Part shown: in pieces, positions 1 to 64,000 of the stretch
Numbering within the stretch: the first letter of the stretch is position 1
How the letters are laid out: every line of letters starts with the position of its first letter
NCBI GenBank assembly: GCA_035620735.1
Contig: DASPGH010000125.1
Location: 30,135 to 94,134, forward strand
DNA: 64,000 nt
Reading direction: 5' to 3'
DNA from: Acidimicrobiia bacterium
GTDB taxonomy: Bacteria; Actinomycetota; Acidimicrobiia; Spongiisociales; ZC4RG35
The notes under the pieces: model-generated
What the model was told of the DNA's origin: nothing
What the model saw: the letters and a program-made list of their open reading frames with translations, nothing else
Databases searched by the model: none
Position numbers and translations under genes: made by a program

Positions 1-1
1 A

Positions 2-463
2 ATAGAAGAGGAGAAGTTGCGGCAGATCCTGGAGGCGGGTCGTCGCACGCCGTCGTCACGCAACTCCCAGCGCTGGACCTTCATCGTGGTGCGTGATCGT
101 GACCGTCTCGAGCGGCTCTCGAACGTGTGGCGAGGAGCTGCACACATCGCCGACGCACACGTCGCCATCGCCGTCGTCGCCCCGCACAGCGATGACCTTC
201 GTGAGAACGGGTCGATCAACTTCGACCTGGGCCAGGCGGTCTCCTCGATGATGATCGCTGCGGCCGACCTTGGGATCGGGAGCAGGCATGCATCGGTGGA
301 GGACTACGACCTCGGAGCCGAGATCCTCGAGCTCCCCGACGACCAACGTCTCACCTGGCTCTTCGGTCTCGGCTATCCCGGCGACCGTCCCATGAAGCCG
401 GTGGTCCACCCCGACCGCCGCCCCTTCGACGAAGTGGTCCATCGAGAGGTGTGGACCGGATAG
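2..463 (+). CDS. Nitroreductase-family flavoprotein, 5' end cut by window edge
   Basis: ORF 17..463 stays open back to nt 2 (IEEEKLRQILEAGRRTPSSRNSQRWTFIVV...). This resembles the N-terminal signature of the NAD(P)H nitroreductase fold. TAG stop at 461-463. Confidence 0.7.
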   Translation: MEEEKLRQILEAGRRTPSSRNSQRWTFIVVRDRDRLERLSNVWRGAAHIADAHVAIAVVAPHSDDLRENGSINFDLGQAVSSMMIAAADLGIGSRHASVEDYDLGAEILELPDDQRLTWLFGLGYPGDRPMKPVVHPDRRPFDEVVHREVWTG

Positions 464-465
464 CG

Positions 466-640
466 GTCACTTCATCGATGTGGTGCAGCCAAGTGCGCTG
501 AGGGTTGATATCCGCACAAGAGATTGGTGGCGATGATCGGCGGTGCAGCCAAGTGCGCTGAGGGCTGATGTCTGCACACGAGATCGCCATCGGGCGAGGT
601 TCACTTGATCGACCTCTCAGTAGGGTTGATCGCTGAGCAG
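466..640 (+). repeat. Tandem ~60-bp repeat array (2 good units + 1 degenerate) filling the leader of the first O-demethylase gene
   Basis: 482-524 and 542-584 are 39/43 identical (GGTGCAGCCAAGTGCGCTGAGGG[T/C]TGAT..[C/T]GCACA.GAGAT). A third degenerate unit (601-640) keeps TCACTTGATCGA (compare TCACTTCATCGA at 468-479) and TAGGGTTGAT. Each unit can fold (GTGCAG...CTGCAC). Confidence 0.85.
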
Positions 641-666
641 TGACGATTGACACCGGGAGGGCTCAC

Positions 667-2043
667 GTGGCGGCCGGGACACTTCAGGACAAGATCGACG
701 CAGCCGACGGAGTCGTCGACATGCTGCGCAACGCCCAGGTCGGCCCCAATGTCTATCCGGGTGTCCCACCTGAGTTCACAAATTGGCGGGATGAGCAATG
801 GGCCTGGCAGAACACGTGCGTCTTGTTCGACCTCTCCTATCACATGGTCGATCTGGCGCTCGATGGCCCCGACGCACTGGAACTGCTCACCACAGTTGGG
901 TTCAACAGCTTTGAGGGATTCGAGGTCGACAACGCCAAGCATCTCGCCCCGTGCAGCCCCGACGGCTATGTCATCGGTGACGTCATCCTCTTCTATCTGG
1001 CCCCGGAGAAGTTCGACCTGGTGGGCCGAGTGCCCTCGCTCAACTGGATCATGTATCAGGCCGAGCAGGGTGGCTTCGACGTCTCTTGTGAGGTGGACCA
1101 GCGCACTGCCTTGCGCGAGGACAAGACGAGACGGAAGTCTTATCGGCTCCAGCTGCAGGGACCCAACGCCCTCGCCGTCGTCGGCGAGGTCCTCGGATCG
1201 CCGCCGCCCGAAGTCAGATTCTTCAACATGACGACAGTCGACATCGCCGGGATCCCGGTCCGGGCTCTTCGTCACGGCATGGTTGGCCAACCCGGGTTCG
1301 AGCTCTTCGGGCCCTGGGAGGACAAGGAGCGGGTGGTGGAGGCCATCCTGGCTGCGGGGGATGAGTTCGGCCTGCGTCGGGTCGGTTCCCGTGCCTACTC
1401 GTCGAACACCTTGGAGTCGGGCTGGATCCCATCTCCGCTGCCAGCCGTCTACTCGGGTGACGGTTTGGCCGCCTACCGGCGGTGGCTTCCCGCCGATGGC
1501 TACGAGGGGTCGGCCTCGTTGGGTGGAAGCTTCGTCTCCGCAGACGTCGAGGACTACTACTTCACACCCTGGGATCTCGGGTACGGGCGATTCGTCAAGT
1601 TCGACCACGATTTCATCGGAAGGGATGCGTTGGAGGAGATGTCGGGGCAACCACAGCGCACCGAGGTCACCCTGACTCTCGACAGTGACGACGTTCTGAC
1701 TGCCATCGGCTCACAATTCAGTGACGGGGAGCGCGCCAAGTTCATGGAGTTTCCCTCGGCGGTGTACGCGATGCACCCTTATGACGCGGTGATGGTCGAC
1801 GACGAGACCGTTGGGATATCGACCTGGATCGGGTACAGCTCCAACTACCGGGAGATGCTGACCCTGGCTGTTGTCGACGAGGCTCGCTCGGAGCCGGGCA
1901 CACCGGTCACGTTGATCTGGGGTGAGCCGGACGGTGGCACAGCCAAGTTGAACGTCGAGCCCCACACCCAATACGAGATTCGAGCGACTGTGGCCCCGGT
2001 TCCCTATTCGAGGGTGGCCCGGGAGGCCTACCGGGCCGGCTGA
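667..2043 (+). CDS. Tetrahydrofolate-dependent aromatic O-demethylase, LigM/DesA type (GcvT/aminomethyltransferase fold), copy 1
   Basis: ORF 640..2043. The N-terminus ..MLRNAQVGPNVYPGVPPEFTNWRDEQWAWQNTCVLFDLSYHM.. is typical of vanillate/syringate O-demethylases and aligns along its length with the paralogue at 24081..25478. I prefer GTG 667 over GTG 640: it has GGGAGG at 655-660 with a 6-nt spacer and matches the paralogue N-terminus. Confidence 0.85.
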   Translation: MAAGTLQDKIDAADGVVDMLRNAQVGPNVYPGVPPEFTNWRDEQWAWQNTCVLFDLSYHMVDLALDGPDALELLTTVGFNSFEGFEVDNAKHLAPCSPDGYVIGDVILFYLAPEKFDLVGRVPSLNWIMYQAEQGGFDVSCEVDQRTALREDKTRRKSYRLQLQGPNALAVVGEVLGSPPPEVRFFNMTTVDIAGIPVRALRHGMVGQPGFELFGPWEDKERVVEAILAAGDEFGLRRVGSRAYSSNTLESGWIPSPLPAVYSGDGLAAYRRWLPADGYEGSASLGGSFVSADVEDYYFTPWDLGYGRFVKFDHDFIGRDALEEMSGQPQRTEVTLTLDSDDVLTAIGSQFSDGERAKFMEFPSAVYAMHPYDAVMVDDETVGISTWIGYSSNYREMLTLAVVDEARSEPGTPVTLIWGEPDGGTAKLNVEPHTQYEIRATVAPVPYSRVAREAYRAG

Positions 2044-2052
2044 CGCCCTCGC

Positions 2053-2832
2053 TCACACACCCTGCAGGGCGCGGGCGCTCGAGCTGATCTCCTCGGCGGT
2101 GGCGATGAGCCTCGGCCTGAACTCCGACTTCATCCGACTGACGGTCACCCGGGACGCATGACACGAGATGTTCATCGCAGCGATGACATCGCCCCGGGAG
2201 TTCGTGATCGGCGCGGCGATGGAGCGAACCCCTTCCTCGAGCTCCTGATCGACGAGTGCATACCCCTGGGCCCGCACTTCGTGGAGTCGTGCTCGAAGCT
2301 CTGAAGGGTCGGTGATCGTGTGCGGGGTGAGTGCGAGCATTTCGGTCTTGGCGAGATACTCGGATACCTCATCGTCGGACAACCCGGCGAGCAGGACCCG
2401 TCCCATCGAGGTCGGGTAGACGGGGAGACGTGACCCGAGGGCGAGCGCAATGGTCATTATCCGAGTGGTGGGGACACGAGCCACATAGACGATCTCGGTG
2501 TCGTCGAGGATCGACATCGATGAAGACTCCTTGACCTCGTCGACGAGACGCTCCATGGGCTCTTGGGCCAGCTCGACCACGCGGAACGACGACAGAAACG
2601 AATAGCCCAGATCGAGGACACGTGGGGTGAGGGCGAATCCACGCCCGTTCTGACGCACGTAGCCCAGCTCGCTGAGCGTCAGCAGAATCCGGCGAGCCGT
2701 TGCCCGGGTGAGACCGGCCGCGTTGGCGACTTCGCTCAGTGTCTGGATCTGGCGGTCACGCGAGAACGAGTTGATGACGGCAAGACCCCTCTCCAGGGAC
2801 TGGATGAAATCACGTGATCTATCCGAGGCCAC
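2053..2832 (-). CDS. pcaR: IclR-family transcriptional regulator (PcaR/PcaU-like)
   Basis: 259-aa ORF with GTG start. It has an N-terminal winged HTH (LSEVANAAGLTRATARRILLTLSELGYV) plus an IclR effector domain. It is the last gene of the pcaI-pcaJ string. Confidence 0.85.
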   Translation of the reverse strand: MASDRSRDFIQSLERGLAVINSFSRDRQIQTLSEVANAAGLTRATARRILLTLSELGYVRQNGRGFALTPRVLDLGYSFLSSFRVVELAQEPMERLVDEVKESSSMSILDDTEIVYVARVPTTRIMTIALALGSRLPVYPTSMGRVLLAGLSDDEVSEYLAKTEMLALTPHTITDPSELRARLHEVRAQGYALVDQELEEGVRSIAAPITNSRGDVIAAMNISCHASRVTVSRMKSEFRPRLIATAEEISSSARALQGV

Positions 2833-2852
2833 TACAGCACTCTAGAGCATTT

Positions 2853-2867
2853 GTGCGCAGAGCGAAC
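2853..2867 (-). promoter_or_regulatory. Candidate IclR/PcaR operator box GTTCGCTCTGCGCAC (minus strand)
   Basis: Lies in the 43-nt pcaJ-pcaR spacer, 21-35 nt upstream of the regulator GTG. It overlaps the palindrome CGAACGGTTCG (2863-2873). The same GTTCG-N5-CGNAC frame occurs at 4573, 4592, 14371 and 25529. Confidence 0.5.
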
Positions 2868-2875
2868 GGTTCGAC

Positions 2876-3649
2876 CTATTCGCGCCGCGCGTGGGCGCGG
2901 GCGGTTCTCGCTTTGAGGTCACGGAGGATGGAGAGCTCCTCGACTGTGGGTGGCGCGGTGACATCGAGCGCATCGGCGACTCTCAGCTCCCAACCGGTCT
3001 GACCGATCACATCTTCGACGGACACACCGGGGTGGATGGCAACGAGCTCCAGTTCGTATGTCGACGGGTCCGGTCTCAGGATCCCGAGGTCGGTGATCAC
3101 CACGGTCGGGCCTGAGCCGGTATGCCCTTCCCGACCGGCCCCTTTGACCCCAAATCCAACCGAGGTCACGAAATCGACCTCCTCGACGAACGCCCGTTTC
3201 GAGTGACGCAGCATCACGATGACCTCGCCTGCCGAGGAGGCGATCTCCGGAGCGCCACCGGCACCCGGCAGCCGAACCTGGGGGTTGTCGTAGTCGCCGA
3301 TGACGGTGCTGTTGAGGTTGGCGAAGCGATCGATCTGGGCCGCTGAGAGAAAGCCGACGTCGACCCGGCCCGCCTGAAGCCAGTAAGAGAAGATCTCCGG
3401 GACGCTCACGACGAGGTCGGCGTGATCGGCGAGCTCGCCGTCCCCGATCGAGAGGGGGAGGACTTCGGGGCTGGTGCCGATCGTGCCCGACTCATAGATG
3501 AGGACCACATTGGGGGCGTGGGAGAGGCGGGCCAGGTTGGCCGCCTCGCTGGGGAGGCCGATGCCGACGAAACAGACCTGGCCGTCGTGAAGCTGTCGAG
3601 CTGCGACGACCGACATGATCTCATCGGTCGTGTACTCGTTGTCAGACAT
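2876..3649 (-). CDS. pcaJ: 3-oxoadipate:succinyl-CoA transferase, subunit B
   Basis: ORF 2876..3679. Start moved to ATG 3649 (MSDNEYTTDEIM..), which overlaps the pcaI stop (ATGTCTGA). CoA-transferase beta core is present (VCFVGIGLPSEAANLA..YESGTIG). Confidence 0.85.
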   Translation of the reverse strand: MSDNEYTTDEIMSVVAARQLHDGQVCFVGIGLPSEAANLARLSHAPNVVLIYESGTIGTSPEVLPLSIGDGELADHADLVVSVPEIFSYWLQAGRVDVGFLSAAQIDRFANLNSTVIGDYDNPQVRLPGAGGAPEIASSAGEVIVMLRHSKRAFVEEVDFVTSVGFGVKGAGREGHTGSGPTVVITDLGILRPDPSTYELELVAIHPGVSVEDVIGQTGWELRVADALDVTAPPTVEELSILRDLKARTARAHARRE

Positions 3650-4511
3650 CGACGCCCTCGAGGAGAGCCCCGGTGTCACGTGCGCTCAGATAGCCACTGA
3701 AGTCGTCCACCGACATGACGAATCGGTCCATCCAGGCAGAGAATCGCTCCCGATCGCGCGAGATGCCGTCCCAGGCCGTGTAGAAGAGATTGTCCCGTGT
3801 CGTGTAGCCCATCGAATACGAGGGGTGCGACCCTTCGGGGACGTGGGCGATGGCGTCGACCGTCCATGCCGGCAACACGGCGTGGTTGGGTCCGGCAACG
3901 GTCAACACGTCGACCACTTCCTCCACGGTGACGACGACCCTTGCAGCAGCCAGGGCCACCTCTCGCTGTACTCCGGTGATGCCCCACATGCCCACGTTCC
4001 CGTGTCGGTCGGCCTGTTGGGCGTGGATGATCGTCACGTCCGGGTTGATCGCTGGCACGGCCCGCAGGTCCTCCCCTGTGAACGGGCACGTGATGGGGGC
4101 CACGTTGGTCAGGGTCTCGAGATCGGTGCCCAAGTATCCGCGAAGCACCCCAAATGGCAGCCCCGAGGCCCCCGCGGTGTATCGAGCGGCCATCCCCGCG
4201 TGGCTGTGCTCCTCGATGTCGATCGACCGTGGGTAATCGTTCTCCACGGCATCACGAAGACGGTGCAGAGAGCCGACTCCCGGATTCCCGCCCCAGGAGA
4301 AGACCAGCTTGGCAGCGCACCCCATCCCCAGCATCTGGTCGTAGATGACGTCTGGTGTCATTCGGATCAGGGTCAGGTCTCGTTTGCCCTGTCTGAGGAT
4401 CTCGTGGCCCGCGGCGAAGGGAATCAGATGGGTGAAACCCTCCATCGCCACCACCGACCCGTCCGCCACGTTGTCGGCGATCGCACTACGGAGACTGGTG
4501 AATTCGGCCAA
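3642..4511 (-). CDS. pcaI: 3-oxoadipate:succinyl-CoA transferase, subunit A (glutaconate-CoA-transferase-like)
   Basis: 289 aa, TTG start 6 nt behind CAGGAG. GFTHLIPFAAGHEILRQGKRDLTLIRMTPD.. is typical of CoA-transferase alpha subunits. Translationally coupled to pcaJ. Confidence 0.85.
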   Translation of the reverse strand: MAEFTSLRSAIADNVADGSVVAMEGFTHLIPFAAGHEILRQGKRDLTLIRMTPDVIYDQMLGMGCAAKLVFSWGGNPGVGSLHRLRDAVENDYPRSIDIEEHSHAGMAARYTAGASGLPFGVLRGYLGTDLETLTNVAPITCPFTGEDLRAVPAINPDVTIIHAQQADRHGNVGMWGITGVQREVALAAARVVVTVEEVVDVLTVAGPNHAVLPAWTVDAIAHVPEGSHPSYSMGYTTRDNLFYTAWDGISRDRERFSAWMDRFVMSVDDFSGYLSARDTGALLEGVDV

Positions 4512-4572
4512 CTGGGACTCCTGATCGCTGAACCTGCGGTCGACCGGGTTCAGCCCGAGTCAACCCGGCTGT

Positions 4573-4606
4573 GTTCGGACACCGCACATGCGTTCGGCTA
4601 GCGTAC
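4573..4606 (+). promoter_or_regulatory. Two direct 15-bp PcaR-type boxes in the pcaI / pobA divergent spacer
   Basis: GTTCGGACACCGCAC (4573-4587) and GTTCGGCTAGCGTAC (4592-4606), 19 bp apart, lie between the pcaI start (4511) and the pobA start (4703). Confidence 0.55.
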
Positions 4607-4702
4607 GACCAGCCTCGAATTGGTGTCAAGCGAGGAACACCACATGAGACACATGATAATTTGGCGGCGACCCCCGGCCCTTTCCGAGCCCGGCTCGCAC
4701 CT

Positions 4703-5890
4703 ATGACTGAAGTCCCAGATCGAACCCAGGTTGCGATCATCGGGGGTGGCCCGGCCGGGTCCCTGCTCTCCTACATGCTCCATCTCGAGGGTATAGAAAG
4801 TGTGGTCCTCGAGCTCTTCAGCAAGGACCATGTTCTGGGAAGGGTGCGCGCCGGCGTCATCGAGCACGGCAGTGCCAGGATTCTGCGTCAGCTGGGTCTG
4901 GGTGATCGAATGGATGCCGAGGGATTCGTCCACGACGGCGTGAACCTCGCTTTCGCCGGCGAGATGCTCCGGGTCGATTTCGAAGGGCTCGTCGGCAAGA
5001 ACGTGATCATCTATGGCCAGACCCAGCTGCAGAAAGACCTCTACGACGCCATCGAGGGTGCGGGGATCGTGCTTCTCGACGAGGCAGAGAACACCCAGCT
5101 GCACGACATCGACACGGATGGTCCCCGCGTCACTTTCGAGCGTGAGGGGAGGTCTCACACCATCTTCTGTGACTACGTGGTGGGATGCGACGGTGTCCGC
5201 AGCAGCATGCGGGAGTACATCCCTTCTGACCACCGCCGGGAGTTCGAGCGTCTCTACCCCTTCGTTTGGGTCGGGGTGTTGTCCCCGACCCCTCCGGTCA
5301 ACGACGAGCTCATCTACGCCAACCACCCCGACGGGTTCGCTCTGTGCTCGATGCGAAACAAGAATCTGAGTCGCTATTACGTCCAGGGCGCCGCCGACGA
5401 CTCGCCCGAGGACTGGCCCGACGACCGATTCTGGGAGGCACTGAAGACGAGGCTTCCCCAGGGCCCGGCGGGGAGGCTGGTGACTGCACCGACTCTGGAG
5501 ACCATCGTCACCCCCTTGCGCAGTTGGGTGATGGAACCGATGCGTCACGAGCGTCTCTTCCTCGCAGGCGATGCCGCTCACGTGGTGCCTCCAACCGGCG
5601 CCAAAGGGCTCAATCTCGCCGTCTCCGACGTGGTCTATCTGGCTCGTGCTCTGACCCGCTTCTACAGGGAGGGCTCCACCGAAGGCCTCGACGGTTATTC
5701 GGACACTGCACTTGCCCGGGTCTGGAAGGCCGTCCGTTTCTCGTGGTGGATGACACAGACGATGCACCGGTTCCCGGGAATCAGTGACGACTTCGACCGG
5801 CGGCTGCAGGCAACCGAGCTCGGATATCTGTTTCAATCGGAGAACGCACAGAAGTCCCTGGCGGAGAACTACGTGGGTTTGCCACTCTGA
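4703..5890 (+). CDS. pobA: 4-hydroxybenzoate 3-monooxygenase
   Basis: ORF 4571..5890. Start moved to ATG 4703 (MTEVPDRTQVAIIGGGPAGSLLS, GxGxxG FAD fold), giving a PobA-like length of about 395 aa. C-terminal LFLAGDAAHVVPPTGAKGLNLA motif is present. Confidence 0.9.
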   Translation: MTEVPDRTQVAIIGGGPAGSLLSYMLHLEGIESVVLELFSKDHVLGRVRAGVIEHGSARILRQLGLGDRMDAEGFVHDGVNLAFAGEMLRVDFEGLVGKNVIIYGQTQLQKDLYDAIEGAGIVLLDEAENTQLHDIDTDGPRVTFEREGRSHTIFCDYVVGCDGVRSSMREYIPSDHRREFERLYPFVWVGVLSPTPPVNDELIYANHPDGFALCSMRNKNLSRYYVQGAADDSPEDWPDDRFWEALKTRLPQGPAGRLVTAPTLETIVTPLRSWVMEPMRHERLFLAGDAAHVVPPTGAKGLNLAVSDVVYLARALTRFYREGSTEGLDGYSDTALARVWKAVRFSWWMTQTMHRFPGISDDFDRRLQATELGYLFQSENAQKSLAENYVGLPL

Positions 5891-5919
5891 CCTGGGCGTA
5901 TGGTGAGGGAGAGCTGACT

Positions 5920-6288
5920 ATGACCAGGTTCGAAGACGGGATGGAGGTGAGGAGGCGGGTGCTCGGCGATGAGCACGTCGATGGGGCAACCGATGCCATC
6001 AACGATCTCGACCGTGACTTCCAGGAGTGGATCACCGAAAACGTCTGGGGTGGTGTCTGGACCCGCCCCGGGCTGGACCTGAAGACCCGGAGCACCGTCA
6101 CGATCGCCATCCTGGGCGCCCTGAATCACGAGGAGCTCGCCCTTCATCTGCGGGCGGCGAGAAACACCGGGGTGAGTGCGGGGGAGATCACCGAAATTCT
6201 CCTCCACGTAGCGGTGTATGCCGGGGTTCCTGCCGCCAACCGAGCTTTCAAATTGGCCAAACAGATATACGAAGAAGGTGAGTCATGA
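5920..6288 (+). CDS. pcaC: 4-carboxymuconolactone decarboxylase (stand-alone CMD domain)
   Basis: 122 aa with a CMD fold (..LDLKTRSTVTIAILGALN..ELALHLRAA..EITEILLHVAVYAGVPAA). Its stop overlaps the pcaH start (ATGA). Confidence 0.85.
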   Translation: MTRFEDGMEVRRRVLGDEHVDGATDAINDLDRDFQEWITENVWGGVWTRPGLDLKTRSTVTIAILGALNHEELALHLRAARNTGVSAGEITEILLHVAVYAGVPAANRAFKLAKQIYEEGES

Positions 6289-7004
6289 GCAAGACGATCA
6301 TCAGGCATTACGGGCCCCGGGCCTACCCGGATCACCCGCCGTTCGACTACCCGGCCTACAAGTCAACCATCAAACGGAACCCGAAACAGGATCTGCTCTC
6401 GATCGTGGAGACCCTCACCGAGAGTACCGGGCCGGGTCCGGCATGGACCGAGATCGTCGGCGAGGATGCCGACCTCACCACCAACGCCGGGACCGGTGGC
6501 CAGGCGATCGGCGAGCGGATCATCGTCACCGGGAGGGTGCTCGACGAGAACGGGAACGGCATTCCCAACACAGTGCTCGAGATCTGGCAGGCCAATGCCG
6601 CCGGACGCTACGTGCACTGGCGGGAGACCAACCTGAAAGCACCGCTCGACCCCAATTTCATCGGAGTCGGCCAATGCATCACCGATGAAGACGGGGTCTA
6701 TCGGTTCACCACGGTGAAGCCGGGGCCCTACCCCTGGGGGAACCACCCAAACGCTTGGAGACCGGCACACATCCACTTCTCGCTGTTCGGCAACTCTCTG
6801 GGAAGCAGGTTGGTGACCCAGATGTACTTCGAAGGCGATCCGCTTCTACCCCTCGACCCGATCTACAACTCGCCACCGGAGCACTCCCGGACACGCATGG
6901 TCGCCAAGTACGACCATGACGTCACTCAGGAAGCGTGGGCCACCGGTTGGCGCTGGGACATCGTGCTCCGCGGGGAGGAGAGCATGGTCGAGGTCGCCGA
7001 ATGA
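6285..7004 (+). CDS. pcaH: Protocatechuate 3,4-dioxygenase beta subunit
   Basis: 239 aa. Contains VLEIWQANAAGRYVH and the RPAHIHFSLFG intradiol dioxygenase iron-ligand region. Confidence 0.9.
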   Translation: MSKTIIRHYGPRAYPDHPPFDYPAYKSTIKRNPKQDLLSIVETLTESTGPGPAWTEIVGEDADLTTNAGTGGQAIGERIIVTGRVLDENGNGIPNTVLEIWQANAAGRYVHWRETNLKAPLDPNFIGVGQCITDEDGVYRFTTVKPGPYPWGNHPNAWRPAHIHFSLFGNSLGSRLVTQMYFEGDPLLPLDPIYNSPPEHSRTRMVAKYDHDVTQEAWATGWRWDIVLRGEESMVEVAE

Positions 7005-7582
7005 GTGAGAAGCTGGGTCAGACCCCCTCCCAGACTCTGGGGCCGTACTTTGCGATTCGCATCGCCAACGGAGAGGAGTGGCGACTGCCGGTCCCCGACG
7101 GCGCACAACGGATCGTGATCACGGGAAGGGTCCTCGACTCCGACGAGGATCCCGTCGGTGACGCCATGGTCGAGACCTGGCAGGCCAACCCGGCGGGACG
7201 TTACAACCACCCCGATGACCGGAGAGAACTGGATCTGGCCGAGGAATTCAGCGGGTTCGCCAGGGCGAAGACCGAGTTCGAGACCGGGGAGTACCGGATC
7301 GAGACGGTGAAGCCGGGTCCGGTCCCCGACCCCGAGGGCGAGCCACAGGCTCCCCACATCTCCGTCATCGTGCAAGCCCGCGGAATGCTCAACCCGGTCT
7401 TCACCCGTCTCTATTTCTCCGACGAGCCGGAGGCCAACGATCACGACCTCGTGATGCGGAGGGTGCCCAGCGAGCGCCGCGACACCCTGGTCGCCAAACA
7501 TGTCGAGGGTTCCGATCCGGCCGAGTATCGATTCGACATCAAGCTCCAGGGGGACAACGAGACGGTCTTCTTCGATGTCTGA
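7001..7582 (+). CDS. pcaG: Protocatechuate 3,4-dioxygenase alpha subunit
   Basis: ORF 6935..7582. Start moved to ATG 7001 (ATGA overlap with the pcaH stop). Contains TPSQTLGPYF, VETWQANPAGRYNHP and APHISVIVQARGM. Confidence 0.88.
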   Translation: MSEKLGQTPSQTLGPYFAIRIANGEEWRLPVPDGAQRIVITGRVLDSDEDPVGDAMVETWQANPAGRYNHPDDRRELDLAEEFSGFARAKTEFETGEYRIETVKPGPVPDPEGEPQAPHISVIVQARGMLNPVFTRLYFSDEPEANDHDLVMRRVPSERRDTLVAKHVEGSDPAEYRFDIKLQGDNETVFFDV

Positions 7583-7600
7583 CGCCCCCGTGGGCCGCGA

Positions 7601-8737
7601 GTGAGCGTGTCACCACTTTCTATCTGGGGTCTGAGCACCCCGGAGATGGACGAGACTTTCAGCGCCGACCGCATCGTCGCAGCCATCCTCCGCTTCGAGG
7701 CAGCCCTGGCTCTGTCGTTGGCCGATGCCGGTATCGCACCCATCGCCGAGGCGCAGGCGGTGGCCTCGGCATGTGATGTGACCGTGGGCGACGCAAGGGG
7801 GCTCCTGGCGACGACGTGGGAGACCGGCACCCCGATGCTGGCCATAATCGAGCTCGTAGAAGCTCGTCTGGAGTCGGACGAGCAGCGACGCTGGGTCCAC
7901 CATGGATCGACCACCCAGGACGTCATCGACACCGCTCACATGCTCCTGATCAAGGAAGCCCTCGCTCTGCTCGAGGCAGGATTCGTCGAACTGGCCCGGA
8001 CGATGAGCGGTCTTGCATCGGAGCATCGCGACCAGCCTCAGATGGGCCGTACGTTTCTCCAGAACGCGTTACCAACCACCTTTGGTCTGCGTGTTGGGGG
8101 GTGGCTCGACCCGGTGTTGACCCATCTCGAGCGTTTTCGGGCGACACGGGCTGGGCTCGCCCTCCAGTTCGGGGGCCCGGTGGGGAATCTGGCGCCATTC
8201 GGCGATCACGCGTCGGCGGTTGCATCTGCGCTGGCCACTCGTCTCGAGCTGGCAGTCTCTGAGGTCCCCTGGCACACCGATCGGACAAGGATCCGCGACG
8301 TGGTCAACGTCGTGGAAAACGCCGTGGCCAGCCTCGCCAAGGTCGCCGCCGACGTGGCGCTTCTGGCCCAGAGCGGCATCGGCGAGGTCACCACCCGCTC
8401 GGGCGGCTCTTCGAGCATCCCGCACAAGAAGAACCCGATCGACTCGGTGAGGGCTCTGGCCGCTACCGACATCTGTCGTGGCGCCGCCGCCATCGTCCGC
8501 GGCGGCCGACCCCACGAGCTGGACCGGTCGCTTGGCTCCTGGCAGGCCGAGTGGGCGGCGATACCTCTGCTCTTCTCGTCGGCCTCCGCAGTGATCGAGG
8601 CCACCAACACTCTTCTCGCCAGCCTCGAGATCAACGCCTCCGCCATGGACTGGAGGGCGGGGGAGACCCCAACGCCTCCCAAAACCGACCTGATCGACTC
8701 GGTGCTTGCCCGCTACCACCAGCTCCTGGACGACTGA
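7601..8737 (+). CDS. pcaB: 3-carboxy-cis,cis-muconate cycloisomerase
   Basis: 378 aa, fumarase/aspartase-lyase superfamily with the GSSSIPHKKNP signature loop. It sits directly after pcaHG. GTG start. Confidence 0.85.
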   Translation: MSVSPLSIWGLSTPEMDETFSADRIVAAILRFEAALALSLADAGIAPIAEAQAVASACDVTVGDARGLLATTWETGTPMLAIIELVEARLESDEQRRWVHHGSTTQDVIDTAHMLLIKEALALLEAGFVELARTMSGLASEHRDQPQMGRTFLQNALPTTFGLRVGGWLDPVLTHLERFRATRAGLALQFGGPVGNLAPFGDHASAVASALATRLELAVSEVPWHTDRTRIRDVVNVVENAVASLAKVAADVALLAQSGIGEVTTRSGGSSSIPHKKNPIDSVRALAATDICRGAAAIVRGGRPHELDRSLGSWQAEWAAIPLLFSSASAVIEATNTLLASLEINASAMDWRAGETPTPPKTDLIDSVLARYHQLLDD

Positions 8738-8748
8738 CAGACCGTTCC

Positions 8749-8790
8749 GTGCGGATTTGTGGGGACTGAGTCCCTGTAAACCCGCACAGA
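8749..8790. repeat. 42-nt imperfect palindrome (REP-like), probable bidirectional terminator between pcaB and the SDR gene
   Basis: GTGCGGATTTGTGGGGACTGAGTCCCTGTAAACCCGCACAGA folds as a long imperfect hairpin. It is 35/42 identical to 25598-25639. Confidence 0.7.
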
Positions 8791-8794
8791 CGGG

Positions 8795-9571
8795 TTATAG
8801 CCCGTGCCGTTTCAGGGCGAGATGGGATCCCATGCCGCCGTCGGGTGTGAGATTGGCTCCGCGGAACCAGCGGGCCTCGTCGCTGAGGAGAAAGACGACG
8901 ACCGGGGCGATGTCCTCGGGTCGTCCGAAACGGTCCATGTGGCGCACGCTTTCCTGGGCCCGCTCGCCCAGCGTCTCGATGAAGTCGGCGAGAATCGGTG
9001 TCTCCACCGGTCCGGGGCTGACGCAGTTCATACGGATTCCTCGGTCCCGCCAGGTCCACCGGTTCTGCATGGTCCAGACGATCATCGCCTCTTTCGACAG
9101 GAAGTAGCTCCTCGGCCCTCTATCGAGATCGTGTCTGGCCACGAAATCGGGGAGATGATCATGGTCGGTCGCTAGCAACTCTCGGACCTGGTCCAGGTGG
9201 TCTCGCCAACCGTTGCCCGCCATCGAGGCCAGGTTGACGATCGAGGCGTTCTCGGCGAGTTTCGGTGCCAACGCCTCGGTGAGCCGGATGGGGGCGAGCG
9301 TGTTGACGGCGAGCACCAATTCGGCGGGCTGCGTCGGGGCCACCCCAGCGATGTTGCACAAGCCGTCGCAGCCGGAGGGCAGACGTGCGACTAGGTCGTC
9401 GATCTCCGACGGGTTGGACAGGTCGGCTTCGAAGTGCTCGTCGACGCTGTCTGCGGTATTGCGGTCGACACCGACGACGGTGGCACCACGTCTGTGCAAC
9501 TCGGTGACGGTGGCCGCGCCGATCCCAGAAGCTGCTCCGGTGACGATGATGCGACGGTCGTCGAGATCCAT
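8795..9571 (-). CDS. Short-chain dehydrogenase/reductase (3-alpha-hydroxysteroid / coniferyl-alcohol dehydrogenase-like)
   Basis: 258 aa. Has a TGAASGIG Rossmann motif, a catalytic YFLSK (YxxxK), and the truncated-loop SDR layout of HsdA/CalA-type enzymes. Confidence 0.8.
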   Translation of the reverse strand: MDLDDRRIIVTGAASGIGAATVTELHRRGATVVGVDRNTADSVDEHFEADLSNPSEIDDLVARLPSGCDGLCNIAGVAPTQPAELVLAVNTLAPIRLTEALAPKLAENASIVNLASMAGNGWRDHLDQVRELLATDHDHLPDFVARHDLDRGPRSYFLSKEAMIVWTMQNRWTWRDRGIRMNCVSPGPVETPILADFIETLGERAQESVRHMDRFGRPEDIAPVVVFLLSDEARWFRGANLTPDGGMGSHLALKRHGL

Positions 9572-9638
9572 CTAGCGGGTATGCAACCGGGTGCGTTGAT
9601 CGCGTTCGTGAGCGTGGTGGATGAGGCGGGACATGATG

Positions 9639-10652
9639 TCAGCCGGGCCGGAGTCTGCGCAGTCTCGCTCCCAGAGTCGGGATGACACCACGGGGGATCC
9701 AGAGGAAGAGGGCGATGATCAGCACCCCGTAGACGAGGACCTGGAGCTGGCCGAGCTCCACCAGGACTTCGCCGATGACTGTGAAGACCACAGCTCCGAG
9801 CACCGGTCCGAAAAGAGTTCCGATGCCGCCGAAGGCGAGCATGACGACAACGACCACGTCGACATGGGCGAAAGCGAACGTCGTCGGGCTGACCCGTCCC
9901 GCGGTGAAAGCATAGGTCGCCCCGGCCAGACCGAGCATGGCACCACCAATCACAGCGGCCAGCACCCGGTAGCTGGCCACGTTGACTCCGGCGAGCTCGG
10001 CGGCGACCTCGTCGTCGCGAAGGGCGCGGAATGCCCAGCCGATGTGCGAGCGACGCATCAGACCGTGCACGACGAGAAACACGATCACCAGACCGAGCAG
10101 GAGGTAGTACGGCGGGATCTCCTCCCGCAGGAACGTGCCGGCCCCGGCGTCGATCGAGCGACCCGAGTCGCCACCTGTGATTTCACTGAGACCGAGGAGA
10201 AGCGCTTCGAAGGACAGGGCGAAGATCAGTGTGATGATGCCGGTGAAGATGACGCCAAGTGACCGGCGCACCGCCACATAGCTGAGGAGACCTCCCATGA
10301 GGCCGGCGGCGATCCCCCCGAGGAGAATGCTGACCACGACGGGCAAACCGGTCTCGTCGGCGAGAAGGACCCCCGTGTAGCCACCGAGACCGGCCAGTGC
10401 ACCCACACACAAGAACAGTTGCCCGGTGCTTCCGAAGATCAGATTGAAGCCGATCGTGTAGCAGGCGTAGGAGAGCCCGATCACGGACACACCCATGTAG
10501 ACCCTTGAGTCACCGATCCAGATGGGAACGAGAGCCAGCAGACCACCGATGATGAGGATGGGCGCCAAAAGGGAAATCAACGATCCCGTTGTGCGCTGCT
10601 CCGCCCCTCCGATGAAAGAGGTGCCCGTCCCCTCCGTGAACCTCTCCGTCAC
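9639..10652 (-). CDS. HAAT-family (Liv-type) ABC transporter permease, LivM-like
   Basis: 337-aa polytopic membrane protein. 4-nt overlap with the upstream permease gene. Confidence 0.85.
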   Translation of the reverse strand: MTERFTEGTGTSFIGGAEQRTTGSLISLLAPILIIGGLLALVPIWIGDSRVYMGVSVIGLSYACYTIGFNLIFGSTGQLFLCVGALAGLGGYTGVLLADETGLPVVVSILLGGIAAGLMGGLLSYVAVRRSLGVIFTGIITLIFALSFEALLLGLSEITGGDSGRSIDAGAGTFLREEIPPYYLLLGLVIVFLVVHGLMRRSHIGWAFRALRDDEVAAELAGVNVASYRVLAAVIGGAMLGLAGATYAFTAGRVSPTTFAFAHVDVVVVVMLAFGGIGTLFGPVLGAVVFTVIGEVLVELGQLQVLVYGVLIIALFLWIPRGVIPTLGARLRRLRPG

Positions 10653-11506
10653 TCGGCCACTCCCAACAACCCAGCCGGTCTGATCAGGATGGTTATGGCC
10701 GCGGCCACCAAGAGGATCACGAGCGACAGGAAGGTCCCGATCTGGGCGGCGGCGAAAGTGCTGATGATGCCCAGGATGATCCCGGCGAGCAGGGCACCGG
10801 TGACACTCCCGAGCCCTCCCACCACAGTCACGATCAGGGCGTTGACCGTGAGCCCGAAGCCGGCCGTCACGTTCACCGGGGCGACCATCGACCTGGTGAC
10901 CGCGACGAGGGCGGCTAGAACACCGCTGAGGATGAGGATCAGCCGCAACATGCGGCCCGGATCGACACCGACGAGACGGGCCCCCTCTTCGTCCTCGATC
11001 ACCGAACGGACGGCGCGGCCCATCGTGGTCGCCCGGAAGAAGTAGAGAAGTGCGGCCAGGGCGACGATAGTGACGGCCGAGGCAACGATGCTGCCCGCCG
11101 GCATCCTCACGCCGAGCAACTCGATGGGGCCGCTGCCCACACGAATGCTGAGACCGAGCAGCGGATAGCGCCAGTTCAAGAAGCCATCGACTATGAAGGC
11201 GACCCCCAGGGTGAGCAACAAGCTGAGCAGGACACGGGCCTCACCGCGACGTCTGTAGATGGGGCGGAGGATGGTCAGGTCGAGGATGAGACCGAGGAGG
11301 CCCCCGGTTATCAAGCCGACGATGATCGCGGGAATCAAGGGCACCCCCGCATCGATGGTGAAGAGCACGACCATGGCCGAGATGACGGCCATCTGACCAT
11401 AAGCCAGGTTGAGGACGCCGCCCAGCCCGTAGACCAGGGTGAGACCCGCGGCGAGCAGACCGAACTGAAGCCCGAGAACCATCCCATCGAGGAGATTGGC
11501 TATCAC
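10649..11506 (-). CDS. HAAT-family ABC transporter permease, LivH-like
   Basis: 285-aa polytopic membrane protein (MIANLLDGMVLGLQFGLLAAGLTLVYG..). 4-nt overlaps on both sides. Confidence 0.85.
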   Translation of the reverse strand: MIANLLDGMVLGLQFGLLAAGLTLVYGLGGVLNLAYGQMAVISAMVVLFTIDAGVPLIPAIIVGLITGGLLGLILDLTILRPIYRRRGEARVLLSLLLTLGVAFIVDGFLNWRYPLLGLSIRVGSGPIELLGVRMPAGSIVASAVTIVALAALLYFFRATTMGRAVRSVIEDEEGARLVGVDPGRMLRLILILSGVLAALVAVTRSMVAPVNVTAGFGLTVNALIVTVVGGLGSVTGALLAGIILGIISTFAAAQIGTFLSLVILLVAAAITILIRPAGLLGVAE

Positions 11507-12201
11507 ACGACCCCCAAATACGCCTGACGAACCTCGGGGTTCCTGGCCAATTCGGTAGAGGTTCCCTGCAGACGGATGAAACCGTTCTCCAGCACATACC
11601 CCCGGTCACAGAGTGCCAGAGCGAGCGGCACCTGCTGCTCGGCCACGAGAACGGTGAGTCCGCGCTCTCGCAGGGTCCCCAGGGCTTCGTAAGCCTCTGC
11701 CGCCAGCTTCGGGGCGAGACCGGTGGTCGGTTCGTCGAGCACGAGCAGTCTCGGCTTCGCCATGAGCGCCCTGCCCATGGCAAGCATTTGTTGTTCGCCT
11801 CCACTCATGGTGCCCGCATGCTGACGGCGTCGTTCGGCGAGACGGGGGAAGAGTCTCATGACCAGATCCAGGGTCTCCCCGTCGGGTCGATTGGGATAGG
11901 CACCCAACGCGAGATTGTCCTGAACCGTCATTCGCGGGAAGAGATGTCTCTCCGCCGGGACGAAGCTGATGCCGAGTCTGACGATGCGTTGTGCGGGCAG
12001 GTGTGTGATGTCTTCACCCTCGAACTGCACCGACCCCGAGGAGGTGGCCAGCAAGCCAATCATCGACCGGAACAGGGTCGTTTTCCCCGCACCATTCGAG
12101 CCGATGATCATCACTGCTTCGCCTTCGTCGACGTGGAAGTCGATCCCCTCGAGCACGTCTCCGCCTTCGTACCCGGCAGCGAAGCCGATCACTTCAAGCA
12201 T
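11503..12201 (-). CDS. HAAT-family ABC transporter ATP-binding protein, LivF-like
   Basis: ORF 11503..12261. Start moved to ATG 12201 (MLEVIGFAAGY..), which overlaps the LivG-like stop (ATGCTTGA). Walker A GSNGAGKTT, signature MSGGEQQ, Walker B LLVLDEP. Confidence 0.88.
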   Translation of the reverse strand: MLEVIGFAAGYEGGDVLEGIDFHVDEGEAVMIIGSNGAGKTTLFRSMIGLLATSSGSVQFEGEDITHLPAQRIVRLGISFVPAERHLFPRMTVQDNLALGAYPNRPDGETLDLVMRLFPRLAERRRQHAGTMSGGEQQMLAMGRALMAKPRLLVLDEPTTGLAPKLAAEAYEALGTLRERGLTVLVAEQQVPLALALCDRGYVLENGFIRLQGTSTELARNPEVRQAYLGVV

Positions 12202-12937
12202 CGGCTGCGCCCTCTGATCCCAGATACGCCTCGACGACCGCCTCGTCGCGCATGACGACATCGGCGGGGCCCTCGGCCAGGAGTTGGCCGAAGTTGAGGA
12301 CGATCACTCTCTCGGCCAGTTGCATCACCGCAGCCATGACGTGCTCTACCCACACGACGGTCACGCCGAGCTGCTCTCTGATGGTGCGGACCATCTCGAT
12401 GGAGGCATGGAGCTCGGACTCGTTCAACCCTGCCATCACCTCGTCGAGGAGCAACAGCTTCGGCTGACCGGAGAGGGCTCTGGCCAGCTCGAGAAATCGC
12501 TGCTCGTGCAGGTTCAGATTCCCGACATGATCCTGTCTCCGGTCGCCCAGACCGACCAGGGAGAGCATCTCGGAACCGACCTGAAGCGCCCGGGATTCGT
12601 CACGATGACCGGTTTGCCCACCGAACATCGCACCGATCGTGGCGTTCTCCAGCACGGTCATGGTCGGGAACGCCCTCGGGGTCTGTTGCACCATGGCGAT
12701 GCCACGTTTGCGAACCGTGTGGCTGGGCGTGCCAGTGATGTCCTCTCCGGCGAATCTGACCGAGCCCGCTGTTGCGCGTTCCAACCCGACGATCAGCTTG
12801 AGGAGCGTGCTCTTGCCCGCGCCATTGGGGCCGACGATGGCGAGGATCTCGCCGTCGTCGGCCCCTGCGGTCACTCCGTCTACTGCCGGGAGACCTCCGA
12901 AGCGCTTCTCGACTCCGTCGAGCTCGAGAAGTTTCAC
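12194..12937 (-). CDS. HAAT-family ABC transporter ATP-binding protein, LivG-like
   Basis: Walker A GPNGAGKST, Walker B LLLLDEV, C-terminal LivG-type extension. Confidence 0.88.
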   Translation of the reverse strand: MKLLELDGVEKRFGGLPAVDGVTAGADDGEILAIVGPNGAGKSTLLKLIVGLERATAGSVRFAGEDITGTPSHTVRKRGIAMVQQTPRAFPTMTVLENATIGAMFGGQTGHRDESRALQVGSEMLSLVGLGDRRQDHVGNLNLHEQRFLELARALSGQPKLLLLDEVMAGLNESELHASIEMVRTIREQLGVTVVWVEHVMAAVMQLAERVIVLNFGQLLAEGPADVVMRDEAVVEAYLGSEGAADA

Positions 12938-12944
12938 TCCGTTT

Positions 12945-14261
12945 CTAGGACCCCGGCACGTACGGCTCGAGTGGATCAGACTGGCTCAGCAGCTCAACCC
13001 ACCATTCACCAGCGTCGTTCAGCCCCTCGGGGGCAGGACCCTCGGTTATCTGGAAGAAAGTCGGCTGTGACTGCGATAGCTCACCCCACTCCGTCCAAGC
13101 CAGCGGATGGGCGTAGCCCGGCATGTCGAACTCGGTGCCGTGTATGTACTCGGCGATCGCCGTCGGGTCGTCTCCGACCTCACCGACCGCCTCGGCCACC
13201 ATCGAGACGATGGCGTAGCCGGCAACGGCGTCGTCCGACATGAACCCGTTGTCCGAGAACTCCAGATAGCGGGCGGCCAGATCGGCATAGCTGTCACTGG
13301 TGTAGTCGGCACACGAGAAGTCGGAGTAGCGCCCGATCGCCAGCTCCTGAAGGCCACCGACCACCAGGTCGGGTGGTGTCCAGGCTCCGGTCACCGGGAT
13401 GTCCTCTCCGATGAGGTCAGTCGTGGCGGTGAGAATCGCGGCGTTCCCTGGTGGATGACCCGTGGCGATCACCATCTGCGCCCCGGCATCGCCCATGGCA
13501 CGCACGAATGGCGTGAAGTCGGTGTCGGGGGGCACGGGAGCCACCTGGATGTCGCCGTAGTCGACTCCGGCTGCCTCCAGAGCGGGCCCGACAGCGGCAC
13601 CGAAGGACTGGCCCCAGGGATAGTCGGCGATTATGACGCCGACGTTGGTGATGCCCTGTTCGGTGACGTACTGAACCACCGGTCCCGGGGTCATCGGAGC
13701 CGAGGGCAGACAGGTACGGAACGTGTATCGACTCTCTTGGTTGAGTGCATCCGGGCTCTCGGTGCCTGCCTTGACGTAGAAGACGGGAACCTGATCGGTC
13801 TCGGCGAGAGGGCCGACGGTCGGGCTGACACCGCTGGAGAGGATGCCTCCCACGGCGACGACGCCCTCTTCGATGAGACGGTCCCACGCCGTTGCAGCGA
13901 CCTCACCGTTGTTCTCGGAGTCCTCGACGACGATCTCGATCATCCGGCCGTCGACTCCGCCGCCGTCATTGATCTCCTGCGCGGCCAGTGCCATTCCGTC
14001 TCGCACGTTGACACCCCACGGGGTGAACGTCGATGTCAGGTCACTCAACTGCCCGATCTTGATGGGCTCGCCCGAAGGCGCCGCTGTCGTGTCGGTCGGG
14101 GCCGCGGTGGTGTCGGTCGGAGCCGCGGTCGTGTCGGTTGGAGCCTCGGTGGTCCCGGCCTCCGGCTCGGTCGTGTCCGCCGTGCCACCGTCACAGGCCG
14201 CCACCACCAGGGCCAGCGCCGCCAACAGCGCCAATAGCCCGGATTTGGGGCGTGTCCTCAT
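12945..14261 (-). CDS. ABC transporter substrate-binding lipoprotein (type I periplasmic binding fold), probable aromatic-acid binder
   Basis: 438 aa. Signal peptide plus lipobox (LVVAACDGG), a Thr/Ala/Pro linker with 3 x TTAAPTD, then a Leu/Ile/Val-binding-protein-like body. Its position next to benzoate-CoA ligase suggests an aromatic substrate (inference). Confidence 0.8.
   Translation of the reverse strand: MRTRPKSGLLALLAALALVVAACDGGTADTTEPEAGTTEAPTDTTAAPTDTTAAPTDTTAAPSGEPIKIGQLSDLTSTFTPWGVNVRDGMALAAQEINDGGGVDGRMIEIVVEDSENNGEVAATAWDRLIEEGVVAVGGILSSGVSPTVGPLAETDQVPVFYVKAGTESPDALNQESRYTFRTCLPSAPMTPGPVVQYVTEQGITNVGVIIADYPWGQSFGAAVGPALEAAGVDYGDIQVAPVPPDTDFTPFVRAMGDAGAQMVIATGHPPGNAAILTATTDLIGEDIPVTGAWTPPDLVVGGLQELAIGRYSDFSCADYTSDSYADLAARYLEFSDNGFMSDDAVAGYAIVSMVAEAVGEVGDDPTAIAEYIHGTEFDMPGYAHPLAWTEWGELSQSQPTFFQITEGPAPEGLNDAGEWWVELLSQSDPLEPYVPGS
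14080..14142 (-). repeat. 3 x 21-bp in-frame tandem repeat inside the binding-protein linker
   Basis: GCCGC[TG]GT[CG]GTGTCGGT[CT]GG[GA] occurs three times (14080-14100, 14101-14121, 14122-14142) and encodes (TTAAPTD)x3. Confidence 0.9.
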
Positions 14262-14370
14262 TTTTCCTCCTCGTTTTTGTTCGGGCGTCGCGTCATATCA
14301 CGCGGCGATCAACGACACTACGCACGCTAAGTGCCACTTTGCAGTGGCGCCCCGCAGACCTCCTGATTTC

Positions 14371-14385
14371 GTTCGCTCTGCGAAC
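14371..14385. promoter_or_regulatory. Palindromic IclR-type box GTTCGCTCTGCGAAC upstream of the ABC importer operon
   Basis: Perfect GTTCG-N5-CGAAC palindrome about 110 nt upstream of the binding-protein start. It differs by one nucleotide from the box in front of pcaR. A second small inverted repeat, GCCACTTTGCAGTGGC, lies at 14333-14348. Confidence 0.5.
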
Positions 14386-14470
14386 AGGTGTGCGACAGGC
14401 GGTCGGGCTGCGAGAGTACGTGCTGGCGATCGTGTCTGCAACCGGTATCGGGGGTTTCCCTGCAGCCATC

Positions 14471-15997
14471 TCAGTCCCCCCTGAGCTTGAACCGTTGGAT
14501 CTTGCCGGTGGCAGTCCGTGGGAAGTCATCGACGAAGTCGACGATGTGCGGGTATTGATATCTGAGGAGCGCCTCCTTGCACCACTCCTGGAGCTCAGCC
14601 ACCAGCTCATCGTCTGGCTCGTAGCCGTCGGAGAGAATGACCGATGCCTTGATTCTTGACACGTCATCGGCAAGGACACTCACTACTGCGGCCTCATGAA
14701 CCGCCTCGTGATCCATCAAACGGTTCTCGATCTCGATCGGGCTCACCCAGAGACCCCCGATCTTCATCATGTCGTCGACCCGGCCCTCATAGACGTAGTT
14801 GCCGATCTCGCTTTGGTGATAGCGATCGCCCGAGGCGAACCAGCCGCCGGCCAGCTTGTCCTTGGTCCTCTCCGTCTGATGCCAGTACTGGGTGAGGGCA
14901 CTTGGCCCCTTCACCCAGAGCTCTCCGGCCTGACCGTCGGTTACCACCTTTCCATCGACATCCCGGATCTCGATCTCGTACCCTTCGACTGCCGTGCCCG
15001 ATGCACCTGGCTCGACACTTCCCAACCGGTTGGTGCAGTAGATGTGGAGCATCTCGGTAGATCCCAGACCATCGAGGATCTCGACCCCGCTGCGTTCGTG
15101 GAATCGGTTCCAGGTGCCCGGTGGCAGGGGCTCCGCGGCTGAGACGCCGAGACGCACCGAGGACCAGTCTGTCGAGTCGAAGTCGGGATGCGCCAGGATG
15201 GCGGCGTACAAGGCCGGCACCGAGAAGTAGATCGTTGGAGAGTGCGAGGCCACCCTCCCCAGGAGCTTGTCGGGTGTCGGCGCGCCCGTGGAATAGACCG
15301 AAGTTGCGCCCACCGAGAGGGGGAAGGTGAGATTGTTCCCCAACCCGTATGCGTGGAACATCTTGGTGCTGGAGAAAACGACATCGTCTTCGCCGATCCC
15401 CAGGGTGGGCTTGGCGTAGTTCTCGCAGGTGGCCCGGACGTTGGCGTGGCGGTGGACGACCCCTTTCGGTGGCCCCGTCGATCCCGAGCTGTAGAGCCAG
15501 AACGCCATGTCGTCGGGATGGGTGTCCACCGGCTCGACCTGATCGGCGCCATCGGCGAGCCAGCTGTCCAGAGACTCATCCTCCCCGGGCTCGCCATTGG
15601 CGACGATCAGCCTGACCTGTCCCCGTTGTGCGACCTCGGGGCCGACCTTGTCCATGAAGACGGAGTCGACGACCGCGGCCACTGCGTAGGAGTCGTCGAG
15701 GAAATACCCGAAGTCCTGTGGTCGGGCCAGGAAGTTGACCGGGATCGGCACCGCCCCGATTCGCATCGCACCGAGGAACGTCGCGGGAAAAGCGGGAGTG
15801 TCGTCGAGGACGAGCAGGATTCGCTCCTCACGCCGGACCCCCAGGTCGAGAAGCCGTGCCGCCACACGGTTGACCGCTGCGGAGAGGTCACCGTAGGTGA
15901 GCCGTTCGTCGTCGGCGGTGATCAGGGCCGTCTTCGTCTCACGTCCGGCCTCCAGGTTGTGGTCGACGAGAGTGCTGACATTGGCCGTCGTCTGCAT
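14471..15997 (-). CDS. Benzoate-CoA ligase family (aromatic acid:CoA ligase)
   Basis: 508-aa ANL-superfamily adenylating enzyme (YSSGSTGPPKGVVH, ..GDRY.., ..GRVDDMMKIGGLWVSP..) lying directly downstream of boxC-boxB. It cannot be told apart from 4-hydroxybenzoate-CoA ligase by eye. Confidence 0.85.
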   Translation of the reverse strand: MQTTANVSTLVDHNLEAGRETKTALITADDERLTYGDLSAAVNRVAARLLDLGVRREERILLVLDDTPAFPATFLGAMRIGAVPIPVNFLARPQDFGYFLDDSYAVAAVVDSVFMDKVGPEVAQRGQVRLIVANGEPGEDESLDSWLADGADQVEPVDTHPDDMAFWLYSSGSTGPPKGVVHRHANVRATCENYAKPTLGIGEDDVVFSSTKMFHAYGLGNNLTFPLSVGATSVYSTGAPTPDKLLGRVASHSPTIYFSVPALYAAILAHPDFDSTDWSSVRLGVSAAEPLPPGTWNRFHERSGVEILDGLGSTEMLHIYCTNRLGSVEPGASGTAVEGYEIEIRDVDGKVVTDGQAGELWVKGPSALTQYWHQTERTKDKLAGGWFASGDRYHQSEIGNYVYEGRVDDMMKIGGLWVSPIEIENRLMDHEAVHEAAVVSVLADDVSRIKASVILSDGYEPDDELVAELQEWCKEALLRYQYPHIVDFVDDFPRTATGKIQRFKLRGD

Positions 15998-16048
15998 GGC
16001 GAGAGACGCTAGTGACGGGTCTTCGTGGGTCGTCGGCCAGACTGCACG

Positions 16049-17494
16049 TCAGGGCAACCTCACGTATTCGAAGTCGGGTGGTTTCTGGTCGATACCCCGG
16101 GTCGGCGGGGCGATCCAGGGAGCGAAGACCCCCGGCTCGTAGTGGGGCTGCATGATGCTCTCGATGTAGTCCTGGTCAGCGCTCGTTGGCAGCCAATCGT
16201 CACGGGAGCTCTCGAACTGGCTGTCGGTGATCACCTCTCCGGTTGGGGAGACCGATAGGTCGGCAAACTCGCCGATCTCACGGTTGAAGGCAACGTGGGG
16301 GAGGGTGATCTCGAATTTCACCCCGTGGCTGGAGATCTCCTTGTTCCAGCGTCTGATCCCACCCAGGCAATCTTCCATGAAATCGTCGCGGAGTCTGGCG
16401 TTCAAGGCGTTGAGAGCAGGTATCTCAACCTGACCCAGGGCACCGTTGACCAACTTCATCACCGGATATGTCGAGTCGCGGAGGCGGTGGTCGTCCTCGA
16501 GACGGTCCTCGTGATAGCGACCCTTGAGACCGGCGTTGAAGAAGTTGGCCGCGTTTGTCGACTCTTCCGAGCCAAACAGATCGAGCGTCAACGAGTAATG
16601 CAGATTCACCTTCCGCTGGATGGCAGGGAGGTCGATCACCCCGAGCCGGCGCACGGCCTCGACGTCGTAGGGGTCCTCGATACCAGCCTCAGACATCGCC
16701 TTCGCGGTTGCCTCCACCACACGCATCACCCCGGTGTAGCCGACGAACATGTGGTGGGCTTCCTCGGCGAGCATGAAACGGCAGGTTCGTGACAACGGAT
16801 CGAACCCGGACTGGGCCAGGGCCTCGAGCTGCATCTTTCCGTCGCGGTCGGTGAAGTAGGTGAACATGAAAAAAGAGAGCCAGTCGGGGGTCTCTTCGTT
16901 GAAGGCGCCGAGCATGCGCGGCTGTTCCTCGCTGCCCGACGATCGCTTGAGGAGGTCGTCGGCCTCCTCGCGCCCGTCGCGTCCGAAGTACTTGTGGAGC
17001 AGATAGACCATCGCCCAGAGATGTCGGCCTTCTTCGACGTTCACCTGGAACAGGTTCCTCATGTCGTAGAGGGAAGGGGCGATGCTCCCCAGATGCTTCT
17101 GCTGCTCGACCGAGGCGGGCTCGGTGTCGCCCTGGATGACGATGAGACGCCGTAGCATCGATCGGTACTCGCCGGGCACCTCCTGCCACACCGGCTCACC
17201 GGCGTGAGCGCCAAAGGGGATCTCGCGCTGCTCCTCCTCCGGGGCGAGCAGGATGCCCCAGCGGTATTCGGGCATCTTCACGAAGCCGAACTTGGCCCAG
17301 CCCTCTTTCTCGACGCTGATGGCGGTGCGGAGATAGACGTCGGCCATCTGGAACCCCTCCGGTCCCATCGACATCCACCAGTCGATGTAACCGGGGTGCC
17401 ACTGCTCGAGGGCCCGCTGCAGCTTGGGGTCGTCAGCCAGCCCCACGTTGTTGGGGATAAGGCTGTCGTAGTCGACGTCTTGCCAGGTCATCAA
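16049..17494 (-). CDS. boxB: Benzoyl-CoA 2,3-epoxidase, di-iron oxygenase subunit
   Basis: 481 aa. The N-terminus ..DYDSLIPNNVGL..LQRALEQWHPGYIDWW.. and ferritin-like di-iron helices (..EEGRHLW.., ..LAEEAHHMF..) are as in BoxB. 4-nt overlap with boxC. Confidence 0.88.
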   Translation of the reverse strand: MMTWQDVDYDSLIPNNVGLADDPKLQRALEQWHPGYIDWWMSMGPEGFQMADVYLRTAISVEKEGWAKFGFVKMPEYRWGILLAPEEEQREIPFGAHAGEPVWQEVPGEYRSMLRRLIVIQGDTEPASVEQQKHLGSIAPSLYDMRNLFQVNVEEGRHLWAMVYLLHKYFGRDGREEADDLLKRSSGSEEQPRMLGAFNEETPDWLSFFMFTYFTDRDGKMQLEALAQSGFDPLSRTCRFMLAEEAHHMFVGYTGVMRVVEATAKAMSEAGIEDPYDVEAVRRLGVIDLPAIQRKVNLHYSLTLDLFGSEESTNAANFFNAGLKGRYHEDRLEDDHRLRDSTYPVMKLVNGALGQVEIPALNALNARLRDDFMEDCLGGIRRWNKEISSHGVKFEITLPHVAFNREIGEFADLSVSPTGEVITDSQFESSRDDWLPTSADQDYIESIMQPHYEPGVFAPWIAPPTRGIDQKPPDFEYVRLP

Positions 17495-19140
17495 ACCCTC
17501 CTGTGGTCGTACTCAGGTCGTATTCCTGTGCCATAGCGGCGTAGGGCCCCGGTATCTCCGGAGGCATTGGGACGTTGGAACACCCAGTTCTGCCAAGCGG
17601 TGAGTCGTCCGAAGATCTTCGTTTCCATCGTCTCCGGGCCGGGGAAGCGGAGATTGGCCTCCATGCCCGTCAAACCGTCCGGTGAGAAGGCGGCCCGCTC
17701 CTCGACGATGATGCGCAGCTCGTCGTCCCAATCGAGGTCGTCCATGGCGTCTGTCACGACACCTGCAGCCACGGCGGACTCGGCGTCGAGCTTCTCGCCG
17801 ATGACGTCGTGGGCTCTGGCCAGACCGTCGCTGTCTCCCCAGAAACGGGTCTCGAGACGGGACAGGCCATTGGACATCGGGAAACCGAAACGGTTGGCCT
17901 CGGTGAAGACGATGCGGGCGATGCCGCTCCCTTCCCCGAATCGCTCCCCGATCAGCATGTAGGAGCGATCAGCGGCCAGGGTGAGCTCGGCGAGGAACCC
18001 CGCGAAACAGGATCCGGGCTCGACGAGGGCGATGATCGTGCGAGCAGTGAGGTCCACCCGGCGCATCACACGGCCCCAGTAGAGAAGGACCTCACGAACG
18101 AACCAATGGTCGGCCTGGGTGAGGAGCAAAGTGTCGTATGCCAGGACCAGCCCGGGGTCGCCCCGGCTGTGGATCGAGATGGAGCCGACCTCCAACTCGT
18201 TGACCCGAAGGTGGAGAATGGCGTCATCGAGCTCGCGGGCCAGACGGAGCGGCCAGAAGCCGGCGCCTGCAGACACTGCTTCGTCGCCGTCGACTGGTGG
18301 CGACTCTTCAGGGCCGTGAATGGTAAGGGCTGCCGTTCGCTCCGTCCGGTCGATCTCGACGCTCACCGTCGTGTATGTGATCCGGTCTCCGTCGATGACC
18401 CGGTCGAGTGGCGTGAGGGTCACACCCGTGGCATCTGAGGGTCGGTCGCTCCCGGCCGCGAGCTCCTGTGCTCTCTTCGCCACCGTCTCGTCGAAGGACG
18501 GGGCCGGCACCAGTTCGTCGACCAGGCCCCATTCCAGAGCCCGCGACCCTTTCACACCTTCTTCGAGGGTGCAGAAGACGTCGGCCCGGTCGCGGCGTAC
18601 GTGCCGTTTGTCGGTGAGACGGGTGAGCCCGCCGGTGCCGGGCAGGACGCCGAGCAGAGGGACCTCAGGCAGGGAGACCGAGGCATTGCGGTCGTCGATC
18701 AGCATCAGGTGATCCGCGGCCAGGGCCAGCTCGTACCCCCCGCCGGCGGCGTTGCCACCGATGGCGGCGATGTAGCGCTGGCTGGAGTTTCTGGTGGCGT
18801 CCTCGATGGCATTGCGGGTTTCGTTGGTGAACTTGCAGAAGTTGACCTTCAGTGGGTGGGAGGCAGACGCCAGCATCCCGATGTTGGCACCGGCGCAGAA
18901 CATGCGATCGAGGACCGACCCGATCACCACCGCTCCTACCTCCGGATGCTCGAAGCGAAGACGTTGCACGGCGTCGGCCAGCTCGATGTCCACTCCCAGG
19001 TCGTATGAGTTCAGCTTCAGCTCGTATCCCGGATCGAGTCCGCCATCGGGGTCGACTGCCATGTCCAGATAGGCGATCGGACCTTCGACCCGCAGCCTCC
19101 AATGACGGTAGGAGTCTGGGTTGGTCTGGAAGTCGATCAC
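17491..19140 (-). CDS. boxC: 2,3-epoxybenzoyl-CoA dihydrolase (benzoyl-CoA-dihydrodiol lyase)
   Basis: 549-aa double crotonase-fold protein (..YELKLNSYDLGVDIEL..FCAGANIGML..) of BoxC length, placed next to boxB. GTG start. Confidence 0.85.
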   Translation of the reverse strand: MIDFQTNPDSYRHWRLRVEGPIAYLDMAVDPDGGLDPGYELKLNSYDLGVDIELADAVQRLRFEHPEVGAVVIGSVLDRMFCAGANIGMLASASHPLKVNFCKFTNETRNAIEDATRNSSQRYIAAIGGNAAGGGYELALAADHLMLIDDRNASVSLPEVPLLGVLPGTGGLTRLTDKRHVRRDRADVFCTLEEGVKGSRALEWGLVDELVPAPSFDETVAKRAQELAAGSDRPSDATGVTLTPLDRVIDGDRITYTTVSVEIDRTERTAALTIHGPEESPPVDGDEAVSAGAGFWPLRLARELDDAILHLRVNELEVGSISIHSRGDPGLVLAYDTLLLTQADHWFVREVLLYWGRVMRRVDLTARTIIALVEPGSCFAGFLAELTLAADRSYMLIGERFGEGSGIARIVFTEANRFGFPMSNGLSRLETRFWGDSDGLARAHDVIGEKLDAESAVAAGVVTDAMDDLDWDDELRIIVEERAAFSPDGLTGMEANLRFPGPETMETKIFGRLTAWQNWVFQRPNASGDTGALRRYGTGIRPEYDHRRV

Positions 19141-19154
19141 GTGCCGATACTAGG

Positions 19155-19170
19155 CTGACCGCGTGGTCAG
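19155..19170. promoter_or_regulatory. Perfect inverted repeat CTGACC-GCGT-GGTCAG in the boxC / TetR divergent spacer (candidate TetR operator)
   Basis: 16-bp palindrome 15 nt from the boxC start codon, overlapping the AGGAG preceding the TetR gene. Confidence 0.45.
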
Positions 19171-19180
19171 GAGCAACCAG

Positions 19181-19813
19181 TTGGCAGCCGAGTTCGACGT
19201 CGATGTCACCCCTACCCAGACCCGTAGCCCGCGGGAGATGGAGATCATCAGGTCGGCATATCGGACCATGGCCCACAGCGGTTCACATCGCATCTCCCTG
19301 CGTGAGGTGGCCACCGAGGCCGGCGTGTCGAAGGCCCTTCTGCTCTACCACTTCGGGACCAAGGAGGCTCTGCTTTTCGCTGCGATGAAGTGGGCGCTGG
19401 AACGCACCGCGGTCAGGATCAGGGGAGGTCTGGAGTCTGCCTCACGCCCCCGTGAGCAGATCGGCGCCCTCATCGATGCGATCTTCGTGGATGCCGAGGC
19501 GAATCGCGAGTTCTACCTCTTCTATCTCGACCTTGTCGAGCACGCCAGCAGAAGCCCCGGGTTCGGGGAGCTCTCCGGGACGCTGGACCAGATCATCAAC
19601 GGGCTGTTCGCCGAGGTGATAGGTAACGGCGTGACAGATGGTGTCTTCTCGGTGGACGATGTCGACGTGGCGGCACGTCACATGAGAGCCTTGATCGAGG
19701 GCACGTTTCTGCAGTGGATCCAGACAACCGATTGGCGTGAGAGTCATTCGCAGTGGAAGTCGGACTGTCGGGTCGCGTTGCTCCTGCTGCTCGGCGTCGT
19801 TCAGGACTCTTGA
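19181..19813 (+). CDS. TetR-family transcriptional regulator
   Basis: ORF 19163..19813 with HTH ISLREVATEAGVSKALLLYHFGTKEAL. The start is uncertain. TTG 19181 has AGGAG 7 nt upstream; alternatives are GTG 19163 and ATG 19238. The 3' end overlaps the convergent thioesterase gene by 13 nt. Confidence 0.8.
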   Translation: MAAEFDVDVTPTQTRSPREMEIIRSAYRTMAHSGSHRISLREVATEAGVSKALLLYHFGTKEALLFAAMKWALERTAVRIRGGLESASRPREQIGALIDAIFVDAEANREFYLFYLDLVEHASRSPGFGELSGTLDQIINGLFAEVIGNGVTDGVFSVDDVDVAARHMRALIEGTFLQWIQTTDWRESHSQWKSDCRVALLLLLGVVQDS

Positions 19814-20202
19814 CCGGACGGCTGCAATGCTGCTCTCAGATCGGGAGTCCAGGGTCGTTTCTCGCCGGTCTCGCGGTCGATGAACACCGCCACCAGCTTT
19901 CCTGACGCCACCAGGTTCGCCCCGTTCGAAACCTCGATCCGATAGGTGACCGAGGTCTCGCCGAGAGTGGCTACTGACAGGTCGACCTGGACCACGTCGT
20001 CGAATCCGAGTGCACGGCCAAAGTCGAACTCGGTGCGCACCCGTGGAGTCGCCCCGAACGTCTGGTCGATGATCCCGAGTTGGCGGTGCAGCTCGGCCTC
20101 GGCTTCTTCGGTCCAGCGGGTGACCACCGAGTGGTGCCAGATGCCGGCGGCATCGGTGTCCATCCATTGGACCCGGCGTTGTATCGAGATCTCGGGTGTC
20201 AT
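19801..20202 (-). CDS. Hotdog-fold acyl-CoA thioesterase (4HBT/YbgC type)
   Basis: 133 aa. ..VQWMDTDAAGIWHHSVVTRW.. is typical of 4HBT-type thioesterases. ATGA overlap with the upstream hydrolase gene. Confidence 0.75.
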   Translation of the reverse strand: MTPEISIQRRVQWMDTDAAGIWHHSVVTRWTEEAEAELHRQLGIIDQTFGATPRVRTEFDFGRALGFDDVVQVDLSVATLGETSVTYRIEVSNGANLVASGKLVAVFIDRETGEKRPWTPDLRAALQPSGQES

Positions 20203-20969
20203 TGATCCAAATTCACGATGAAGTCGACAACGGTACCGGTGACGACGTCCGGGTCGGTGAGATGGGGAGAGTGTCCCGCCCTCTCCACGATCAGCCGTTG
20301 TGGCTTCACCACCAATCCTGCCTCGATCGCCTCGATCTGGCGCATCGTCCCGTATTCATCGTCGGTACCTTGAACGACCAGGGTGGGACAGGTCACGCCC
20401 GGCAGGTACTCCTCGATGTTCCACGATCGGAACGCAGGGCTGAGCCAGACGTCGGCCCACCCGTAGAACGTCGCTTCCGGATCGACGTGGTATTTCGCCA
20501 TGCGCTCGGCCAGGTCGCTGTCGGTGAACCGCTGCCGGATCGCCGCTATGGCCTCGAGACCTTCACGTTCCGTTAAGACGTGGGGTGCGATCAGCACCAG
20601 GGCTCGCACCGAATTCTCCGCCCCGGCATAGATGATGGAGATGGAGGCGCCATCGGAGTGTCCGATCAGTATCGGAGGGGCCCCGACCAACTGCTCCAAC
20701 ACCTCGGGCAGGGTCCTCAGAGCTTCGTCGTGCATGTAATCGGGTGTCCGCGCAGATTGCAGTGGGGTGGACCAGCCGTTACCGCGTCTGGAGAAGATCA
20801 GCCCTGGGCGTCTCGTGCGGGCTACCAGGTCGTCGGCGAACTCGCGCCACAACTCGACACTGCCCAGACCCTCGTGGAGGAAGACCAGCGGTGTCCCTTC
20901 GAACTCCGTGCCGAGACGCCGGTAGTGGAGCTCTGCGCGGGCGACAGAGAGGAAGGTACGTCCACTCAC
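20199..20969 (-). CDS. Alpha/beta-hydrolase fold protein (candidate enol-lactonase or C-C hydrolase)
   Basis: 256 aa with PLVFLHEGLGS and a nucleophile elbow GHSDGA. 4-nt overlaps with the HpaB-like gene and the thioesterase gene. Confidence 0.7.
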   Translation of the reverse strand: MSGRTFLSVARAELHYRRLGTEFEGTPLVFLHEGLGSVELWREFADDLVARTRRPGLIFSRRGNGWSTPLQSARTPDYMHDEALRTLPEVLEQLVGAPPILIGHSDGASISIIYAGAENSVRALVLIAPHVLTEREGLEAIAAIRQRFTDSDLAERMAKYHVDPEATFYGWADVWLSPAFRSWNIEEYLPGVTCPTLVVQGTDDEYGTMRQIEAIEAGLVVKPQRLIVERAGHSPHLTDPDVVTGTVVDFIVNLDQ

Positions 20970-22465
20970 AGCCAGGGGCCGCGTGTCCAGCCCTCGAGGT
21001 CGTAGTCCTCCATCGCCATATTCACCAACTCGGCCATCCTGTCGAGACTTCCCCGCTGCTCGGCGAAGTCGACGACGTTGAGACGGACCAGCTCCGGGCT
21101 CCCCCCGTAGTTTCGCTCGTAGAGCGTGTGTCGGACGCCGAACTCGCTGCCGATGGCGTCCCAGAGCAACTTGAAGAGCTTTATTCGGTCGTGAGCAGAC
21201 CCGGTCGAGCCCCGGTAGTAGCGGTCGATGAGAGGGCGCAGCTCCTCGCTTTGGAGGTCGCGGTAGCTCGATGGGATCACCAACGGGCTCCCACCGAGGA
21301 TCTCACCGGCGGTCTCCTCGACCTTGGGCCAGGCCATCGCCCCGAACAGTCGGACCAGAACCGCATACTCCAACTTGGGGATGGCCATGCCACCCGGGCC
21401 TTCTTCGGGGTCGAGAGCGAGAGCGGAGGTCAGGGCCCACATCAGATTGCCCCAACCGATCAACTCACCGAGTTGTGCTCGCACACCCCGGAAGCCGGCG
21501 GTGCCGTTGGCCTCCAGGGCCTGGGCGATCAGACCGCAAATGAAGTCGAACTTGACGGCGAGACGGGTGCCCGACTGCAGCGTGTAGCGGTTCATGAACC
21601 CGGAGGCTGCGTAGAACCCGGTCGCCTTCTCGACGTCGCGGTAGACGAGGACGTTCTCCCATGGGATGAAGGCGTCGTCGAAGATCACCACGGCGTCGTT
21701 CTCGTCGAACCGAGAGGACAGCGGATTGTCCCATGGCGACTGTGCCGATTCCTCATAGGAGCGTCTCGAGATCAGCTTCATACCGGCAGTGTCCATGGGG
21801 GCGATGAACACGATGGCGTAGTCCTCCGCCTCGCCCTTCTCGAGTTGGACGGCAGCGTTCTGGGCCACGAACGTGGCATGGGTCAGCGCTGAGCCCGTGG
21901 CCAGCATCTTCGCCCCGCGGACCACCATGCCGTCGTCTCGCTCGGCGACGACGTGGAGATAGACATCCTCGACTTCGTGCACCGCCCTGTTGCGGTCGAT
22001 GGGAGGATTGATCAAGACGTGGTTGAGGAACAGCGCCCGGGAGGCATAGCGCCGATACCAGGTCTCGGCGGTCGACTCGAACGGGCTGTAGAAGTCGGGG
22101 GCGGCACCCAGAGTCGCCATGAACGCCGCCTTGTAGTCGGGGGAACGTCCCATGAAGCCATAGGAGAGCCGGGCCCACTCGGCGATCGCTTCTCGGGCTG
22201 CGAAGAGCTCGTCACCCGAATAACTGGGCATGAAGAATTTGTGGGTGGTTATCCCCGACCTGTCGACTCCGAGGAGAGTGTCGGTCATGTCCGGGTCGTG
22301 GAGGGCGTCGTAGAGCCGCGCCATCGAGCGCGCCGAGTTGCGAAACGCCGGATGGCTGGTGACATCTTCGACCTTCTCACCGTCGATGTACACCTCGCGG
22401 CCATCGCGGAGACTCTCCAGATAGCTCTCACCGTCGAGCAGCGTGTTCTCGGGCTTCTCGCTCAT
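20966..22465 (-). CDS. HpaB-family (4-hydroxyphenylacetate 3-hydroxylase-like) flavin-dependent oxygenase component
   Basis: ORF 20966..22561. Start moved to ATG 22465 (MSEKPENTLLDGESYLESLRDGREVYIDGEKVEDVTSHPAF.., CAGGAGA upstream). Acyl-CoA-dehydrogenase-like fold of group D flavin monooxygenases. Confidence 0.8.
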   Translation of the reverse strand: MSEKPENTLLDGESYLESLRDGREVYIDGEKVEDVTSHPAFRNSARSMARLYDALHDPDMTDTLLGVDRSGITTHKFFMPSYSGDELFAAREAIAEWARLSYGFMGRSPDYKAAFMATLGAAPDFYSPFESTAETWYRRYASRALFLNHVLINPPIDRNRAVHEVEDVYLHVVAERDDGMVVRGAKMLATGSALTHATFVAQNAAVQLEKGEAEDYAIVFIAPMDTAGMKLISRRSYEESAQSPWDNPLSSRFDENDAVVIFDDAFIPWENVLVYRDVEKATGFYAASGFMNRYTLQSGTRLAVKFDFICGLIAQALEANGTAGFRGVRAQLGELIGWGNLMWALTSALALDPEEGPGGMAIPKLEYAVLVRLFGAMAWPKVEETAGEILGGSPLVIPSSYRDLQSEELRPLIDRYYRGSTGSAHDRIKLFKLLWDAIGSEFGVRHTLYERNYGGSPELVRLNVVDFAEQRGSLDRMAELVNMAMEDYDLEGWTRGPWL

Positions 22466-22520
22466 GTCTGTCTCCTGATCGAGCCACCTTAAAGGCGCGT
22501 CCCAAGGGCCTTCCTCGGTG

Positions 22521-24059
22521 TCATGTCCACCCCGCCGCGGTGCGCAGGATGTGTCCGGCATCGCTCTCCGCTCTGTCTCCCATCCAGGCGACGAAGTGGT
22601 CCGGTCTCACCAGGACGGGCTCGGGGTAGAGGTCTTCGGAGATCACGTCGAGGGGGAGGTCGAGATCTCGGGCCGCCCTCGAGAAGGCCTCTCCCAGCGA
22701 CTTGGAGAGAGCGATCACGGTGAAACCCGAGCTCAGCCTGGAGAGCAGGCCCGGGTCGCCCCGCTCCGGCGGTGGCAGGTGATGTCCTGGTTTGGTGAGA
22801 AAGGTGTGCTCACCCACGGCTCCGGGGCGACCCGACGCACATACGACGATCGAAGAGCCCTCGTAATGCGGTTCGAACCGGCTCACTCCTGCTCCGGCGG
22901 CGGCGATGCGACGCTGTTCCCACGCCTCCTCGAAATCTGCCAGATCCCGTGTCGGATCGTGACGGCGGATGAATTCGCGGTCGTTCTCGATGAAGGTCTC
23001 GATGAAGTCCCTCGCCGTCGACTCGAAAACCGGCCGGCGCTCTTCCGAATACGAGTCGACCAGCGCATCCCCACCCCAACCATGGAGCCTCGCCGCCAGT
23101 TTCCACCCGAGGTTGCGAGCATCCTCGAGCCCGGTGTTGATCCCGTAGCCCCCGTAGGGAGGGTGCGAGTGGGCTGCGTCGCCGGCTATGAGAACCGGGC
23201 CGTTTCGATATGTGTCGGCGGTGGTGATGCGCAGATCCCAAAAGCCCAGGTAGTCGAGGGAGAGGGCAAACCTCGCACCAACGGTGTCGTAGAGAGTCGT
23301 CTCGTAGTCGAACGTCGCGGCCTCCGAGGACGGGTCGACAGGTGCGTGGAAGAACCACTGCTGGCCTACGTCGACCCTTCCGAGGAACCTCCAGTAACCG
23401 TCCAGGTCGGGATCGAGGACGTTGAAGAACGCCGTCGGCCCGAATCTCGCCTCTAGTAGCTGATGGAGCTGGTGAGAGCGAAACACCAGGAGAACCATCT
23501 TGCGAGCCGGCCCTGACCTGGTCTCGGTGATTCCCGCCCGCTCTCGCACCAAAGAGTGGCTGCCGTCGCATCCGACCAAATAGCTGCATTGGACTCGTTG
23601 GCCGGTGCCGGTGAGGGCGACTGCTCCCTCTGCTGAGACCTCTAGATCGACCACTTGTTCCCCGTACAGGGCGGTGACGCCATTCAGATCCTCTACGCGT
23701 CTGCGCAGCACCTGTTCGGTCAGGTACTGGGGAAGACGCTCACTCGAGGTGAAGTAGAAACGATCGACCTGACTGCGGCGAAACCAAGGATGGGCGTAGT
23801 CACTCATCAATGATCCGTATGCATTCACGCCCACTGCCGGGTAGCTGTCGGGCATCAGACGAGCCTGTCTGATCGCTTTCTCCACACCCCAACGAATGAA
23901 GTGCTCCATCGTCCGCTGGGTCAGGTTCTGACCCTTGGGGATGTCGTGAACCTCGCTCGTTCTCTCGATGAGGACGACGTCCACGCCCCGCTGGCCCAGT
24001 TCGATGCTCAAGCCCAGCCCGACCGGGCCGCCACCGACTATCACAACCTGTGTCTCCAC
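22521..24059 (-). CDS. FAD-dependent aromatic-ring hydroxylase (PheA/TfdB/MhpA class)
   Basis: 512 aa. VVIVGGGPVGLGLSIELGQRGVDVVLIE (GxGxxG), ..YLVGCDGSHSLVR.. (DG motif) and ..IAGDAAHSHPPYGGYGINTG.. (GD motif) are present. Confidence 0.85.
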   Translation of the reverse strand: METQVVIVGGGPVGLGLSIELGQRGVDVVLIERTSEVHDIPKGQNLTQRTMEHFIRWGVEKAIRQARLMPDSYPAVGVNAYGSLMSDYAHPWFRRSQVDRFYFTSSERLPQYLTEQVLRRRVEDLNGVTALYGEQVVDLEVSAEGAVALTGTGQRVQCSYLVGCDGSHSLVRERAGITETRSGPARKMVLLVFRSHQLHQLLEARFGPTAFFNVLDPDLDGYWRFLGRVDVGQQWFFHAPVDPSSEAATFDYETTLYDTVGARFALSLDYLGFWDLRITTADTYRNGPVLIAGDAAHSHPPYGGYGINTGLEDARNLGWKLAARLHGWGGDALVDSYSEERRPVFESTARDFIETFIENDREFIRRHDPTRDLADFEEAWEQRRIAAAGAGVSRFEPHYEGSSIVVCASGRPGAVGEHTFLTKPGHHLPPPERGDPGLLSRLSSGFTVIALSKSLGEAFSRAARDLDLPLDVISEDLYPEPVLVRPDHFVAWMGDRAESDAGHILRTAAGWT

Positions 24060-24080
24060 CTGGGTCGGGAGCTCAGCTCC

Positions 24081-25478
24081 TCAGGAGGCGCTCCTCCAGC
24101 TGCCTCCATACTCCTCACGGGCTGTCTTCGAGTAGGGGGTGGGGGCGACCTTGACCCGGATTTCGGTCTGTTTGTGACGCTCGACGGTGATCTTTTCGGT
24201 CCCGCCGTCTTCCTCGCCCCACACCAGGATGAGTTCGTCGCCGATGTCGACTCCGGCGTCGACTGTGCCCAGCGAGATGAAGGCGCGGTCGTTGAACGTG
24301 TAACCGCTGAACATGGAGAACCCGACCACCTCATCGTCCTTGAGCACGGCGTCGTAGGAGGCCGATGTGTAGTTGGAGAGAGGAAGGTCGATGTGCTTGA
24401 AGTTCTCTCCAGGGTCGTTGAACAGGGAGGCCCACACCCGTACGACGTCATCGGGGTTCCACTCGAACGTGACCTTGTGACGTTGCTCGTCGGGGTCGAG
24501 TGCTTCCAGAGCTTCCCGTCCCACGAAGTCATGGTCGAACTTGACGTAGAAGTCATAACCCAGGGCGTGGGGTGTCAGGTAGTAGTCCTCGATGTCGTCG
24601 GAGACGAAGCTCCCTCCGATGGAACCACCCGCCTCATAGCCGTCTCCGGGAAGCCATTCCCGGTACGCCTTCATCTGATCCCCGCTGTAGACGGCGGGGA
24701 GCGGTGACGGGATCCATCCCGACTCGAGGGTGTTCGTTGCGTAGGCGCGGGCGCCCACGGGGACGAGCCCGAACTCCTCACCGGCTTCGAGGATGGCGGT
24801 GCGTACCTCGTCGCCCTGCTCGTATGGCCCCCAGATCTCCACACCGGGCTCACCCGCCATGCCGTGACGCAGTGCCGGCACCTCGCGTCCCGCCACCTTC
24901 ATGGTCCCGATGTTGAAGAACCTGATGTCGTCGAGTGGCCCACCATTCAGCTTCTCGATCACTTGCTGGGCTTTGGGTCCCTGGATCTGAAAGCGGTAGT
25001 GACGTCGTTTGATCGCCCTGTCGCCTGGACGTGACGGCGATCGATCGTCACGGATCAAATCGACGTCCCAGTCGCCGGTCTCAGCATGGAACTGGGTCCA
25101 GTTCACACTGGGCGCCCGGCCCACCATGTTGTACTCGTGCTCTTCGGGATGGAAAAGGATCATGTCGCCTATGACGTATCCGTCGTAGCTGACCGGGACG
25201 TAGTGCTTCGCCTTGGTTGTGGTGAATCCGTCGAGGCTGTTGATGGCGAGATGAGAGATGAGGTCCCCGGCGTCGGGACCCTTGACGTTGAGCTCGGCCA
25301 TGTGATGGGACTGGTCGTAGAGAACCGCAGATTCGCGCCAGGCCCGTTGCTCGTCTCGCCAGTTGGAGAACTCTGGTGCCACCACCGGGTACACGTATGC
25401 TCCTATCTGGGAGTTGCGGAGCATCTCCACCGGGTTGCCCACCGCCTGCAGTTTCTCCTCGAGACTCGAATAGCTCAT
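24081..25478 (-). CDS. Tetrahydrofolate-dependent aromatic O-demethylase, LigM/DesA type, copy 2
   Basis: ORF 24081..25664. Start moved to ATG 25478 (MSYSSLEEKLQAVGNPVEMLRNSQIGAYVYPVVAPEFSNWRDEQRAW.., GGAGGAA upstream), giving 465 aa. Confidence 0.88.
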   Translation of the reverse strand: MSYSSLEEKLQAVGNPVEMLRNSQIGAYVYPVVAPEFSNWRDEQRAWRESAVLYDQSHHMAELNVKGPDAGDLISHLAINSLDGFTTTKAKHYVPVSYDGYVIGDMILFHPEEHEYNMVGRAPSVNWTQFHAETGDWDVDLIRDDRSPSRPGDRAIKRRHYRFQIQGPKAQQVIEKLNGGPLDDIRFFNIGTMKVAGREVPALRHGMAGEPGVEIWGPYEQGDEVRTAILEAGEEFGLVPVGARAYATNTLESGWIPSPLPAVYSGDQMKAYREWLPGDGYEAGGSIGGSFVSDDIEDYYLTPHALGYDFYVKFDHDFVGREALEALDPDEQRHKVTFEWNPDDVVRVWASLFNDPGENFKHIDLPLSNYTSASYDAVLKDDEVVGFSMFSGYTFNDRAFISLGTVDAGVDIGDELILVWGEEDGGTEKITVERHKQTEIRVKVAPTPYSKTAREEYGGSWRSAS

Positions 25479-25528
25479 GGTTCCTCCTCTTCGACACGGT
25501 CGGCAATCGAATGTGCCAGACCGGCTAG

Positions 25529-25543
25529 GTTCGTAGGACGTAC
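25529..25543 (+). promoter_or_regulatory. PcaR-type box GTTCGTAGGACGTAC upstream of the ligM-like copy 2 operon
   Basis: Sits 51-65 nt upstream of ATG 25478 in the divergent spacer. Same GTTCG-N5-CGTAC frame as 4592-4606. Confidence 0.45.
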
Positions 25544-25597
25544 ACCTGTCCGCCAAGCGTACACGGGTCGTCACCGACGGAACCCAGGAACCGTCTT

Positions 25598-25639
25598 GTG
25601 CGGATTGGTGCGGACAGAGTCCCGACAAACCTGCACAGA
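25598..25639. repeat. 42-nt imperfect palindrome, second copy of the 8749-8790 element
   Basis: GTGCGGATTGGTGCGGACAGAGTCCCGACAAACCTGCACAGA is 35/42 identical to 8749-8790. It ends immediately before ATG 25640. Confidence 0.7.
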
Positions 25640-26845
25640 ATGGATGGAACCATGAGTGAGGCACCCGACCTTCTCGGTGAAGACGACCGACCGGCGTTCT
25701 TCCCGATCGCCAACGCGGCGGAGATCGGGTTGGAGGCGCCCGAGCAACGGCACGGCGCCAGCGTCCGGACCTTGGTGAGGGCCGTGGCCGGGATGCAGAA
25801 GGAGTCCCTTTCCATAAACGGCTCCAATGCCCGCGCCTGGAGACTGGTCAGCGACGAAGGCCCCTATCTGGCCGGACATGACCGGGCGCCCTGCCCGCTG
25901 TGCACGTTCATCACCGGGATGGTGTCTTCTTACATGAACGAGATCCAGGGCCTGGCCCGCCGGCGTGGTCTCGACATCGCAGACATCGAACTCACCTTGG
26001 GAAATCACTACAGCATGGAGGGATCGGCCCTCCAGGGCACGATGCTCGGCGGCGCGATGCCACCTGAGTTGACCGTGGACATCGCCGCCGATGCCGCCAC
26101 CAGCGATCTGAACGATCTGGTTCTCGAGGCCGTGGAGGCGTCACCGGTGAATGGTTTGCTCAGCGGTGAGAACAACGGGCTGTTCAACCTGGTGTGGAAT
26201 GGCGAGCAGATCCCCGTTGGCGAGGTCCTGGCCATGGGGCGACCTGCGGATCCCGACCCGCACGATGCGTTCTCGGCCGTGGAGATCGCCGACCTTCCGG
26301 TTGCCGAAGACATCATGATCAAGGTCAAGCCCGCTGACCAGGTCGAGGGAGTGCCCGGTGGCATCAACACCAGCCTCCAGGAGTCACAGAGCCGCACCCT
26401 CCACGTCCAGGCCCGGTGCCGGGTGCGGGAGGACGGCGTCAAAGTGATCAACGAAAACCTGTTCCAGCCCATCGGGTCTGAGTTTCGGTTTCTCAGCGAC
26501 GAGTCACCCGAAGACGAGGGCAGCGGGCTCGCCCCCGATGCCTTGACCTATCTGGCGGCCGGTCTCGGATTTTGTTTCATGACTCAGTTCGGCCGGTATG
26601 CCTCGATCACCAAGAAACGTCTCGACGCCTACCGCATCGTCCAGGATATCCACTTCGCACCCGGGGGAGCCTCGGGAGGAGACCGCGGCCCGGGCCGGGC
26701 CGACCCTGTGGAGACCCACGTTTTCCTGGATACGCCCGAGGGAGCGGAGTTCGCTCGCAAGACCCTGGACATGGGGGAAAGGACCTGTTTTCTCCACGCC
26801 ACCTGCCGCACCGACCTCACTCCCAAGATCGAGATCGCGTCGTGA
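25640..26845 (+). CDS. Tandem OsmC/Ohr-like domain protein (function unknown)
   Basis: ORF 25598..26845; the start is ATG 25640 or 25652. Two OsmC-like halves are visible: ..SDEGPYLAGHDRAPCPLCTFITGMVSSYM.. and ..SDESPEDEGSGLAPDALTYLAAGLGFCFMTQFG..ERTCFLHATCR... Domain call made by eye only. Confidence 0.6.
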   Translation: MDGTMSEAPDLLGEDDRPAFFPIANAAEIGLEAPEQRHGASVRTLVRAVAGMQKESLSINGSNARAWRLVSDEGPYLAGHDRAPCPLCTFITGMVSSYMNEIQGLARRRGLDIADIELTLGNHYSMEGSALQGTMLGGAMPPELTVDIAADAATSDLNDLVLEAVEASPVNGLLSGENNGLFNLVWNGEQIPVGEVLAMGRPADPDPHDAFSAVEIADLPVAEDIMIKVKPADQVEGVPGGINTSLQESQSRTLHVQARCRVREDGVKVINENLFQPIGSEFRFLSDESPEDEGSGLAPDALTYLAAGLGFCFMTQFGRYASITKKRLDAYRIVQDIHFAPGGASGGDRGPGRADPVETHVFLDTPEGAEFARKTLDMGERTCFLHATCRTDLTPKIEIAS

Positions 26846-26889
26846 GCGTGTGCAGATACGGTGCCCAGGGCACCGTATCTGCACACGCT
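26845..26889. terminator. Perfect 22-bp-stem hairpin between convergent genes (bidirectional terminator)
   Basis: AGCGTGTGCAGATACGGTGCCC-A-GGGCACCGTATCTGCACACGCT starts in the stop codon of the OsmC-like gene and ends 5 nt before the ligI stop. No U-tract. Confidence 0.75.
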
Positions 26890-26893
26890 TGGA

Positions 26894-27769
26894 TCACCTG
26901 AAGTCGTAGAGGCGCTGCGGGTTGGCCACCAGGATGCGTTGTCTGGTCGCCTCGTCGGGGGCGAAGTCGGCCAGCAGATCCACCAGGTCGCCGTCGTCGG
27001 GCATGTGACGCACGTTGGGGTGGGGCCAGTCGGTCCCCCATAGGACGCGGTCCGGCGCCGTCTCGATCAGTCGGCGGGCAAAGGGCACCACATCGTCATA
27101 GGGCGGTGGCCCATCGGCCGTGAGCCGTTCGGCGCCGGAGATCTTGACCCAGGCTCGTTCGTTCCGTCCGAGCAGCTCGACCAGATAGGCGAACGGCTCC
27201 TGCCCGATCCCATCCTGCGTCTTCACCCTGGCCATGTGGTCGATGATGAAGGGCACGGGCAGGGAATCGAAGAGCTCCTCGTGTTTAGGGAGATCGTCCG
27301 CGTCGAAATGCAGGTCGAGATGCCATCCCATCGGCTCCACCCGGCCGACGAGACCCAAGAGTTGGTCCAGATCGGGCTCAGATCCGAGGTGTCTCACGAA
27401 GTTGAAGCGGATCCCACGCACACCAACATCGTGCATCCCCTCGAGCTGACCGGGAGTGTGCGAGTCGTCGATCATGCCAACTCCGGCGAACCGACCGGCC
27501 CCCACCTGGAGAGCGTCGAGCATGGCCGCGTTGTCAGACCCGTGGCAAGACGCCTGGACGATCACGGCGCGCTCCAGGCCGAGACGCTTCTGAAGACCGA
27601 GGAGGTCGTCGACACCGGAGTCCGGCGGGGTGTAGGAGCGATCGGCGGCGAAGGGAAACCTGTCGGCAGGACCGAAAACGTGACAGTGGGCGTCGCAGGA
27701 GCCCGGTGGCGGCTCGAAACGAGTCGGGGGATGAGGGTTTGGATGTGGCGGGGGGATGGTCGGTTCCAT
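26894..27769 (-). CDS. ligI: 2-pyrone-4,6-dicarboxylate lactonase (amidohydrolase_2)
   Basis: 291 aa. ..PPPGSCDAHCHVFGP..FPF...YTPPD.., ..VIVQASCHGSDNAAMLDAL.., ..GIRFNF.., ..IIDHM.. and ..WGTDWPHPN.. match my recollection of LigI block for block. Confidence 0.85.
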   Translation of the reverse strand: MEPTIPPPHPNPHPPTRFEPPPGSCDAHCHVFGPADRFPFAADRSYTPPDSGVDDLLGLQKRLGLERAVIVQASCHGSDNAAMLDALQVGAGRFAGVGMIDDSHTPGQLEGMHDVGVRGIRFNFVRHLGSEPDLDQLLGLVGRVEPMGWHLDLHFDADDLPKHEELFDSLPVPFIIDHMARVKTQDGIGQEPFAYLVELLGRNERAWVKISGAERLTADGPPPYDDVVPFARRLIETAPDRVLWGTDWPHPNVRHMPDDGDLVDLLADFAPDEATRQRILVANPQRLYDFR

Positions 27770-28842
27770 CAGTACGAACGTGGATAGACCATTCCGTCCA
27801 TGAGCATTCGGGCAGTGCGGACGATGCCCGCCGCAGCCACTGTCGGCGGTTCATCCTCGGTCAGCGTCACTGTGGCGTCCATCGAGCCGGTGGGATGCTC
27901 CAGTCTGATCACGTCCGACTCCGTGTGCTGGAACACCGTGGCTGCGGGCGACCCGGGGAGGAGACAGGCAGTCGCCACCGAGACCGCTCCGAGCACACCG
28001 ATCGAGATGTGACAGCGATGCGGGATGAACGTCCGTGTGGAGATGTTCCCCGAGTCTCGTGGCGGCGCCACCAGGGTGAGCTTCGGGATGGTCATGGCGG
28101 ACACGTCGCCCAGACCCATCAGACGCCCGGCAGAAAGCCTGATCGTCTCCAGACGCTCACGGAGCTCGTCGTTGGACTCCAGTTCGGAACACGTCTCGTA
28201 GCCGGTGATCGCGAAGTCCCCGGCTCGCATCACCACAACCGGCATTCCGTTGTCGATGAGGGTGGTCTCCACTCCGTCCACCTCATCGACGAAGCGGCCC
28301 GTGGGTAGGAGTGCACCGGTGGTCCCTCCGGCGACGTCGACGAAGTCGATGTCGATTCGGGCTGCCGTGCCAGGCACGCCCGAGATCGATGTATCGCCGT
28401 CGTAAACCGGCACGCCACCCTCCACTGGGAACCGGGAGATGGCCAACCCGTCTGTGTTACGCATCCAGATGCGGACCTCGGACGTTCCGTTGTCGGCGGG
28501 GACAAGTCCTCTTTCGACGGCGAACGGCCCCACCGCAGCGAGCATGTTTCCGCAATTCTGCCGGTCCGTGATGGTGGGCTCGTCGACGCCAGGCTGAAGG
28601 AACAGATATTCGACGTCGGCCTCCTCCCGGCTCGAGGGAGAAACCACAGCCACCTTGGTGGTGAGAGGATGGGCCCCTCCGACGCCGTCGATTTGACGGG
28701 GGTCGGGTGTCCCCATGACCGCCAGCAGAAAGCGGTCTCTCTCCTTCTCGTCGTCGGGCAGATCGGCCTCGAGGAAGAAGGCCCCCTTCGAGGTGCCGCC
28801 CCGCATCAGGGCGGCTCGAACGCCAGCTCCGGTGCTGCTCAT
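27769..28842 (-). CDS. galD: 4-oxalomesaconate tautomerase / delta-isomerase (PrpF family)
   Basis: 357 aa. MRGGTSKGAFFLEADLP.. and ..NCGNMLAAVGPFAVE.. are PrpF/GalD/LigU hallmarks. 1-nt overlap (TGATG) with the ligI start. Confidence 0.82.
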   Translation of the reverse strand: MSSTGAGVRAALMRGGTSKGAFFLEADLPDDEKERDRFLLAVMGTPDPRQIDGVGGAHPLTTKVAVVSPSSREEADVEYLFLQPGVDEPTITDRQNCGNMLAAVGPFAVERGLVPADNGTSEVRIWMRNTDGLAISRFPVEGGVPVYDGDTSISGVPGTAARIDIDFVDVAGGTTGALLPTGRFVDEVDGVETTLIDNGMPVVVMRAGDFAITGYETCSELESNDELRERLETIRLSAGRLMGLGDVSAMTIPKLTLVAPPRDSGNISTRTFIPHRCHISIGVLGAVSVATACLLPGSPAATVFQHTESDVIRLEHPTGSMDATVTLTEDEPPTVAAAGIVRTARMLMDGMVYPRSY

Positions 28843-28951
28843 CGGGGTGATCTCATGGGTCGGCGCGGGAGTCTAGGAAGGTGACTTGGACCCCGTGTTG
28901 TCATGGTCGCCCCGCGACGCCGGGAACCCGGGCTTCGCTTAGGGTTGCGCC

Positions 28952-29680
28952 ATGACTGGTGAAGCACTCATGGTCGTCAGCGCCCATGTCGGGGATTTCG
29001 TGTGGCGGGCCGGTGGGGCGATCGCCCTCTACTCGAGTCGTGGCCATGAGGTGCACGTGGTTTGCCTCGCCTATGGGGAGCGCGGCGAGTCGGCGCGATT
29101 CTGGCGTCAGGGCATGGGCCTGGAGGAGGTCAAGAAGGCGCGTCATGAGGAGGCGGTAGCTGCAGCCGGTGTTCTCGGTGCCGAGCTGCACACCTTCGAC
29201 GGCGACGACTACCCCCTTGTCGAAACCCCCGCGCTCCTCGATCGCCTGGTTCGCATGTATCGCGAGGTCATGCCGACCGTGGTGCTCACCCACACCGAGC
29301 GCGATCCCTGGAATCGAGATCACGAGACGGCGTTCGGCATGGCGACGAAAGCCCGCATCATCGCCCAGGCGGCCGGGTACGACCCCGGCGGCGAGGTGTT
29401 GGGAGCTCCTCCTGTATTTCTGTTCGAGCCACATCAGTCGGAGTACTGCGGGTTCATGCCCGACGTCCTTCTGGACATCACCGAGGTCTGGGAGAAGAAG
29501 CTGGAGGCAATGCACTGTCTCGAGGGACAGCAGCATCTCTGGGACTACTACACCGACGTGGCCAAACGGCGGGGAGTCCAGGCGAAGCGGAACTCGGGAC
29601 CCAACCTGGGCCTGAAGTCCGAGACCATGGGTGAGGCCTACCAGCGGGTATATCCCCAGGTGGCCTCTGAGCTGTCATGA
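28952..29680 (+). CDS. galB: 4-oxalomesaconate hydratase, GalB type (PIG-L/LmbE zinc hydrolase fold)
   Basis: 242 aa. ..VVSAHVGDFVWRAGGAIA..GHEVHVVCLAYGERGES.. and ..VLTHTERDPWNRDHE.. match the LmbE-like fold. Context between galD and galC. ATGA overlap with galC. Confidence 0.75.
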   Translation: MTGEALMVVSAHVGDFVWRAGGAIALYSSRGHEVHVVCLAYGERGESARFWRQGMGLEEVKKARHEEAVAAAGVLGAELHTFDGDDYPLVETPALLDRLVRMYREVMPTVVLTHTERDPWNRDHETAFGMATKARIIAQAAGYDPGGEVLGAPPVFLFEPHQSEYCGFMPDVLLDITEVWEKKLEAMHCLEGQQHLWDYYTDVAKRRGVQAKRNSGPNLGLKSETMGEAYQRVYPQVASELS

Positions 29681-30381
29681 GCGGGATGGACCACCACGTC
29701 GTCGTCAGAACGATCGAACGCGCCGACCCGACGGTCGTCACAGGGCTCGGTCAGGCCGGAGTCGCCACCGTGCACGAGGCGGCGGGACGCACCGGTCTCC
29801 TCCCCCCACGGATCCGCCCCATCCAGACGGGGCATACCGTTGCCGGGTCGGCGGTGACCGTCTCGTGCCCCCCCGGGGACAACATGATGATCCATGCCGC
29901 GGTCGAGGTGGTCCGGGAAGGCGATGTGCTGGTGGTGGCACTTCAAGCCCCATCGACCGACGGCATGTTCGGCGAGCTGTTGGCCACCTCGCTACAGACA
30001 AGAGGCTGTGTCGGCCTGGTCATCGACGCCGGCGTCCGCGACACAGCAGAGCTTCGGGAGATGCGTTTTCCGGTTTGGGCCAGCTCGATACATGCTCAGG
30101 GCACGGTCAAGGAAACGGCGGGGTCTGTGAACGTCCCTGTCGGCTTTGACGGCCAACCGGTCGAACCAGGAGACGTCATCGTGGCCGACGACGATGGTGT
30201 CGTTGTGATCTCACGTCTCGACGCTCCTCGCGTGCTCGACTCTTCCCGGGAGCGACTGGCCAAGGAGGATGCTGTGCGTCAGCGTCTCAAGGACGGGGAG
30301 CTGGGTATCGACTTCTACGGACTTCGCGACCGTCTCGAGAGTCTGGGAGTTCGCTGGCTCGACCAGCCCGAAGACGTCTGA
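29677..30381 (+). CDS. galC: 4-carboxy-4-hydroxy-2-oxoadipate aldolase / oxaloacetate decarboxylase (RraA-like class II aldolase)
   Basis: 234 aa. ..GVATVHEA..G.., ..PGDNMMIHAA.., ..GELLATSLQTRGCVGLVIDAGVRD.. and ..FPVWA.. match the RraA/LigK/GalC fold. Confidence 0.82.
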   Translation: MSGMDHHVVVRTIERADPTVVTGLGQAGVATVHEAAGRTGLLPPRIRPIQTGHTVAGSAVTVSCPPGDNMMIHAAVEVVREGDVLVVALQAPSTDGMFGELLATSLQTRGCVGLVIDAGVRDTAELREMRFPVWASSIHAQGTVKETAGSVNVPVGFDGQPVEPGDVIVADDDGVVVISRLDAPRVLDSSRERLAKEDAVRQRLKDGELGIDFYGLRDRLESLGVRWLDQPEDV

Positions 30382-31139
30382 TGCGGATCGCCGTTTTCGG
30401 GTTGGGTGAGGCCGGCTCGCTGATCGCCGCCGATCTGGCGCGGGTGGGCGTGGAAGTCCACGGCTTCGACCCCGCCGACGTGCCCACACCCGACGGTGTC
30501 CGTCGTCATGACCTGCCGACCAGGGCCGTGGCCGGAGCAGAGCTCGTAATTGCTGTGACAACGGCGTCTGACTCGAAGACGGCGATGGCTCAAGCGTGGG
30601 AGCTCATCGGGCCGGAGACCATCTATGCCGACCTCGCCACTGCCAACCCCCGGCTGAAGATTGAGTTGGCGGAGACCGCAGGGGAGCGGGGTGTCCCATT
30701 CGTCGACGTGGCGCTGATGGCACCCGTCCCGGGGAAGGGCCTTACAACTCCTGCGCTCGCGGCAGGCCCGGGCGCCGCCATCATGTCAGCCGCACTGAAT
30801 CCCCTGGGCGCCCGGTTGGAGCCGATCGAGGGGGAACCGGGAGCCGCTCAAGCCCGCAAGCTGACGCGGAGTGTCGTCACCAAGGGTCTGGCGGCGCTGG
30901 TCCGGGAGGCGATGGCCGCCGCCCGGGTCGCCGGAGACGACGAGTGGGCATGGAGTCACCTGGTCGAGCTGCTGGAGACCACCGACAGGTCGTTCGTCGA
31001 GAGGCTCATGGCCGGCACCGATATCCACGCCGAGCGTCGGTTGGCCGAGATGGAGGCGGCGGCCGATTACCTGGGCGATTTGGGTGTGCCCGCCGACCTG
31101 ACGAGGGCGACGATCGAGCACCTCCGCCGGGCCATCTGA
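30381..31139 (+). CDS. NAD(P)-binding dehydrogenase (6-PGDH-type Rossmann + DUF1932-like C-terminus)
   Basis: 252 aa. MRIAVFGLGEAGSLIAADLARVGVEVHGFD. Start codon overlaps the galC stop by 1 nt. Substrate unknown. Confidence 0.65.
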   Translation: MRIAVFGLGEAGSLIAADLARVGVEVHGFDPADVPTPDGVRRHDLPTRAVAGAELVIAVTTASDSKTAMAQAWELIGPETIYADLATANPRLKIELAETAGERGVPFVDVALMAPVPGKGLTTPALAAGPGAAIMSAALNPLGARLEPIEGEPGAAQARKLTRSVVTKGLAALVREAMAAARVAGDDEWAWSHLVELLETTDRSFVERLMAGTDIHAERRLAEMEAAADYLGDLGVPADLTRATIEHLRRAI

Positions 31140-31228
31140 TCGAACCTCTCTTCGACTTTCTGAGCGTGGAAATGCCCGGAATCCGGCTGACTATCCGCCC
31201 AGAAGCGTTCTCGCCCGGCTTCGCCCGT

Positions 31229-32440
31229 CTATCCACCGGGAACGGTCCCTGCGACCGGCATCGGGGAGGGCAGCCAGAACGAGACCCTGCCCCCGGGCCC
31301 TTCCTCCGCCCAGATGTCGCCGCCGAGGGCCGCGACATAGCTGCGAGCTATGGAGAGACCGAGCCCGGCCCCGCCAGTGCCACGAAACCGACTCTCGTCG
31401 TCGCGTGTGAACCGCTCGAACGCCAAGTCGACGAACCCGGCTTCGAAGCCAGGACCTTCATCGACTATCGAGCAGTTGGCGCGATGGCCGTTCCCGATCG
31501 CCACCAGGACCGTCCCGCCCACTGGCGAGTGCCGGATCGCATTGTCGAGCAGATTGCGCAGGACACGGGCGACTGCCTCGGGCGCAGCCGACGCCATCAC
31601 CCGCGAATCCGCTTCGAGACGAACTTCGACCTGGCGTGTGTTGGCCAGGGGTGTGAGCACCTCGATGGCCTCGTCGGCGATCTCGGTGAAGTCGATGGGC
31701 TCGGACCGGAGCTCGATGTCACCAGATTCGAGTCGAGCCATGAGGAATATGTCGTCAACGAGGCGACTCAGCGCGTCGACGTCGGCCTCCATCGACTGCA
31801 GATAGCGGTCGGGACGGTCGGTCAGACCGTCCTGAAGGGCCTCGATGGCCGCTCGGATAGAAGCCAGAGGAGTACGCAGGTCATGGCCGACTGCGGCGAA
31901 CAGGGCGCGTCGTGCCTGCTCTTCGGTCTCCCGGCGTCTCTCAGCCTCTTCGAGGGAGACCGCCATGACGTCGACGTCGCGGGCAAGTCGACCCGCCTCA
32001 TCGAGACGGTGGACGCCGGTGCGGGCAGCCAGGTCACCGTGAGCAATTGCGGAGGAAGTGTCGCTGATGCGGGCCAGGTCGTCGGTCAGCGGGCCGCTCA
32101 CTGTCAGACCGAATGCGAGCGACGCCACGATCCCGAAGCCGATCAGGACCCAGAGGAGACTGAGATCGTGCTCGGAGATGAACATCTGCTCGCCGGCGAT
32201 GGCAAGTGCCGCCCCGAGGATGAGCAGCGATGTGCCCCCGAGGATGATCACCGTGACCTTCAGGGAAGGCAACCGGCGGGCCAGCCGGGGTAGCGCCAGA
32301 GCCGCGGCCGCGATGCCTGCCGCCGTCAAGCTGAACAGCACGAGTGCGCCCAGCCGATCATCCCCGGTAGGGCGCATGGTCATCTCGAACACGCCCATCC
32401 CGATCAAGATCAGGGCGATGGTCGTGGCGAGCAATCTCAC
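31229..32440 (-). CDS. Sensor histidine kinase (2 TM, HAMP, HisKA, HATPase_c)
   Basis: H-box AAVGHDLRTPL, N-box LLDNAIRHSP, G-boxes VDEGPGF and GGAGLGLSIA. 4-nt overlap with the response-regulator gene. Confidence 0.9.
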   Translation of the reverse strand: MRLLATTIALILIGMGVFEMTMRPTGDDRLGALVLFSLTAAGIAAAALALPRLARRLPSLKVTVIILGGTSLLILGAALAIAGEQMFISEHDLSLLWVLIGFGIVASLAFGLTVSGPLTDDLARISDTSSAIAHGDLAARTGVHRLDEAGRLARDVDVMAVSLEEAERRRETEEQARRALFAAVGHDLRTPLASIRAAIEALQDGLTDRPDRYLQSMEADVDALSRLVDDIFLMARLESGDIELRSEPIDFTEIADEAIEVLTPLANTRQVEVRLEADSRVMASAAPEAVARVLRNLLDNAIRHSPVGGTVLVAIGNGHRANCSIVDEGPGFEAGFVDLAFERFTRDDESRFRGTGGAGLGLSIARSYVAALGGDIWAEEGPGGRVSFWLPSPMPVAGTVPGG

Positions 32441-33141
32441 GGCTCGAACCGGTAGCCGACGCCCCAGACCGTGAGCAATCGCTGTGGCGACTGTGGGTCA
32501 GTCTCGATCTTCTGGCGAAGACGTCGGATGTGAACCGTGACCGTCGAAGGGTCCTGCCAGTCGGAGTTGGAGTCCCACACGTGGTCGAGGATCTGGCCCC
32601 GTGAGAACACCTGCCGCGGGGAGGAGGCCATGAAGTAGAGAAGGTCGAACTCTTTTGGTGGCAGGTCGAGGATGGCGTCGCCGAGCATCACCTCACGGAG
32701 CGCCGGATCGATGCTCAGGTCGCCCAGCACGAGCGTTTGACCACCATGGCGGGCCTCCGATGTGGCCCGCTTGAGGACCGTTCGGGCTCGTGTCGCCAGC
32801 TCGCGCGGTGAGAAGGGCTTGACCACGTAGTCGTCGGCCCCGAGCTCCAGCCCGAGGACACGGTCCGACTCGTCACCTCTGGCGCTGAGCAGGATGACCG
32901 GTGTGTCCCGCCGCTCTCGAACCGCGGTGAGGATCGACAGCCCGTCGCTACCGGGGAGCATCACGTCGAGCACGATCAAGTCTGGATCGTCCGCCTCGAT
33001 CAACTCCAGTGCGTTCGAACCGTCCCCGGCCACGGTGACCTTGAATCCGTCCCGGATCAGATACGCCGAGACGACCTCGCGCACCATCGGCTCATCGTCG
33101 ACGACGAGAACAGAGCGACCGTTGAACTCGCTGAGTGACAT
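32437..33141 (-). CDS. OmpR/PhoB-family response regulator
   Basis: ORF 32437..33177. Likely start ATG 33141 (MSLSEFNGRSVLVVDDEP..). Receiver domain (DLIVLDVMLPG) plus winged helix (LLTVWGVGYRF). Confidence 0.9.
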   Translation of the reverse strand: MSLSEFNGRSVLVVDDEPMVREVVSAYLIRDGFKVTVAGDGSNALELIEADDPDLIVLDVMLPGSDGLSILTAVRERRDTPVILLSARGDESDRVLGLELGADDYVVKPFSPRELATRARTVLKRATSEARHGGQTLVLGDLSIDPALREVMLGDAILDLPPKEFDLLYFMASSPRQVFSRGQILDHVWDSNSDWQDPSTVTVHIRRLRQKIETDPQSPQRLLTVWGVGYRFEP

Positions 33142-33228
33142 GCGATTGGAGCGGGTCGGTCTCGGAGCGGTTGCCACACTCCCATGGTGGGCGATGGGCG
33201 GTTAAGCCGATGTCAATGCTCCGGACGT

Positions 33229-33262
33229 GTCTCGCCACCGGGTTGGAGCCCGATGGCGAGAC
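33229..33262 (-). terminator. 9-bp-stem hairpin downstream of the secreted-protein gene
   Basis: GTCTCGCCA-N16-TGGCGAGAC lies 16 nt past the TGA at 33278-33280 (minus strand). Confidence 0.45.
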
Positions 33263-33277
33263 GGTTTGTCGGTCTTC

Positions 33278-33706
33278 TCAGCGTTGCGTCGCAGGCAGCT
33301 TGATGATCGGGCACTCGAAGTACTTGACCACACCATTGTCTACCGCGAAGCCGTTTGCGAGGGCTGCCTCGATCTCGGCTGCCGAGTCGAGATCGCCGCT
33401 GTCGTTGGTGTCGGCGGAATCGAGATCCGACACTTCGAGAGCGTGGACCATCCATCGACCTCCGTTGTAGTCGGTGTCGCCGGGCGCGGCGGTGGCTACG
33501 TTCATCTGACCCTCGATGTCATAGATGATGTCGAAGCTGTGCGCCGGCGCTCCGGTCTCGGAGAAGTCGGTGGGAGTGCCGACAGTGCGATAGGCCTGTC
33601 CGTCGACGTAGATGGCAGGCCCGCTGACCCCTTTGGCCAGGGCAGTGCCGGGCACAAGGAGGAGGGCTGCACCTACCAGGGCGAGCAGAATCGTGAGTTT
33701 GCGCAA
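33278..33706 (-). CDS. Secreted hypothetical protein
   Basis: ORF 33278..33826. Preferred start is TTG 33706, 6 nt behind AAAGGAG, giving MRKLTILLALVGAALLLVPGTALA (Sec signal peptide). No recognisable domain. Confidence 0.6.
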   Translation of the reverse strand: MRKLTILLALVGAALLLVPGTALAKGVSGPAIYVDGQAYRTVGTPTDFSETGAPAHSFDIIYDIEGQMNVATAAPGDTDYNGGRWMVHALEVSDLDSADTNDSGDLDSAAEIEAALANGFAVDNGVVKYFECPIIKLPATQR

Positions 33707-33834
33707 GGGTGGCTCCTTTCGTTTCCCCCAGAAGCGGGGGATCTGTTTGGCAACGTATGGGTCAGATCTTGCGAAACCCTGAACAGCACAGAAACACGCA
33801 CAGAAGTCGACGGCGCCGGTATACATCGAGTGCG

Positions 33835-34545
33835 ATGGACGGCTGGCACACCGACGAGATCGAGACCGATGGCCTCGAGGCGTATCTGGTGAATCCGGCC
33901 CGGCCCAACGGGTCCGCGGTCATCTTCCTCCACTGGTTCGACGAGGCACCCAACGCCAATCGGTCCCAGTTCCTCGGCGAAGCGACTGACCTCGCCCAGC
34001 GGGGTGTCACCTCCTTGCTCCCACAGCTGACCTTTCCCTGGCACGCACCGCCCAGCGACATCGAGGACGACCTACGTCGGATCACAGGGGAGATGGGACG
34101 GCTCAGAGCCGCCTGTGAGCACCTGGCGGGCATGGATGGTGTCGAAGAGTCCAGAGTCGTGATGGTGGGCCACGATTTCGGCGCCATGCATGGCATGGGG
34201 ATCTTTGAGGACATCGATCTCGCCGGGGCTGTTCTCATCGCCCCGACCGCCAGATGGTCCGACTGGTTTCTGAGATTCTGGGAAATCGATGCCGACCGCT
34301 GGGATTACATGCGGGCGCTACACGTGGTCGACCCGGTGACGACGGTGTCTCATGCCCGCTGCCCTCTCCTGTTCCAGTTCGGCAAGGAAGACTTCTACGT
34401 CGCCGCCATGACAGGGCTCGAGTTGTTCGAAGCAGCTCCGGAACCCAAGGAGCTGAAGACGTACGAGTGCGGACACGACATGGGTCTCGACCTGATCAGG
34501 GTCGATCGCACGGTCTTCATCGAGCGGGTACTGGATCTTCCCTGA
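33835..34545 (+). CDS. Alpha/beta-hydrolase fold protein (dienelactone-hydrolase-like; GHDFG elbow)
   Basis: ORF 33709..34545. Likely start ATG 33835 (MDGWHTDEIETDGLEAYLV..). ..AVIFLHWF.. and ..VVMVGHDFGAMHG.. (Asp at the nucleophile-elbow position) are present. Confidence 0.6.
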   Translation: MDGWHTDEIETDGLEAYLVNPARPNGSAVIFLHWFDEAPNANRSQFLGEATDLAQRGVTSLLPQLTFPWHAPPSDIEDDLRRITGEMGRLRAACEHLAGMDGVEESRVVMVGHDFGAMHGMGIFEDIDLAGAVLIAPTARWSDWFLRFWEIDADRWDYMRALHVVDPVTTVSHARCPLLFQFGKEDFYVAAMTGLELFEAAPEPKELKTYECGHDMGLDLIRVDRTVFIERVLDLP

Positions 34546-34585
34546 CTGCGAAACGCCGACCCGCCCAGACGGCGACTCCGAGACA

Positions 34586-34772
34586 CGCCGGCCCGTGGCA
34601 CCGCTTCGGGGTCGAAGAGAATGGCTGCGAGCGGTCGGGCCCCCGCCTCCACGAGCCAGCTGCGGTCATCATCGGACCTATAGACCGCGGTGACATCGTG
34701 ACCGGCGGCCACCAGGTATGGCATCGCAGCCCGTCCGATCACGCCCGTCGCCCCGGTGAGCAGAATCTTCAT
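34586..34772 (-). pseudogene. N-terminal remnant of an NAD-dependent epimerase/dehydratase gene
   Basis: ATG 34772 opens MKILLTGATGVIGRAAMPYLVAAGHDVTAVYRSDDDRSWLVEAGARPLAAILFDPEAV (a Rossmann beta-alpha-beta). The reading frame then becomes Arg/Ser-rich nonsense and runs into the 3' end of the convergent hydrolase gene. The remaining ~240 codons expected for this family are absent. Confidence 0.55.
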
Positions 34773-34876
34773 GAGGTGTCCCTTTCTCGATGTGAGTGCT
34801 TTCAACCCATTGACGAGACGGCGCCTCCTTTTGTGACAGGCGCTATCGGTCTCCAGACCGATAGCCTCTATTGCCG

Positions 34877-35722
34877 ATGTCACCAAGGATCGAGTCTGAT
34901 GTCTCCCACGGCGTGTGGGCTGCGCTCGAGGAGCGGCGAGCTCGGACCGGGGAGTCGGCGGATCAGATGATCGACGCGCTCCTCGCCGAAGCCCTCGAGT
35001 TGGAGCGTCATTCCCTGTTCCAGGTGTCTACTTCGAATGCCCTGGTGCAGGGTGTGTTTGGCGGGGTGATCACCGTCGGCGACCTGAGACGTCATGGTGA
35101 TTTCGGTTTGGGGACCTTCAGCGGTCTCGACGGTGAGCTCGTGATGATCGATGGCGACTGCTTCAGGGTGTCGACAGGTGGCACCGTCGAGATCGCCGAC
35201 GATCGTCTTGAGGTGCCCTTCGCCCTCGTGACGAGATTCGATGCGGATCTGGCAGTCACTCTGGAGGAGAGCATGAGTCTGGAAGAGTTGACCGGTCTGA
35301 TCGACTCGAGTCGTCCATCCGAGAACCTGTTCGTTGGTCTTCGCATCGACGGGGGGTTCACAAAGCTCTCGATGAGGGCAGCATGCAAGGCCGTGCCCGG
35401 GGAGAATCTCGTGGAGGCGACGAGCCATCAGAGCGAATTCGAATTCGAGGAGTTGGTCGGCTCTCTCGTCGGCTTTTGGTCTCCGCCATACTCCCGATCG
35501 ATCGGGGTGCCCGGCTATCACTTCCACTTCATCTCCGATGACCGCGAGACCGGCGGTCATGTCCTGGATTTGCAGGCGAGTCGGTGTGTGATCGGGCTCC
35601 ACACGGAGTCAGACCTCCATCTCGCCCTTCCCGGGACTGCCGACTTCCTTGCCGCCGACCTGTCTGGCGATCACGATCGCGAGCTGGAGGCTGTGGAGAC
35701 CGAGCACCGTCGGTCCGGCTGA
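34877..35722 (+). CDS. Alpha-acetolactate decarboxylase with ~45-aa N-terminal extension
   Basis: ORF 34871..35722. The ALDC core ..LFQVSTSNALVQGVFGG..GDFGLGTFSGLDGELVMIDG..GYHFHFISDDRETGGHVLD.. includes the zinc-ligand histidine region. Start is ATG 34877 or TTG 34871. Confidence 0.85.
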   Translation: MSPRIESDVSHGVWAALEERRARTGESADQMIDALLAEALELERHSLFQVSTSNALVQGVFGGVITVGDLRRHGDFGLGTFSGLDGELVMIDGDCFRVSTGGTVEIADDRLEVPFALVTRFDADLAVTLEESMSLEELTGLIDSSRPSENLFVGLRIDGGFTKLSMRAACKAVPGENLVEATSHQSEFEFEELVGSLVGFWSPPYSRSIGVPGYHFHFISDDRETGGHVLDLQASRCVIGLHTESDLHLALPGTADFLAADLSGDHDRELEAVETEHRRSG

Positions 35723-35755
35723 GGTGCGTTGGCTGAGCGCTGGGCGCTGGACGGC

Positions 35756-35982
35756 GTCCGCCAAACCCAGGGTTTCAGACTTCGCTGAGCGAAGTCTCCC
35801 ACCCCGAGAATGGGGGGCCGCAGGACATCGGCGGGGCCCATCGCCGCGCTACCCGCGAACCCAGGGTTTCAGACTTCGCTGAGCGAAGTCCAGCGCCCCG
35901 AGAAAGAGAACTGGGGCGGTGTCCGCCGAACCCAGGGTTGCACACTTCTGTGAGCGAAGTCGCCGGCCCCGAGAAAGAGGGG
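35756..35982. repeat. Three tandem REP-like units, each carrying hairpin GACTTCGC-TGA-GCGAAGTC
   Basis: Units at 35756-35817, 35852-35916 and 35921-35982 share (G)AACCCAGGGTT[T/G]CA[G/C]ACTTC[G/T][C/G]TGAGCGAAGTC...CCCCGAGAA.G..GGGG. They fill the convergent spacer between the ALDC gene and the SLT-domain gene. Confidence 0.85.
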
Positions 35983-36028
35983 TCAGCGAAAGACGGGCAG
36001 CGGTCGGCCGGTGGTGGGGTACACGCAC

Positions 36029-36499
36029 TCACGAAAGACAATCGGCGTCGATTCTCCCTTCTGACGGAGGACACACATCGGCAGTCAACGCCTCTACGGG
36101 CGCCACCCTGGGGATGTGGTCACATCGCCGGTAGGCGGACCAGGCCTGCCAGCCCGATTCGTCCCAGATCGCCCGGGCAACCCGGGTGTTCACCTCGGGC
36201 TCGAGCAGCTGTTGGTAGGAGACCCCGTAATGGTCGCTCCAGAGGGAGGACAGAACCTGAAAGAGGCCCGTGGCCGAAGACCTTGGATTGTCTGCGGACG
36301 GGTTACCCCCCGACTCGTTTCGGATCACACATAGGGCGACCTCGATCTCCTCGGGCGGGAAGTGCTCTTCGACCAGCGGCCGCCATCGTTCGACGGGGTC
36401 GGCCAACTGCTCGAAGGCCATCGCCTCGAGCTCTGCGGCCAGGTCGACTGGCTCGGCCGCGCCGAACCAAAGCAGTAAGAAGGAGAGGAGGAGACTCAC
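36029..36499 (-). CDS. Secreted lytic transglycosylase (SLT) domain protein
   Basis: 156 aa. GTG start 6 nt behind AAAGGAGG, hydrophobic N-terminus, catalytic region ..VIRNESGGNPSADNPRSSATGLFQV... Confidence 0.7.
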   Translation of the reverse strand: MSLLLSFLLLWFGAAEPVDLAAELEAMAFEQLADPVERWRPLVEEHFPPEEIEVALCVIRNESGGNPSADNPRSSATGLFQVLSSLWSDHYGVSYQQLLEPEVNTRVARAIWDESGWQAWSAYRRCDHIPRVAPVEALTADVCPPSEGRIDADCLS

Positions 36500-36687
36500 G
36501 AGCTGCCTCCTTTACCCGTGTGGGCCGAGCGGATACACGTGAAAAGACAGAGACGTTGTTGCATGCAGTTGAAGGGGGTAGAGGAGGGTGAGGAGCGTCG
36601 TCCTCGAAAACGTCGAGTGTTCGCGACCAGCTAACCCTATGACTGATTCTGCAACAACCGGTAGTCGGCTTGTGGTGCGGTGGATCG

Positions 36688-39600
36688 TCAGGTGAGCAGA
36701 TGAGCCGCCGCGATCAGGTCGGGCTCGTCGTGACCCGGGTCGAACGACGAGTAGAGGTCTGCCAGGTCCCGGCTCATGTCCGGGTCTTCCCCGACGGCCC
36801 GGTTGAGACGCACCATTCGGGTCAATGCCTGAAGCTGAACCATCTTCAGCCCGAGGTCTCTAGAAGCCGCGATCGTCTTGCCATACAACACCCTGGCTGT
36901 CCTGTGATCGGGCTGTGGGAGCCCGAGCACCAGATCTGCCTTCTGCATCGCCAGCCAGGGAAGCGTGTCGCCTGCGGCCATGCTCATCCCCATGGCATCT
37001 TCGACCAACCGGAGACCCGTTCCGATGTCGCCTGCTCGAGCGTGCACAGTCGCCCGCAAGCTGAGCAGGAAAGGCCAAAAGACCGGTGGCGGGGTCAGTC
37101 CCTGGTAGAGGTCGATGCCGGCTTCCGTCCTGGCGAGACCGGTTTCGACGTCCCCCAACCCACTCGAGGCCGCTCCTTCGAGGACGGTTGACAGCGTCTG
37201 CCAGATGGCATAGTCGTGTTCGGTTGCGATCTCACGAAGTTCGAGGGCAAGTTCGATCGCCTCGTCATACCGGCTGCGCAAGAGCGACAGAAACCCGTTG
37301 TGATACAGGGCATACGTGACACTGAACGGGTGCTCGATCGCCCGAGCGAAGTCGAGTGCCTCTGAAGCTCGGGAGACGCCTTTGTCCACGTCACCGCACA
37401 ACCACAGCGTGATCCCCGAGGCGACCCGCGCCGCCACTCCGGTGTTTGGCCCGAGCCGGAAACGGCTCGAGCCATGTCTGGCGGGGTCGTAGGCATCGAT
37501 CGCAGCGTCGAAGTGATCGAGGCTCACCGACACATCGCCAAAGCTGACCGCAGCTCCGATGACGTGGTGACCCTCGATACGCATGATCTCGTCGTCTGCC
37601 TCCTCGCCTAGAGCAAGGATTTGCTCACCCATTGCCGCTGCTTTTGGAAGGTCGGCACTCAACATGTAATAGCTGGCGAGCGCCCGCATCACAGGGAACT
37701 GTTGAGCCGCTGAGCCGTTCTCGCGGGACAACTCGAGTGCCGCGTTGAAAGCCTCTTCGACCTCGATGTCGTAGCCGCGAACCGCCATCAGGGCGCGGGC
37801 CAGGCTCGACCTGAGCGCCAACTCTTCGCCGGCGAGCTCAGGTGTGGTGTCGGCGGTGGCGAGGGCGTCGAGCATCTCTCTGGCCAGTTCGATGGCCGAG
37901 TGGTACCACCCCCGGGACTCGTGAAGCGCCCACAAGACATCGAGGAGTTGAAAGAGGCGGTCGAGGTCGGCTCGCTGGGTCCAGTACCCCCACGCCGTCC
38001 GGAGGTTCCCGATGTCGGACTCGAGGTCTGCAAATGCGATGTCGCGGTCGGGTGATCGAAGCCTCTCCCGCAACGAGGCGGCGACGCCGGCGAAATGAGA
38101 GGCGTGAGCCTGCCTGACCGACCGCTCGCGGTCGGGCGATTCCGCGAGCTTCGTCTCGGCGAACTCCCTGATCATCAGGAGCATCGAGTAACGAGTGGTA
38201 GTCCCGCTGGTATCGGTGCGAACCAGGCTCTTGTCTACGAGGCCAGCCATCAGGTCGATCGTCGATCCCAGGCCCAATGCTGACGAAGCGACTTCTTCGA
38301 GCGCCTCCAGGCTCGCACCCGAGAACACAGAGAGGAGTTCGAACATCCGGCATTCCCCCTCATCGAGTAACTCGTAGCTCCAGGCGATGGCTCCCCAAAG
38401 GGTTCGCTGTCGGTCCGGGAGGTCGCGCCCGCCGGCGCTGAGGACGTCGAGCCGATCCCTGAGACGTTGCAGCAACTCCGCCGGAGTGAGCACGTTGAGG
38501 CGAGCCGCCGCCAACTCGATGGCGAGCGGGAGTCCGTCCAGCCTGAGACATATCTCGGCGACGACAGGGCCCGACTCGGCGTCGAGATCGAAGTCGGGCC
38601 GCGCCGATCTGGCCCGGTCGACGAAGAGTTGGACCGCCTCCGAGTCCTGTAGTTGGGCTAGGTCGTGCCGCGGGTCGGGCATCGACAGAGGCGGGACTGG
38701 GAAAACACGCTCTGCGCGAATCCGCAGGGTTTCCCGGCTGGTCACGATGATCTCGAGCTCCGGGCAGGCCTGAATCAGCTCTCCGACATCGGCTGCGGCA
38801 GCCATCAGTTGCTCGAAGTTGTCCAGCACCAGCAACATCTGACGATCGCGAAGCCTCGTCTTCAAGACATCGAGTGGATCACTGTCGGAAGCGACGGGTA
38901 GGTCGAGGGCGCGGACGATCGCTTCGAAGGCGGTACGAGGGTCCCTCTCGTTCGACAGGTCGACGAAGTAAACGCCGTCGCGGTACCTGTTGACCTGCTC
39001 GGCTGCAACCTGCAGCGCGAGTCTGGTCTTGCCCGCTCCTCCAGGGCCGAAGAGAGTCAGGAGACGGCTCGCGGCCGACTCCAACATCACCTGGATCGCT
39101 GCCATCTCGTTGACCCGGCCCAAGAACTCTGTGGCTTGCTGGGGAAGGTTGTTGGGTCTGGCGTCGAGGGTGAGGAGATCGGCGAACTCCCTGGCGATAT
39201 CGGGATGATCGAGCTGGAACAGTTGCTCGGAGTCGGTTAGGTCCTTCAGACGGTGTTTGCCCAGGTCCCGCAACGAAGCGTGCTCCGGTAGACGTCCGTC
39301 GAGCGCCGACGCCGTGGCCCCAGACACCAGAACCTGGCCACCGTGTCCTGCGGCCATGATCCTCGCCGCCCGGTTGAGGGTTGGGCCGAAGAAGTCGTCG
39401 GCGCGCGACTGTGCTTCACCGGTGTGAACGCCCATTCGAACTCGGATCGGCCCCGTGGCATCCCACGAGGAACTACCGATGGCACGCTGTGCGCTTATGG
39501 AGGCGACCAATGCGTCGGCCGGCCTCTCGAAAACGGCGAGGACTCCGTCGCCCGTGGTCTTGAGGATTCGACCGCCACCGCGGGCGATGGCATTGCTCAA

Positions 39601-39702
39601 GATCGAGTCATGAACCTCGAGCGCCTTCGCCATGGCTTCGGGATGCTCCTCCCACAAACGCGTGCTCGATTCGATGTCTGTGAAGAGGAATGTGTGAGCC
39701 AC
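36688..39702 (-). CDS. Class III adenylate/guanylate cyclase - STAND (NB-ARC-like) ATPase - TPR multidomain protein
   Basis: 1004 aa. Cyclase motifs FLFTDIESST, LKTTGDGVLAVF and GPTLNRAARI. P-loop GPGGAGKTRLA and Walker B LLVLDNFEQL. Long C-terminal TPR-like helical repeats. No LuxR HTH. Confidence 0.85.
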   Translation of the reverse strand: MAHTFLFTDIESSTRLWEEHPEAMAKALEVHDSILSNAIARGGGRILKTTGDGVLAVFERPADALVASISAQRAIGSSSWDATGPIRVRMGVHTGEAQSRADDFFGPTLNRAARIMAAGHGGQVLVSGATASALDGRLPEHASLRDLGKHRLKDLTDSEQLFQLDHPDIAREFADLLTLDARPNNLPQQATEFLGRVNEMAAIQVMLESAASRLLTLFGPGGAGKTRLALQVAAEQVNRYRDGVYFVDLSNERDPRTAFEAIVRALDLPVASDSDPLDVLKTRLRDRQMLLVLDNFEQLMAAAADVGELIQACPELEIIVTSRETLRIRAERVFPVPPLSMPDPRHDLAQLQDSEAVQLFVDRARSARPDFDLDAESGPVVAEICLRLDGLPLAIELAAARLNVLTPAELLQRLRDRLDVLSAGGRDLPDRQRTLWGAIAWSYELLDEGECRMFELLSVFSGASLEALEEVASSALGLGSTIDLMAGLVDKSLVRTDTSGTTTRYSMLLMIREFAETKLAESPDRERSVRQAHASHFAGVAASLRERLRSPDRDIAFADLESDIGNLRTAWGYWTQRADLDRLFQLLDVLWALHESRGWYHSAIELAREMLDALATADTTPELAGEELALRSSLARALMAVRGYDIEVEEAFNAALELSRENGSAAQQFPVMRALASYYMLSADLPKAAAMGEQILALGEEADDEIMRIEGHHVIGAAVSFGDVSVSLDHFDAAIDAYDPARHGSSRFRLGPNTGVAARVASGITLWLCGDVDKGVSRASEALDFARAIEHPFSVTYALYHNGFLSLLRSRYDEAIELALELREIATEHDYAIWQTLSTVLEGAASSGLGDVETGLARTEAGIDLYQGLTPPPVFWPFLLSLRATVHARAGDIGTGLRLVEDAMGMSMAAGDTLPWLAMQKADLVLGLPQPDHRTARVLYGKTIAASRDLGLKMVQLQALTRMVRLNRAVGEDPDMSRDLADLYSSFDPGHDEPDLIAAAHLLT

Positions 39703-39766
39703 GGGCGGAAATATAGGAGTCTGTCCCGGCTCTGCCCGTAGGGCGCCTTGGTGGTTCAGTCGGCGC

Positions 39767-40372
39767 TCAGGGCACCCACTGCTCCCTCATAGCGAATATG
39801 GAGCCGTCCACGATCTCGACCCACACCCCGAGGGTGAATTCGCCGCGCTGGTCGAATTCGTCCTTCCACTCGGCATAGCCGATGGTCGTCTCCGAGTTGG
39901 GGTCTCCGATCTCGGGGTACCACACGACCATGACGTCCTCGCCCACGGCGACAGTACGAACCATCGGGTTGAGGTTTCGGACGTAGTAGTCATTGGGGGG
40001 AGGTGACTCCTCACCGTCTTCTGCCGCCGCCCTGACCGCGGCATCGCCTGTGAACCAGCAGGCCAGATCGAACTCGACTTCAGCTTCAGAGGCTGAGATC
40101 ACCTGTCCGTACCACTCTCCGTCGGGAAGATCTCCCTCACCCGGGGTGCATCCCGACCCCTCCGCTTCGTCGTTCACTGAGCTCGTGGTCGATGTCGGCT
40201 CTGCGGGGACCGTGGTGTCAGGCGCAGCAGTCGTGGGTGCTCCGGCTTCTGTGGTGCTCGGGGCCAGGGTGCTGCTTGTGGGCACCGTCGTTTCGGCCGT
40301 CTCTCCAGTGCAGGCAGCCAGGAGGAATATCGTGGCGATGAGCGAGGCGACACGGATGGGTATTCGTTTCAT
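39767..40372 (-). CDS. Lipoprotein, function unknown
   Basis: ORF 39767..40468. Start moved to ATG 40372 (GAGGAA upstream). MKRIPIRVASLIATIFLLAAC lipobox, Thr/Ser/Pro linker, about 130-aa globular domain. Confidence 0.65.
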   Translation of the reverse strand: MKRIPIRVASLIATIFLLAACTGETAETTVPTSSTLAPSTTEAGAPTTAAPDTTVPAEPTSTTSSVNDEAEGSGCTPGEGDLPDGEWYGQVISASEAEVEFDLACWFTGDAAVRAAAEDGEESPPPNDYYVRNLNPMVRTVAVGEDVMVVWYPEIGDPNSETTIGYAEWKDEFDQRGEFTLGVWVEIVDGSIFAMREQWVP

Positions 40373-40499
40373 TTCGTTCCTCTGATTGTTTGCTCGACCA
40401 ACCGGACCGTGTGAGTTGAACGCGCGAGTGTTGATGGTGATATACCCGATATTGGTGATTCCTCTCACCGGTAGTGGTGATTGACACCAAGCGAGCCTC

Positions 40500-41819
40500 G
40501 TGCCGGGCGTGACAACCCCAATCCCAGACTACGTTTCGCCTGCTTTGACAGACTCATACCGCCAAACCATCAGGGAGCTCTCTGATCGGCTCGTTGCCGC
40601 CCAGCGCCCGATCCGGGTCTTGACTGCCATCAACTGGGACGACGACATCAAACGCCAGTTCTTCGAAGCAGGTTTCAAAGAGCAACCCCGCGTCGACGAG
40701 ACCTACTACAAGCGAAAGGAGCTCAAGCTCGACCCGACCGCAACGCGCGAGGAGCTCCGGCACATCGAGGCCGAGGTCAACTCGAAACTCGGTCCGACCT
40801 CGTCGGCTGGAGCGCTCATGCGTTTCATGGCTCAGCAGTTCTCCCTGACTGTGGACATGATCGAAGCGAGAGGCAGCGATCGCTTCTGTGAGATGTCACG
40901 TCTTCTCTACGGGACTCCCTCAGACGTCTTCCACGCCGGGGGCCCGACCGTCGCCGATCTGGCTCTGACGATGCGCAAGACGTTGGAAGCCAATGCCATG
41001 GCGATCATGAATGCTCCCGATGACCGGAACATCCCCGGCACCGTGGCCGTCGAGCGACTGAAGGCACAGCTCGCTGAATCGGTGGGACCGGACAGGATCG
41101 AGGTCAGGGCGGACGACGCCATCGCCGCCGACGCCGCCGCAGGGTCCGACTACATCAAGATGAGGGAGGACCGCCGCTTCTCACAGCGTGATATCGATCT
41201 CCTCGAGGCTCACGAGGGATGGGTTCACGTCTCGACCACGATGAACGGTCTGGCCCAACCGGTCTGCACCTTTCTCGGCAAGGCTGCACCGCGGACCACC
41301 GTGACCCAGGAGGGTCTGGCTGTGCTCACCGAAATGCTCAATCTTCGTAGCCATCCCCTTCGTCTCGCCAAGCTGATGCGTCGCATCGACGCCATCGCCA
41401 TGGCGACGGAGGGAGCCACCTTTCTCGAGGTGTTCAACAGCCTCCGTGAGGAAGGGCTCTCCGACGATGATGCCTGGACAACCACGAGCCGGGTGTTCCG
41501 GGGTAGCGTCCCCGAGGGACCGCCGTTCACCAAGGACCTGGGTTATGGCAAGGGTCTCATACTCACTCTGGTCTACGTGAGGATGGCCATCAGATTCGGT
41601 AAAACCGATCGGATACCTCTGCTGTTCTGCGGGAAAGTCGACCTGCTCGACATGGCCGCTCTCCATGATCTCTATGAGGAGGGGCTGGTGGAGCCGGCCG
41701 AGTTCGTGCCGCCCCCGTTCAACGACCTTCCCGCCCTCGCCACCACCCTTGCCATGGGCAGGTTCACCTCACAACTGGACATCGAGCGGCTCTCCCAGGA
41801 TTTCGCCCATTTGTTCTGA
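40500..41819 (+). CDS. DUF1704 / QEGLA-motif protein (putative carboxypeptidase-like)
   Basis: 439 aa. ..HEGWVHVST.. and the diagnostic ..VTQEGLAVLTE.. motif are present. GTG start. Confidence 0.7.
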   Translation: MPGVTTPIPDYVSPALTDSYRQTIRELSDRLVAAQRPIRVLTAINWDDDIKRQFFEAGFKEQPRVDETYYKRKELKLDPTATREELRHIEAEVNSKLGPTSSAGALMRFMAQQFSLTVDMIEARGSDRFCEMSRLLYGTPSDVFHAGGPTVADLALTMRKTLEANAMAIMNAPDDRNIPGTVAVERLKAQLAESVGPDRIEVRADDAIAADAAAGSDYIKMREDRRFSQRDIDLLEAHEGWVHVSTTMNGLAQPVCTFLGKAAPRTTVTQEGLAVLTEMLNLRSHPLRLAKLMRRIDAIAMATEGATFLEVFNSLREEGLSDDDAWTTTSRVFRGSVPEGPPFTKDLGYGKGLILTLVYVRMAIRFGKTDRIPLLFCGKVDLLDMAALHDLYEEGLVEPAEFVPPPFNDLPALATTLAMGRFTSQLDIERLSQDFAHLF

Positions 41820-41848
41820 GCGGGCACTCGGCGACGCAGTGGGTGACA

Positions 41849-42592
41849 TCAAGGGGTCAACCCGAACCACTCTGCGAGAAGGGTCTCCCACTCCGAGTCC
41901 TGCACGGGCGTGTCGGACCATGTGCCACCCCTACGGAAACGGATCCGGCCTTCGAGAAGGGTGACACGGTCGGGGCCTCCGTCGATGAGGCGGGTGGCGA
42001 AGCGCGTCTTGGTCCATTGCAGCCCGGGTTCGGTTTGGAGCATCAGTGACGCATCCTCGAAGTCGGCCGGCAGCCGCGGGGTTGGGTCGAACCGGTACTG
42101 CGGTTCCGCTGCTCCGTCCTCACCCAGAGCCAGGAGTGTCGTCGTCTCCCCGTCGAAGACGAAGCCGAACATGCCGCTTCCCCCGTCGTGGGGTCCCTCG
42201 GAGTCCAGAGGCAGAGGTCGGATGAACGAATCACCGAAGCCGACATCGACCAGATAGGCGCGATCCAACTCGACACGCAGCGTCAGATGGGAGGGAATGG
42301 TTGCCTCGGAGAACAGGACTGTTGCCGCGTAACGGGTGACGTCATAGCCGAGAGCGGTCAACAGTGCGGCAAATGACCCGTTCAACTCGAAGCACCAGCC
42401 ACCCCGGCGTCTGTCCACCACCTTGGTGACCGACCAAAGGTCGTCGGTCCTCACACCGCGGCGGGCGAAGACGTCGAGGTTCTCGAACGGCACGACGCTG
42501 AGATGCGCTCGTTGCAGTCGTTCCAGGTTGGTCAGATCGGGCTCGATCGGCGGATCGATGCCGAGCAAGGCGAGATAGGCATCGACGTCCAT
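41849..42592 (-). CDS. nat: Arylamine N-acetyltransferase
   Basis: 247 aa. ..VPFENLDV.. and the catalytic-Cys motif ..RRGGWCFELNG.. are present. Confidence 0.85.
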   Translation of the reverse strand: MDVDAYLALLGIDPPIEPDLTNLERLQRAHLSVVPFENLDVFARRGVRTDDLWSVTKVVDRRRGGWCFELNGSFAALLTALGYDVTRYAATVLFSEATIPSHLTLRVELDRAYLVDVGFGDSFIRPLPLDSEGPHDGGSGMFGFVFDGETTTLLALGEDGAAEPQYRFDPTPRLPADFEDASLMLQTEPGLQWTKTRFATRLIDGGPDRVTLLEGRIRFRRGGTWSDTPVQDSEWETLLAEWFGLTP

Positions 42593-42604
42593 GAGCCGAT
42601 TGTC

Positions 42605-43315
42605 TCATGAGCGCGTAGTCGGGTCATCTGACATGCCGCGGGCCAACTCGCTGGCGAGGAACATGGACGAGTTGACCGTGGCGTGGACCAACCAAGGTGC
42701 CAGTAGACCACCGGTGCGACGACGCAACCACGAGAGGCCCAGCCCGGCGACGCCAGCTGCCACCGAGCCCCCGATGACCACCGCCACCCGACGGTGAAAC
42801 GGCCAATCCTGTGAGACGCCGCCTTGGACGCGAGATGTCGGGATGAGATGCCACACGGCAAACGCCCCTGCAGATAGGAGGTCGGTCCGCCATCTGCCTC
42901 CCCCGATCGTGGCGGGGAGAACTCCCCGGAAGGCAACTTCTTCGAAAAGGGCGGTCCCGATCGGGAAACGGATCAATATGCGATTCAGGATGTTTTCATC
43001 GCCGCCAATTCGTGTTCGACCCTCGGAGAGGAGTACCCGAAGTCGCGGGTGAGCGATGCCGGCCACGGCACCCGCAGCCGCTGCGGCGGCGATCATGCCA
43101 CCGGCTCTCAAACTACTGTGAGCATGGCGCACACTCAGCCCCATCTCCTCCCACGTCGCCCCGGACTGGCGTCCGATGACCACCAGAGTGGCGGAGATTG
43201 CGAGATTCCCGCCGACGTAGCCCTTCTCGTTGAGAAGCGTGTTCTGTATCAGATTGTGGGCGCCGAGGATTCCCAGCACGACACGGGCATGGCCGTCTTG
43301 GGACGATGGGGTCAT
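42605..43315 (-). CDS. CPBP-family (CAAX/Abi) intramembrane glutamic protease
   Basis: 236 aa polytopic. Motifs FEEVAFRG, AFAVWH and LVHATVN are present. Its ATG overlaps the stop of the upstream cyclase-STAND gene (ATGA at 43312-43315). Confidence 0.8.
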   Translation of the reverse strand: MTPSSQDGHARVVLGILGAHNLIQNTLLNEKGYVGGNLAISATLVVIGRQSGATWEEMGLSVRHAHSSLRAGGMIAAAAAAGAVAGIAHPRLRVLLSEGRTRIGGDENILNRILIRFPIGTALFEEVAFRGVLPATIGGGRWRTDLLSAGAFAVWHLIPTSRVQGGVSQDWPFHRRVAVVIGGSVAAGVAGLGLSWLRRRTGGLLAPWLVHATVNSSMFLASELARGMSDDPTTRS

Positions 43316-46300
43316 TCCCGGGATTCGAGCCCTCGTCGAGCAGGCGCGATGTCACCCGCCGCACCCTGCCACTTGGCCATGAAGCCCTCACGGAGGGTCT
43401 GATCGGCGATCCCGGAGGCGATGGCGGAAACGACCGAGCTCGCAGACTCTTGGTGTGCCGCGGCTTCGGCGTCATTGCCCTCCGCGGTGGCGAGCTTGGC
43501 CCGTGTTCGGAGGATCTCGATGAGACGGAGACGTTGACCACGTGACATCGCCTCCTCCTGCGCCTTGGTGAGGGCCCGATCTGCCGCCTCGTTCTCGCCG
43601 GACAACCAGGAGAGGAGCCCCTCGGCATAGCCGACCTGGGCGAAGTAGAGCCCAAGACCCTTGGCTTCGATGAAGTTGACCGCACCCGTGATGTCAGTGG
43701 CCGCCGCAGCCAGGTCGTCGGAGTCGATCCCGGCGAGCGCGCGACCGACGAGAAGCCTGGGCTTCTCCATGAACTGTGAGGTCGAGGAGGCGGCGAGCCC
43801 CTTGCTGAACTGTTCGGATGCAGCCTTCTGATGACCGATCAGAAGGCTGGCGAAACCGAGATCGGCCCGCACCGAGCTCGCCAGGAACTCGCCGATCGGC
43901 CCAGAGAGACGGTCTTCTGCCTCGGCAATCAGATCGGGAACCTGATCCACGAGCCCGGCCGTCGCGTAGACACGAGCCATCCCGGAGTATCCGACCGCGG
44001 CGGTGAACGGCTGGCCCAAAGCCGTGGCGACCCGGGTCACGTCGAGGCATTGGCTGAGTGCCTCCTCTATCTCACCCAGCTCGTAATGACATGAGGCCAG
44101 CTGGTTGTGGCCAATCGCAACGAAGAACGACCCGTAGCGGTCCAGAGTCGCCACCGCCCCCGTCGACTCCTCCAAGGCCTCTCGAATGTCCCCGTGCGCC
44201 AGCTTGGCCGCAGCCGAGCCGGTCAACCGGACCGTGGCCAGAGCTTCCTCATGACCAGCTTCCTCAGCCTCCTCCAGCGCCGACTCGACGGCGGGCAGGG
44301 CACGTTCCCAGTCGAGCAAGGCGACATAGTTGGTGGCCCGACGAACCATTCCCATGAGACGCACGGCATCCACCCCCTGCGCTTCCCCCAGCCTGACCGT
44401 CTCCTCGTCGTGGGCGGCCGCCTCGCCGAGTTGACCGCCCATCGAGGCCACGAAGCACGCGTTCATGTGGTACTCAGCCAGCCCCAGTTCGTCGTTGTTC
44501 TCCTCGGCGATGCGACGGGCATCTGCGAGATACTCACCCGCCTTCTTCAAGTCGGCTCCGATCGAAGCTGTTGCATATGCGAGTCGGTTGAGCGCGGCCA
44601 CTTGAGCCTCGGGCCGCTGATTGTCTTCGCCATACTCGAAGAGCCGTTGGTAGGAGGCCGCCGCCTTGGAGAGGTCGGGGATCAGGGCAAAAGCGTCGCC
44701 AAGCGTGTCGTGGGCGAGGACTATCAGCTCGGGATCGGCGTCGTCAGGCGTGTTCTCTATGGCCGCCTGGAGGAGATCGATGGCGTCGGCAAGGGCCATG
44801 GTTCTCGTCGCAGCCACGCCGGCAGTAACCAGATATGGATAAGCGTCGCTGATGGCGTCGGCGGCGATCAGATGGCGGGCGATGGCTGCGGAGTCTCCGT
44901 TGCCCTCGATCAGATGATCGGCGACCCGACGATGCAACTGACGACGGGTGCGACGCAGAATCGTCTCGTAGGCGGCCTCCTGGATGAGTGCATGACGGAA
45001 GCCGAGCAAGTCTGGGCGTTCCGGGACCTCGACGAGGATCCCGGCACGAAGGAGATGGGAGAGCGATTCGTCCAGATTCGGGTCGGCAACCAGAGCCGAC
45101 AGGGTCACCCGGTCGAACTCCGATCCGAGGACCGAGGCCATCTGCACGACATAACGCTGCTGCTCTCCGAGACGGTCGAGCCGGGCCGTCAAAAGCCCGC
45201 GCAAGCTCGAGGGGACCTGGCTCTCGTCGAAATCCCCTGAGCCGATCTCGCCCAGGGCACGGACCATCTGCTCGATATAGAGCGGATTCCCCTGCGATCG
45301 GTCGAGGATGCCCTCCTTGGCGTGATCGGCGATCGAGGCTCCCTGGAGCAGCGAGTCGAAGAGAGCAGAGCTCTCTGCCATGTCGAAGGGCTCGAGAGCG
45401 AGTGCCGTGTACCGATGCGGATGTGCCCGTTGCGCGACTTCGTGGAGACGCCAGCTCGCTTCGTCCCGATAGGGTCGCATCGCAAACACCAGACCGAGCG
45501 CTGCCGACTCGGTGAGGCTCATCATCTCCTCCACGACGGCGAGGGAGAGGTCGTCAGACCAGTGGAGGTCTTCGAGGACGACGATGGTCGCACGCCGGTT
45601 GACCACCGCCCGCAGATAGGAGATGGCTGCCTGGTTCGCCTTCGTGTGGAGTATTTGTGTGGCCAGGCTCTCGATGAAGCCGGCCTCCGTCTCTGGGAGC
45701 GGGACACCGGCGATGAAGCCGAGGTATGCCGCCGTGTCGGAGTCGTCGATCCCCTCGGCGGCCACTGCTTCCCCTACCCGTTGGAAGCCCGGCTCAGCGT
45801 TGTCGGGAAACCACCACCTCTGGAGGAGATCGGCCACCGTTGAGTAAGGGCGGCCGGAGTCATAGGACCGGCTCGCCGCCTGAATCCAGTTCAACTCACC
45901 CGGTTGGTCGTGATGGAAGGCTCGATCGGCCGCACCGTCTGCTCGTCGGCCGAATTCCTCTATGAGACGGGTCTTTCCGACGCCGGCGTCGGCGATCACG
46001 GAGACGATCTGACCCGACCCACCCACGACTAAAGCCATAGCCTCGTCGAGTTTCGCGAGCTCGTCGCCTCGGCCGACCATTGGACCGATGTCAGACGACG
46101 AGCCCCGTCCCAGATAGCGGATGACACGGAACGCCGGAACAGGCTCGGTCTTGCCTTTGACGTCGATGGGACCGAGCTCCTCGGCTTCGAACACTCCATT
46201 GGTCAACGAGAGAGTGTGTCCGGTGACCCGGAGGGTGTCGGGCTCTGCGGTCTGTTCCATTCGTGCCGCCACGTTGATGGCATCCCCTAGGGCCGTGTAT

Positions 46301-46959
46301 TCGACCCGGAGGTCGGATCCCATCGCACCAACCACGACCAAACCGGTGTGGATGCCGACCCTGACATGAGCAGGCAGACCCCAGCGTCTTTCGACGGTCT
46401 CGCTGTAACCGGCGGTGGCCTCGACGATCTCGAGCCCTGCTCGAATAGCACGCACCGGGTCGTCCTCGTGAGCGATTGGCGCCCCGAAGAAGGCGAGGAC
46501 GGCGTCTCCGCGCAGTTGGGCCAGTGTCCCCTCGTAGCGATAGATCGGTGCGATCAGCCTCTCGAAGAGGCCATTCATGATGTCCGCCCAGTCTTCAGGG
46601 TCGAGGCGCTCGGCCGATGACGTGGAGCCCTGTACGTCGGCGAAGAGCATGGTGACAGTGCGGCGCTCTCCTTCCATGGCGTGCCCGTCCCGGGCGGAGC
46701 GCATCTTGGCCAGGAGCTCCTCGGGTAGGTAACGACTGAGGTCGTCGGTCGGGCGGACCGACTGCTCAGGCACCGCCGCAGCGGCCCCGGCGCTCAGCGG
46801 GTTGCCGCAATTTCGACAGAAGCGATCGTCGGGGTCAGCGAGAACTCCACACACCGGGCACGGGTAAGGCAGCGCCGTCCCGCACTGGGAACAGAACCTG
46901 GCTCCTTCCGAGTTCTCGTGACCACAGTTGTGACACTCCACGTCGTCATTCCTTCCCAT
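43312..46959 (-). CDS. Double zinc-ribbon - class III cyclase - AAA/STAND ATPase - TPR multidomain protein
   Basis: ORF 43312..47040; start is ATG 46959 (MGRNDDVECHNCGH..) or ATG 47040. Zinc ribbons CHNCGH..CSQCG and CPVCG..CRNCG. Cyclase motifs MLFADVQGST, LRGDAVLAFF and GDAINVAARM. P-loop ADAGVGKTRL and Walker B VVLEDLHWSD. About 600 aa of TPR-like repeats. Confidence 0.85.
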   Translation of the reverse strand: MGRNDDVECHNCGHENSEGARFCSQCGTALPYPCPVCGVLADPDDRFCRNCGNPLSAGAAAAVPEQSVRPTDDLSRYLPEELLAKMRSARDGHAMEGERRTVTMLFADVQGSTSSAERLDPEDWADIMNGLFERLIAPIYRYEGTLAQLRGDAVLAFFGAPIAHEDDPVRAIRAGLEIVEATAGYSETVERRWGLPAHVRVGIHTGLVVVGAMGSDLRVEYTALGDAINVAARMEQTAEPDTLRVTGHTLSLTNGVFEAEELGPIDVKGKTEPVPAFRVIRYLGRGSSSDIGPMVGRGDELAKLDEAMALVVGGSGQIVSVIADAGVGKTRLIEEFGRRADGAADRAFHHDQPGELNWIQAASRSYDSGRPYSTVADLLQRWWFPDNAEPGFQRVGEAVAAEGIDDSDTAAYLGFIAGVPLPETEAGFIESLATQILHTKANQAAISYLRAVVNRRATIVVLEDLHWSDDLSLAVVEEMMSLTESAALGLVFAMRPYRDEASWRLHEVAQRAHPHRYTALALEPFDMAESSALFDSLLQGASIADHAKEGILDRSQGNPLYIEQMVRALGEIGSGDFDESQVPSSLRGLLTARLDRLGEQQRYVVQMASVLGSEFDRVTLSALVADPNLDESLSHLLRAGILVEVPERPDLLGFRHALIQEAAYETILRRTRRQLHRRVADHLIEGNGDSAAIARHLIAADAISDAYPYLVTAGVAATRTMALADAIDLLQAAIENTPDDADPELIVLAHDTLGDAFALIPDLSKAAASYQRLFEYGEDNQRPEAQVAALNRLAYATASIGADLKKAGEYLADARRIAEENNDELGLAEYHMNACFVASMGGQLGEAAAHDEETVRLGEAQGVDAVRLMGMVRRATNYVALLDWERALPAVESALEEAEEAGHEEALATVRLTGSAAAKLAHGDIREALEESTGAVATLDRYGSFFVAIGHNQLASCHYELGEIEEALSQCLDVTRVATALGQPFTAAVGYSGMARVYATAGLVDQVPDLIAEAEDRLSGPIGEFLASSVRADLGFASLLIGHQKAASEQFSKGLAASSTSQFMEKPRLLVGRALAGIDSDDLAAAATDITGAVNFIEAKGLGLYFAQVGYAEGLLSWLSGENEAADRALTKAQEEAMSRGQRLRLIEILRTRAKLATAEGNDAEAAAHQESASSVVSAIASGIADQTLREGFMAKWQGAAGDIAPARRGLESRE

Positions 46960-47079
46960 CCGAAGCTGACCGACAGTCGGGCGATTCCCATACCGTGGAA
47001 TCCTGGACGCCCGAGGATATCGGAAGGTATCTCGCTCCAACGAGCACTACGGGCCCTGGCCGCTGGTAAAACCGACTTG

Positions 47080-50028
47080 ATGCCGGAGATGGGCCACAAG
47101 CGAAGCCGCATGCTCGCCTCTGTAGGCATTCGCCCCGATGAGCTGGGGCTGTCGGCCTGGATGGCAACGCTGTTCCTGGTGACCCAGGCCAGCCACGGAG
47201 TCGGGGCCAATGCGGCAGACACGCTGTTCTTTCTGCGCTACGGAGTGGAGGACCTGCCGCTGATGATCTTCCTTTCAGGCCCGGCCGTGATGGTGGCGAT
47301 CATCGGTCACTCTGCAGGGCTTGCCTGGAAGGGAGCGAGGGTCTGGTTGATGGCGATCATGGGGCTCTCCGCGGCATGGGCAGCAGTCCTCTGGTCCGGG
47401 ATCTTCGTTGGCTCCGATGCCATCTACCCGGTGATATGGGTCTCGACGCAGGTGCTCATCTTCCTGACCCTCACCGTTGTGTGGAACGCCGCCGGAGCGG
47501 CCTGCACCACCCGTCAGGCGAAGCGTCTGTTTCCGGTCTTCGCCACCGCCGCGGTGGCCGGGGGAGTGATGGGAAACCTGTTGGTGGGCCCGCTCACGTC
47601 TCTGTTCGGTGCGGAGAGCCTTCTGTTGGTTCAGGGTCTTCTCCTGCTGGCCGCCACCTTCCTGGTGCGTCGATCGTCCTCCTTCTTCAGGTCCGAAGCC
47701 GGAGAGAAGGAGCCGGTGAGGGTGGAGATGGCACGGGCCTTTTCCTCGATCCGCTCCAGCCGGCTCCTGAAGCTGGCCGCCGGTGTCGTGTTCCTTCTCT
47801 TCGCTCTGTTCTTCCTTGTGCTGTTCCCCTTCAGCGAGATCGTCACTGCGACGTTTCCCGGCGAAAAGGAGATGGCGGGTTTCCTCGGCCTGTTCTCATC
47901 GGTGGCTACTGCGGCCACCTTCTTTTTCTCCTTGCTGGCGACAGGCCGTCTCTTCTCGCGTCTGGGGCTGATCGTGACCCTGCTCACCGTGCCGGCCGTC
48001 TATCTCGTTGGCTTCTCGGTGTGGCTATTGGCTTTCGGGATCGTCACCGCCACTCTCTTTCGCGCTCTGCAGTGGGTCGCGGTGAACTCTGTGCAAACCA
48101 CCGCATACAGCGCTCTCTTCAACGTGCTCAGCACCCGCAGACGCGGTCCTGTCCTGTCCCTCATGACTGCGATTCCCGCTCAGCTCGGGACAATGGCCGC
48201 CGGTTTGATCCTGCTGCTCGGCTCCGGTCTCTCTCAGGACACGCTCTTCGTGGTGGCCGTTCTGATGGCGGCCGCAACTGTGGCTCTGGTGGCGGCGATG
48301 CGCCCCGCCTACGTCTCGGCCGTGGTCGATGCGGTGCGGCGGGGTTTGGTGGGCGTCTGGGACTCGCCTCATACAGGGGTGATATCGCCGGTGGACAGGG
48401 ACGTGGTCCGGGTCCTGGAGAGTCACCTCACGGATCCACGTCCCCGGGCCAGAGCCATCGCCGCCGCGGGTCTCGGCTCTCTGGGGGACGATTCGGCGCT
48501 CACCGGTGTGGAGGCTCTTCTCGACGACGAGGACCCACTGGTCAGATCTGCCGCGTTCGCGGCGATGTGCCAGATCGAGCCGGCGGCCCTCGAGCCCCGT
48601 CTCGTGCTCGCGCTCTCCGATGAATCTGCCGAGGTGCGTCTCAACGCCATTCGATACCTCGCCTCGACCGGGGAGACCGAGCTCCCCACCAGCGTTTTGG
48701 CAACCGTGCTCGACGACCCCGACGCCAGGGTTCGAGCCGCGGCGGCATGGATGGCCCCCCCAGAATCGGGACGGCTGGTCGTTCACGACCTGGTGTCCTC
48801 AGGCGACGGCGAATCGGCTCGAGCCGTATTCGAGGAGATGACTCGTCACCCGGGCGTGACGTTCGACCTGTCCCCGGTGGACTACATCGATGACGACGAT
48901 CCGGGGGTGCGTGCGGCAGCCGTTGCCGCAGTCGCATCGTCCGGCTCGGACCTGGAAAGGGTCGTGCCCAGCCTCGACGACAGATCGTTGAGGGTTCGCC
49001 GGGCGGCAGCACGGGCCCTTGCGAGATCCGAAGAAGGGAGAGGTTTGTTACTGGAGGTACTCGAAGTCGGGAGTGTCATAGCCACCGAGGCCGCCCTCGA
49101 TGCCCTGACTCCGGTGGAGACCCTGGATCCGCGTTTTACCACGTGGGCTGCCACCGAGGCGCAGAGAGCTGCCTACCTGGCGGGTCACAGTCGCGTCCTC
49201 GACGCCGAGCTGGATTCTCCACAGGGCCGCTATCTCGTTCGTGTCCTGGACAGTCGGGTCGATCGGCTCATCCATTGGGTGTTGATGGCCATGACCACCC
49301 CGACCACGAAGGAGATAATGCCCGTGGTGGCCCGGGGCGTCGACTCCGATGACCCCGAGACCAACGCCCAGGCCATCGAGGCGCTCGAGTCGGTGGGCGA
49401 GCGCTCGGTCCTGACCGTTCTGCTACCTCTACTCGAGCAATCCAGTGACGGAGAAGTGGAGAATGCGCATCGCAGCTCCCTCCAAGAGCTGAGCAGGGAT
49501 TTCGATCCGTGGTTGAGCGGTCTCGCACTGAGGTGCCTGGAACAGATCGCCGAAAGGAGTGACGTGGCAAGGTTGGACGGGATCGCCGGCGACCAACTCG
49601 ACACACTCGATGAGATGGGACGAATTCTCGTCCTACAACGGGTGCCGATGTTCTCAGGGCTCGACCCCGAAGACCTGATCCTCGTGGCGAGATTCACCAA
49701 AGAGGTTCGCTTCGACCCAAAGGAAGTGATCTATCGAGAAGGGGATCCGGGCACGGAACTCCTCGTGGTCGTGGATGGTCTCGCAGTGGTGACCAGGACC
49801 AGGGACGGTATGAGACACCTGATCGAGACCTACGGCTCAGGCGAGCATGTGGGTGAGCTGTCGTTGCTAACCGGGGGTCGCCGTTCAGCAGATGTCGAGG
49901 CCGGCGACGAGGGTTTGCATGGCTTGGTGGTGGGGAAGTCGGAATTGATCGCGATCCTGGAGGAACGTCCCGCGGTTGCTGTCGGGATGCTGGGGACCCT
50001 GGCCGCTCGTCTGGTCGAACAGACCTGA
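47080..50028 (+). CDS. Polytopic (about 12 TM, MFS / ADP-ATP-carrier-like) membrane domain - HEAT repeats - cyclic-nucleotide-binding domain protein
   Basis: ORF 46918..50028; first plausible start is ATG 47080. The N-terminal ~430 aa are hydrophobic. At least 5 HEAT-like repeats (DDEDPLVRSAAFAAM, SDESAEVRLNAIRYL, DDPDARVRAAAAWM, DDDPGVRAAAVAAV, DDRSLRVRRAAARAL). The C-terminal CNB domain has an intact phosphate-binding cassette GELSLLTGGRRSADV. Confidence 0.8.
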   Translation: MPEMGHKRSRMLASVGIRPDELGLSAWMATLFLVTQASHGVGANAADTLFFLRYGVEDLPLMIFLSGPAVMVAIIGHSAGLAWKGARVWLMAIMGLSAAWAAVLWSGIFVGSDAIYPVIWVSTQVLIFLTLTVVWNAAGAACTTRQAKRLFPVFATAAVAGGVMGNLLVGPLTSLFGAESLLLVQGLLLLAATFLVRRSSSFFRSEAGEKEPVRVEMARAFSSIRSSRLLKLAAGVVFLLFALFFLVLFPFSEIVTATFPGEKEMAGFLGLFSSVATAATFFFSLLATGRLFSRLGLIVTLLTVPAVYLVGFSVWLLAFGIVTATLFRALQWVAVNSVQTTAYSALFNVLSTRRRGPVLSLMTAIPAQLGTMAAGLILLLGSGLSQDTLFVVAVLMAAATVALVAAMRPAYVSAVVDAVRRGLVGVWDSPHTGVISPVDRDVVRVLESHLTDPRPRARAIAAAGLGSLGDDSALTGVEALLDDEDPLVRSAAFAAMCQIEPAALEPRLVLALSDESAEVRLNAIRYLASTGETELPTSVLATVLDDPDARVRAAAAWMAPPESGRLVVHDLVSSGDGESARAVFEEMTRHPGVTFDLSPVDYIDDDDPGVRAAAVAAVASSGSDLERVVPSLDDRSLRVRRAAARALARSEEGRGLLLEVLEVGSVIATEAALDALTPVETLDPRFTTWAATEAQRAAYLAGHSRVLDAELDSPQGRYLVRVLDSRVDRLIHWVLMAMTTPTTKEIMPVVARGVDSDDPETNAQAIEALESVGERSVLTVLLPLLEQSSDGEVENAHRSSLQELSRDFDPWLSGLALRCLEQIAERSDVARLDGIAGDQLDTLDEMGRILVLQRVPMFSGLDPEDLILVARFTKEVRFDPKEVIYREGDPGTELLVVVDGLAVVTRTRDGMRHLIETYGSGEHVGELSLLTGGRRSADVEAGDEGLHGLVVGKSELIAILEERPAVAVGMLGTLAARLVEQT

Positions 50029-50068
50029 AAGACCGGTCCACTACGCTCCGCGACCGAGGAGGTGTGGT

Positions 50069-52027
50069 GTGAGCGTCGAAGTCGCCCGCGACGCGGTCAA
50101 GAGCAAAGACTGGTCGTCGGCGGTTCAGGAATTCGAGGGTGTCGAGGGCGAGCTTTCGCCTGATGACTCGGTCCTCTTGGCCGATGCCCTCTGGTGGTCG
50201 GCGCGTCCCGATGAGGCGATGGAAGCGTACCAGCGGGCGTTTCAGGGCTTCGTCAGCGGCGATCGGAAAGGGGAGGCGGCGACGATCGCGGCGACACTCT
50301 CCTATCTGTCGATGCGTCGCATGTCCGAATCTGCTGCCATGGGTTGGCTTTCGCGGGCACAGACCTTGCTCACGGACGAGGCGGAGTGTCCTGGTGACGC
50401 CTGGGTTGCCGTGCTTGAGGCGGCTCACGCTCTGTTCGCCTCGGGCGACCTCGAGTCCGCCAAGGAATCCGCCGACAGGGCCATCGAGATCGCAAGACGA
50501 CAGAGAGTGCTCGGAGCCGAGGCGTTGGCGCTCAGCTTCAAAGGCGTTGCCACCACAAACCAGGGAAAGTGGCGCGAAGGCATCAGAATGATCGACGAGG
50601 CCACCGTGATGGCTACCGCTGGCGACGGGGATCTCCGATCGTCGAGCGACGTCTTCTGCATCATGATGGGCGTCTGTTCGAGTCTCGCCGACTACAAGCG
50701 CGCTTCTGAATGGACCGATCAGGCCGAACGCTGGATGAATGTGAACTCCCTTGGGGGATTCACCGGGGAGTGCCAGGTCCACCGGGCCGAATTCAAGCGA
50801 CTGCGTGGTGATTGGTTCCAGGCCGAGCACGATGCTCGGGTGGCGTGCACGGAGCTGGAGCGGTTTCATCTGCTCGACAGCCTGGGGTTCGCCAATTACG
50901 AGATCGGGGAGGTGCGTCGTCGCATGGGCGACCTCGACGCCGCCGAGGAAGCATTCACCCGCGCCTACTCGTACGGGCATTGGGCCCAGCCCGGATTCTC
51001 ACTTCTCATGATGGATCGCGGCGACCCTGATCGCGCTGCCGCCTCCATCGCATCAGCACTACAGACCACCGGGGTCGACGCCACCCGAGGCGATCTCTTG
51101 ACCAAAGGGCATCTTCTCCCCGCTCAGATCGAAATCGCCATGGCACGTGGCGATCTCGAAACGGCGCGGAACGCGGTCAAACAGTTGGGGGAAGTCGCCG
51201 AGACCTATGACTCCCCGGCCTGGGAGGCGATGCTGCTCACCTGTCGGGGAGCCCTTGCCCTCGCAGAGGGCCAAGCCGGCGACGCGGTCACCACCCTCGA
51301 CCGGGCCTGGCGACGGTGGCAGACGATGGACCTCCCCTACGAAACGGCGCGTGCTCGCGAGTTGCTCGGTCGGGCACGCACGGCCGTTGGTGACGACTCC
51401 GCGGCAGATCTCGAGCTGAGGGCGGCCTGGGCGACCTACGAGAAGCTGGGAGCCCGTCTCGACATGGAGAGAATTCAGAAGTCGATGGGAGGGGCCACCA
51501 TGGGCGCCTCGAGCCGGGGCGAGCGGGAGACGAAGGCATTCATGTTCACCGACATCGTCACTTCCACCGACCTCGTGGGTCTCATCGGCGACGAGGCCTG
51601 GCAGCGTCTGCTCGACTGGCACGACCGCGAGTTACGCGCCTCGATCGCATCTCACGAAGGGGACGAGGTCCGGCACACCGGTGACGGGTTCTTCGTGGTT
51701 TTCGATTCGGCACGTCAGGCTCTGGACACAGCCGTCGACATCCAGCGCCGTCTTTCCGACCATCGTCTCCAGCATGGTTTCTCGCCGACCATCCGCATCG
51801 GCATCCATTTCACGGAGGCCACACGTCAACGTGGCGATTACGTGGGTCAGGGAGTCCATGTCGCCGCCCGAATCGGCGACATTGGTGCCGGAGACGAGAT
51901 CGTCGTCTCCGATGCGCTGTCTCGTGCCGCCGGTGCGGTGCCCTATCAGCTCAGCCAGGTGCGTGAGGTCGACTTGAAAGGCGTCAACGACCCGGTCACG
52001 GTGATGAACGTCGACTGGCGCCGGTAG
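50069..52027 (+). CDS. TPR-like N-terminal domain - class III cyclase protein
   Basis: ORF 49976..52027. Preferred start is GTG 50069 (GAGGAGG 5 nt upstream). C-terminal cyclase motifs FMFTDIVTST, VRHTGDGFFVVF and GQGVHVAARI. Confidence 0.8.
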   Translation: MSVEVARDAVKSKDWSSAVQEFEGVEGELSPDDSVLLADALWWSARPDEAMEAYQRAFQGFVSGDRKGEAATIAATLSYLSMRRMSESAAMGWLSRAQTLLTDEAECPGDAWVAVLEAAHALFASGDLESAKESADRAIEIARRQRVLGAEALALSFKGVATTNQGKWREGIRMIDEATVMATAGDGDLRSSSDVFCIMMGVCSSLADYKRASEWTDQAERWMNVNSLGGFTGECQVHRAEFKRLRGDWFQAEHDARVACTELERFHLLDSLGFANYEIGEVRRRMGDLDAAEEAFTRAYSYGHWAQPGFSLLMMDRGDPDRAAASIASALQTTGVDATRGDLLTKGHLLPAQIEIAMARGDLETARNAVKQLGEVAETYDSPAWEAMLLTCRGALALAEGQAGDAVTTLDRAWRRWQTMDLPYETARARELLGRARTAVGDDSAADLELRAAWATYEKLGARLDMERIQKSMGGATMGASSRGERETKAFMFTDIVTSTDLVGLIGDEAWQRLLDWHDRELRASIASHEGDEVRHTGDGFFVVFDSARQALDTAVDIQRRLSDHRLQHGFSPTIRIGIHFTEATRQRGDYVGQGVHVAARIGDIGAGDEIVVSDALSRAAGAVPYQLSQVREVDLKGVNDPVTVMNVDWRR

Positions 52028-52094
52028 ATCCGCTCGAGTTTCTCCTCCCCGGGCATCGGGTAATCACCGGGTCTCCGCGGAAGGAGGAGACCCA

Positions 52095-52517
52095 ATGCCA
52101 GAACGCATATCCGATCTGATGACCACCGACCCGGTCGCGATGACGAACCAAGCGTCTCTACGGGACGCCGCCCAGGCCATGCGCGACCGCGACATCGGCG
52201 ACGTCGTCGTGACCAAGCCAGATGGGACGGTCTGTGGCATCGTGACCGACCGCGACATCGTGGTCCGGGCCATCGCCGAAGGGCACGATCCATCAGCCAC
52301 GACGCTCGAGGATGTCTGCAGCCACCGACTGGTTTCGGTGGCTCCGGACGATCCCGTCGCCGTCGCCGTCAAGAAAATGGAGGAACAGGCCATTCGTCGA
52401 CTGCCGGTGATGGACAACGGCACCCTTGTCGGCATCGTCTCCATCGGCGACCTCGCGGTCGAGCGAGACCGCCGGTCGGCCCTGGGCGAGATAAGCGCGG
52501 CGGCTCCGAACAACTGA
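52095..52517 (+). CDS. CBS-pair domain protein
   Basis: 140 aa with two CBS motifs (..DLMTTDPVAM..DIGDVVV.. and ..LVSVAPDDPV..IRRLPVMDNGTLVGIVSIGDL..). Confidence 0.85.
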   Translation: MPERISDLMTTDPVAMTNQASLRDAAQAMRDRDIGDVVVTKPDGTVCGIVTDRDIVVRAIAEGHDPSATTLEDVCSHRLVSVAPDDPVAVAVKKMEEQAIRRLPVMDNGTLVGIVSIGDLAVERDRRSALGEISAAAPNN

Positions 52518-52541
52518 TCCGGTCGCCCTCGCGACGGCCAT

Positions 52542-52577
52542 GGTGCACCTATGCACCCTGACGGTGCATAGGTGCAC
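52542..52577 (+). terminator. 15-bp-stem hairpin after the CBS gene
   Basis: GGTGCACCTATGCACC-CTGAC-GGTGCATAGGTGCAC lies 25 nt past the TGA. No U-tract. Confidence 0.6.
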
Positions 52578-52648
52578 GACAGATGTTGTGAGGGGGCGCC
52601 GACACAGAGCTGTGCCGGCGGCTAGGTTGCGGGTTGGTTGGGAGGCCC

Positions 52649-53719
52649 ATGCCGATCGAGAACCCCGAGCAGCTACGCGAGCACATCGAGCTGGCCATCC
52701 GCGTGGAGTTGGCCACCATCCCCCCTTATCTGTTCGCCATGTACTCCATTGAAGACCAGTCGTCCAGCGCCGCCCTCCTCATCAGGAGCATCGTCGCCGA
52801 GGAGATGCTCCACGCCGCACTCGCCACCAATCTCCTCCTCGCGGTCGGCGGTACACCTCGATATGCCGGACCCGACTACATGCCCGCCTACCCGATGGAT
52901 CTTCCTCACCATCGGCCCCCGCTGAGACTCGACCTGGCGCCTTGCTCGCCACAGACCATCGAGGACGTGTTCATGCGGATCGAACAACCCCAGATCCATG
53001 GGGCACCGCCTGAGCCGGACGAGTTCGAGTCTCTCGGGCAGTTCTATCACGCTTTGGAGATCGGTCTCGAGCTCGTCAACGATCGGTTCGACGTCTTCTC
53101 CGATCCCCAGGCCGCCTCGCAGATGTCCAATCCTTCCTACTACAACCCGGTGACCTTCGACGTGGTGGAGAGCGGTGGTCTGTTGCTCATCAGCGATCTG
53201 GAGTCGGCGGTAGCGGCAATCGAGATCATCATCCATCAGGGGGAGGGTCTCAGCGACGCACGCTGGGCCGACCCCAGCCACCAGGAGCTGACCCACTTCC
53301 ACAAGCTGTCTCAAATTCACGATGGGAAGAGCCCGCTCGGGACGGTCAGGCCATTGCGCCGCAATGCGAAGTCGGCCGAATTTCCCGACGAGGTCAGGGT
53401 GGCCTCCGACCTGTTCAACGCCTTGTATCGAGGCTTGTACCTGACCTTGCATCGGATATTCGCCGGCGAGCCGGAACAGCCCAAGGCAATCGGTCTCCTG
53501 TATTTGTTGATGGGCGATCTGATGTCCCGGACTGCTCACTTCCTCGTCGAACAGGAATTGGACGACGGGACTCGTGCCGCACCGACGTTCGAGTACTACG
53601 AGTTCGAAGGGGATTCGCCCCTCGAAGAGATCCGCGTTCTGGCAGATCGCGCCGCCTCACACGAACCCGATCTGACATCGGTGCGAGACGCCATCGAGGG
53701 CTTGAGCCTGATTCTCTGA
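52649..53719 (+). CDS. Ferritin-like domain protein (function unknown)
   Basis: ORF 52634..53719; start ATG 52649 behind GGAGG. ..HIELAIRVELATIPPYLFAMYSI.. and ..VAEEMLHAALATNLL.. resemble the ferritin-like four-helix family. Confidence 0.6.
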   Translation: MPIENPEQLREHIELAIRVELATIPPYLFAMYSIEDQSSSAALLIRSIVAEEMLHAALATNLLLAVGGTPRYAGPDYMPAYPMDLPHHRPPLRLDLAPCSPQTIEDVFMRIEQPQIHGAPPEPDEFESLGQFYHALEIGLELVNDRFDVFSDPQAASQMSNPSYYNPVTFDVVESGGLLLISDLESAVAAIEIIIHQGEGLSDARWADPSHQELTHFHKLSQIHDGKSPLGTVRPLRRNAKSAEFPDEVRVASDLFNALYRGLYLTLHRIFAGEPEQPKAIGLLYLLMGDLMSRTAHFLVEQELDDGTRAAPTFEYYEFEGDSPLEEIRVLADRAASHEPDLTSVRDAIEGLSLIL

Positions 53720-53733
53720 AGTAGTAGCCCCAC

Positions 53734-54195
53734 TCAGCCGGAGCCGAGCCGGAAGACCATGGCGAACTCGGCGAAGACCAACAACGCCGTCATCAGCAGA
53801 CCGCCGTTGGCGACTCTCTTCATCGAAGCGCCCACCGTCGGCATGTCCCCGGTCTCCAACGCGGTGAGAGCCCGCTGCATGTTCGGTGCGCTCCAACCGA
53901 TGCCGACAGAGAGCACGACCACGAAAACGCCGATTCCGATCCAGACGAAAGCGTCGCCCCAGCTCCATGCGTCCTCGGTCAGAACCATCACGATGCCGGT
54001 CAAGAGTGTGAGAATGGCCGCTGGCGATATCACCCGCGAGATGGCATCGAGCGCCACCTGCACCCATCCGGCAACTGCCGCCCCGCCGATGGCCCTGAAC
54101 CTGGGGCCGGCGTACATGAAGAAGACTGCGGTGCCGATCCACACCGCCGCCGAGAGAATGTGGATCGTCAGAATCGTTCCATCCAATTCCATCAC
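53734..54195 (-). CDS. Integral membrane protein (4 predicted TM), function unknown
   Basis: 153 aa with four long hydrophobic stretches. Coherent codon usage, unlike the overlapping shadow ORFs. Confidence 0.55.
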   Translation of the reverse strand: MMELDGTILTIHILSAAVWIGTAVFFMYAGPRFRAIGGAAVAGWVQVALDAISRVISPAAILTLLTGIVMVLTEDAWSWGDAFVWIGIGVFVVVLSVGIGWSAPNMQRALTALETGDMPTVGASMKRVANGGLLMTALLVFAEFAMVFRLGSG

Positions 54196-54261
54196 CTTCC
54201 TCGGAGATCGCAGCCAAAGCTAGCGAGGCCGCTTCCCGGCGGGTCGGCCTACCCTGGACGG

Positions 54262-54585
54262 ATGAGCCCCGAAGAGGTGAGAAGTCTCCTCGACGAGCGC
54301 CGCAGCCTTCTGTCCGTCGAGCTGGATCGACTAACCGCACCGCCGTCGGACACCGCGTCGGTCTCGTTCGGCAAACGCGTGGGCGACGGAACCACCGAAG
54401 CGGTGGAGAGGCTGGCAACCACGGCGACGGCCCGCTCGATAGCAGCGTCGATCTCCGAGATCGACCACGCCCTGCGCAGACTCGATACTGGCGACTACGG
54501 GAAATGCGAGAGGTGTGGCGCCGACATCCCCTCGGAGCGTCTCGAAGTGAGGCCGGCCGCGAGCACCTGCGTCGACTGTGCCTGA
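54262..54585 (+). CDS. DksA/TraR-family C4 zinc-finger protein
   Basis: ORF 54160..54585; start ATG 54262 (MSPEEVRSLL..). C-terminal CERCGADIPSERLEVRPAASTCVDC (CxxC-N17-CxxC). Confidence 0.75.
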   Translation: MSPEEVRSLLDERRSLLSVELDRLTAPPSDTASVSFGKRVGDGTTEAVERLATTATARSIAASISEIDHALRRLDTGDYGKCERCGADIPSERLEVRPAASTCVDCA

Positions 54586-54595
54586 CTCGACCCTC

Positions 54596-55183
54596 TCAGC
54601 CGGGGTTGATCGCCGACACGACGAAGTACTCGTGTCGCCAGCCGGTCTTCACGGAGTCGGTCCGTGCATCGGCGTAGCCGAGCTCGCCGAGCCTCTCCAT
54701 CAGCAACCTCGTGTCAGAGGGGCCGAGCCCGTGCCCGTCCTCACCTTCGCCGATCTTGCCTTCCATCACGTGGAGACGGCCGCCCGGAGCGAGGACCCGT
54801 CGTATCTCGTGGAGGCCTCCGTCGCGGTCGGCCCAGTGATGAAAGGATGCGACGTTGACCGCCACCGTGAAAGCGTCGTCGTCAAAAGGGATCTCTTCGG
54901 CCGAGCCCACTCTCACATCGGCTCCGGGTGCTCGCCTGGATGCCCGCTCCACCATCGACGGGCTGGGGTCGATCCCTGCCGCCACGGCTCCGGCCTTGAC
55001 CGCTTCGATCAGCGCAGCTCCCGGTCCGCAGCCAACGTCGAGGAAACGATCGCCCTGACCCACCTTCGCAAAGTCGACGATCGCCGTGTTGCTCTTCGGG
55101 TGACGATGGAACAGCGTGTAGAACCAAACCTTCAGGGGTGACCATCGCTCGATTTCGTGCTCATGACTGGGGTCGTGGCTCAT
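54596..55183 (-). CDS. Class I SAM-dependent methyltransferase
   Basis: ORF 54596..55423; likely start ATG 55183 (MSHDPSHEHEIE..). Motif I FLDVGCGPGAA and ..LAPGGRLHV.. are present. Confidence 0.75.
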   Translation of the reverse strand: MSHDPSHEHEIERWSPLKVWFYTLFHRHPKSNTAIVDFAKVGQGDRFLDVGCGPGAALIEAVKAGAVAAGIDPSPSMVERASRRAPGADVRVGSAEEIPFDDDAFTVAVNVASFHHWADRDGGLHEIRRVLAPGGRLHVMEGKIGEGEDGHGLGPSDTRLLMERLGELGYADARTDSVKTGWRHEYFVVSAINPG

Positions 55184-55296
55184 CCTGGGGGAGGGTAGAT
55201 GTCGTGCGCAGAGAGGTGACTTTCGCCTCTGGTCCGGGGATTCGAGGAGCTCGATCATCGTAGTGTCGGACACGAGAAGACGATTGGAGGCATTCG

Positions 55297-55773
55297 ATGA
55301 CCGACACATCGACAACCGAGGTTCGCCTCCCGGAGGACGTTCCACCGAAATGGGCCAACTCGTTGATGAAGTGGGCTCTGACCGCACCGGGGTTGGAACG
55401 CATGATCGGCCAGGGGGTGGCACTACTCACGTTCACCGGCCACAAGACAGGTCAGAAGTACACGATCCCGGTGAGCTACCAACGTGATGACGACACCGTC
55501 ACCATCATCACGAAGAGAGTTCGCAACTGGTGGCGCAACTTCGAGACACCCGCCGAGGTCGAGCTCCGAATCGCCGGCCGTGAGTATCACGGCAAGGCCG
55601 AGATCACCCTCGACGACGAGGCAAATCTCGATTTCATGACCGAGTACCTGGCTGACCGGCCGATCGACGCCAAGGCCTATGGGTTGACGAAGACCGAGCT
55701 CACCAGAGAGAAGGTGGCGCCCATAATCCCCCACATCGTGGTGATCAGGGTCCACATGGCACCGACCGGCTGA
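55297..55773 (+). CDS. Deazaflavin(F420)-dependent nitroreductase/quinone-reductase-family protein (split beta-barrel)
   Basis: 158 aa. ..LLTFTGHKTGQKYTIPVSYQRDDDTVTIITK..WWRNF..PAEVELRIAGRE.. fits the DUF385/Ddn-like pattern, judged by eye. Confidence 0.55.
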   Translation: MTDTSTTEVRLPEDVPPKWANSLMKWALTAPGLERMIGQGVALLTFTGHKTGQKYTIPVSYQRDDDTVTIITKRVRNWWRNFETPAEVELRIAGREYHGKAEITLDDEANLDFMTEYLADRPIDAKAYGLTKTELTREKVAPIIPHIVVIRVHMAPTG

Positions 55774-55816
55774 CCGGGGGCCGTCGCCGGAGCCTTGACT
55801 AACTTCACCGGCTCCG

Positions 55817-57085
55817 ATGAGCGAACTTCCTGGCAGAGAAAGATGGGCGGGCAACTTGCGTCGCTGGCCGACGTGGCTTGGGCGCATGGTCGACTTCGCC
55901 GTCCTCCCCGAAGACCGACCCGACCTGGTCAGGACCAAACGTCTCTTCACGGCGGCGATGTGGGTCTCGATCGGAACTTCATCCCTATCGGTCTATCAGC
56001 TGTATGTCGCAGACGTTCCCTGGGCCGCGGTGGCCGTGAGCACCCCAATCGTGGCCGCGGTCATCTCACTGGTGGCGATGAGGGTGGACCCGTCGAATTT
56101 CCCTGGCGTCATGCACCTGATCGCGGGGGCCACTCTCGGCACGACCGCAGTGATGATCGTCCTCTTCGGAGGTGTCCTCGAGTCGGCCAGCAACACCTCG
56201 TGGAGCATCCTGGCGGTCATCGGCGCCGTTGCCCTCTTTGCCGATCGCCGAGCCCACATATGGCTTGGTGTGTTCGTCGTCTCCACGATCGGGGCGTTTC
56301 TGGTGACCCGTGTCGTCGAACCGCTCTATGTGCTTCCGACGCAGGCCTATTTCGCTCTCTTCAACACCCTGGCGGTCGCGGTGTTCGTATACGGGATCCT
56401 GTACTACTTCGTCCGGCAATCGGCGCGCCTCTACAACCAGTCGGAGTCTCTGCTGCGCAACATCCTCCCGGGACCGATCGCCGAACGTCTCAAACATTCC
56501 AGCGCAATGATCGCCGACGAGTTCGAATCGGCGTCGATCCTGTTCGCCGATGTCGCCGGTTTCACTCCTATGGCCGCCTCGATGGAGCCCACCCAGGTGG
56601 TCGAGTTGCTCAACGACGTTTTCACAGCCTTCGACGGCATGGTCATCGAGCGCGGACTCGAGAAGATCAAGACCATCGGCGATGCCTACATGGTCGCTGC
56701 TGGGGTTCCCGTGCCCCGTGACGATCACGCCAGAGTCATCTGCGACCTGGCCCTGGTCATGCAGGATTATCTGAGCGGCCACGAATTCATCGGCCACGAT
56801 TTGAAGATGAGGATCGGCATCGCCTCGGGCCCGGTGATGGCAGGGATCATCGGGCATCAGAAGTTCAGTTATGACCTCTGGGGTGACACGGTGAACCTGG
56901 CCAGCAGGATGGAGACCTCAGGAGTGCCTGGTCGGATACAGCTCGCCGAAGGCACCTGTCGGTTGGTGCAGGATTGGTTCGAATGCGAGGAGCGGGGAGC
57001 GGTCGAAATCAAAGGCAAAGGACCCACCGTCACCTGGTTCCTCGTTCGAGAGCGCAGCGCCCGATCAAACGTTCCAGCCAAATAG
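55817..57085 (+). CDS. Membrane-anchored class III adenylate cyclase (6 TM + catalytic domain)
   Basis: 422 aa. N-terminal ~200 aa hydrophobic. Canonical motifs ILFADVAGFT, IKTIGDAYMVAAG, GIASGPVMAG and WGDTVNLASRME. Confidence 0.88.
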   Translation: MSELPGRERWAGNLRRWPTWLGRMVDFAVLPEDRPDLVRTKRLFTAAMWVSIGTSSLSVYQLYVADVPWAAVAVSTPIVAAVISLVAMRVDPSNFPGVMHLIAGATLGTTAVMIVLFGGVLESASNTSWSILAVIGAVALFADRRAHIWLGVFVVSTIGAFLVTRVVEPLYVLPTQAYFALFNTLAVAVFVYGILYYFVRQSARLYNQSESLLRNILPGPIAERLKHSSAMIADEFESASILFADVAGFTPMAASMEPTQVVELLNDVFTAFDGMVIERGLEKIKTIGDAYMVAAGVPVPRDDHARVICDLALVMQDYLSGHEFIGHDLKMRIGIASGPVMAGIIGHQKFSYDLWGDTVNLASRMETSGVPGRIQLAEGTCRLVQDWFECEERGAVEIKGKGPTVTWFLVRERSARSNVPAK

Positions 57086-57160
57086 AGCCATTCGGCACTG
57101 CCACCGTGAGACCGGGCGACTCAGTCTCACTACAGGAGTGATATTCGAGAAAGGATCGAA

Positions 57161-57898
57161 ATGAGCACGCTTGGTTGGGGTCGGGGACGCAAGCTGGGGC
57201 GGGTCGCTCTGGTGGCATTCGCGTCGCTGGCACTCGTGGGTTGCGTCAACGGATTGATCGGGATTCGAGGTTCGGGCAACACAACCACGGAGACCCGGGA
57301 CGTCGACGGCTTCACCGAGATCGTCCTGGAGGGCAGTGGCGAGGTGAACATCGAGATTGGAGAGGCCGAAGCCCTCACCATCGAAGCCGAGGACAACCTG
57401 ATCTCCCGTCTCTCCTCAGATGTCGAGAACGGACGTCTGGTGCTAGGCACCACAGGTTCCATATCTCCCACACGCGGCATCGTCTACACCATCACGGCCA
57501 CAGAGTTGGACGGGATCACCGTGAGCGGGAGTGGCGACGTCGCGGTGGCCGATGCAACAGCTTCGACCTTCACGACGAACATCGACGGGTCGGGCAAGGT
57601 CGACCTGGCCAACCTGACGGCCGACCGTCTGGAGGTGACCATCTCCGGTTCGGGTGATGTCGACGTCACAGGGACTTCTGATGAGCTCTTCGTGGAGATA
57701 CCCGGTTCGGGAGACTTCGATGGAGTGGGTCTCGAGTCCTCGACCGGTGACGTGTCGATCTCGGGGTCCGGAGTAGCTGTGGTCAACGTCGCCGACACCC
57801 TGAACGCCACCGTATCTGGCTCGGGTGACATCGAGTACCTCGGTTCTCCCGCCGTGAGCTCGACCATCTCCGGTTCGGGAACGATCACACAAGGCTGA
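57161..57898 (+). CDS. Lipoprotein with GIN-domain / DUF2807-type beta-helix repeats
   Basis: 245 aa. Lipobox LALVGC and repeated [VI]SGSGD[VI] units. Confidence 0.7.
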   Translation: MSTLGWGRGRKLGRVALVAFASLALVGCVNGLIGIRGSGNTTTETRDVDGFTEIVLEGSGEVNIEIGEAEALTIEAEDNLISRLSSDVENGRLVLGTTGSISPTRGIVYTITATELDGITVSGSGDVAVADATASTFTTNIDGSGKVDLANLTADRLEVTISGSGDVDVTGTSDELFVEIPGSGDFDGVGLESSTGDVSISGSGVAVVNVADTLNATVSGSGDIEYLGSPAVSSTISGSGTITQG

Positions 57899-57905
57899 GA
57901 TCGGA

Positions 57906-58361
57906 TCATCCGCCCAGTGTTTCGCAGCGGTCCGGTGATGCGTATCGGGCGCACTCGTCGGGCAGGAAGGCGCGGGTGAGCAGCTCGCCGGCCAGTTGGC
58001 GGAGTTGGTACGGATCCACCGGCATCCGAAAAATGCTGAGCCCATCCGGATAGAGCAGTTCGCTCCCATCGGGAGAGAAACGCACCACAGGAATCTCGAC
58101 GTCCGACTCGAACTCGAGGATCAGATCGCCGGTGTGGGTGTCCCAGAGCCGCACCATCCCGCCGAATCCGGCCGTGCCCACGACGCCGTCGTCGTTCATG
58201 GCTGGTCCCGGGGCTGCCCCGGTGTGCGCCCGACGGTTGAACACGAGCGCATCGGACATTTCCTCTCCTGCGACGACCCGTTCCAGGTCTGCGACCCAAA
58301 CCGAGCCTTCGGTACTCCCGCCGACGAGAAATCTCCCGCTGGGGTCGAAGGACACGAGCAT
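57906..58361 (-). pseudogene. C-terminal fragment of a WD40/beta-propeller protein
   Basis: ..FDPSGRFLVGGSTEGSVWV.., ..GMVRLWDTHTGD.. and ..VRFSPDGSELL.. are WD40-like blades. The frame is open upstream only to an in-frame TGA at 58416-58418, and no N-terminal propeller part or domain precedes it. Confidence 0.45.
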
Positions 58362-58404
58362 GATGTACCCGAACTCGCCGTGAGCGGGGAGAGGAGAAAC
58401 ATCA

Positions 58405-58437
58405 GGGAAGGGGCCTCAGGGTCCCCTCCCTGTTTTT
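58405..58437 (+). terminator. Intrinsic-terminator-like hairpin with T-run on the plus strand
   Basis: GGGAAGGGGCC-TCAG-GGTCCCCTCCC (one mismatch, one G-U) followed by TGTTTTTCG. It lies between the WD40 remnant and the RBS of the 58527 gene. Confidence 0.5.
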
Positions 58438-58526
58438 CGTCCCAGGTCGACCGAGCCGTTGAACGTCCAGGTGGCGTCGACGTATCTGACGATGGCTTCT
58501 CGGCTCTTTCAGGTGAAGGAGCAGAA

Positions 58527-58820
58527 ATGGTGACTTTCGATTTCGATCCAACCGATGGCCCGCACATCGCCTCAGAATTGAGCGATCAGGAACTGGACTT
58601 TCTCCAACAGGTCGTGGCGATCGAGCTTGCGATCAGGATGGACGCGACCTCCTATCAGGTGCGGTTCCACAAAATCGCCGAACACCGGGTCGAGATGGAT
58701 GAGATGGTTTGTGATTGGCGTCGACAGCGCGACCGGATGAGGTTCGTCGAGTCGGTCACCGCGGATCTAGATAGTTTGGTGGTGCTCGAAGAGCACCGAG
58801 GTGGCCCAGCTCGGCCCTAG
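58527..58820 (+). CDS. Small hypothetical protein (97 aa)
   Basis: This is the 3' third of ORF 57996..58820. ATG 58527 lies 6 nt behind AAGGAG. Acidic, helical-looking sequence with no recognisable domain. 4-nt convergent overlap with the DUF72 gene. Confidence 0.5.
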   Translation: MVTFDFDPTDGPHIASELSDQELDFLQQVVAIELAIRMDATSYQVRFHKIAEHRVEMDEMVCDWRRQRDRMRFVESVTADLDSLVVLEEHRGGPARP

Positions 58821-59719
58821 AACACTTCGAGCAGGTCTATCAGGCTTGTCGCCGATCGAATGCCGTAATCGGAATAGCAGTTGTTCATGAGGGCATGGAC
58901 CGAATCGGCGCTCTCGGCCAATGTCTCGATCCGGGGGACCCACTCCTCCAACTCTTCCTTTGGGTAGTCATAGCGGAACCGCTCCGCCGCAGAGATGCCC
59001 TTCTTCTCCCAGTTGTCGGCGTTGCGGCCATGGAAACGAACCTCGGCCACGGGTGCGGTGACCGCCACCACCGGAGGGACGGAGCTCTTGAAACCTTGGG
59101 GCTCATCGACGCACACGTAGGCGAGGGAATGACGTTCCAGGAAGTCGAGGGTGTCGCTCATGTTCTCGTCGTCGAGCCAACGGCCGTTTCGGAACTCCAC
59201 CGCCAGTTGGAAGTCCTCGAGTTCGGCGGCAACCCACTTCAAATATCCGAACGACCCCCTCGTGGGGTACACATAGGGTGGTAGCTGGAAGAGCACGACA
59301 CCCAGTTTTCCCGCCGAATGGAGCGGCATCAGCGCCTCCCGAAACGCCTGGGCAGCCTCGGACTGGAGATCCCGGGGGAGGTTGCGCATGTAGACGTTCT
59401 TCGTCTCCGACTGATCGGCGGGGAGCTTCTCTCTTATTCCTTTCCACAGCGATTTCGGAGGGGTGGGATGTTGGGTGAGCAGTCGGAAAGCCTTGACATC
59501 GAAGGTGAAGTGGTCGGGCGTGCGCTCCACCCAGAGGCCGGCAACCCTCTCCGAGGGTGGTGCGTAGTAGGTGGAATCGACCTCGACGATGGGGAAGTGC
59601 TCTGCGTAGAAGCCCAACCGCTCCTCAGCCGTCATGTTGGTGTCGGGGTAGAAGTCAGTTGTCGCGGTAAGTGTCGGGTCTGTCCACGAGCAGGTTCCGA
59701 TCTCGATCGTTGCCGTCAT
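58817..59719 (-). CDS. DUF72 (YecE-like) family protein
   Basis: 300 aa. ..IGTCSWTD..FYP..ERLGFYAEHFPIVEVDSTYY.. and ..VLFQLPP.. are DUF72 hallmarks. Confidence 0.8.
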   Translation of the reverse strand: MTATIEIGTCSWTDPTLTATTDFYPDTNMTAEERLGFYAEHFPIVEVDSTYYAPPSERVAGLWVERTPDHFTFDVKAFRLLTQHPTPPKSLWKGIREKLPADQSETKNVYMRNLPRDLQSEAAQAFREALMPLHSAGKLGVVLFQLPPYVYPTRGSFGYLKWVAAELEDFQLAVEFRNGRWLDDENMSDTLDFLERHSLAYVCVDEPQGFKSSVPPVVAVTAPVAEVRFHGRNADNWEKKGISAAERFRYDYPKEELEEWVPRIETLAESADSVHALMNNCYSDYGIRSATSLIDLLEVF

Positions 59720-59828
59720 CGACTTCGAGCCTACGGATCAATGTGGACATATCCGGTCACCGTCTCGGGAACATGATGGGATCCCGCTAGCTTTGAGCCG
59801 AGGTTGCAGTTCGAGAGAGAGGAAGACC

Positions 59829-61364
59829 ATGGCCAATGCAGACGCCGTGGTCATCTCGACAGGCCTGCTCACACTCGACGACGTCCTTTTGGTGGCGGAT
59901 GGTGCTCGGGTCGAGCTCTCCTCGGAAGCCGTCGAGGTCATGCAGCGAAGCCGCTCGACCGTCGATGAGGCCATCGCCCGGGGAGACGCCATCTATGGCG
60001 TTACGACCGGTGTCGGACATGCCCGTGACCATCGTCTTCCCGACCAAGAGTTGGTGGCGATGCAGCCATTCCTGGTGGAGATGCATCTCGGGGCCATAGG
60101 CGAGCGTCTTCCCACCGATGTCGTCCGCGCCGGGATGCTGGCACGTCTCAACGGTTTCGCCAGGGGAGGTGCCGGAGTCTCGTTGGAGGTTGCCATGGCT
60201 CTCGAGGCGATGCTGAACAACGGGATACACCCCTTCATCCCGCGCTCGGGCTCGGTTGGAGCCGGAGACCTCGGCCAGCTCGCCCTCCTCGGGCGGGCGA
60301 TGCTGGGGCGGGGCGATGTCGAGTGGAGGGGTCGGCAGGTACAGGCGGCCGAGGCCCTGCGGGAGAGTGGCATCGAACCGGTGTCACTGCAGCCCAAAGA
60401 CGGCCTCGCAATCATCTCGTCCAATGCCCTCACCGTGGGTCACGGGGTGTCACTCTGGCGTCGTATAGCCGGGCTGCTCGATCTCGCCGACTTGGTGGCG
60501 GCCACGTCGATGGAGGCGATCTCGGCCAACCCTTCTTTCTTCGAGGCTGCGGTGGCGGCGACGCGGGCGAGCCTCGGTCAGGAAACGACGTCGCGAAACC
60601 TGAGGGATGCGACGTCTGGCAGCTCGCGCATCGACCCCGAGACCGCTTCAGTCCAGGACCCGATCAGCTTTCGTGTGGTGCCTCAGGTCCACGGGGCCTG
60701 TCGTGATGGGCTGACTGTGTTCGAGGGTGATCTGGTCAAGGAGCTCAACGCTGCGGCGGACAACCCGTTCGTCGATGCCGGATCTGGGCGGATCCTGTCG
60801 AATGGCAACTTCCACCCGATGAACGTCGCCCTCTCGGCCGAGTCGATGAAGCTGGCATTGGCGCATGTCGGAATGCTGTCCGAGCGGAGATCCGGGCAGT
60901 TGTGGGACAGCGTCGTCGCCTCCATGGGGGAGGTCGCAGGAGGTGGGTCCCCGGAAGGCAGGCCTCCCGGCGAAGAGGTGCCTCCATTCCTCGCCGGTCT
61001 GGCTCTACGCTATCCGATCGCAGCCCGCTACACCCGTCTCCGTCAGGTCGCTCAGCCCGTGACGCTCGACGTGCCGACGCTCGACCTCTCAGTCGAGGAC
61101 CACGCAACCAACGGCGCCGAGGTTCTCGAGACTCTGCAGGAGGTGATCGGTCTGGTCATGGAAATCCTCGCCGTGGAGCTCCTACTGGCGTATGCCCGCC
61201 TCTTCACCTCCCCCGGAGCGGGGCCCTTGGGATCCAGGACAGGGGAGTTGGTAGATCGGCTGGCCACGACCCTGACCGGTCTCCGGCCGGGAACCCTCCC
61301 CGACGAGACTCATAGGGTGGTCATCGACCTTCTCGGCTCGACATCCGGCTTCGACAGGCGGTAG
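59829..61364 (+). CDS. Histidine/aromatic-amino-acid ammonia-lyase family protein with a degenerate MIO motif
   Basis: ORF 59793..61364; start ATG 59829 (GAGGAAG upstream). ..AIYGVTTGVGHA.. keeps the catalytic Tyr loop. The cofactor loop reads GSVGAGDLGQLA (60249-60284) instead of the canonical GSxGASGDLAPL. Confidence 0.8.
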   Translation: MANADAVVISTGLLTLDDVLLVADGARVELSSEAVEVMQRSRSTVDEAIARGDAIYGVTTGVGHARDHRLPDQELVAMQPFLVEMHLGAIGERLPTDVVRAGMLARLNGFARGGAGVSLEVAMALEAMLNNGIHPFIPRSGSVGAGDLGQLALLGRAMLGRGDVEWRGRQVQAAEALRESGIEPVSLQPKDGLAIISSNALTVGHGVSLWRRIAGLLDLADLVAATSMEAISANPSFFEAAVAATRASLGQETTSRNLRDATSGSSRIDPETASVQDPISFRVVPQVHGACRDGLTVFEGDLVKELNAAADNPFVDAGSGRILSNGNFHPMNVALSAESMKLALAHVGMLSERRSGQLWDSVVASMGEVAGGGSPEGRPPGEEVPPFLAGLALRYPIAARYTRLRQVAQPVTLDVPTLDLSVEDHATNGAEVLETLQEVIGLVMEILAVELLLAYARLFTSPGAGPLGSRTGELVDRLATTLTGLRPGTLPDETHRVVIDLLGSTSGFDRR

Positions 61365-61366
61365 CA

Positions 61367-61708
61367 GTGAGAGATCGAAGCGGCTGGATCGAGATATTTC
61401 GCGCTCTGCACACGTCCACGCCCGCAGCGTCTAGTTTCGTCCCTTCCCTGCGGAGACAGGTGGTCATGGCGACACTTGGTGCAGAGTTCGAAGCGGCTCA
61501 GCTGGCCGCCGAGGCGCGCGCCTTGGGTGCCGATTTGTACGCCCAGGCATCGAAGATCTCCCCACAGACGGTCGACGCTGTGGCGGCTGTCCTCTTTGCC
61601 CTCGACCACACGTCCAAGGGCCGGCTGCCCGGCGAGATCGCCGCAGAGTTCTCACGTCAGATGATGGCCGACGCCGCACTCCGGCACCGCGACCGCATCA
61701 CTTATTGA
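61367..61708 (+). CDS. Hypothetical protein (start uncertain: GTG 61367 or ATG 61466)
   Basis: The ORF begins 2 nt after the HAL-like stop. The C-terminal 80 aa (MATLGAEFEAAQLAAEARALGADLY..) look helical. No domain recognised. Confidence 0.35.
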   Translation: MRDRSGWIEIFRALHTSTPAASSFVPSLRRQVVMATLGAEFEAAQLAAEARALGADLYAQASKISPQTVDAVAAVLFALDHTSKGRLPGEIAAEFSRQMMADAALRHRDRITY

Positions 61709-61714
61709 CCCGGC

Positions 61715-62560
61715 TCAGTCGCCGAGAAACTCGATGATCGCCTCAGTGATGGCCCCGGCCGCAGCTGACTGAAATCGAGGACTCACGAGGAGTTGGGCGT
61801 CCTGGTCGTTGCGCATGTTCCCGGCCTCGAGAAATACGGCCGGGACATCGGACAGGTTGAGCCCACCGAGATCGTCCCTCTCGGAGAACCCATCCTCGGC
61901 GATGTAGTCGGCAACCGGCATCCCGGTCGTGAGGTACGACGAGTGAAGGACTCGTGCCAGACGCAGGGAGTCGTCATAGATGTCGTCGGTGAGTCCTGAC
62001 GTCGGAGCCGGGTGGATGACGTGGAATCCACGACCGGTTGCAGGTCCTCCGTCGGCGTGGATCGAGATGACGGCACTGGCCTGGTTGCGGTTGCCGACGT
62101 CCGCCCTCTCGTCGATACAGGGTCCCCAACCCTCGTTGTCGGGGCGGGTCAAGACGACCGACGCACCGGCTTTCTCGAGTAGATCCGACGTCAGCTGCGC
62201 CACCGCCCACGTGAACTCGGGCTCCGTGTAGCCGTCATCGGTTGCGGTACCCGTTGTGTTGCATGCCTTGGTGCCGTTTCCGATGTCGACGAGACGGTTG
62301 ATCTCCTCGGAGTGCGCCCAATTCATCCCGTTGTGCCCGGGGTCGACGACGATGATGTGCCCCGCGAGAGGGGGTTGCGCCGAAGTCGAGCTCGTCGGGC
62401 TCGTCGGGCTCGTGATGGTGGTCACAGGTAAGCGGGTCGTCGAAGGGGCGGAACTCGTGCTCGTGGCGGTTACAGATGTCGACGATCCGGGGTCAAGGGT
62501 GTTGGCACTACATCCAGTGGTCACCAGCAGAATCGCGACCATCAGACGCAGCGCGGTCAC
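61715..62560 (-). CDS. N-acetylmuramoyl-L-alanine amidase (Amidase_3) lipoprotein
   Basis: 281 aa. Lipobox LLVTTGC, Ser/Thr/Pro linker, then ..IIVVDPGHNG.., ..ISIHADGG.. and ..VFLEAGNMRN... Confidence 0.82.
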   Translation of the reverse strand: MTALRLMVAILLVTTGCSANTLDPGSSTSVTATSTSSAPSTTRLPVTTITSPTSPTSSTSAQPPLAGHIIVVDPGHNGMNWAHSEEINRLVDIGNGTKACNTTGTATDDGYTEPEFTWAVAQLTSDLLEKAGASVVLTRPDNEGWGPCIDERADVGNRNQASAVISIHADGGPATGRGFHVIHPAPTSGLTDDIYDDSLRLARVLHSSYLTTGMPVADYIAEDGFSERDDLGGLNLSDVPAVFLEAGNMRNDQDAQLLVSPRFQSAAAGAITEAIIEFLGD

Positions 62561-62567
62561 CGCGGGC

Positions 62568-62786
62568 TCAGCCTGTGAGCGTCTCGATCACCTCTTCGAG
62601 GACGATCGCCTGGGTCGGGCAGGCGGCAGCCACCTCGCGGAGAGTGTCCTCGTCGACAGACGACACGTCGAGGAGCTCGGGTTTGATGAAGTCGCCCTTT
62701 CTCCACTGGAAGGCGGTTGGGGCAAGGGTGATGCAGGTGCCGGCGCCGATGCAGCGACGTCGGTCGATGACGACTCTCACTGCCAT
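62568..62786 (-). CDS. Small ferredoxin (single-cluster, CxxGxxC...CP type)
   Basis: This is the 3' part of ORF 62568..63032. ATG 62786 gives MAVRVVIDRRRCIGAGTCITLAP..EVAAACPTQAI (72 aa). Its start overlaps the upstream regulator stop by 10 nt. Confidence 0.7.
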   Translation of the reverse strand: MAVRVVIDRRRCIGAGTCITLAPTAFQWRKGDFIKPELLDVSSVDEDTLREVAAACPTQAIVLEEVIETLTG

Positions 62787-64000
62787 GAGACACCGGCCTT
62801 GATCGCATACTGGATCGCCTCGTTCTCCGAGTCGACTCCGAGTTTGGAGAGGAGGTCGTTCACCCGGCCCGGGGCGTCTGTTTGCGGGCCTACCGATCCC
62901 GATGCCAGGGCTCTGAGAAGCTCGAGCTCTTCCTCGTCGAGGGGGATCGGTTCGCTGACGGCATCCTCCAACGTCATCGGATCGAAGCCGACGATACGGG
63001 CCAGATCGCTTTGGACCGGGTTCGCGAACCATTGCCTTCGGATCTCGGGGTCGGACATCGACATCGCCAGGTAGTACATCCCACCGATGATCTCGGCGCT
63101 GAGACTCGCCGCCTCGGGCTGGTCGTTGAGGATCAGTGCGCGTGCCGCCGCCCAGAGCACGGGGACGAAATAGCGGAGATGAGTCTCGCCATCGATGTCG
63201 AGCGCGCTACGGGCCTCGTCCGCCGCCTTCTCCAGGTCTTCCATCCCGTTTGCGACGAGCGAGAGGGCGGCGTGCGCAAGTGCGTTGGTGGGAAGTCTTC
63301 CTTTCACCTGCGCCCCCGATTCCAGAGCCTCCTCGGCGGTGGCCCGGGCCTGCTGCATGACCTCAGGGTCATCGTTGAATGTGGCGATGCGGGCATACTC
63401 GAAGGCGAGTGTGGCCAATGCCTCACATCGTTCACCGACACTGGTCTGACCCGCTAGGTCGGCAGCACGTCGATAGTGCCGTGTCATCTCCTCGACATCG
63501 TCGGTTGCGGCCGCGTGGGCACCCCGCCACATTTCCAGACGTCTCGCCATCGAAGTGGACGCCACCGCCATCGCCGCTGTCGCCGCTCGATCCAGCCAGG
63601 CGCCACACTCGTCGCTGCCACCGATTTCGAGACAGGTCACGGCCATCCCCCCGGCGGATAATGCCTCGAGCCAACGGTCCCCGATGGCACGCGCCGCCTC
63701 GAACGCTTCCCTGCCCCGCTCCAGCGCCAGCGCGGGCTGAGCGTTGAGGCGGGCATAGGTGTGGATGCTGTACAGCATCTGGGCATCGTCGATTGCCGCC
63801 TGGCTCTCGGTGAGCTCGCCCTTCTTGCTGTGATGCAGCGCCCGGACATGCTCGATCCTGCCTGCCATGCCGGAGGCAGTCGGATCGGTGACGTGAGCGT
63901 AGGCCATCGAGATCAAGGCCGACATCGAGCCTTGTTTGTCCCCGATCTCCTCATAGATCCGGAAGGCCTGCTCGGCCAAATCCTTGACAGGTGCGAATAA
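62777..64000 (-). CDS. C-terminal part of a large TPR-like / LuxR-family HTH regulator (5' end beyond window)
   Basis: The frame is open to nt 64000; the listed M at 63979 is an internal TTG (..VKDLAEQAFRIY..). TPR-like repeats are followed by a C-terminal LuxR-type HTH (..ELELLRALASG....NDLLSKLGVDSENEAIQYAIKAG). Confidence 0.7.
   Translation of the reverse strand, partial: LFAPVKDLAEQAFRIYEEIGDKQGSMSALISMAYAHVTDPTASGMAGRIEHVRALHHSKKGELTESQAAIDDAQMLYSIHTYARLNAQPALALERGREAFEAARAIGDRWLEALSAGGMAVTCLEIGGSDECGAWLDRAATAAMAVASTSMARRLEMWRGAHAAATDDVEEMTRHYRRAADLAGQTSVGERCEALATLAFEYARIATFNDDPEVMQQARATAEEALESGAQVKGRLPTNALAHAALSLVANGMEDLEKAADEARSALDIDGETHLRYFVPVLWAAARALILNDQPEAASLSAEIIGGMYYLAMSMSDPEIRRQWFANPVQSDLARIVGFDPMTLEDAVSEPIPLDEEELELLRALASGSVGPQTDAPGRVNDLLSKLGVDSENEAIQYAIKAGVSWQ

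What the first reader, a model, noticed from the sequence alone, without database searches (positions are those of the whole stretch)
19801..25478. Uncharacterised five-gene operon: O-demethylase - FAD ring hydroxylase - HpaB-like oxygenase - alpha/beta hydrolase - hotdog thioesterase
All five genes are on the minus strand behind one spacer that carries a PcaR-type box. The gaps are 21 and 55 nt, followed by two 4-nt ATGA-type overlaps (20966-20969 and 20199-20202). The set combines demethylation, two different hydroxylases, a hydrolase and a CoA thioesterase. It has no ring-cleavage dioxygenase and no flavin reductase partner for the HpaB-type component. This does not match any textbook peripheral pathway that I can name. 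It could funnel a methoxylated phenolic towards protocatechuate or gallate for the two lower pathways encoded nearby. Alternatively, the thioesterase and hydrolase may belong functionally to the adjacent box genes; a benzoyl-CoA thioesterase is known in Azoarcus box clusters.
Basis: inference. Interest (0 to 1): 0.55.

Follow-up and report, generated by a model that had tools for sequence, protein, structure and literature searches.

The report
Three aromatic-catabolic modules fused into one array
The five genes are real and probably share one transcript, but related genomes show three separately inherited pieces (a lignin-monomer demethylase with a flavin hydroxylase, a stand-alone HpaB-type phenol hydroxylase, and a hydrolase/thioesterase pair that travels with the benzoyl-CoA 'box' genes), not one new five-step pathway.

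Summary
Five minus-strand genes lie at 19801-25478, with gaps of 21 and 55 nt and two 4-nt overlaps (one is GTGA, not ATGA). The upstream spacer carries two tandem PcaR-type 15-bp boxes.

The genome is a soil Acidimicrobiia MAG. Comparative genomics splits the array into three modules.

- **Module A, ligM plus the FAD monooxygenase.** In four other loci of Acidimicrobiia genomes these sit beside a divergent double-OsmC gene and ligI-galD-galB-ligK. In two of those loci (other genera) a TRAP transporter follows and no box genes.
- **Module B, the HpaB-type oxygenase.** It is found in 7 of 22 genomes of the genus. Its upstream neighbour differs each time, and in two genomes it is unlinked from the hydrolase.
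- **Module C, the alpha/beta hydrolase plus YbgC-type thioesterase.** In all 19 Acidimicrobiia-type loci recovered, the hydrolase sits with boxC, boxB or the benzoate-CoA ligase. This matches the lactonase and thioesterase described for proteobacterial box clusters.

The 'single novel pathway' reading is not.

The substrates of the FAD monooxygenase and of HpaB remain unknown. Flavin reductase genes exist elsewhere in the genome. PcaHG is the only clear ring-cleavage dioxygenase in the assembly and may feed gallate into the LigI branch as PDC.

Overall this is an ordinary mosaic catabolic island with two enzymes of unknown substrate.

The parts
25529..25562 (+). Two tandem 15-bp PcaR-type boxes (GTTCGTAGGACGTAC and GTCCGCCAAGCGTAC, 19-bp period) in the ligM/osmC2 divergent spacer
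   Evidence: 5 exact matches in the window against 1.0 expected. The same tandem spacing occurs at 4573/4592; the region is invariant in 5 genomes.
24081..25478 (-). g1: tetrahydrofolate-dependent vanillate/3-O-methylgallate O-demethylase (LigM type)
   Evidence: NF047885, 718 bits against a cut-off of 580. GCV_T domain; 52% identical to the DesA-like copy at 640-2043.
22521..24059 (-). g2: single-component group-A FAD monooxygenase with a weak (below cut-off) match to the C-terminal aromatic-ring hydroxylase domain; substrate unknown
   Evidence: homologues carry only generic names, with a few JGI names '4-hydroxyisophthalate hydroxylase'; paired with ligM and osmC2 in four other loci.
20966..22465 (-). 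g3: HpaB-type (two-component, reduced-flavin-dependent) phenol 3-hydroxylase oxygenase subunit, with no reductase gene alongside
   Evidence: HpaB-2, 574 bits, below the cut-off of 885; 507 bits to E. coli HpaB; the phenol-binding Arg/Tyr/His are conserved and the carboxylate loop is altered.
20199..20969 (-). g4: alpha/beta hydrolase with a G-H-S-D-G nucleophile elbow (Ser105) and His233; the hydrolase associated with box clusters
   Evidence: beside box genes in 19 of 19 Acidimicrobiia-type loci; fold Z 27.4 to 9l75 and 25.4 to valacyclovir hydrolase.
19801..20202 (-). g5: YbgC/4HBT-class hotdog acyl-CoA thioesterase (invariant DTD motif); likely an aryl-CoA (benzoyl-CoA) thioesterase
   Evidence: found with the hydrolase or box genes in 17 of 19 loci; the nearest annotated relatives sit in aryl-CoA ligase / aryl-CoA hydroxylase clusters.
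19163..19813 (+). TetR-family regulator, divergent from boxC and convergent with g5; candidate operator CTGACCGCGTGGTCAG at 19155-19170
   Evidence: TetR_N, TetR_C_6; conserved position.
16049..19140 (-). boxB (16049-17494) and boxC (17491-19140), the partners of g4 and g5
   Evidence: TIGR03225, 859 bits; TIGR03222, 874 bits.
25652..26845 (+). Double OsmC-like gene, the conserved divergent partner of ligM
   Evidence: synteny.
26894..28842 (-). ligI-like PDC hydrolase (26894-27769) and 4-oxalomesaconate tautomerase (27769-28842)
28952..30381 (+). PIG-L family gene at the position expected for a GalB-type OMA hydratase (28952-29680), and the LigK/GalC aldolase (29677-30381)

Best explanation
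The array is a junction where three independently inherited catabolic modules have come to lie head-to-tail on one strand in one Acidimicrobiia genus. They are probably read as one transcript from a PcaR(IclR)-controlled promoter upstream of ligM.

**Module A (ligM plus the FAD monooxygenase)** belongs with the divergent double-OsmC gene and the ligI-galD / galB-ligK lower pathway.
- LigM removes the methyl group of vanillate (giving protocatechuate) and of 3-O-methylgallate (giving gallate), using tetrahydrofolate.
- The FAD enzyme is a single-component NAD(P)H-dependent hydroxylase of a hydroxybenzoate-type acid. Its substrate is unknown.

**Module B** is a stand-alone HpaB-type oxygenase. 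It ortho-hydroxylates a 4-substituted phenol with reduced flavin supplied in trans by one of three flavin reductases encoded elsewhere.

**Module C (hydrolase plus thioesterase)** is the accessory pair of the benzoyl-CoA epoxide (box) pathway.
- The thioesterase releases CoA from benzoyl-CoA or hydroxybenzoyl-CoA when the pathway stalls.
- The hydrolase clears a lactone or ester side product.

Shown: gene identities, synteny patterns and regulator boxes. Inferred: co-transcription, substrates and physiological roles.
For: **Module C**
- In all 19 Acidimicrobiia-type loci recovered with the hydrolase, it lies within a few kb of boxC, boxB or the benzoate-CoA ligase. The thioesterase is present in 17 of them. 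hpaB is present in only 3, and ligM plus FAD in only 2.
- In L026 and L034 hydrolase-thioesterase-boxC-boxB run on one strand with no tetR between them.
- The same hydrolase family sits beside boxCB or the CoA ligase in 8 proteobacterial loci. On a Thermus plasmid it sits with benzoate-CoA ligase, a thiolase and an aldehyde dehydrogenase.
- PMC6449761 lists a COG2267/COG0596 lactonase and a COG0824 thioesterase as box-regulon members.
- The nearest annotated relatives of the thioesterase lie in aryl-CoA ligase / aryl-CoA hydroxylase clusters.

**Module A**
- The order ligK-galB-galD-ligI / osmC2 / ligM-FAD recurs in L028, L030, L110 (G233) and L112 (G241). In L110 and L112 a TRAP transporter and an SDR follow, with no box genes.
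- Identically spaced tandem PcaR-type boxes occur in front of ligM and of pcaIJ/pobA.

**Module B**
- hpaB orthologues are in 7 of 22 genomes of the genus. The upstream neighbour is FAD (G000), a demethylase paralogue (G008) or pcaB (G020). In G001 the gene lies downstream of the thioesterase.
- In G017 and G010 it sits among unrelated genes, on a different contig from the hydrolase.
- The phenol-binding residues of E. coli HpaB are conserved, and three flavin reductase genes lie elsewhere in the genome.
Against: - In this genome the five genes are packed tightly enough (4-nt overlaps, no terminator) to be expressed together. A shared physiological role is therefore not excluded.
- hpaB is adjacent to the hydrolase-thioesterase pair in all four genomes where the two are linked at all.
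- At about 45% identity the hydrolase family occurs in some 50 proteobacterial loci with unrelated neighbours, so 'box lactonase' is a context label, not a demonstrated activity.
- There are no transcript data, and no biochemical data exist for any of these five proteins.
Confidence: 0.7

Rival explanations
1. One reading: the five genes encode one coherent, so far undescribed peripheral pathway. It demethylates and twice hydroxylates a methoxylated phenolic (possibly as a CoA ester) and delivers protocatechuate or gallate to the nearby lower pathways.
For: Tight same-strand packing behind one regulated spacer. The chemistry is plausible, because an HpaB-type or FAD hydroxylase acting on vanillate at C5 would give 3-O-methylgallate, a LigM substrate. 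Both lower pathways lie in the window.
Against: All five genes were found together only in G000 and G001, both in one genus, and with a different gene order in G001. Each sub-module occurs without the others in other genomes. The hydrolase and thioesterase follow box genes, not ligM.
Confidence: 0.1
2. hpaB, the hydrolase and the thioesterase form a functional trio in this genus. The HpaB-type enzyme hydroxylates a thioester-bound 4-hydroxyaryl substrate (as SgcC does with a carrier-protein-bound tyrosine derivative), and the thioesterase or hydrolase then releases the dihydroxy acid.
For: hpaB touches the pair in G000, G008, G001 and G020 although its other neighbour differs each time. The protein scores nearly as well against PDB chain 4oo2 (480 bits; deposited as 'chlorophenol-4-monooxygenase', which I recall to be SgcC) as against E. 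coli HpaB (507 bits). The loop that binds the 4-hydroxyphenylacetate carboxylate in E. coli HpaB is altered and 2 residues longer.
Against: In G017 and G010 hpaB and the hydrolase lie on different contigs. Sixteen of 19 hydrolase loci have no hpaB nearby. Nothing in the sequence points to CoA or carrier-protein binding.
Confidence: 0.12
3. The hydrolase is the missing 3-oxoadipate enol-lactonase (PcaD) of the window's protocatechuate branch, not a box enzyme.
For: The window has pobA, pcaC, pcaHG, pcaB and pcaIJ but no pcaD. No gene in the genome reaches the PcaD cut-off. In G020 the order is pcaB-hpaB-hydrolase.
Against: g4 scores only 31-42 bits against the PcaD model (cut-off 256). Four other genes in the genome score 99-147 bits. 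Its synteny follows box genes, not pca genes.
Confidence: 0.06

Closest known systems
LigM of Sphingobium sp. SYK-6 (tetrahydrofolate-dependent vanillate/3-O-methylgallate O-demethylase)
   Same: g1 passes the NCBIfam equivalog model (718 bits against 580) over its full length. A DesA-like paralogue is present in the same window (785 bits against a cut-off of 800), as in SYK-6.
   Different: The host is an actinobacterial (Acidimicrobiia) MAG. The gene is paired with an FAD monooxygenase and a divergent double-OsmC gene. In SYK-6, from my own knowledge, ligM sits with metF and ligH.
E. coli HpaB (4-hydroxyphenylacetate 3-monooxygenase, oxygenase component; PDB 6qyh/6eb0), and PDB 4oo2 (which I recall to be SgcC)
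   Same: Full-length match at 507 bits (480 bits to 4oo2). The Arg/Tyr/His that hold the phenolic OH are conserved.
   Different: It scores below the HpaB-2 equivalog cut-off (574 against 885). The substrate-carboxylate loop (S210-A211-Q212 in E. coli) reads A-A-V, with two extra residues just after it. No hpaC reductase and no clear hpaD pathway genes are nearby.
Lactonase (COG2267/COG0596) and thioesterase (COG0824) of proteobacterial box clusters (Azoarcus/Aromatoleum; Gescher et al. 2002 as cited in PMC6449761)
   Same: The protein classes are the same (alpha/beta hydrolase and 4HBT/YbgC hotdog), and so is the linkage to boxCB and the benzoate-CoA ligase.
   Different: Direct sequence comparison with the Azoarcus proteins could not be made. 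Here regulation is by TetR and PcaR-type elements rather than BoxR, and the pair is now downstream of hpaB. The activity of the 'lactonase' is itself only proposed.
HipH, 4-hydroxyisophthalate hydroxylase of Pseudomonas putida NCIMB 9866 (Chao et al. 2016, cited in PMC13599478)
   Same: It is a group-A flavoprotein hydroxylase acting on a 4-hydroxybenzoate-type acid. Several homologues 53-59% identical to g2 carry this name in JGI.
   Different: The name is an automatic label on relatives. No comparison with the HipH sequence was possible. g2 is linked to ligM, not to xylenol genes.
Pseudomonas putida KT2440 gallate pathway (galA-D), and the conversion of gallate to PDC by PcaHG
   Same: A GalD-type tautomerase, a PIG-L family gene in the GalB position, the LigK/GalC aldolase and PcaHG are all in the window. 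PcaHG of KT2440 is reported to turn gallate into PDC (PMC12481942).
   Different: There is no GalA/LigB-type gallate dioxygenase. A LigI-type PDC hydrolase is present instead, which would make PcaHG plus LigI the entry into the branch. That route is inferred.

Membership tests
LigM (vanillate/3-O-methylgallate O-demethylase, NF047885) | Full-length match above the curated equivalog cut-off, with a GCV_T folate-binding domain | tested here: met
   718 bits against a cut-off of 580, residues 6-465 on model positions 1-461. GCV_T, 141.8 bits.
LigM (vanillate/3-O-methylgallate O-demethylase, NF047885) | Tetrahydrofolate-dependent demethylation of vanillate and 3-O-methylgallate | not testable with these tools
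   Needs an enzyme assay.
HpaB, 4-hydroxyphenylacetate 3-monooxygenase oxygenase component (TIGR02310) | Score above the equivalog cut-off | tested here: not met
   573.9 bits against a cut-off of 885.2. It belongs to the HpaB superfamily (PF11794 plus PF03241) but is not an equivalog.
HpaB, 4-hydroxyphenylacetate 3-monooxygenase oxygenase component (TIGR02310) | Phenol-binding Arg113/Tyr117/His155 (E. coli numbering, from my own knowledge of the structures) | tested here: met
   alignment: MGRSPDYK and LNHVLINPPIDR align with MGRTPDYK and FNHAIVNPPIDR.
HpaB, 4-hydroxyphenylacetate 3-monooxygenase oxygenase component (TIGR02310) | Carboxylate-binding loop S210-A211-Q212, and a partner flavin reductase HpaC encoded alongside | tested here: not met
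   the loop reads A-A-V, with two extra residues just after it. PF01613 genes occur only on contigs C32, C29 and C2.
Box-cluster accessory hydrolase ('lactonase', COG0596/COG2267) | Alpha/beta hydrolase fold with a Ser-His(-Asp) catalytic set | tested here: met
   (invariant GHSDG and GHSPH). (pLDDT 81; Z 27.4 to 9l75, Z 21.2 to the enol-lactonase 2xua).
Box-cluster accessory hydrolase ('lactonase', COG0596/COG2267) | Conserved linkage to boxB, boxC or the benzoate-CoA ligase | tested here: met
   19 of 19 Acidimicrobiia-type loci, plus 8 proteobacterial loci. Thermus plasmid. Caveat: about 50 proteobacterial homologues have unrelated neighbours.
Box-cluster accessory hydrolase ('lactonase', COG0596/COG2267) | Orthology to the Azoarcus evansii box lactonase, and lactone hydrolysis | not tested
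Benzoyl-CoA thioesterase of box clusters (4HBT/YbgC class, COG0824) | Hotdog fold with the N-terminal catalytic Asp motif of the YbgC/4HBT class | tested here: met
   4HBT_2, 4HBT; TIGR00051, 48.5 bits, below the cut-off of 68.7; invariant W-x-D-T-D-A-A-G-I-W-H-H.
Benzoyl-CoA thioesterase of box clusters (4HBT/YbgC class, COG0824) | Linkage to box genes; activity on benzoyl-CoA | tested here: inconclusive
   Linkage is met (17 of 19 loci), and relatives sit in aryl-CoA clusters. Activity is not testable here.
HipH-type 4-hydroxyisophthalate hydroxylase | Sequence orthology to HipH, and decarboxylative hydroxylation ortho to the phenol | not tested
   The only link is JGI automatic names on homologues 53-59% identical to g2. 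The HipH paper and sequence are not held.
PcaR/IclR regulon | Repeated 15-bp box of the form GTTCG-N5-CGCAC (P. putida PcaR box, from my own recollection) in promoter regions, with an IclR gene nearby | tested here: met
   5 exact sites against 1.0 expected; tandem pairs with a 19-bp period; a third tandem pair at 14371/14390 with one mismatch each; IclR gene at 2053-2832; conservation. Binding itself was not tested.

The most novel reading that the evidence does not exclude
Module A, together with PcaHG, is a syringyl/guaiacyl route in Acidimicrobiia that needs no LigB-type dioxygenase. The proposed steps are: DesA-like enzyme and LigM make gallate; the intradiol enzyme PcaHG converts it to PDC; LigI, GalD, GalB and LigK finish the job. 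All of this would be under one PcaR-type regulator.

The conserved FAD monooxygenase would then be a new hydroxylase that pushes further substrates into this branch. One option is decarboxylative hydroxylation of 5-carboxyvanillate (HipH-like). Another is C5-hydroxylation of vanillate or protocatechuate to 3-O-methylgallate or gallate.
Probability: 0.2. Interest if true: 0.55.

Novelty: new member of a known kind. Interest (0 to 1): 0.3.

Why it matters
Tight operon-like packing in a MAG need not mean one pathway. Here it marks a junction between a lignin-monomer island and a benzoyl-CoA island. That corrects the annotation: the hydrolase and thioesterase go with box, and ligM and the FAD gene go with the PDC/gallate branch.

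It also leaves two well-defined targets for biochemistry, both in a poorly studied soil class (Acidimicrobiia):
- a rare FAD monooxygenase clade linked to ligM (5 of 301 genomes sampled in the class);
- a stand-alone HpaB clade with an altered substrate loop.

The side observation may matter for lignin valorisation. The LigI/GalD/GalB/LigK genes occur without any LigB-type dioxygenase but beside PcaHG and under shared PcaR-type boxes. This points to a natural gallate-to-PDC route through PcaHG.

Tried and rejected
The contexts of FAD-monooxygenase homologues came from the genome search, the fetch from genomes and the plasmid collection instead.
- **Papers not held:** Gescher 2002 and the HipH paper. 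No paper was found for PDB 9l75.
- **Strict palindrome and shared 14-mer search of the ligM spacer** found nothing. The boxes emerged only from the five-genome alignment.
- **The TetR palindrome CTGACCN4GGTCAG** occurs only once, in the boxC/tetR spacer. There is therefore no sign that TetR also acts upstream of g3 or g4.
- **PcaD role for g4:** rejected on score.
- **Local reductase for HpaB:** none.
- **LigB-type gallate or protocatechuate 4,5-dioxygenase:** the genome has only a DOPA-dioxygenase-like gene and a weak HpaD-like gene.
- **ESM Atlas** gave only generic names for g2.
- **The Sagittula and Comamonadaceae plasmid contexts of g2 homologues** (46-51% identity) show aromatic-acid uptake or hydroxycinnamate genes but no defined function.
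- **The fold search of g4** gave generic esterase and lactonase neighbours only.
- **The unpublished genome G038** appeared only as a distant HpaB hit (37% identity).

Full report
**What is there**

The window comes from a 3.23-Mb, 135-contig MAG (95% complete). Its closest public relatives are soil Acidimicrobiia MAGs (record titles).

On the minus strand between 19801 and 25478 there are five ORFs.
- g1 (24081-25478) is a LigM equivalog: 718 bits against a cut-off of 580.
- g2 (22521-24059) is a group-A FAD monooxygenase, with FAD_binding_3 and a weak match to the C-terminal ring-hydroxylase domain. Its best PDB relative is RebC at only 146 bits.
- g3 (20966-22465) has the HpaB_N and HpaB domains. 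It scores 507 bits to E. coli HpaB and 480 bits to PDB 4oo2 (which I recall to be SgcC), but lies below the HpaB-2 equivalog cut-off.
- g4 (20199-20969) is an alpha/beta hydrolase.
- g5 (19801-20202) is a YbgC/4HBT hotdog thioesterase.

The first overlap is GTGA, not ATGA. No terminator-like or sigma-70-like site lies inside the array, so co-transcription is plausible but unproven.

A plus-strand TetR gene (19163-19813) lies between g5 and boxC and overlaps the end of g5 by 13 nt. The array is therefore not part of the boxCB transcript.

**The regulatory spacer**

An alignment of the ligM/osmC2 spacers of five genomes shows an invariant core. It resolves into two 15-bp boxes of the form GTYCG-N5-CGYAC, 19 bp apart (25529-25543 and 25548-25562).

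The exact pattern occurs five times in the window against 1.0 expected, and 0 of 100 shuffles reach five. The other sites are:
- an identically spaced pair in the pcaJ/pobA spacer (4573, 4592);
- one site in front of the IclR gene (2853).

With one mismatch allowed, a third pair with the same 19-bp spacing appears at 14371/14390, upstream of the ABC-transporter binding-protein gene.

The box resembles the P. putida PcaR box as I recall it (GTTCGATAATCGCAC).

**Module C: hydrolase plus thioesterase belong to the box genes**

A scan of one genome per species with an alignment of the hydrolase returned 80 loci. Mapping this window's proteins onto them gave the following for the 19 Acidimicrobiia-type loci, L023-L041:
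- the hydrolase lies within a few kb of boxC, boxB and/or a benzoate-CoA ligase 67-84% identical to the window's in all 19;
- the thioesterase is present in 17, and directly downstream of the hydrolase in 13;
- hpaB is present in only 3;
- ligM plus the FAD gene are present in only 2.

In L026 and L034 the order hydrolase-thioesterase-boxC-boxB runs on one strand. Homologues also flank boxCB or the ligase in 8 proteobacterial loci. On a Thermus thermophilus plasmid a homologue sits with benzoate-CoA ligase, a thiolase, an aldehyde dehydrogenase and a PaaI thioesterase.

This matches the published description of proteobacterial box regulons. Those contain a COG2267/COG0596 'lactonase' and a COG0824 thioesterase, the latter thought to protect the CoA pool (PMC6449761).

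The nearest annotated actinobacterial relatives of g5 (33-42% identity) lie between aryl-CoA ligases and salicylyl-/aminobenzoyl-CoA hydroxylases. g5 keeps the invariant DTD motif of this thioesterase class.

The g4 model has pLDDT 81. It is closest to 9l75 (Z 27.4) and to human valacyclovir hydrolase (Z 25.4). These are generic esterase/lactonase neighbours.

One caveat applies. At about 45% identity the hydrolase family also occurs in roughly 50 proteobacterial loci beside unrelated genes (CrtC-like lipocalin, FtsX/MacB, EamA, Dus). The activity is therefore not defined by the family as a whole.

**Module A: ligM plus the FAD monooxygenase belong to the PDC/gallate branch**

Orthologues of g2 (about 60% identity) are rare: 5 of 301 genomes sampled in the class. 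Where found, they sit with ligM and a divergent double-OsmC gene next to ligI, the OMA tautomerase, a PIG-L family gene and ligK. This holds for L028, L030, L110 (G233) and L112 (G241).

In L110 and L112, which are from other genera, ligM-FAD is followed by a TRAP transporter and an SDR, with no box genes. In the window's genus the box island therefore occupies the place of that transporter.

The window also holds a DesA-like demethylase (785 bits against a cut-off of 800; 52% identical to g1), together with pobA, pcaC, pcaHG, pcaB and pcaIJ.

The true gene at 28952-29680 is a plus-strand PIG-L family protein. That is the family of the GalB hydratase (my own knowledge). The minus-strand ORF at 28901-29536 is not the gene.

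g2 homologues carry only generic names, plus a handful of JGI labels '4-hydroxyisophthalate hydroxylase'. HipH of P. putida NCIMB 9866 is the characterised enzyme of that name (PMC13599478). I could not compare sequences with it. Plasmid-borne homologues in Sagittula stellata E-37 and a Comamonadaceae strain lie beside IclR/hydroxycinnamate genes and an aromatic-acid-type binding protein respectively.

**Module B: hpaB is a mobile single gene**

Orthologues (70-91% identity) occur in 7 of 22 genomes of the genus and in one genome of another family.

| Genome | Position of hpaB |
|---|---|
| G000 | follows the FAD gene |
| G008 | follows a demethylase paralogue |
| G020 | follows pcaB |
| G001 | downstream of the thioesterase |
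| G017, G010 | among unrelated genes, with the hydrolase on another contig |

The residues that hold the phenolic OH in E. coli HpaB are conserved. The loop that binds the 4-hydroxyphenylacetate carboxylate is different and two residues longer. The substrate is therefore probably another 4-substituted phenol.

The genome has three flavin reductase genes elsewhere. In my understanding that is enough for this enzyme class, which takes up freely diffusing reduced flavin.

**Ring cleavage**

In the whole assembly the only intradiol dioxygenase is PcaHG. The only LigB-family genes are a DOPA-dioxygenase-like protein and a weak HpaD-like protein.

G233 carries the full module A, yet has no LigB-family gene at all; G213, which has the FAD gene and osmC2 but not the rest of the module in the region fetched, also has none.

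[quoted passage not shown] A coherent inferred route follows: syringate to 3-O-methylgallate to gallate (DesA-like, LigM), then PDC (PcaHG), then LigI, GalD, GalB and LigK. This is inference only.

**Verdict**

- The 'single novel pathway' interpretation is not supported.

The array is a mosaic junction of known kinds of genes, with two enzymes (g2, g3) of unknown substrate.

Noticed in passing
whole assembly G000; box genes at window 14471-19140: No BoxA (benzoyl-CoA epoxidase reductase component) anywhere in the 95%-complete assembly: the best hit is 29.6 bits against a cut-off of 459. BoxB therefore lacks its usual electron donor. The related loci mapped here show ligase-boxB-boxC strings, but boxA was not among the queries used.
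   Followed up: partly
window 26894-30381; genomes G233, G213: LigI, the OMA tautomerase, a PIG-L family (GalB-position) gene and LigK occur without any LigB-type gallate or protocatechuate 4,5-dioxygenase. There is no PF02900 hit at all in G233 and G213. PcaHG, reported elsewhere to turn gallate into PDC, may be the entry enzyme.
   Followed up: partly
window 14371-14404: A third tandem pair of PcaR-type boxes (one mismatch each, same 19-bp period) lies between the benzoate-CoA ligase gene and the ABC-transporter binding-protein gene. This suggests the IclR regulator also controls that transporter.
   Followed up: partly
window 28901-29680: The real gene here is the plus-strand 242-aa PIG-L family protein (28952-29680), at the position expected for the OMA hydratase. 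The minus-strand 211-aa ORF (28901-29536) has no family match and is probably spurious.
   Followed up: yes
window 5923-6276 and whole genome: pcaC lies between pobA and pcaH. No gene in the genome reaches the PcaD (enol-lactonase) cut-off; the best candidates score 99-147 bits on contigs C95, C129, C131 and C26.
   Followed up: partly
L030:5616-7199 (-): In one related MAG a 527-aa aldehyde dehydrogenase (a BoxD candidate) sits on the opposite strand between the FAD monooxygenase and the hydrolase, in the place hpaB occupies in this window.
   Followed up: no
loci L042-L102: Homologues of the hydrolase at about 45% identity are widespread in Burkholderiales, Hyphomicrobiaceae and even Syntrophales MAGs. 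There they recur beside a CrtC-like lipocalin, an FtsX/MacB transporter, an EamA transporter, a class II aldolase and a Dus gene. This is an unexplained second context for the family.
   Followed up: partly
window 25652-26845: The double OsmC-like gene is the conserved divergent partner of ligM in four other loci and shares the PcaR-box spacer in all of them (in a fifth, L111, it pairs with the FAD gene instead, and that spacer was not examined). It may detoxify peroxide or quinone by-products of gallate or 3-O-methylgallate.
   Followed up: partly

What the first reader, a model, noticed from the sequence alone, without database searches (positions are those of the whole stretch)
41849..52517. 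Back-to-back cyclic-nucleotide 'writer/reader' operons: Zn-ribbon-cyclase-STAND + CPBP/Abi protease + NAT, divergent from a 12-TM/HEAT/cNMP-binding protein + TPR-cyclase + CBS
Seen in sequence, minus operon (46959->41849): a ~1215-aa protein with two zinc ribbons, class III cyclase motifs, a P-loop/Walker B NTPase and a long TPR array. Its stop overlaps the start of a CPBP/Abi intramembrane protease (ATGA, 43312-43315), and an arylamine N-acetyltransferase gene follows 12 nt after the CPBP stop. Across a ~120-bp spacer containing GATTCC-N8-GGAATC (46983-47002), the plus operon encodes a ~980-aa protein. That protein has a polytopic transporter-like domain, at least 5 HEAT-like repeats and a cNMP-binding domain with an intact phosphate-binding cassette (GELSLLTGGRRSADV). 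A TPR-cyclase gene follows 40 nt later, then a CBS-pair gene and a hairpin terminator. Inference: the cyclases make a cyclic nucleotide that is read by the membrane protein. The STAND/TPR parts would act as input sensors and the CPBP protease as a coupled membrane output. The layout formally recalls STAND-type and cyclase/cNMP-effector conflict systems, but it equally resembles housekeeping actinobacterial cyclase-ATPase-TPR regulators. I know of no characterised system with this gene combination.
Basis: partly seen in the sequence, partly recalled or inferred. Interest (0 to 1): 0.7.

Follow-up and report, generated by a model that had tools for sequence, protein, structure and literature searches.

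The report
Cyclic-nucleotide cyclases paired with NTT-HEAT-cNBD transporter
The genes are all real, but only three of the six belong together across related bacteria: a nucleotide-transporter-like membrane protein with a cyclic-nucleotide sensor and the one or two cyclase genes beside it, a pairing that gives a first functional lead for a widespread, uncharacterised transporter family.

Summary
Comparative genomics splits the "two-operon system" in two.

Conserved core:
- The 982-aa membrane protein (47080-50028) has a 12-TM domain with the fold of ATP/ADP translocases (NTT/TLC). HEAT repeats and a cNMP-binding domain with an invariant phosphate-binding cassette follow.
- The NTT-HEAT-cNBD architecture was described in 2017 but has never been characterised.
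- In 26 of 31 informative loci seeded with this protein, its immediate neighbour is a class III cyclase gene.
- That neighbour is usually the TPR-cyclase (50069-52027). Sometimes it is the zinc-ribbon-cyclase-AAA16-TPR protein (46959-43312), and sometimes both are present, in varying orientations.
- Two 2,130-2,154-aa proteins, 47% identical to each other, fuse NTT-HEAT-cNBD to a cyclase-AAA16-TPR of the second type.

Not conserved:
- The CPBP protease, the N-acetyltransferase and the CBS protein stay adjacent only in relatives 71-77% identical or closer. At that distance unrelated flanking genes are syntenic too.

There is no sign of a defence island, plasmid or phage. The most likely mechanism, inferred and not shown, is that the neighbouring cyclases make cAMP or another cNMP, which acts on the transporter through its cNBD. 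Moderately interesting: a new variant of a known kind.

The parts
47080..50028 (+). P4: NTT-HEAT-cNBD membrane protein, 982 aa. Contains an NTT/MFS-like 12-TM domain (~47131-48339), a HEAT solenoid (~48397-49569) and a cNMP-binding domain (~49615-50025).
   Evidence: Pfam finds HEAT_2 and cNMP_binding. The AF2 model has pLDDT 81.8. Best TM-domain fold matches are AtNTT1 (TMt 0.69) and Chlamydia NTT1 (0.67), and the cNBD matches GlxR/CRP at rmsd ~1.5. A TM-domain profile hits AtNTT1 at E=5.7e-5, including AKRLFP aligned to AKKFYP. Of 24 homologues, 8 hit PF03219 TLC and 12 hit MFS_1. Phosphate-binding-cassette residues G925, E926, L927, R935 and A937 are invariant in 23 homologues.
50069..52027 (+). 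P5: TPR-cyclase, 652 aa. TPR region ~50069-51478; class III cyclase domain ~51536-51991.
   Evidence: Pfam. Closest solved structures are Ma1120 and Rv1900c/LipJ. A full-length orthologue lies directly next to P4 in 18 loci, and an N-terminal fragment lies at a contig end in 2 more (L008, L018). The catalytic Asp pair, the Asp of DY and the Arg of AAR are invariant in 19 orthologues. Arg at the canonical Lys position is kept in 18 of 19, and His at the canonical Asn position in all 19.
43312..46959 (-). P1: double-zinc-ribbon / class III cyclase / AAA_16 (STAND-type) NTPase / TPR-like solenoid, 1215 aa. Zinc ribbons 46795-46935; cyclase 46144-46662; AAA_16 45499-46080; solenoid ~43315-44862.
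   Evidence: Pfam. Metal Asp pair, Asn and Arg, and Walker A and B are conserved in 15 orthologues. Orthologues lie next to P4 in L001, L007, L024, L029, L035, L036, L041 and L043. A P1-type module is fused to a P4-like protein in P0306 and P0385.
46960..47079 (.). 120-bp divergent intergenic spacer. It contains the palindrome GATTCC-N8-GGAATC (46983-47002, not conserved). It also contains a conserved block GCTGGTA(A/G)AACC that ends 6-7 nt before the P4 ATG.
   Evidence: Sequence; alignment with L001, L007 and L036.
42605..43315 (-). P2: CPBP/Rce1-like intramembrane protease. Its start overlaps the P1 stop (ATGA). It is a lineage-specific neighbour, not part of the conserved module.
   Evidence: Pfam; motifs; adjacent only in L001 and L007; absent next to P1 orthologues in L024, L036 and L037.
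41849..42592 (-). P3: arylamine N-acetyltransferase-family protein. A local neighbour only.
   Evidence: Pfam; catalytic triad. In L001 it is separated from CPBP by an inserted epoxide-hydrolase gene on the other strand.
52095..52517 (+). P6: CBS-pair protein, 140 aa. A local neighbour only.
   Evidence: Pfam. Found downstream of P5 only in L001; other loci have tRNA_edit, TetR or a 73-aa ORF there.
52543..52577 (+). Perfect 15-bp stem with a 5-nt loop, located after the CBS gene. Possibly a terminator without a U-tail.
   Evidence: not called by the terminator scan.

Best explanation
**What it is**
The region is part of a chromosomal, vertically inherited cyclic-nucleotide signalling cluster of an Acidimicrobiia bacterium. 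Its conserved functional unit has two kinds of component:
- P4, an NTT-HEAT-cNBD membrane protein.
- Its neighbouring class III cyclases: P5 (TPR-cyclase, co-directional, probably co-transcribed) and P1 (zinc-ribbon-cyclase-STAND-TPR, divergent).

**Proposed mechanism** (inferred, not shown)
1. The TPR/STAND modules of the cyclases sense cytoplasmic inputs and set cyclase activity.
2. The product is most likely cAMP. The non-canonical specificity residues leave this open.
3. The product binds the C-terminal cNBD of P4.
4. Through the HEAT solenoid, binding changes the activity of the NTT-like 12-TM transporter domain. The transported substrate is unknown and is plausibly a nucleotide.
5. The HEAT and TPR solenoids probably hold writer and reader in one complex.

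**What is not part of it**
The CPBP, NAT and CBS genes are neighbours of this lineage only and are not part of the unit.
For: **Shown: gene neighbourhood**
- A cyclase is the immediate neighbour of P4 in 26 of 31 informative P4-seeded loci spanning 44-98% identity.
- The layouts vary: P5 downstream, P5 upstream, P5 divergent, P1 divergent, P1 convergent, P1 downstream, or both.
- Only about 6 non-adjacent cyclase domains occur in roughly 360-420 kb of the same flanks.
- P4 and P5 identities to the window co-vary (r=0.86).
- Adjacent P1-like/P4-like pairs occur even at 29-31% identity (L112) and in L043 and L069.

**Shown: fusions**
- P0306 and P0385 are NTT-HEAT-cNBD-cyclase-AAA16-TPR fusions, 47% identical to each other and colinear. 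The ORF is intact on a 321-kb contig.

**Shown: competence of the parts**
- The phosphate-binding cassette of the cNBD is invariant.
- Metal-binding Asp pairs and the transition-state Arg are conserved in both cyclases.
- The TM domain has the NTT fold and is as conserved as the cNBD (column identity 0.68 vs 0.70; HEAT 0.59). It has many invariant polar residues inside helices, as expected of a real substrate cavity.

**Literature**
- PMC5381601 independently speculated that the cNBD tunes NTT transport through cAMP.
Against: - No biochemical data exist for any member.
- The direction of information flow (cyclase to transporter) is not determined.
- In the fusions the cNBD sits directly N-terminal to the cyclase, which fits feedback control of the cyclase equally well.
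- Linkage is not universal. Five P4 loci lack a neighbouring cyclase (L005, L015, L023, L026, L031). So do distant family members at 27-33% identity (L039, L040).
- Two P5 homologues lie without P4, in cyclase-rich clusters (L121, L122).
- These genomes are cyclase-rich: the window has 4 cyclase genes in 20 kb.
- Both cyclases lack the canonical Lys/Asp specificity pair, so the nucleotide is unknown.
- The window protein itself does not reach Pfam thresholds for TLC or MFS_1.
Confidence: 0.55

Rival explanations
1. The direction is reversed. P4 is a transceptor or scaffold: substrate occupancy of the NTT-like domain is relayed through HEAT-TPR contacts to the cyclases. The cNBD provides cNMP feedback on cyclase output rather than gating transport.
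For: - In the fusions the order is NTT-HEAT-cNBD, then cyclase. By my own knowledge, regulatory modules of class III cyclases usually lie N-terminal to the catalytic domain, and cAMP-binding GAF domains activate Anabaena CyaB1.
- In the fusions the P4-like part replaces the zinc ribbons of P1.
- The neighbourhood evidence fits this reading as well as the main one.
Against: Nothing discriminates between the two. The strong conservation of polar residues in the TM domain fits either ligand sensing or transport. cNBD-fused transporters with solved structures (SLC9C1, among the fold matches) are regulated by cNMP according to my own knowledge; these data do not show that.
Confidence: 0.22
2. P4 carries the cyclases' own substrate or product. 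It would be, for example, a cAMP exporter or an ATP importer whose cNBD senses the cytoplasmic cNMP level.
For: The TM domain's nearest solved folds are nucleotide antiporters, and sequence motifs are shared. It is tightly linked to nucleotide cyclases.
Against: Identity to NTT1 is only 15-16% and substrate-binding residues were not compared. NTT-family members carry diverse substrates (PMC5381601). There is no evidence on direction of transport.
Confidence: 0.1
3. The full six-gene, two-operon system proposed by the first reader is real, with the CPBP protease as a coupled membrane output and NAT and CBS as accessory parts.
For: The ATGA overlap of P1 and CPBP, the 12-nt gap to NAT and the short gap to CBS suggest co-transcription. 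The layout is kept in L001 and L007.
Against: - Adjacency is lost at 66% identity and below (L036, L024, L037, L006, L002, L004).
- In L001 an unrelated gene is inserted between NAT and CPBP.
- Unrelated flanking genes are equally syntenic at 76% identity.
- None of the 80 P1-family metagenome loci has CPBP adjacent; the nearest is 4.7 kb away on the other strand in L042.
Confidence: 0.05
4. It is an anti-phage conflict system of the Pycsar or Avs/STAND type: a sensor-cyclase makes a cNMP that activates a membrane-disrupting cNBD effector.
For: The architecture formally resembles such systems: cyclase-STAND-TPR, and cNBD plus TM. PADLOC gives PycC and PycTIR-cNBD domain hits. Toxin-antitoxin genes lie near P1 in L036.
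Against: - The PADLOC hits score no better than the generic Pfam domains (78 vs 83 bits).
- The P4 TM domain is a conserved 12-TM transporter fold with a ~400-aa HEAT solenoid, not a small pore-forming effector.
- The family is near length-invariant and widespread in the class, and its identity co-varies with that of P5.
- Flanks are housekeeping genes and GC content is uniform.
- No plasmid match was found, and the only phage match is a 13%-coverage cNBD-domain hit.
Confidence: 0.03
5. The adjacency is chance: common signalling genes lying together in a cyclase-rich genome.
For: There are four cyclase genes within 20 kb of the window. Similar cyclase clusters occur in L121 and L122.
Against: Immediate adjacency occurs in 84% of loci, against about one cyclase per 60 kb elsewhere in the same flanks. 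The same two orthologous cyclase families recur in shuffled orientations. Two diverged fusions exist.
Confidence: 0.05

Closest known systems
NTT-HEAT-cNBD fusion proteins (Major et al. 2017, Genome Biol Evol, PMC5381601)
   Same: Same three-part architecture: an NTT/TLC-like 12-TM domain, HEAT repeats and a C-terminal cyclic-nucleotide-binding domain. Function is unknown. The authors speculated that cAMP from an adenylate cyclase could tune transport.
   Different: That survey listed one actinobacterial NTT sequence. It reported neither linkage to cyclase genes nor a cyclase fusion. The Acidimicrobiia clade is so diverged that the window protein itself misses the Pfam TLC threshold. Monophyly with the published clade was not tested here.
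ATP/ADP translocases AtNTT1 and Chlamydia pneumoniae NTT1 (PDB 9j3l, 9j3m, 9j3n; Pfam TLC PF03219)
   Same: They are the best structural matches for the TM domain (TMt 0.67-0.69 over ~480 columns). A profile hit of E=5.7e-5 includes a shared AK(R/K)(L/F)(F/Y)P motif.
   Different: Identity is only 15-16%. Canonical NTTs have neither HEAT nor cNBD. Substrate and exchange mode are unknown here.
Transporters and channels regulated by cyclic nucleotides through a cNBD (sea-urchin SLC9C1, HCN/CNG channels)
   Same: A membrane transport domain carries a C-terminal cNBD. SLC9C1 chains appear among the fold matches. They are a functional analogy for cNMP-controlled transport.
   Different: The transport domains are unrelated (TMq ~0.12 overall). 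They have no HEAT solenoid and no linked cyclase gene. This is analogy only.
Mycobacterial multidomain class III cyclases: Rv0386-type cyclase-ATPase proteins, Rv1900c/LipJ and M. avium Ma1120
   Same: P5's catalytic domain is closest to Ma1120 (1e-21) and Rv1900c (1e-15) (NCBIfam LipJ). P1 shares the cyclase plus AAA_16 ATPase plus helical-repeat layout. Like Rv0386 (my own knowledge: Gln/Asn in place of Lys/Asp), it has non-canonical specificity residues (Gln/Arg/His and Glu).
   Different: P1 has N-terminal double zinc ribbons and no HTH. P5 has an N-terminal TPR domain instead of a lipase domain. Neither orthologous family is characterised.
Pycsar (pyrimidine cyclase anti-phage system)
   Same: A class III-type cyclase is paired with a protein carrying a cNBD and TM segments. 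PADLOC gives domain-level hits.
   Different: Pycsar effectors are small TM or TIR proteins in sporadically distributed two-gene cassettes. The defining features are not met (see membership test).

Membership tests
NTT-HEAT-cNBD fusion family (PMC5381601) | N-terminal NTT/TLC-type 12-TM transporter domain | tested here: met
   - AF2 model shows 6+6 TM helices.
- The only TM-domain matches in the top 50 PDB hits are NTT1 structures (TMt 0.67-0.69).
- A profile of 24 TM domains hits AtNTT1 at E=5.7e-5.
- Of 24 homologues, 8 hit PF03219 (best 9e-6).
- Caveat: the window protein alone gives only MFS_1 at 19-20 bits, below the cut-off.
NTT-HEAT-cNBD fusion family (PMC5381601) | HEAT-repeat domain C-terminal to the transporter domain | tested here: met
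   HEAT_2 scores 1.5e-28 in 4 stretches, and HEAT and HEAT_EZ also match. The model has about 23 helices between residues 440 and 830.
NTT-HEAT-cNBD fusion family (PMC5381601) | C-terminal cyclic-nucleotide-binding domain | tested here: met
   PF00027 scores 1e-15. The domain superposes on GlxR/CRP at rmsd ~1.5. The phosphate-binding cassette G-E-L...R-S-A is invariant.
NTT-HEAT-cNBD fusion family (PMC5381601) | Placement inside the single monophyletic NTT-HEAT clade | not tested
   No phylogeny was built with the published cyanobacterial, chlamydial or oomycete sequences.
NTT nucleotide transporters | Nucleotide (counter-)exchange transport activity | not testable with these tools
   Needs uptake assays in E. 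coli or proteoliposomes.
Class III nucleotidyl cyclases (P1 and P5) | Cyclase homology domain with two metal-binding Asp | tested here: met
   PF00211 scores 83 bits for P1 and 35 bits for P5. FADV...GDA in P1 and FTDI...GDG in P5 are invariant in orthologues.
Class III nucleotidyl cyclases (P1 and P5) | Transition-state Asn and Arg | tested here: inconclusive
   P1 has both (INVAARME). P5 has His at the position four residues before the Arg (GVHVAARI), invariant in 19 orthologues. From memory, Rv1900c has a similar substitution; I did not verify this here.
Class III adenylyl cyclases (canonical ATP specificity) | Lys/Asp substrate-specifying pair | tested here: not met
   P1 has Gln (Arg or His in orthologues) and an invariant Glu. 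P5 has Arg (18 of 19 orthologues) and an invariant Asp. The product therefore cannot be assigned. The two other cyclases in the window do have Lys/Asp/Asn/Arg.
STAND NTPases (P1) | P-loop NTPase with Walker A and B, followed by a helical-repeat sensor | tested here: met
   AAA_16 scores 4.5e-15. GVGK[TS] and VLEDLHW are conserved. C-terminal TPR hits are sub-threshold in the window protein but recorded for homologues.
Pycsar | Effector made of a cNBD fused to a small TM or TIR killing domain, in a compact, sporadically distributed defence cassette | tested here: not met
   P4 is a 12-TM NTT-fold protein with a HEAT solenoid. More than 300 homologues were found, and the 120 listed are almost all full-length. 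Flanks are housekeeping genes. PADLOC gives domain-only hits.
Pycsar | Cyclase produces cCMP or cUMP | not testable with these tools
   Needs enzyme assays.
Avs-type antiviral STAND | Match to Avs/antiviral STAND models; defence-island context | tested here: not met
   No PADLOC STAND or Avs model hit P1 at E<=0.01. No mobile or defence context was seen.
CPBP intramembrane proteases (P2) | Motifs EExxxR, FxxxH and HxxxN/D | tested here: met
   EEVAFR, FAVWH and HATVN are present. PF02517 scores 2.6e-14.
Arylamine N-acetyltransferases (P3) | PF00797 fold with the Cys-His-Asp triad | tested here: met
   PF00797 scores 4.6e-44. RGGWC, PSHL and DVGFG are present. Residue assignment is by motif recall, not by alignment to a structure.

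The most novel reading that the evidence does not exclude
The Acidimicrobiia NTT-HEAT-cNBD proteins are cyclic-nucleotide-gated nucleotide transporters that form a physical complex with their own dedicated cyclases through HEAT-TPR contacts. The complex would be a self-contained membrane signalling machine, which in some lineages has become a single 2,100-aa polypeptide. If so, this would give the first function for the whole NTT-HEAT family, which the 2017 survey reports in cyanobacteria, chlamydiae and oomycetes. It could also include export of cAMP itself.
Probability: 0.3. Interest if true: 0.75.

Novelty: new variant of a known kind. Interest (0 to 1): 0.5.

Why it matters
NTT-HEAT and NTT-HEAT-cNBD proteins are widespread. 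The 2017 survey lists free-living bacteria, cyanobacteria, pathogenic chlamydiae and oomycetes. I found no functional study of them.

The conserved pairing with class III cyclases, and the natural fusion to one, give a concrete, testable hypothesis: cNMP-controlled transport, or transporter-controlled cNMP synthesis. They also identify which gene pairs to clone.

The work marks two large, uncharacterised cyclase families with conserved non-canonical active-site residues whose products are worth determining.

It removes the CPBP, NAT and CBS genes from the picture, which avoids a misleading 'six-gene system' annotation.

Tried and rejected
- **Palindrome as operator.** GATTCC-N8-GGAATC is present but not conserved in L001, L007 or L036, and a 6-bp inverted repeat in 120 bp is near chance expectation. 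Rejected.
- **Promoter/terminator scan of 41.5-53 kb**. The counts do not exceed shuffles and nothing was called in the spacer or after CBS. The hairpin was found only by the repeat search.
- **PADLOC**. Only generic cyclase, cNBD and HEAT hits. The defence reading was rejected.
- **Plasmid and phage searches**. Nothing apart from a lone cNBD hit.
- **Rfam and tRNA scans of the window**. Nothing.
- **Single-sequence search of the TM domain against PDB**. E=9.3 only; a profile was needed.
- **Literature searches.** Searches combining HEAT, cNBD, MFS, cyclase and Actinobacteria, or Acidimicrobiia and cyclase, found nothing. A search for the NTT1 structure paper failed, so NTT substrate-binding residues were not compared.
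- **Distant family members.** L039 and L040 (27-33% identity) have no adjacent cyclase, so the linkage cannot be extended to the whole family.
- **Reciprocal test from P5.** By exact contig-length matching, at least 20 of the listed P5 homologues share a contig with a listed P4 homologue. The two long unmatched contigs I could inspect lack P4.

Full report
**1. What is in the sequence**

The window has 61-66% G+C with no compositional break at the locus. The ORF list, translations and Pfam confirm six genes.

On the minus strand:
- P1, 46959-43312, 1215 aa. It has a double zinc ribbon, a class III cyclase domain and an AAA_16 P-loop NTPase (Walker A GVGKT, Walker B VLEDLHW). A ~500-aa helical C-terminus gives only sub-threshold TPR hits.
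- P2, 43315-42605, a CPBP/Rce1-like protease. Motifs EEVAFR, FAVWH and HATVN are intact.
- P3, 42592-41849, an arylamine N-acetyltransferase-family protein with the Cys/His/Asp motifs.

On the plus strand:
- P4, 47080-50028, 982 aa: polytopic, with HEAT repeats and cNMP_binding including GELSLLTGGRRSADV.
- P5, 50069-52027, a TPR-cyclase.
- P6, 52095-52517, a CBS pair.

All junction details hold:
- ATGA overlap at 43312-43315.
- 12-nt gap between CPBP and NAT.
- 120-bp divergent spacer.
- 40-nt gap between P4 and P5, with GAGGAGG before the GTG start.

The palindrome at 46983-47002 exists. A perfect 15-bp hairpin follows the CBS gene at 52543-52577, without a T-run.

**2. Organism and surroundings**

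Homologues of P4, P1 and P5 are almost all from Acidimicrobiia MAGs. One GTDB contig, L008, is 98% identical to the window.

Flanking genes are ordinary chromosomal ones:
- a two-component system
- acetolactate decarboxylase
- an SLT-type lysozyme-like protein
- a MATCAP-like peptidase
- a ferritin-like protein
- a methyltransferase
- DUF72
- an aromatic amino-acid lyase

No tRNA or Rfam hits were found. There is no plasmid match, and the only phage match is a lone cNBD hit.

Two further class III cyclase genes lie nearby. One is a 1004-aa cyclase-NB-ARC-TPR protein at 36688-39702(-). The other is a 422-aa cyclase at 55817-57085(+). That makes four cyclases in 20 kb and none in the rest of the window.

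**3. What P4 is**

- P4 has more than 300 homologues, and the 120 listed are almost all full-length, about 980 aa.
- An AlphaFold model built on 23 homologues (pLDDT 81.8) shows 6+6 TM helices, about 23 helices of HEAT solenoid, and a cNBD.
- Against the PDB, the only matches for the TM domain in the top 50 are the ATP/ADP translocators AtNTT1 (TMt 0.69) and Chlamydia NTT1 (0.67). The cNBD superposes on GlxR/CRP at about 1.5 Å.
- A profile of 24 TM domains hits AtNTT1 at E=5.7e-5, across a shared AKRLFP/AKKFYP motif.
- Of 24 homologues, 8 hit Pfam TLC and 12 hit MFS_1. The window protein alone stays below threshold.
- The phosphate-binding-cassette residues are invariant.
- The TM domain (column identity 0.68) is as conserved as the cNBD (0.70) and more conserved than the HEAT region (0.59). 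It has many invariant polar residues inside helices.
- This NTT-HEAT-cNBD architecture was described by Major et al. 2017 (PMC5381601) as widespread and functionally unknown. I found no later functional work.

**4. Synteny test**

I collected loci through P4 homologues and searched them with all six window proteins and with a cyclase-domain HMM.

- Of 31 informative, non-duplicate loci (44-98% identity), 26 have a class III cyclase gene as P4's immediate neighbour.
- In 20 of these the neighbour is a P5 orthologue. It is usually directly downstream on the same strand. It is upstream on the same strand in L014, L027 and L030, and divergent in L017 and L018.
- In 5 the neighbour is a full-length P1 orthologue: divergent in L001 and L007, convergent in L024, and downstream in L029 and L035.
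- L001, L022 and the window have both types. L010 and L021 carry other cyclases.
- In the same flanks only about six non-adjacent cyclase domains occur in roughly 360-420 kb.
- P4 and P5 identities to the window co-vary (r=0.86).

Seeding from P1 gave:
- the window layout at 85% identity (L041);
- P5<- ->P4 ->P1 at 52% identity (L043);
- P1 and P4 divergent at 66% identity (L036);
- adjacent pairs at 29-40% identity (L112, L069);
- stand-alone cNBD ORFs next to P1-like cyclases (for example L052 and L116).

By contrast, CPBP and NAT are adjacent only in L001 and L007, and CBS only in L001. At that distance (71-77% identity) the unrelated flanks are syntenic too (one search compared). In L001 an epoxide-hydrolase gene is inserted between NAT and CPBP. 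More distant P1 orthologues are followed by RHH/PIN (L036), an alcohol dehydrogenase (L037), or abut P4 itself (L024).

**5. Rosetta-stone fusion**

- A search of 1.84 billion representative proteins with the P4 TM domain found 3,260 relatives. Most are 900-1,070 aa, and two are 2,129 and 2,154 aa.
- Pfam shows that P0306 is MFS/TLC-HEAT-cNMP_binding-Guanylate_cyc-AAA_16-TPR.
- Its C-terminal 1,100 residues are 35% identical to P1 over 821 residues and share P1's signature motifs.
- P0306 and P0385 are colinear and 47% identical.
- The P0306 ORF is intact on a 321-kb contig.
- A maintained fusion of a P4-like and a P1-like protein is strong independent evidence for a functional link.

**6. Are the cyclases competent?**

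- P5 orthologues keep the two metal Asp, the Asp of the DY motif and the Arg of AAR invariant. Arg replaces the canonical Lys in 18 of 19 orthologues. His sits where Asn normally lies in all 19. The closest solved relatives are Ma1120 and Rv1900c/LipJ.
- P1 orthologues keep both Asp, Asn and Arg. They have Gln/Arg/His at the Lys position and an invariant Glu at the Asp position.
- Both therefore look active but of unpredictable nucleotide specificity.
- The other two window cyclases are canonical.

**7. Limits**

- Five P4 loci have no neighbouring cyclase.
- Two distant family members (27-33% identity) have none either.
- Two P5 homologues lie without P4, inside cyclase-rich clusters that resemble the window's.
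- The linkage is therefore a property of this Acidimicrobiia clade, not yet of the whole NTT-HEAT-cNBD family. Local cyclase density is high.
- The direction of signalling, the nucleotide made and the transported substrate are all inferred.

**8. Interpretation**

- Best explanation (confidence 0.55): the conserved unit is P4 plus P5 and/or P1. The cyclases make a cNMP, probably cAMP. It binds the P4 cNBD and modulates the NTT-like transporter, and the HEAT and TPR solenoids probably hold the proteins together.
- Main rival (0.22): P4 regulates the cyclases, and the cNBD provides feedback.
- A transport-of-own-nucleotide variant (0.10) is possible.
- The six-gene system, the defence reading and pure chance are each unlikely (0.05 or less).

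**9. Novelty**

P4 is a diverged member of a described but uncharacterised architecture. P1 and P5 are members of large unstudied class III cyclase families. The papers I could search do not report either the conserved cyclase/NTT-HEAT-cNBD module or its fusion form. I therefore class it as a new variant of a known kind, with interest 0.5.

Noticed in passing
window 36688-39702 (-): A third class III cyclase: 1004 aa with an N-terminal cyclase domain that has canonical Lys/Asp/Asn/Arg, then NB-ARC/AAA_22 STAND NTPase and a TPR-like tail. Proteins of 1000-1004 aa with the same architecture lie near P5 homologues in L121 and L122. It is absent from the otherwise syntenic L001.
   Followed up: partly
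window 55817-57085 (+): A fourth class III cyclase: 422 aa, with a canonical catalytic domain at residues 233-410 (191 bits). Together these make a 'cyclase island' of four genes in 36.7-57.1 kb, with none in the rest of the window.
   Followed up: partly
P0306 (L038 6001-12390) and P0385: Single polypeptides of 2,129 and 2,154 aa with the layout NTT/MFS-HEAT-cNBD-cyclase-AAA_16-TPR, 47% identical to each other. The 2017 NTT survey does not list this architecture.
   Followed up: yes
window 47060-47079; L001 ~9980-10000; L007 ~8170-8190: A conserved block GCTGGTA(A/G)AACC ends 6-7 nt before the P4 ATG in the window, L001 and L007. A similar CTAGAACC occurs in L036. It may be a -10-like element of a leaderless or very short-leader transcript.
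   Followed up: no
L007 and L008 (both from MAG SMAG_U1792, DASUUP01): The same MAG holds a contig 98% identical to the window's P4/P5 and another contig with a P1-CPBP-NAT-P4 locus only 71-75% identical. Either there are two paralogous loci or the bin mixes two populations.
   Followed up: no
window 52095-52517 vs L001 15044-15463: The CBS-pair protein is 90.7% identical between the window and L001, whereas the neighbouring P1, P4 and P5 are 76-77% identical. It is unusually conserved for its context.
   Followed up: no
L010 3330-3713, L026 4751-5032, L030 2604-2987: Small stand-alone cNBD ORFs on the opposite strand lie next to P4 homologues (second P4 hits to residues ~840-980). Similar cNBD-only ORFs sit beside P1-like cyclases in L052, L075 and L116.
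   Followed up: no
L034 10001-12972 and L020 10001-12965: The P4 homologue is split into two or three tblastn segments with overlapping or shifted coordinates. This suggests frameshifts, from either assembly errors or pseudogenisation.
   Followed up: no
window 52526-52622: Beyond the perfect 15-bp hairpin, a larger imperfect 32-nt inverted repeat (52526-52594) and a second GC-rich near-palindrome (~52597-52622) fill the CBS/ferritin-like intergenic region.
   Followed up: no
window 40500-41819 (+): A bacterial MATCAP-family (PF08014, 6e-114) putative carboxypeptidase lies directly next to the NAT gene. The same MATCAP-NAT adjacency is seen in L001.
   Followed up: no
L036 8046-11442: Downstream of the P1 orthologue, where the window has CPBP, lie RHH-PIN, Fic and a second PIN gene. 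These are toxin-antitoxin-like modules.
   Followed up: no
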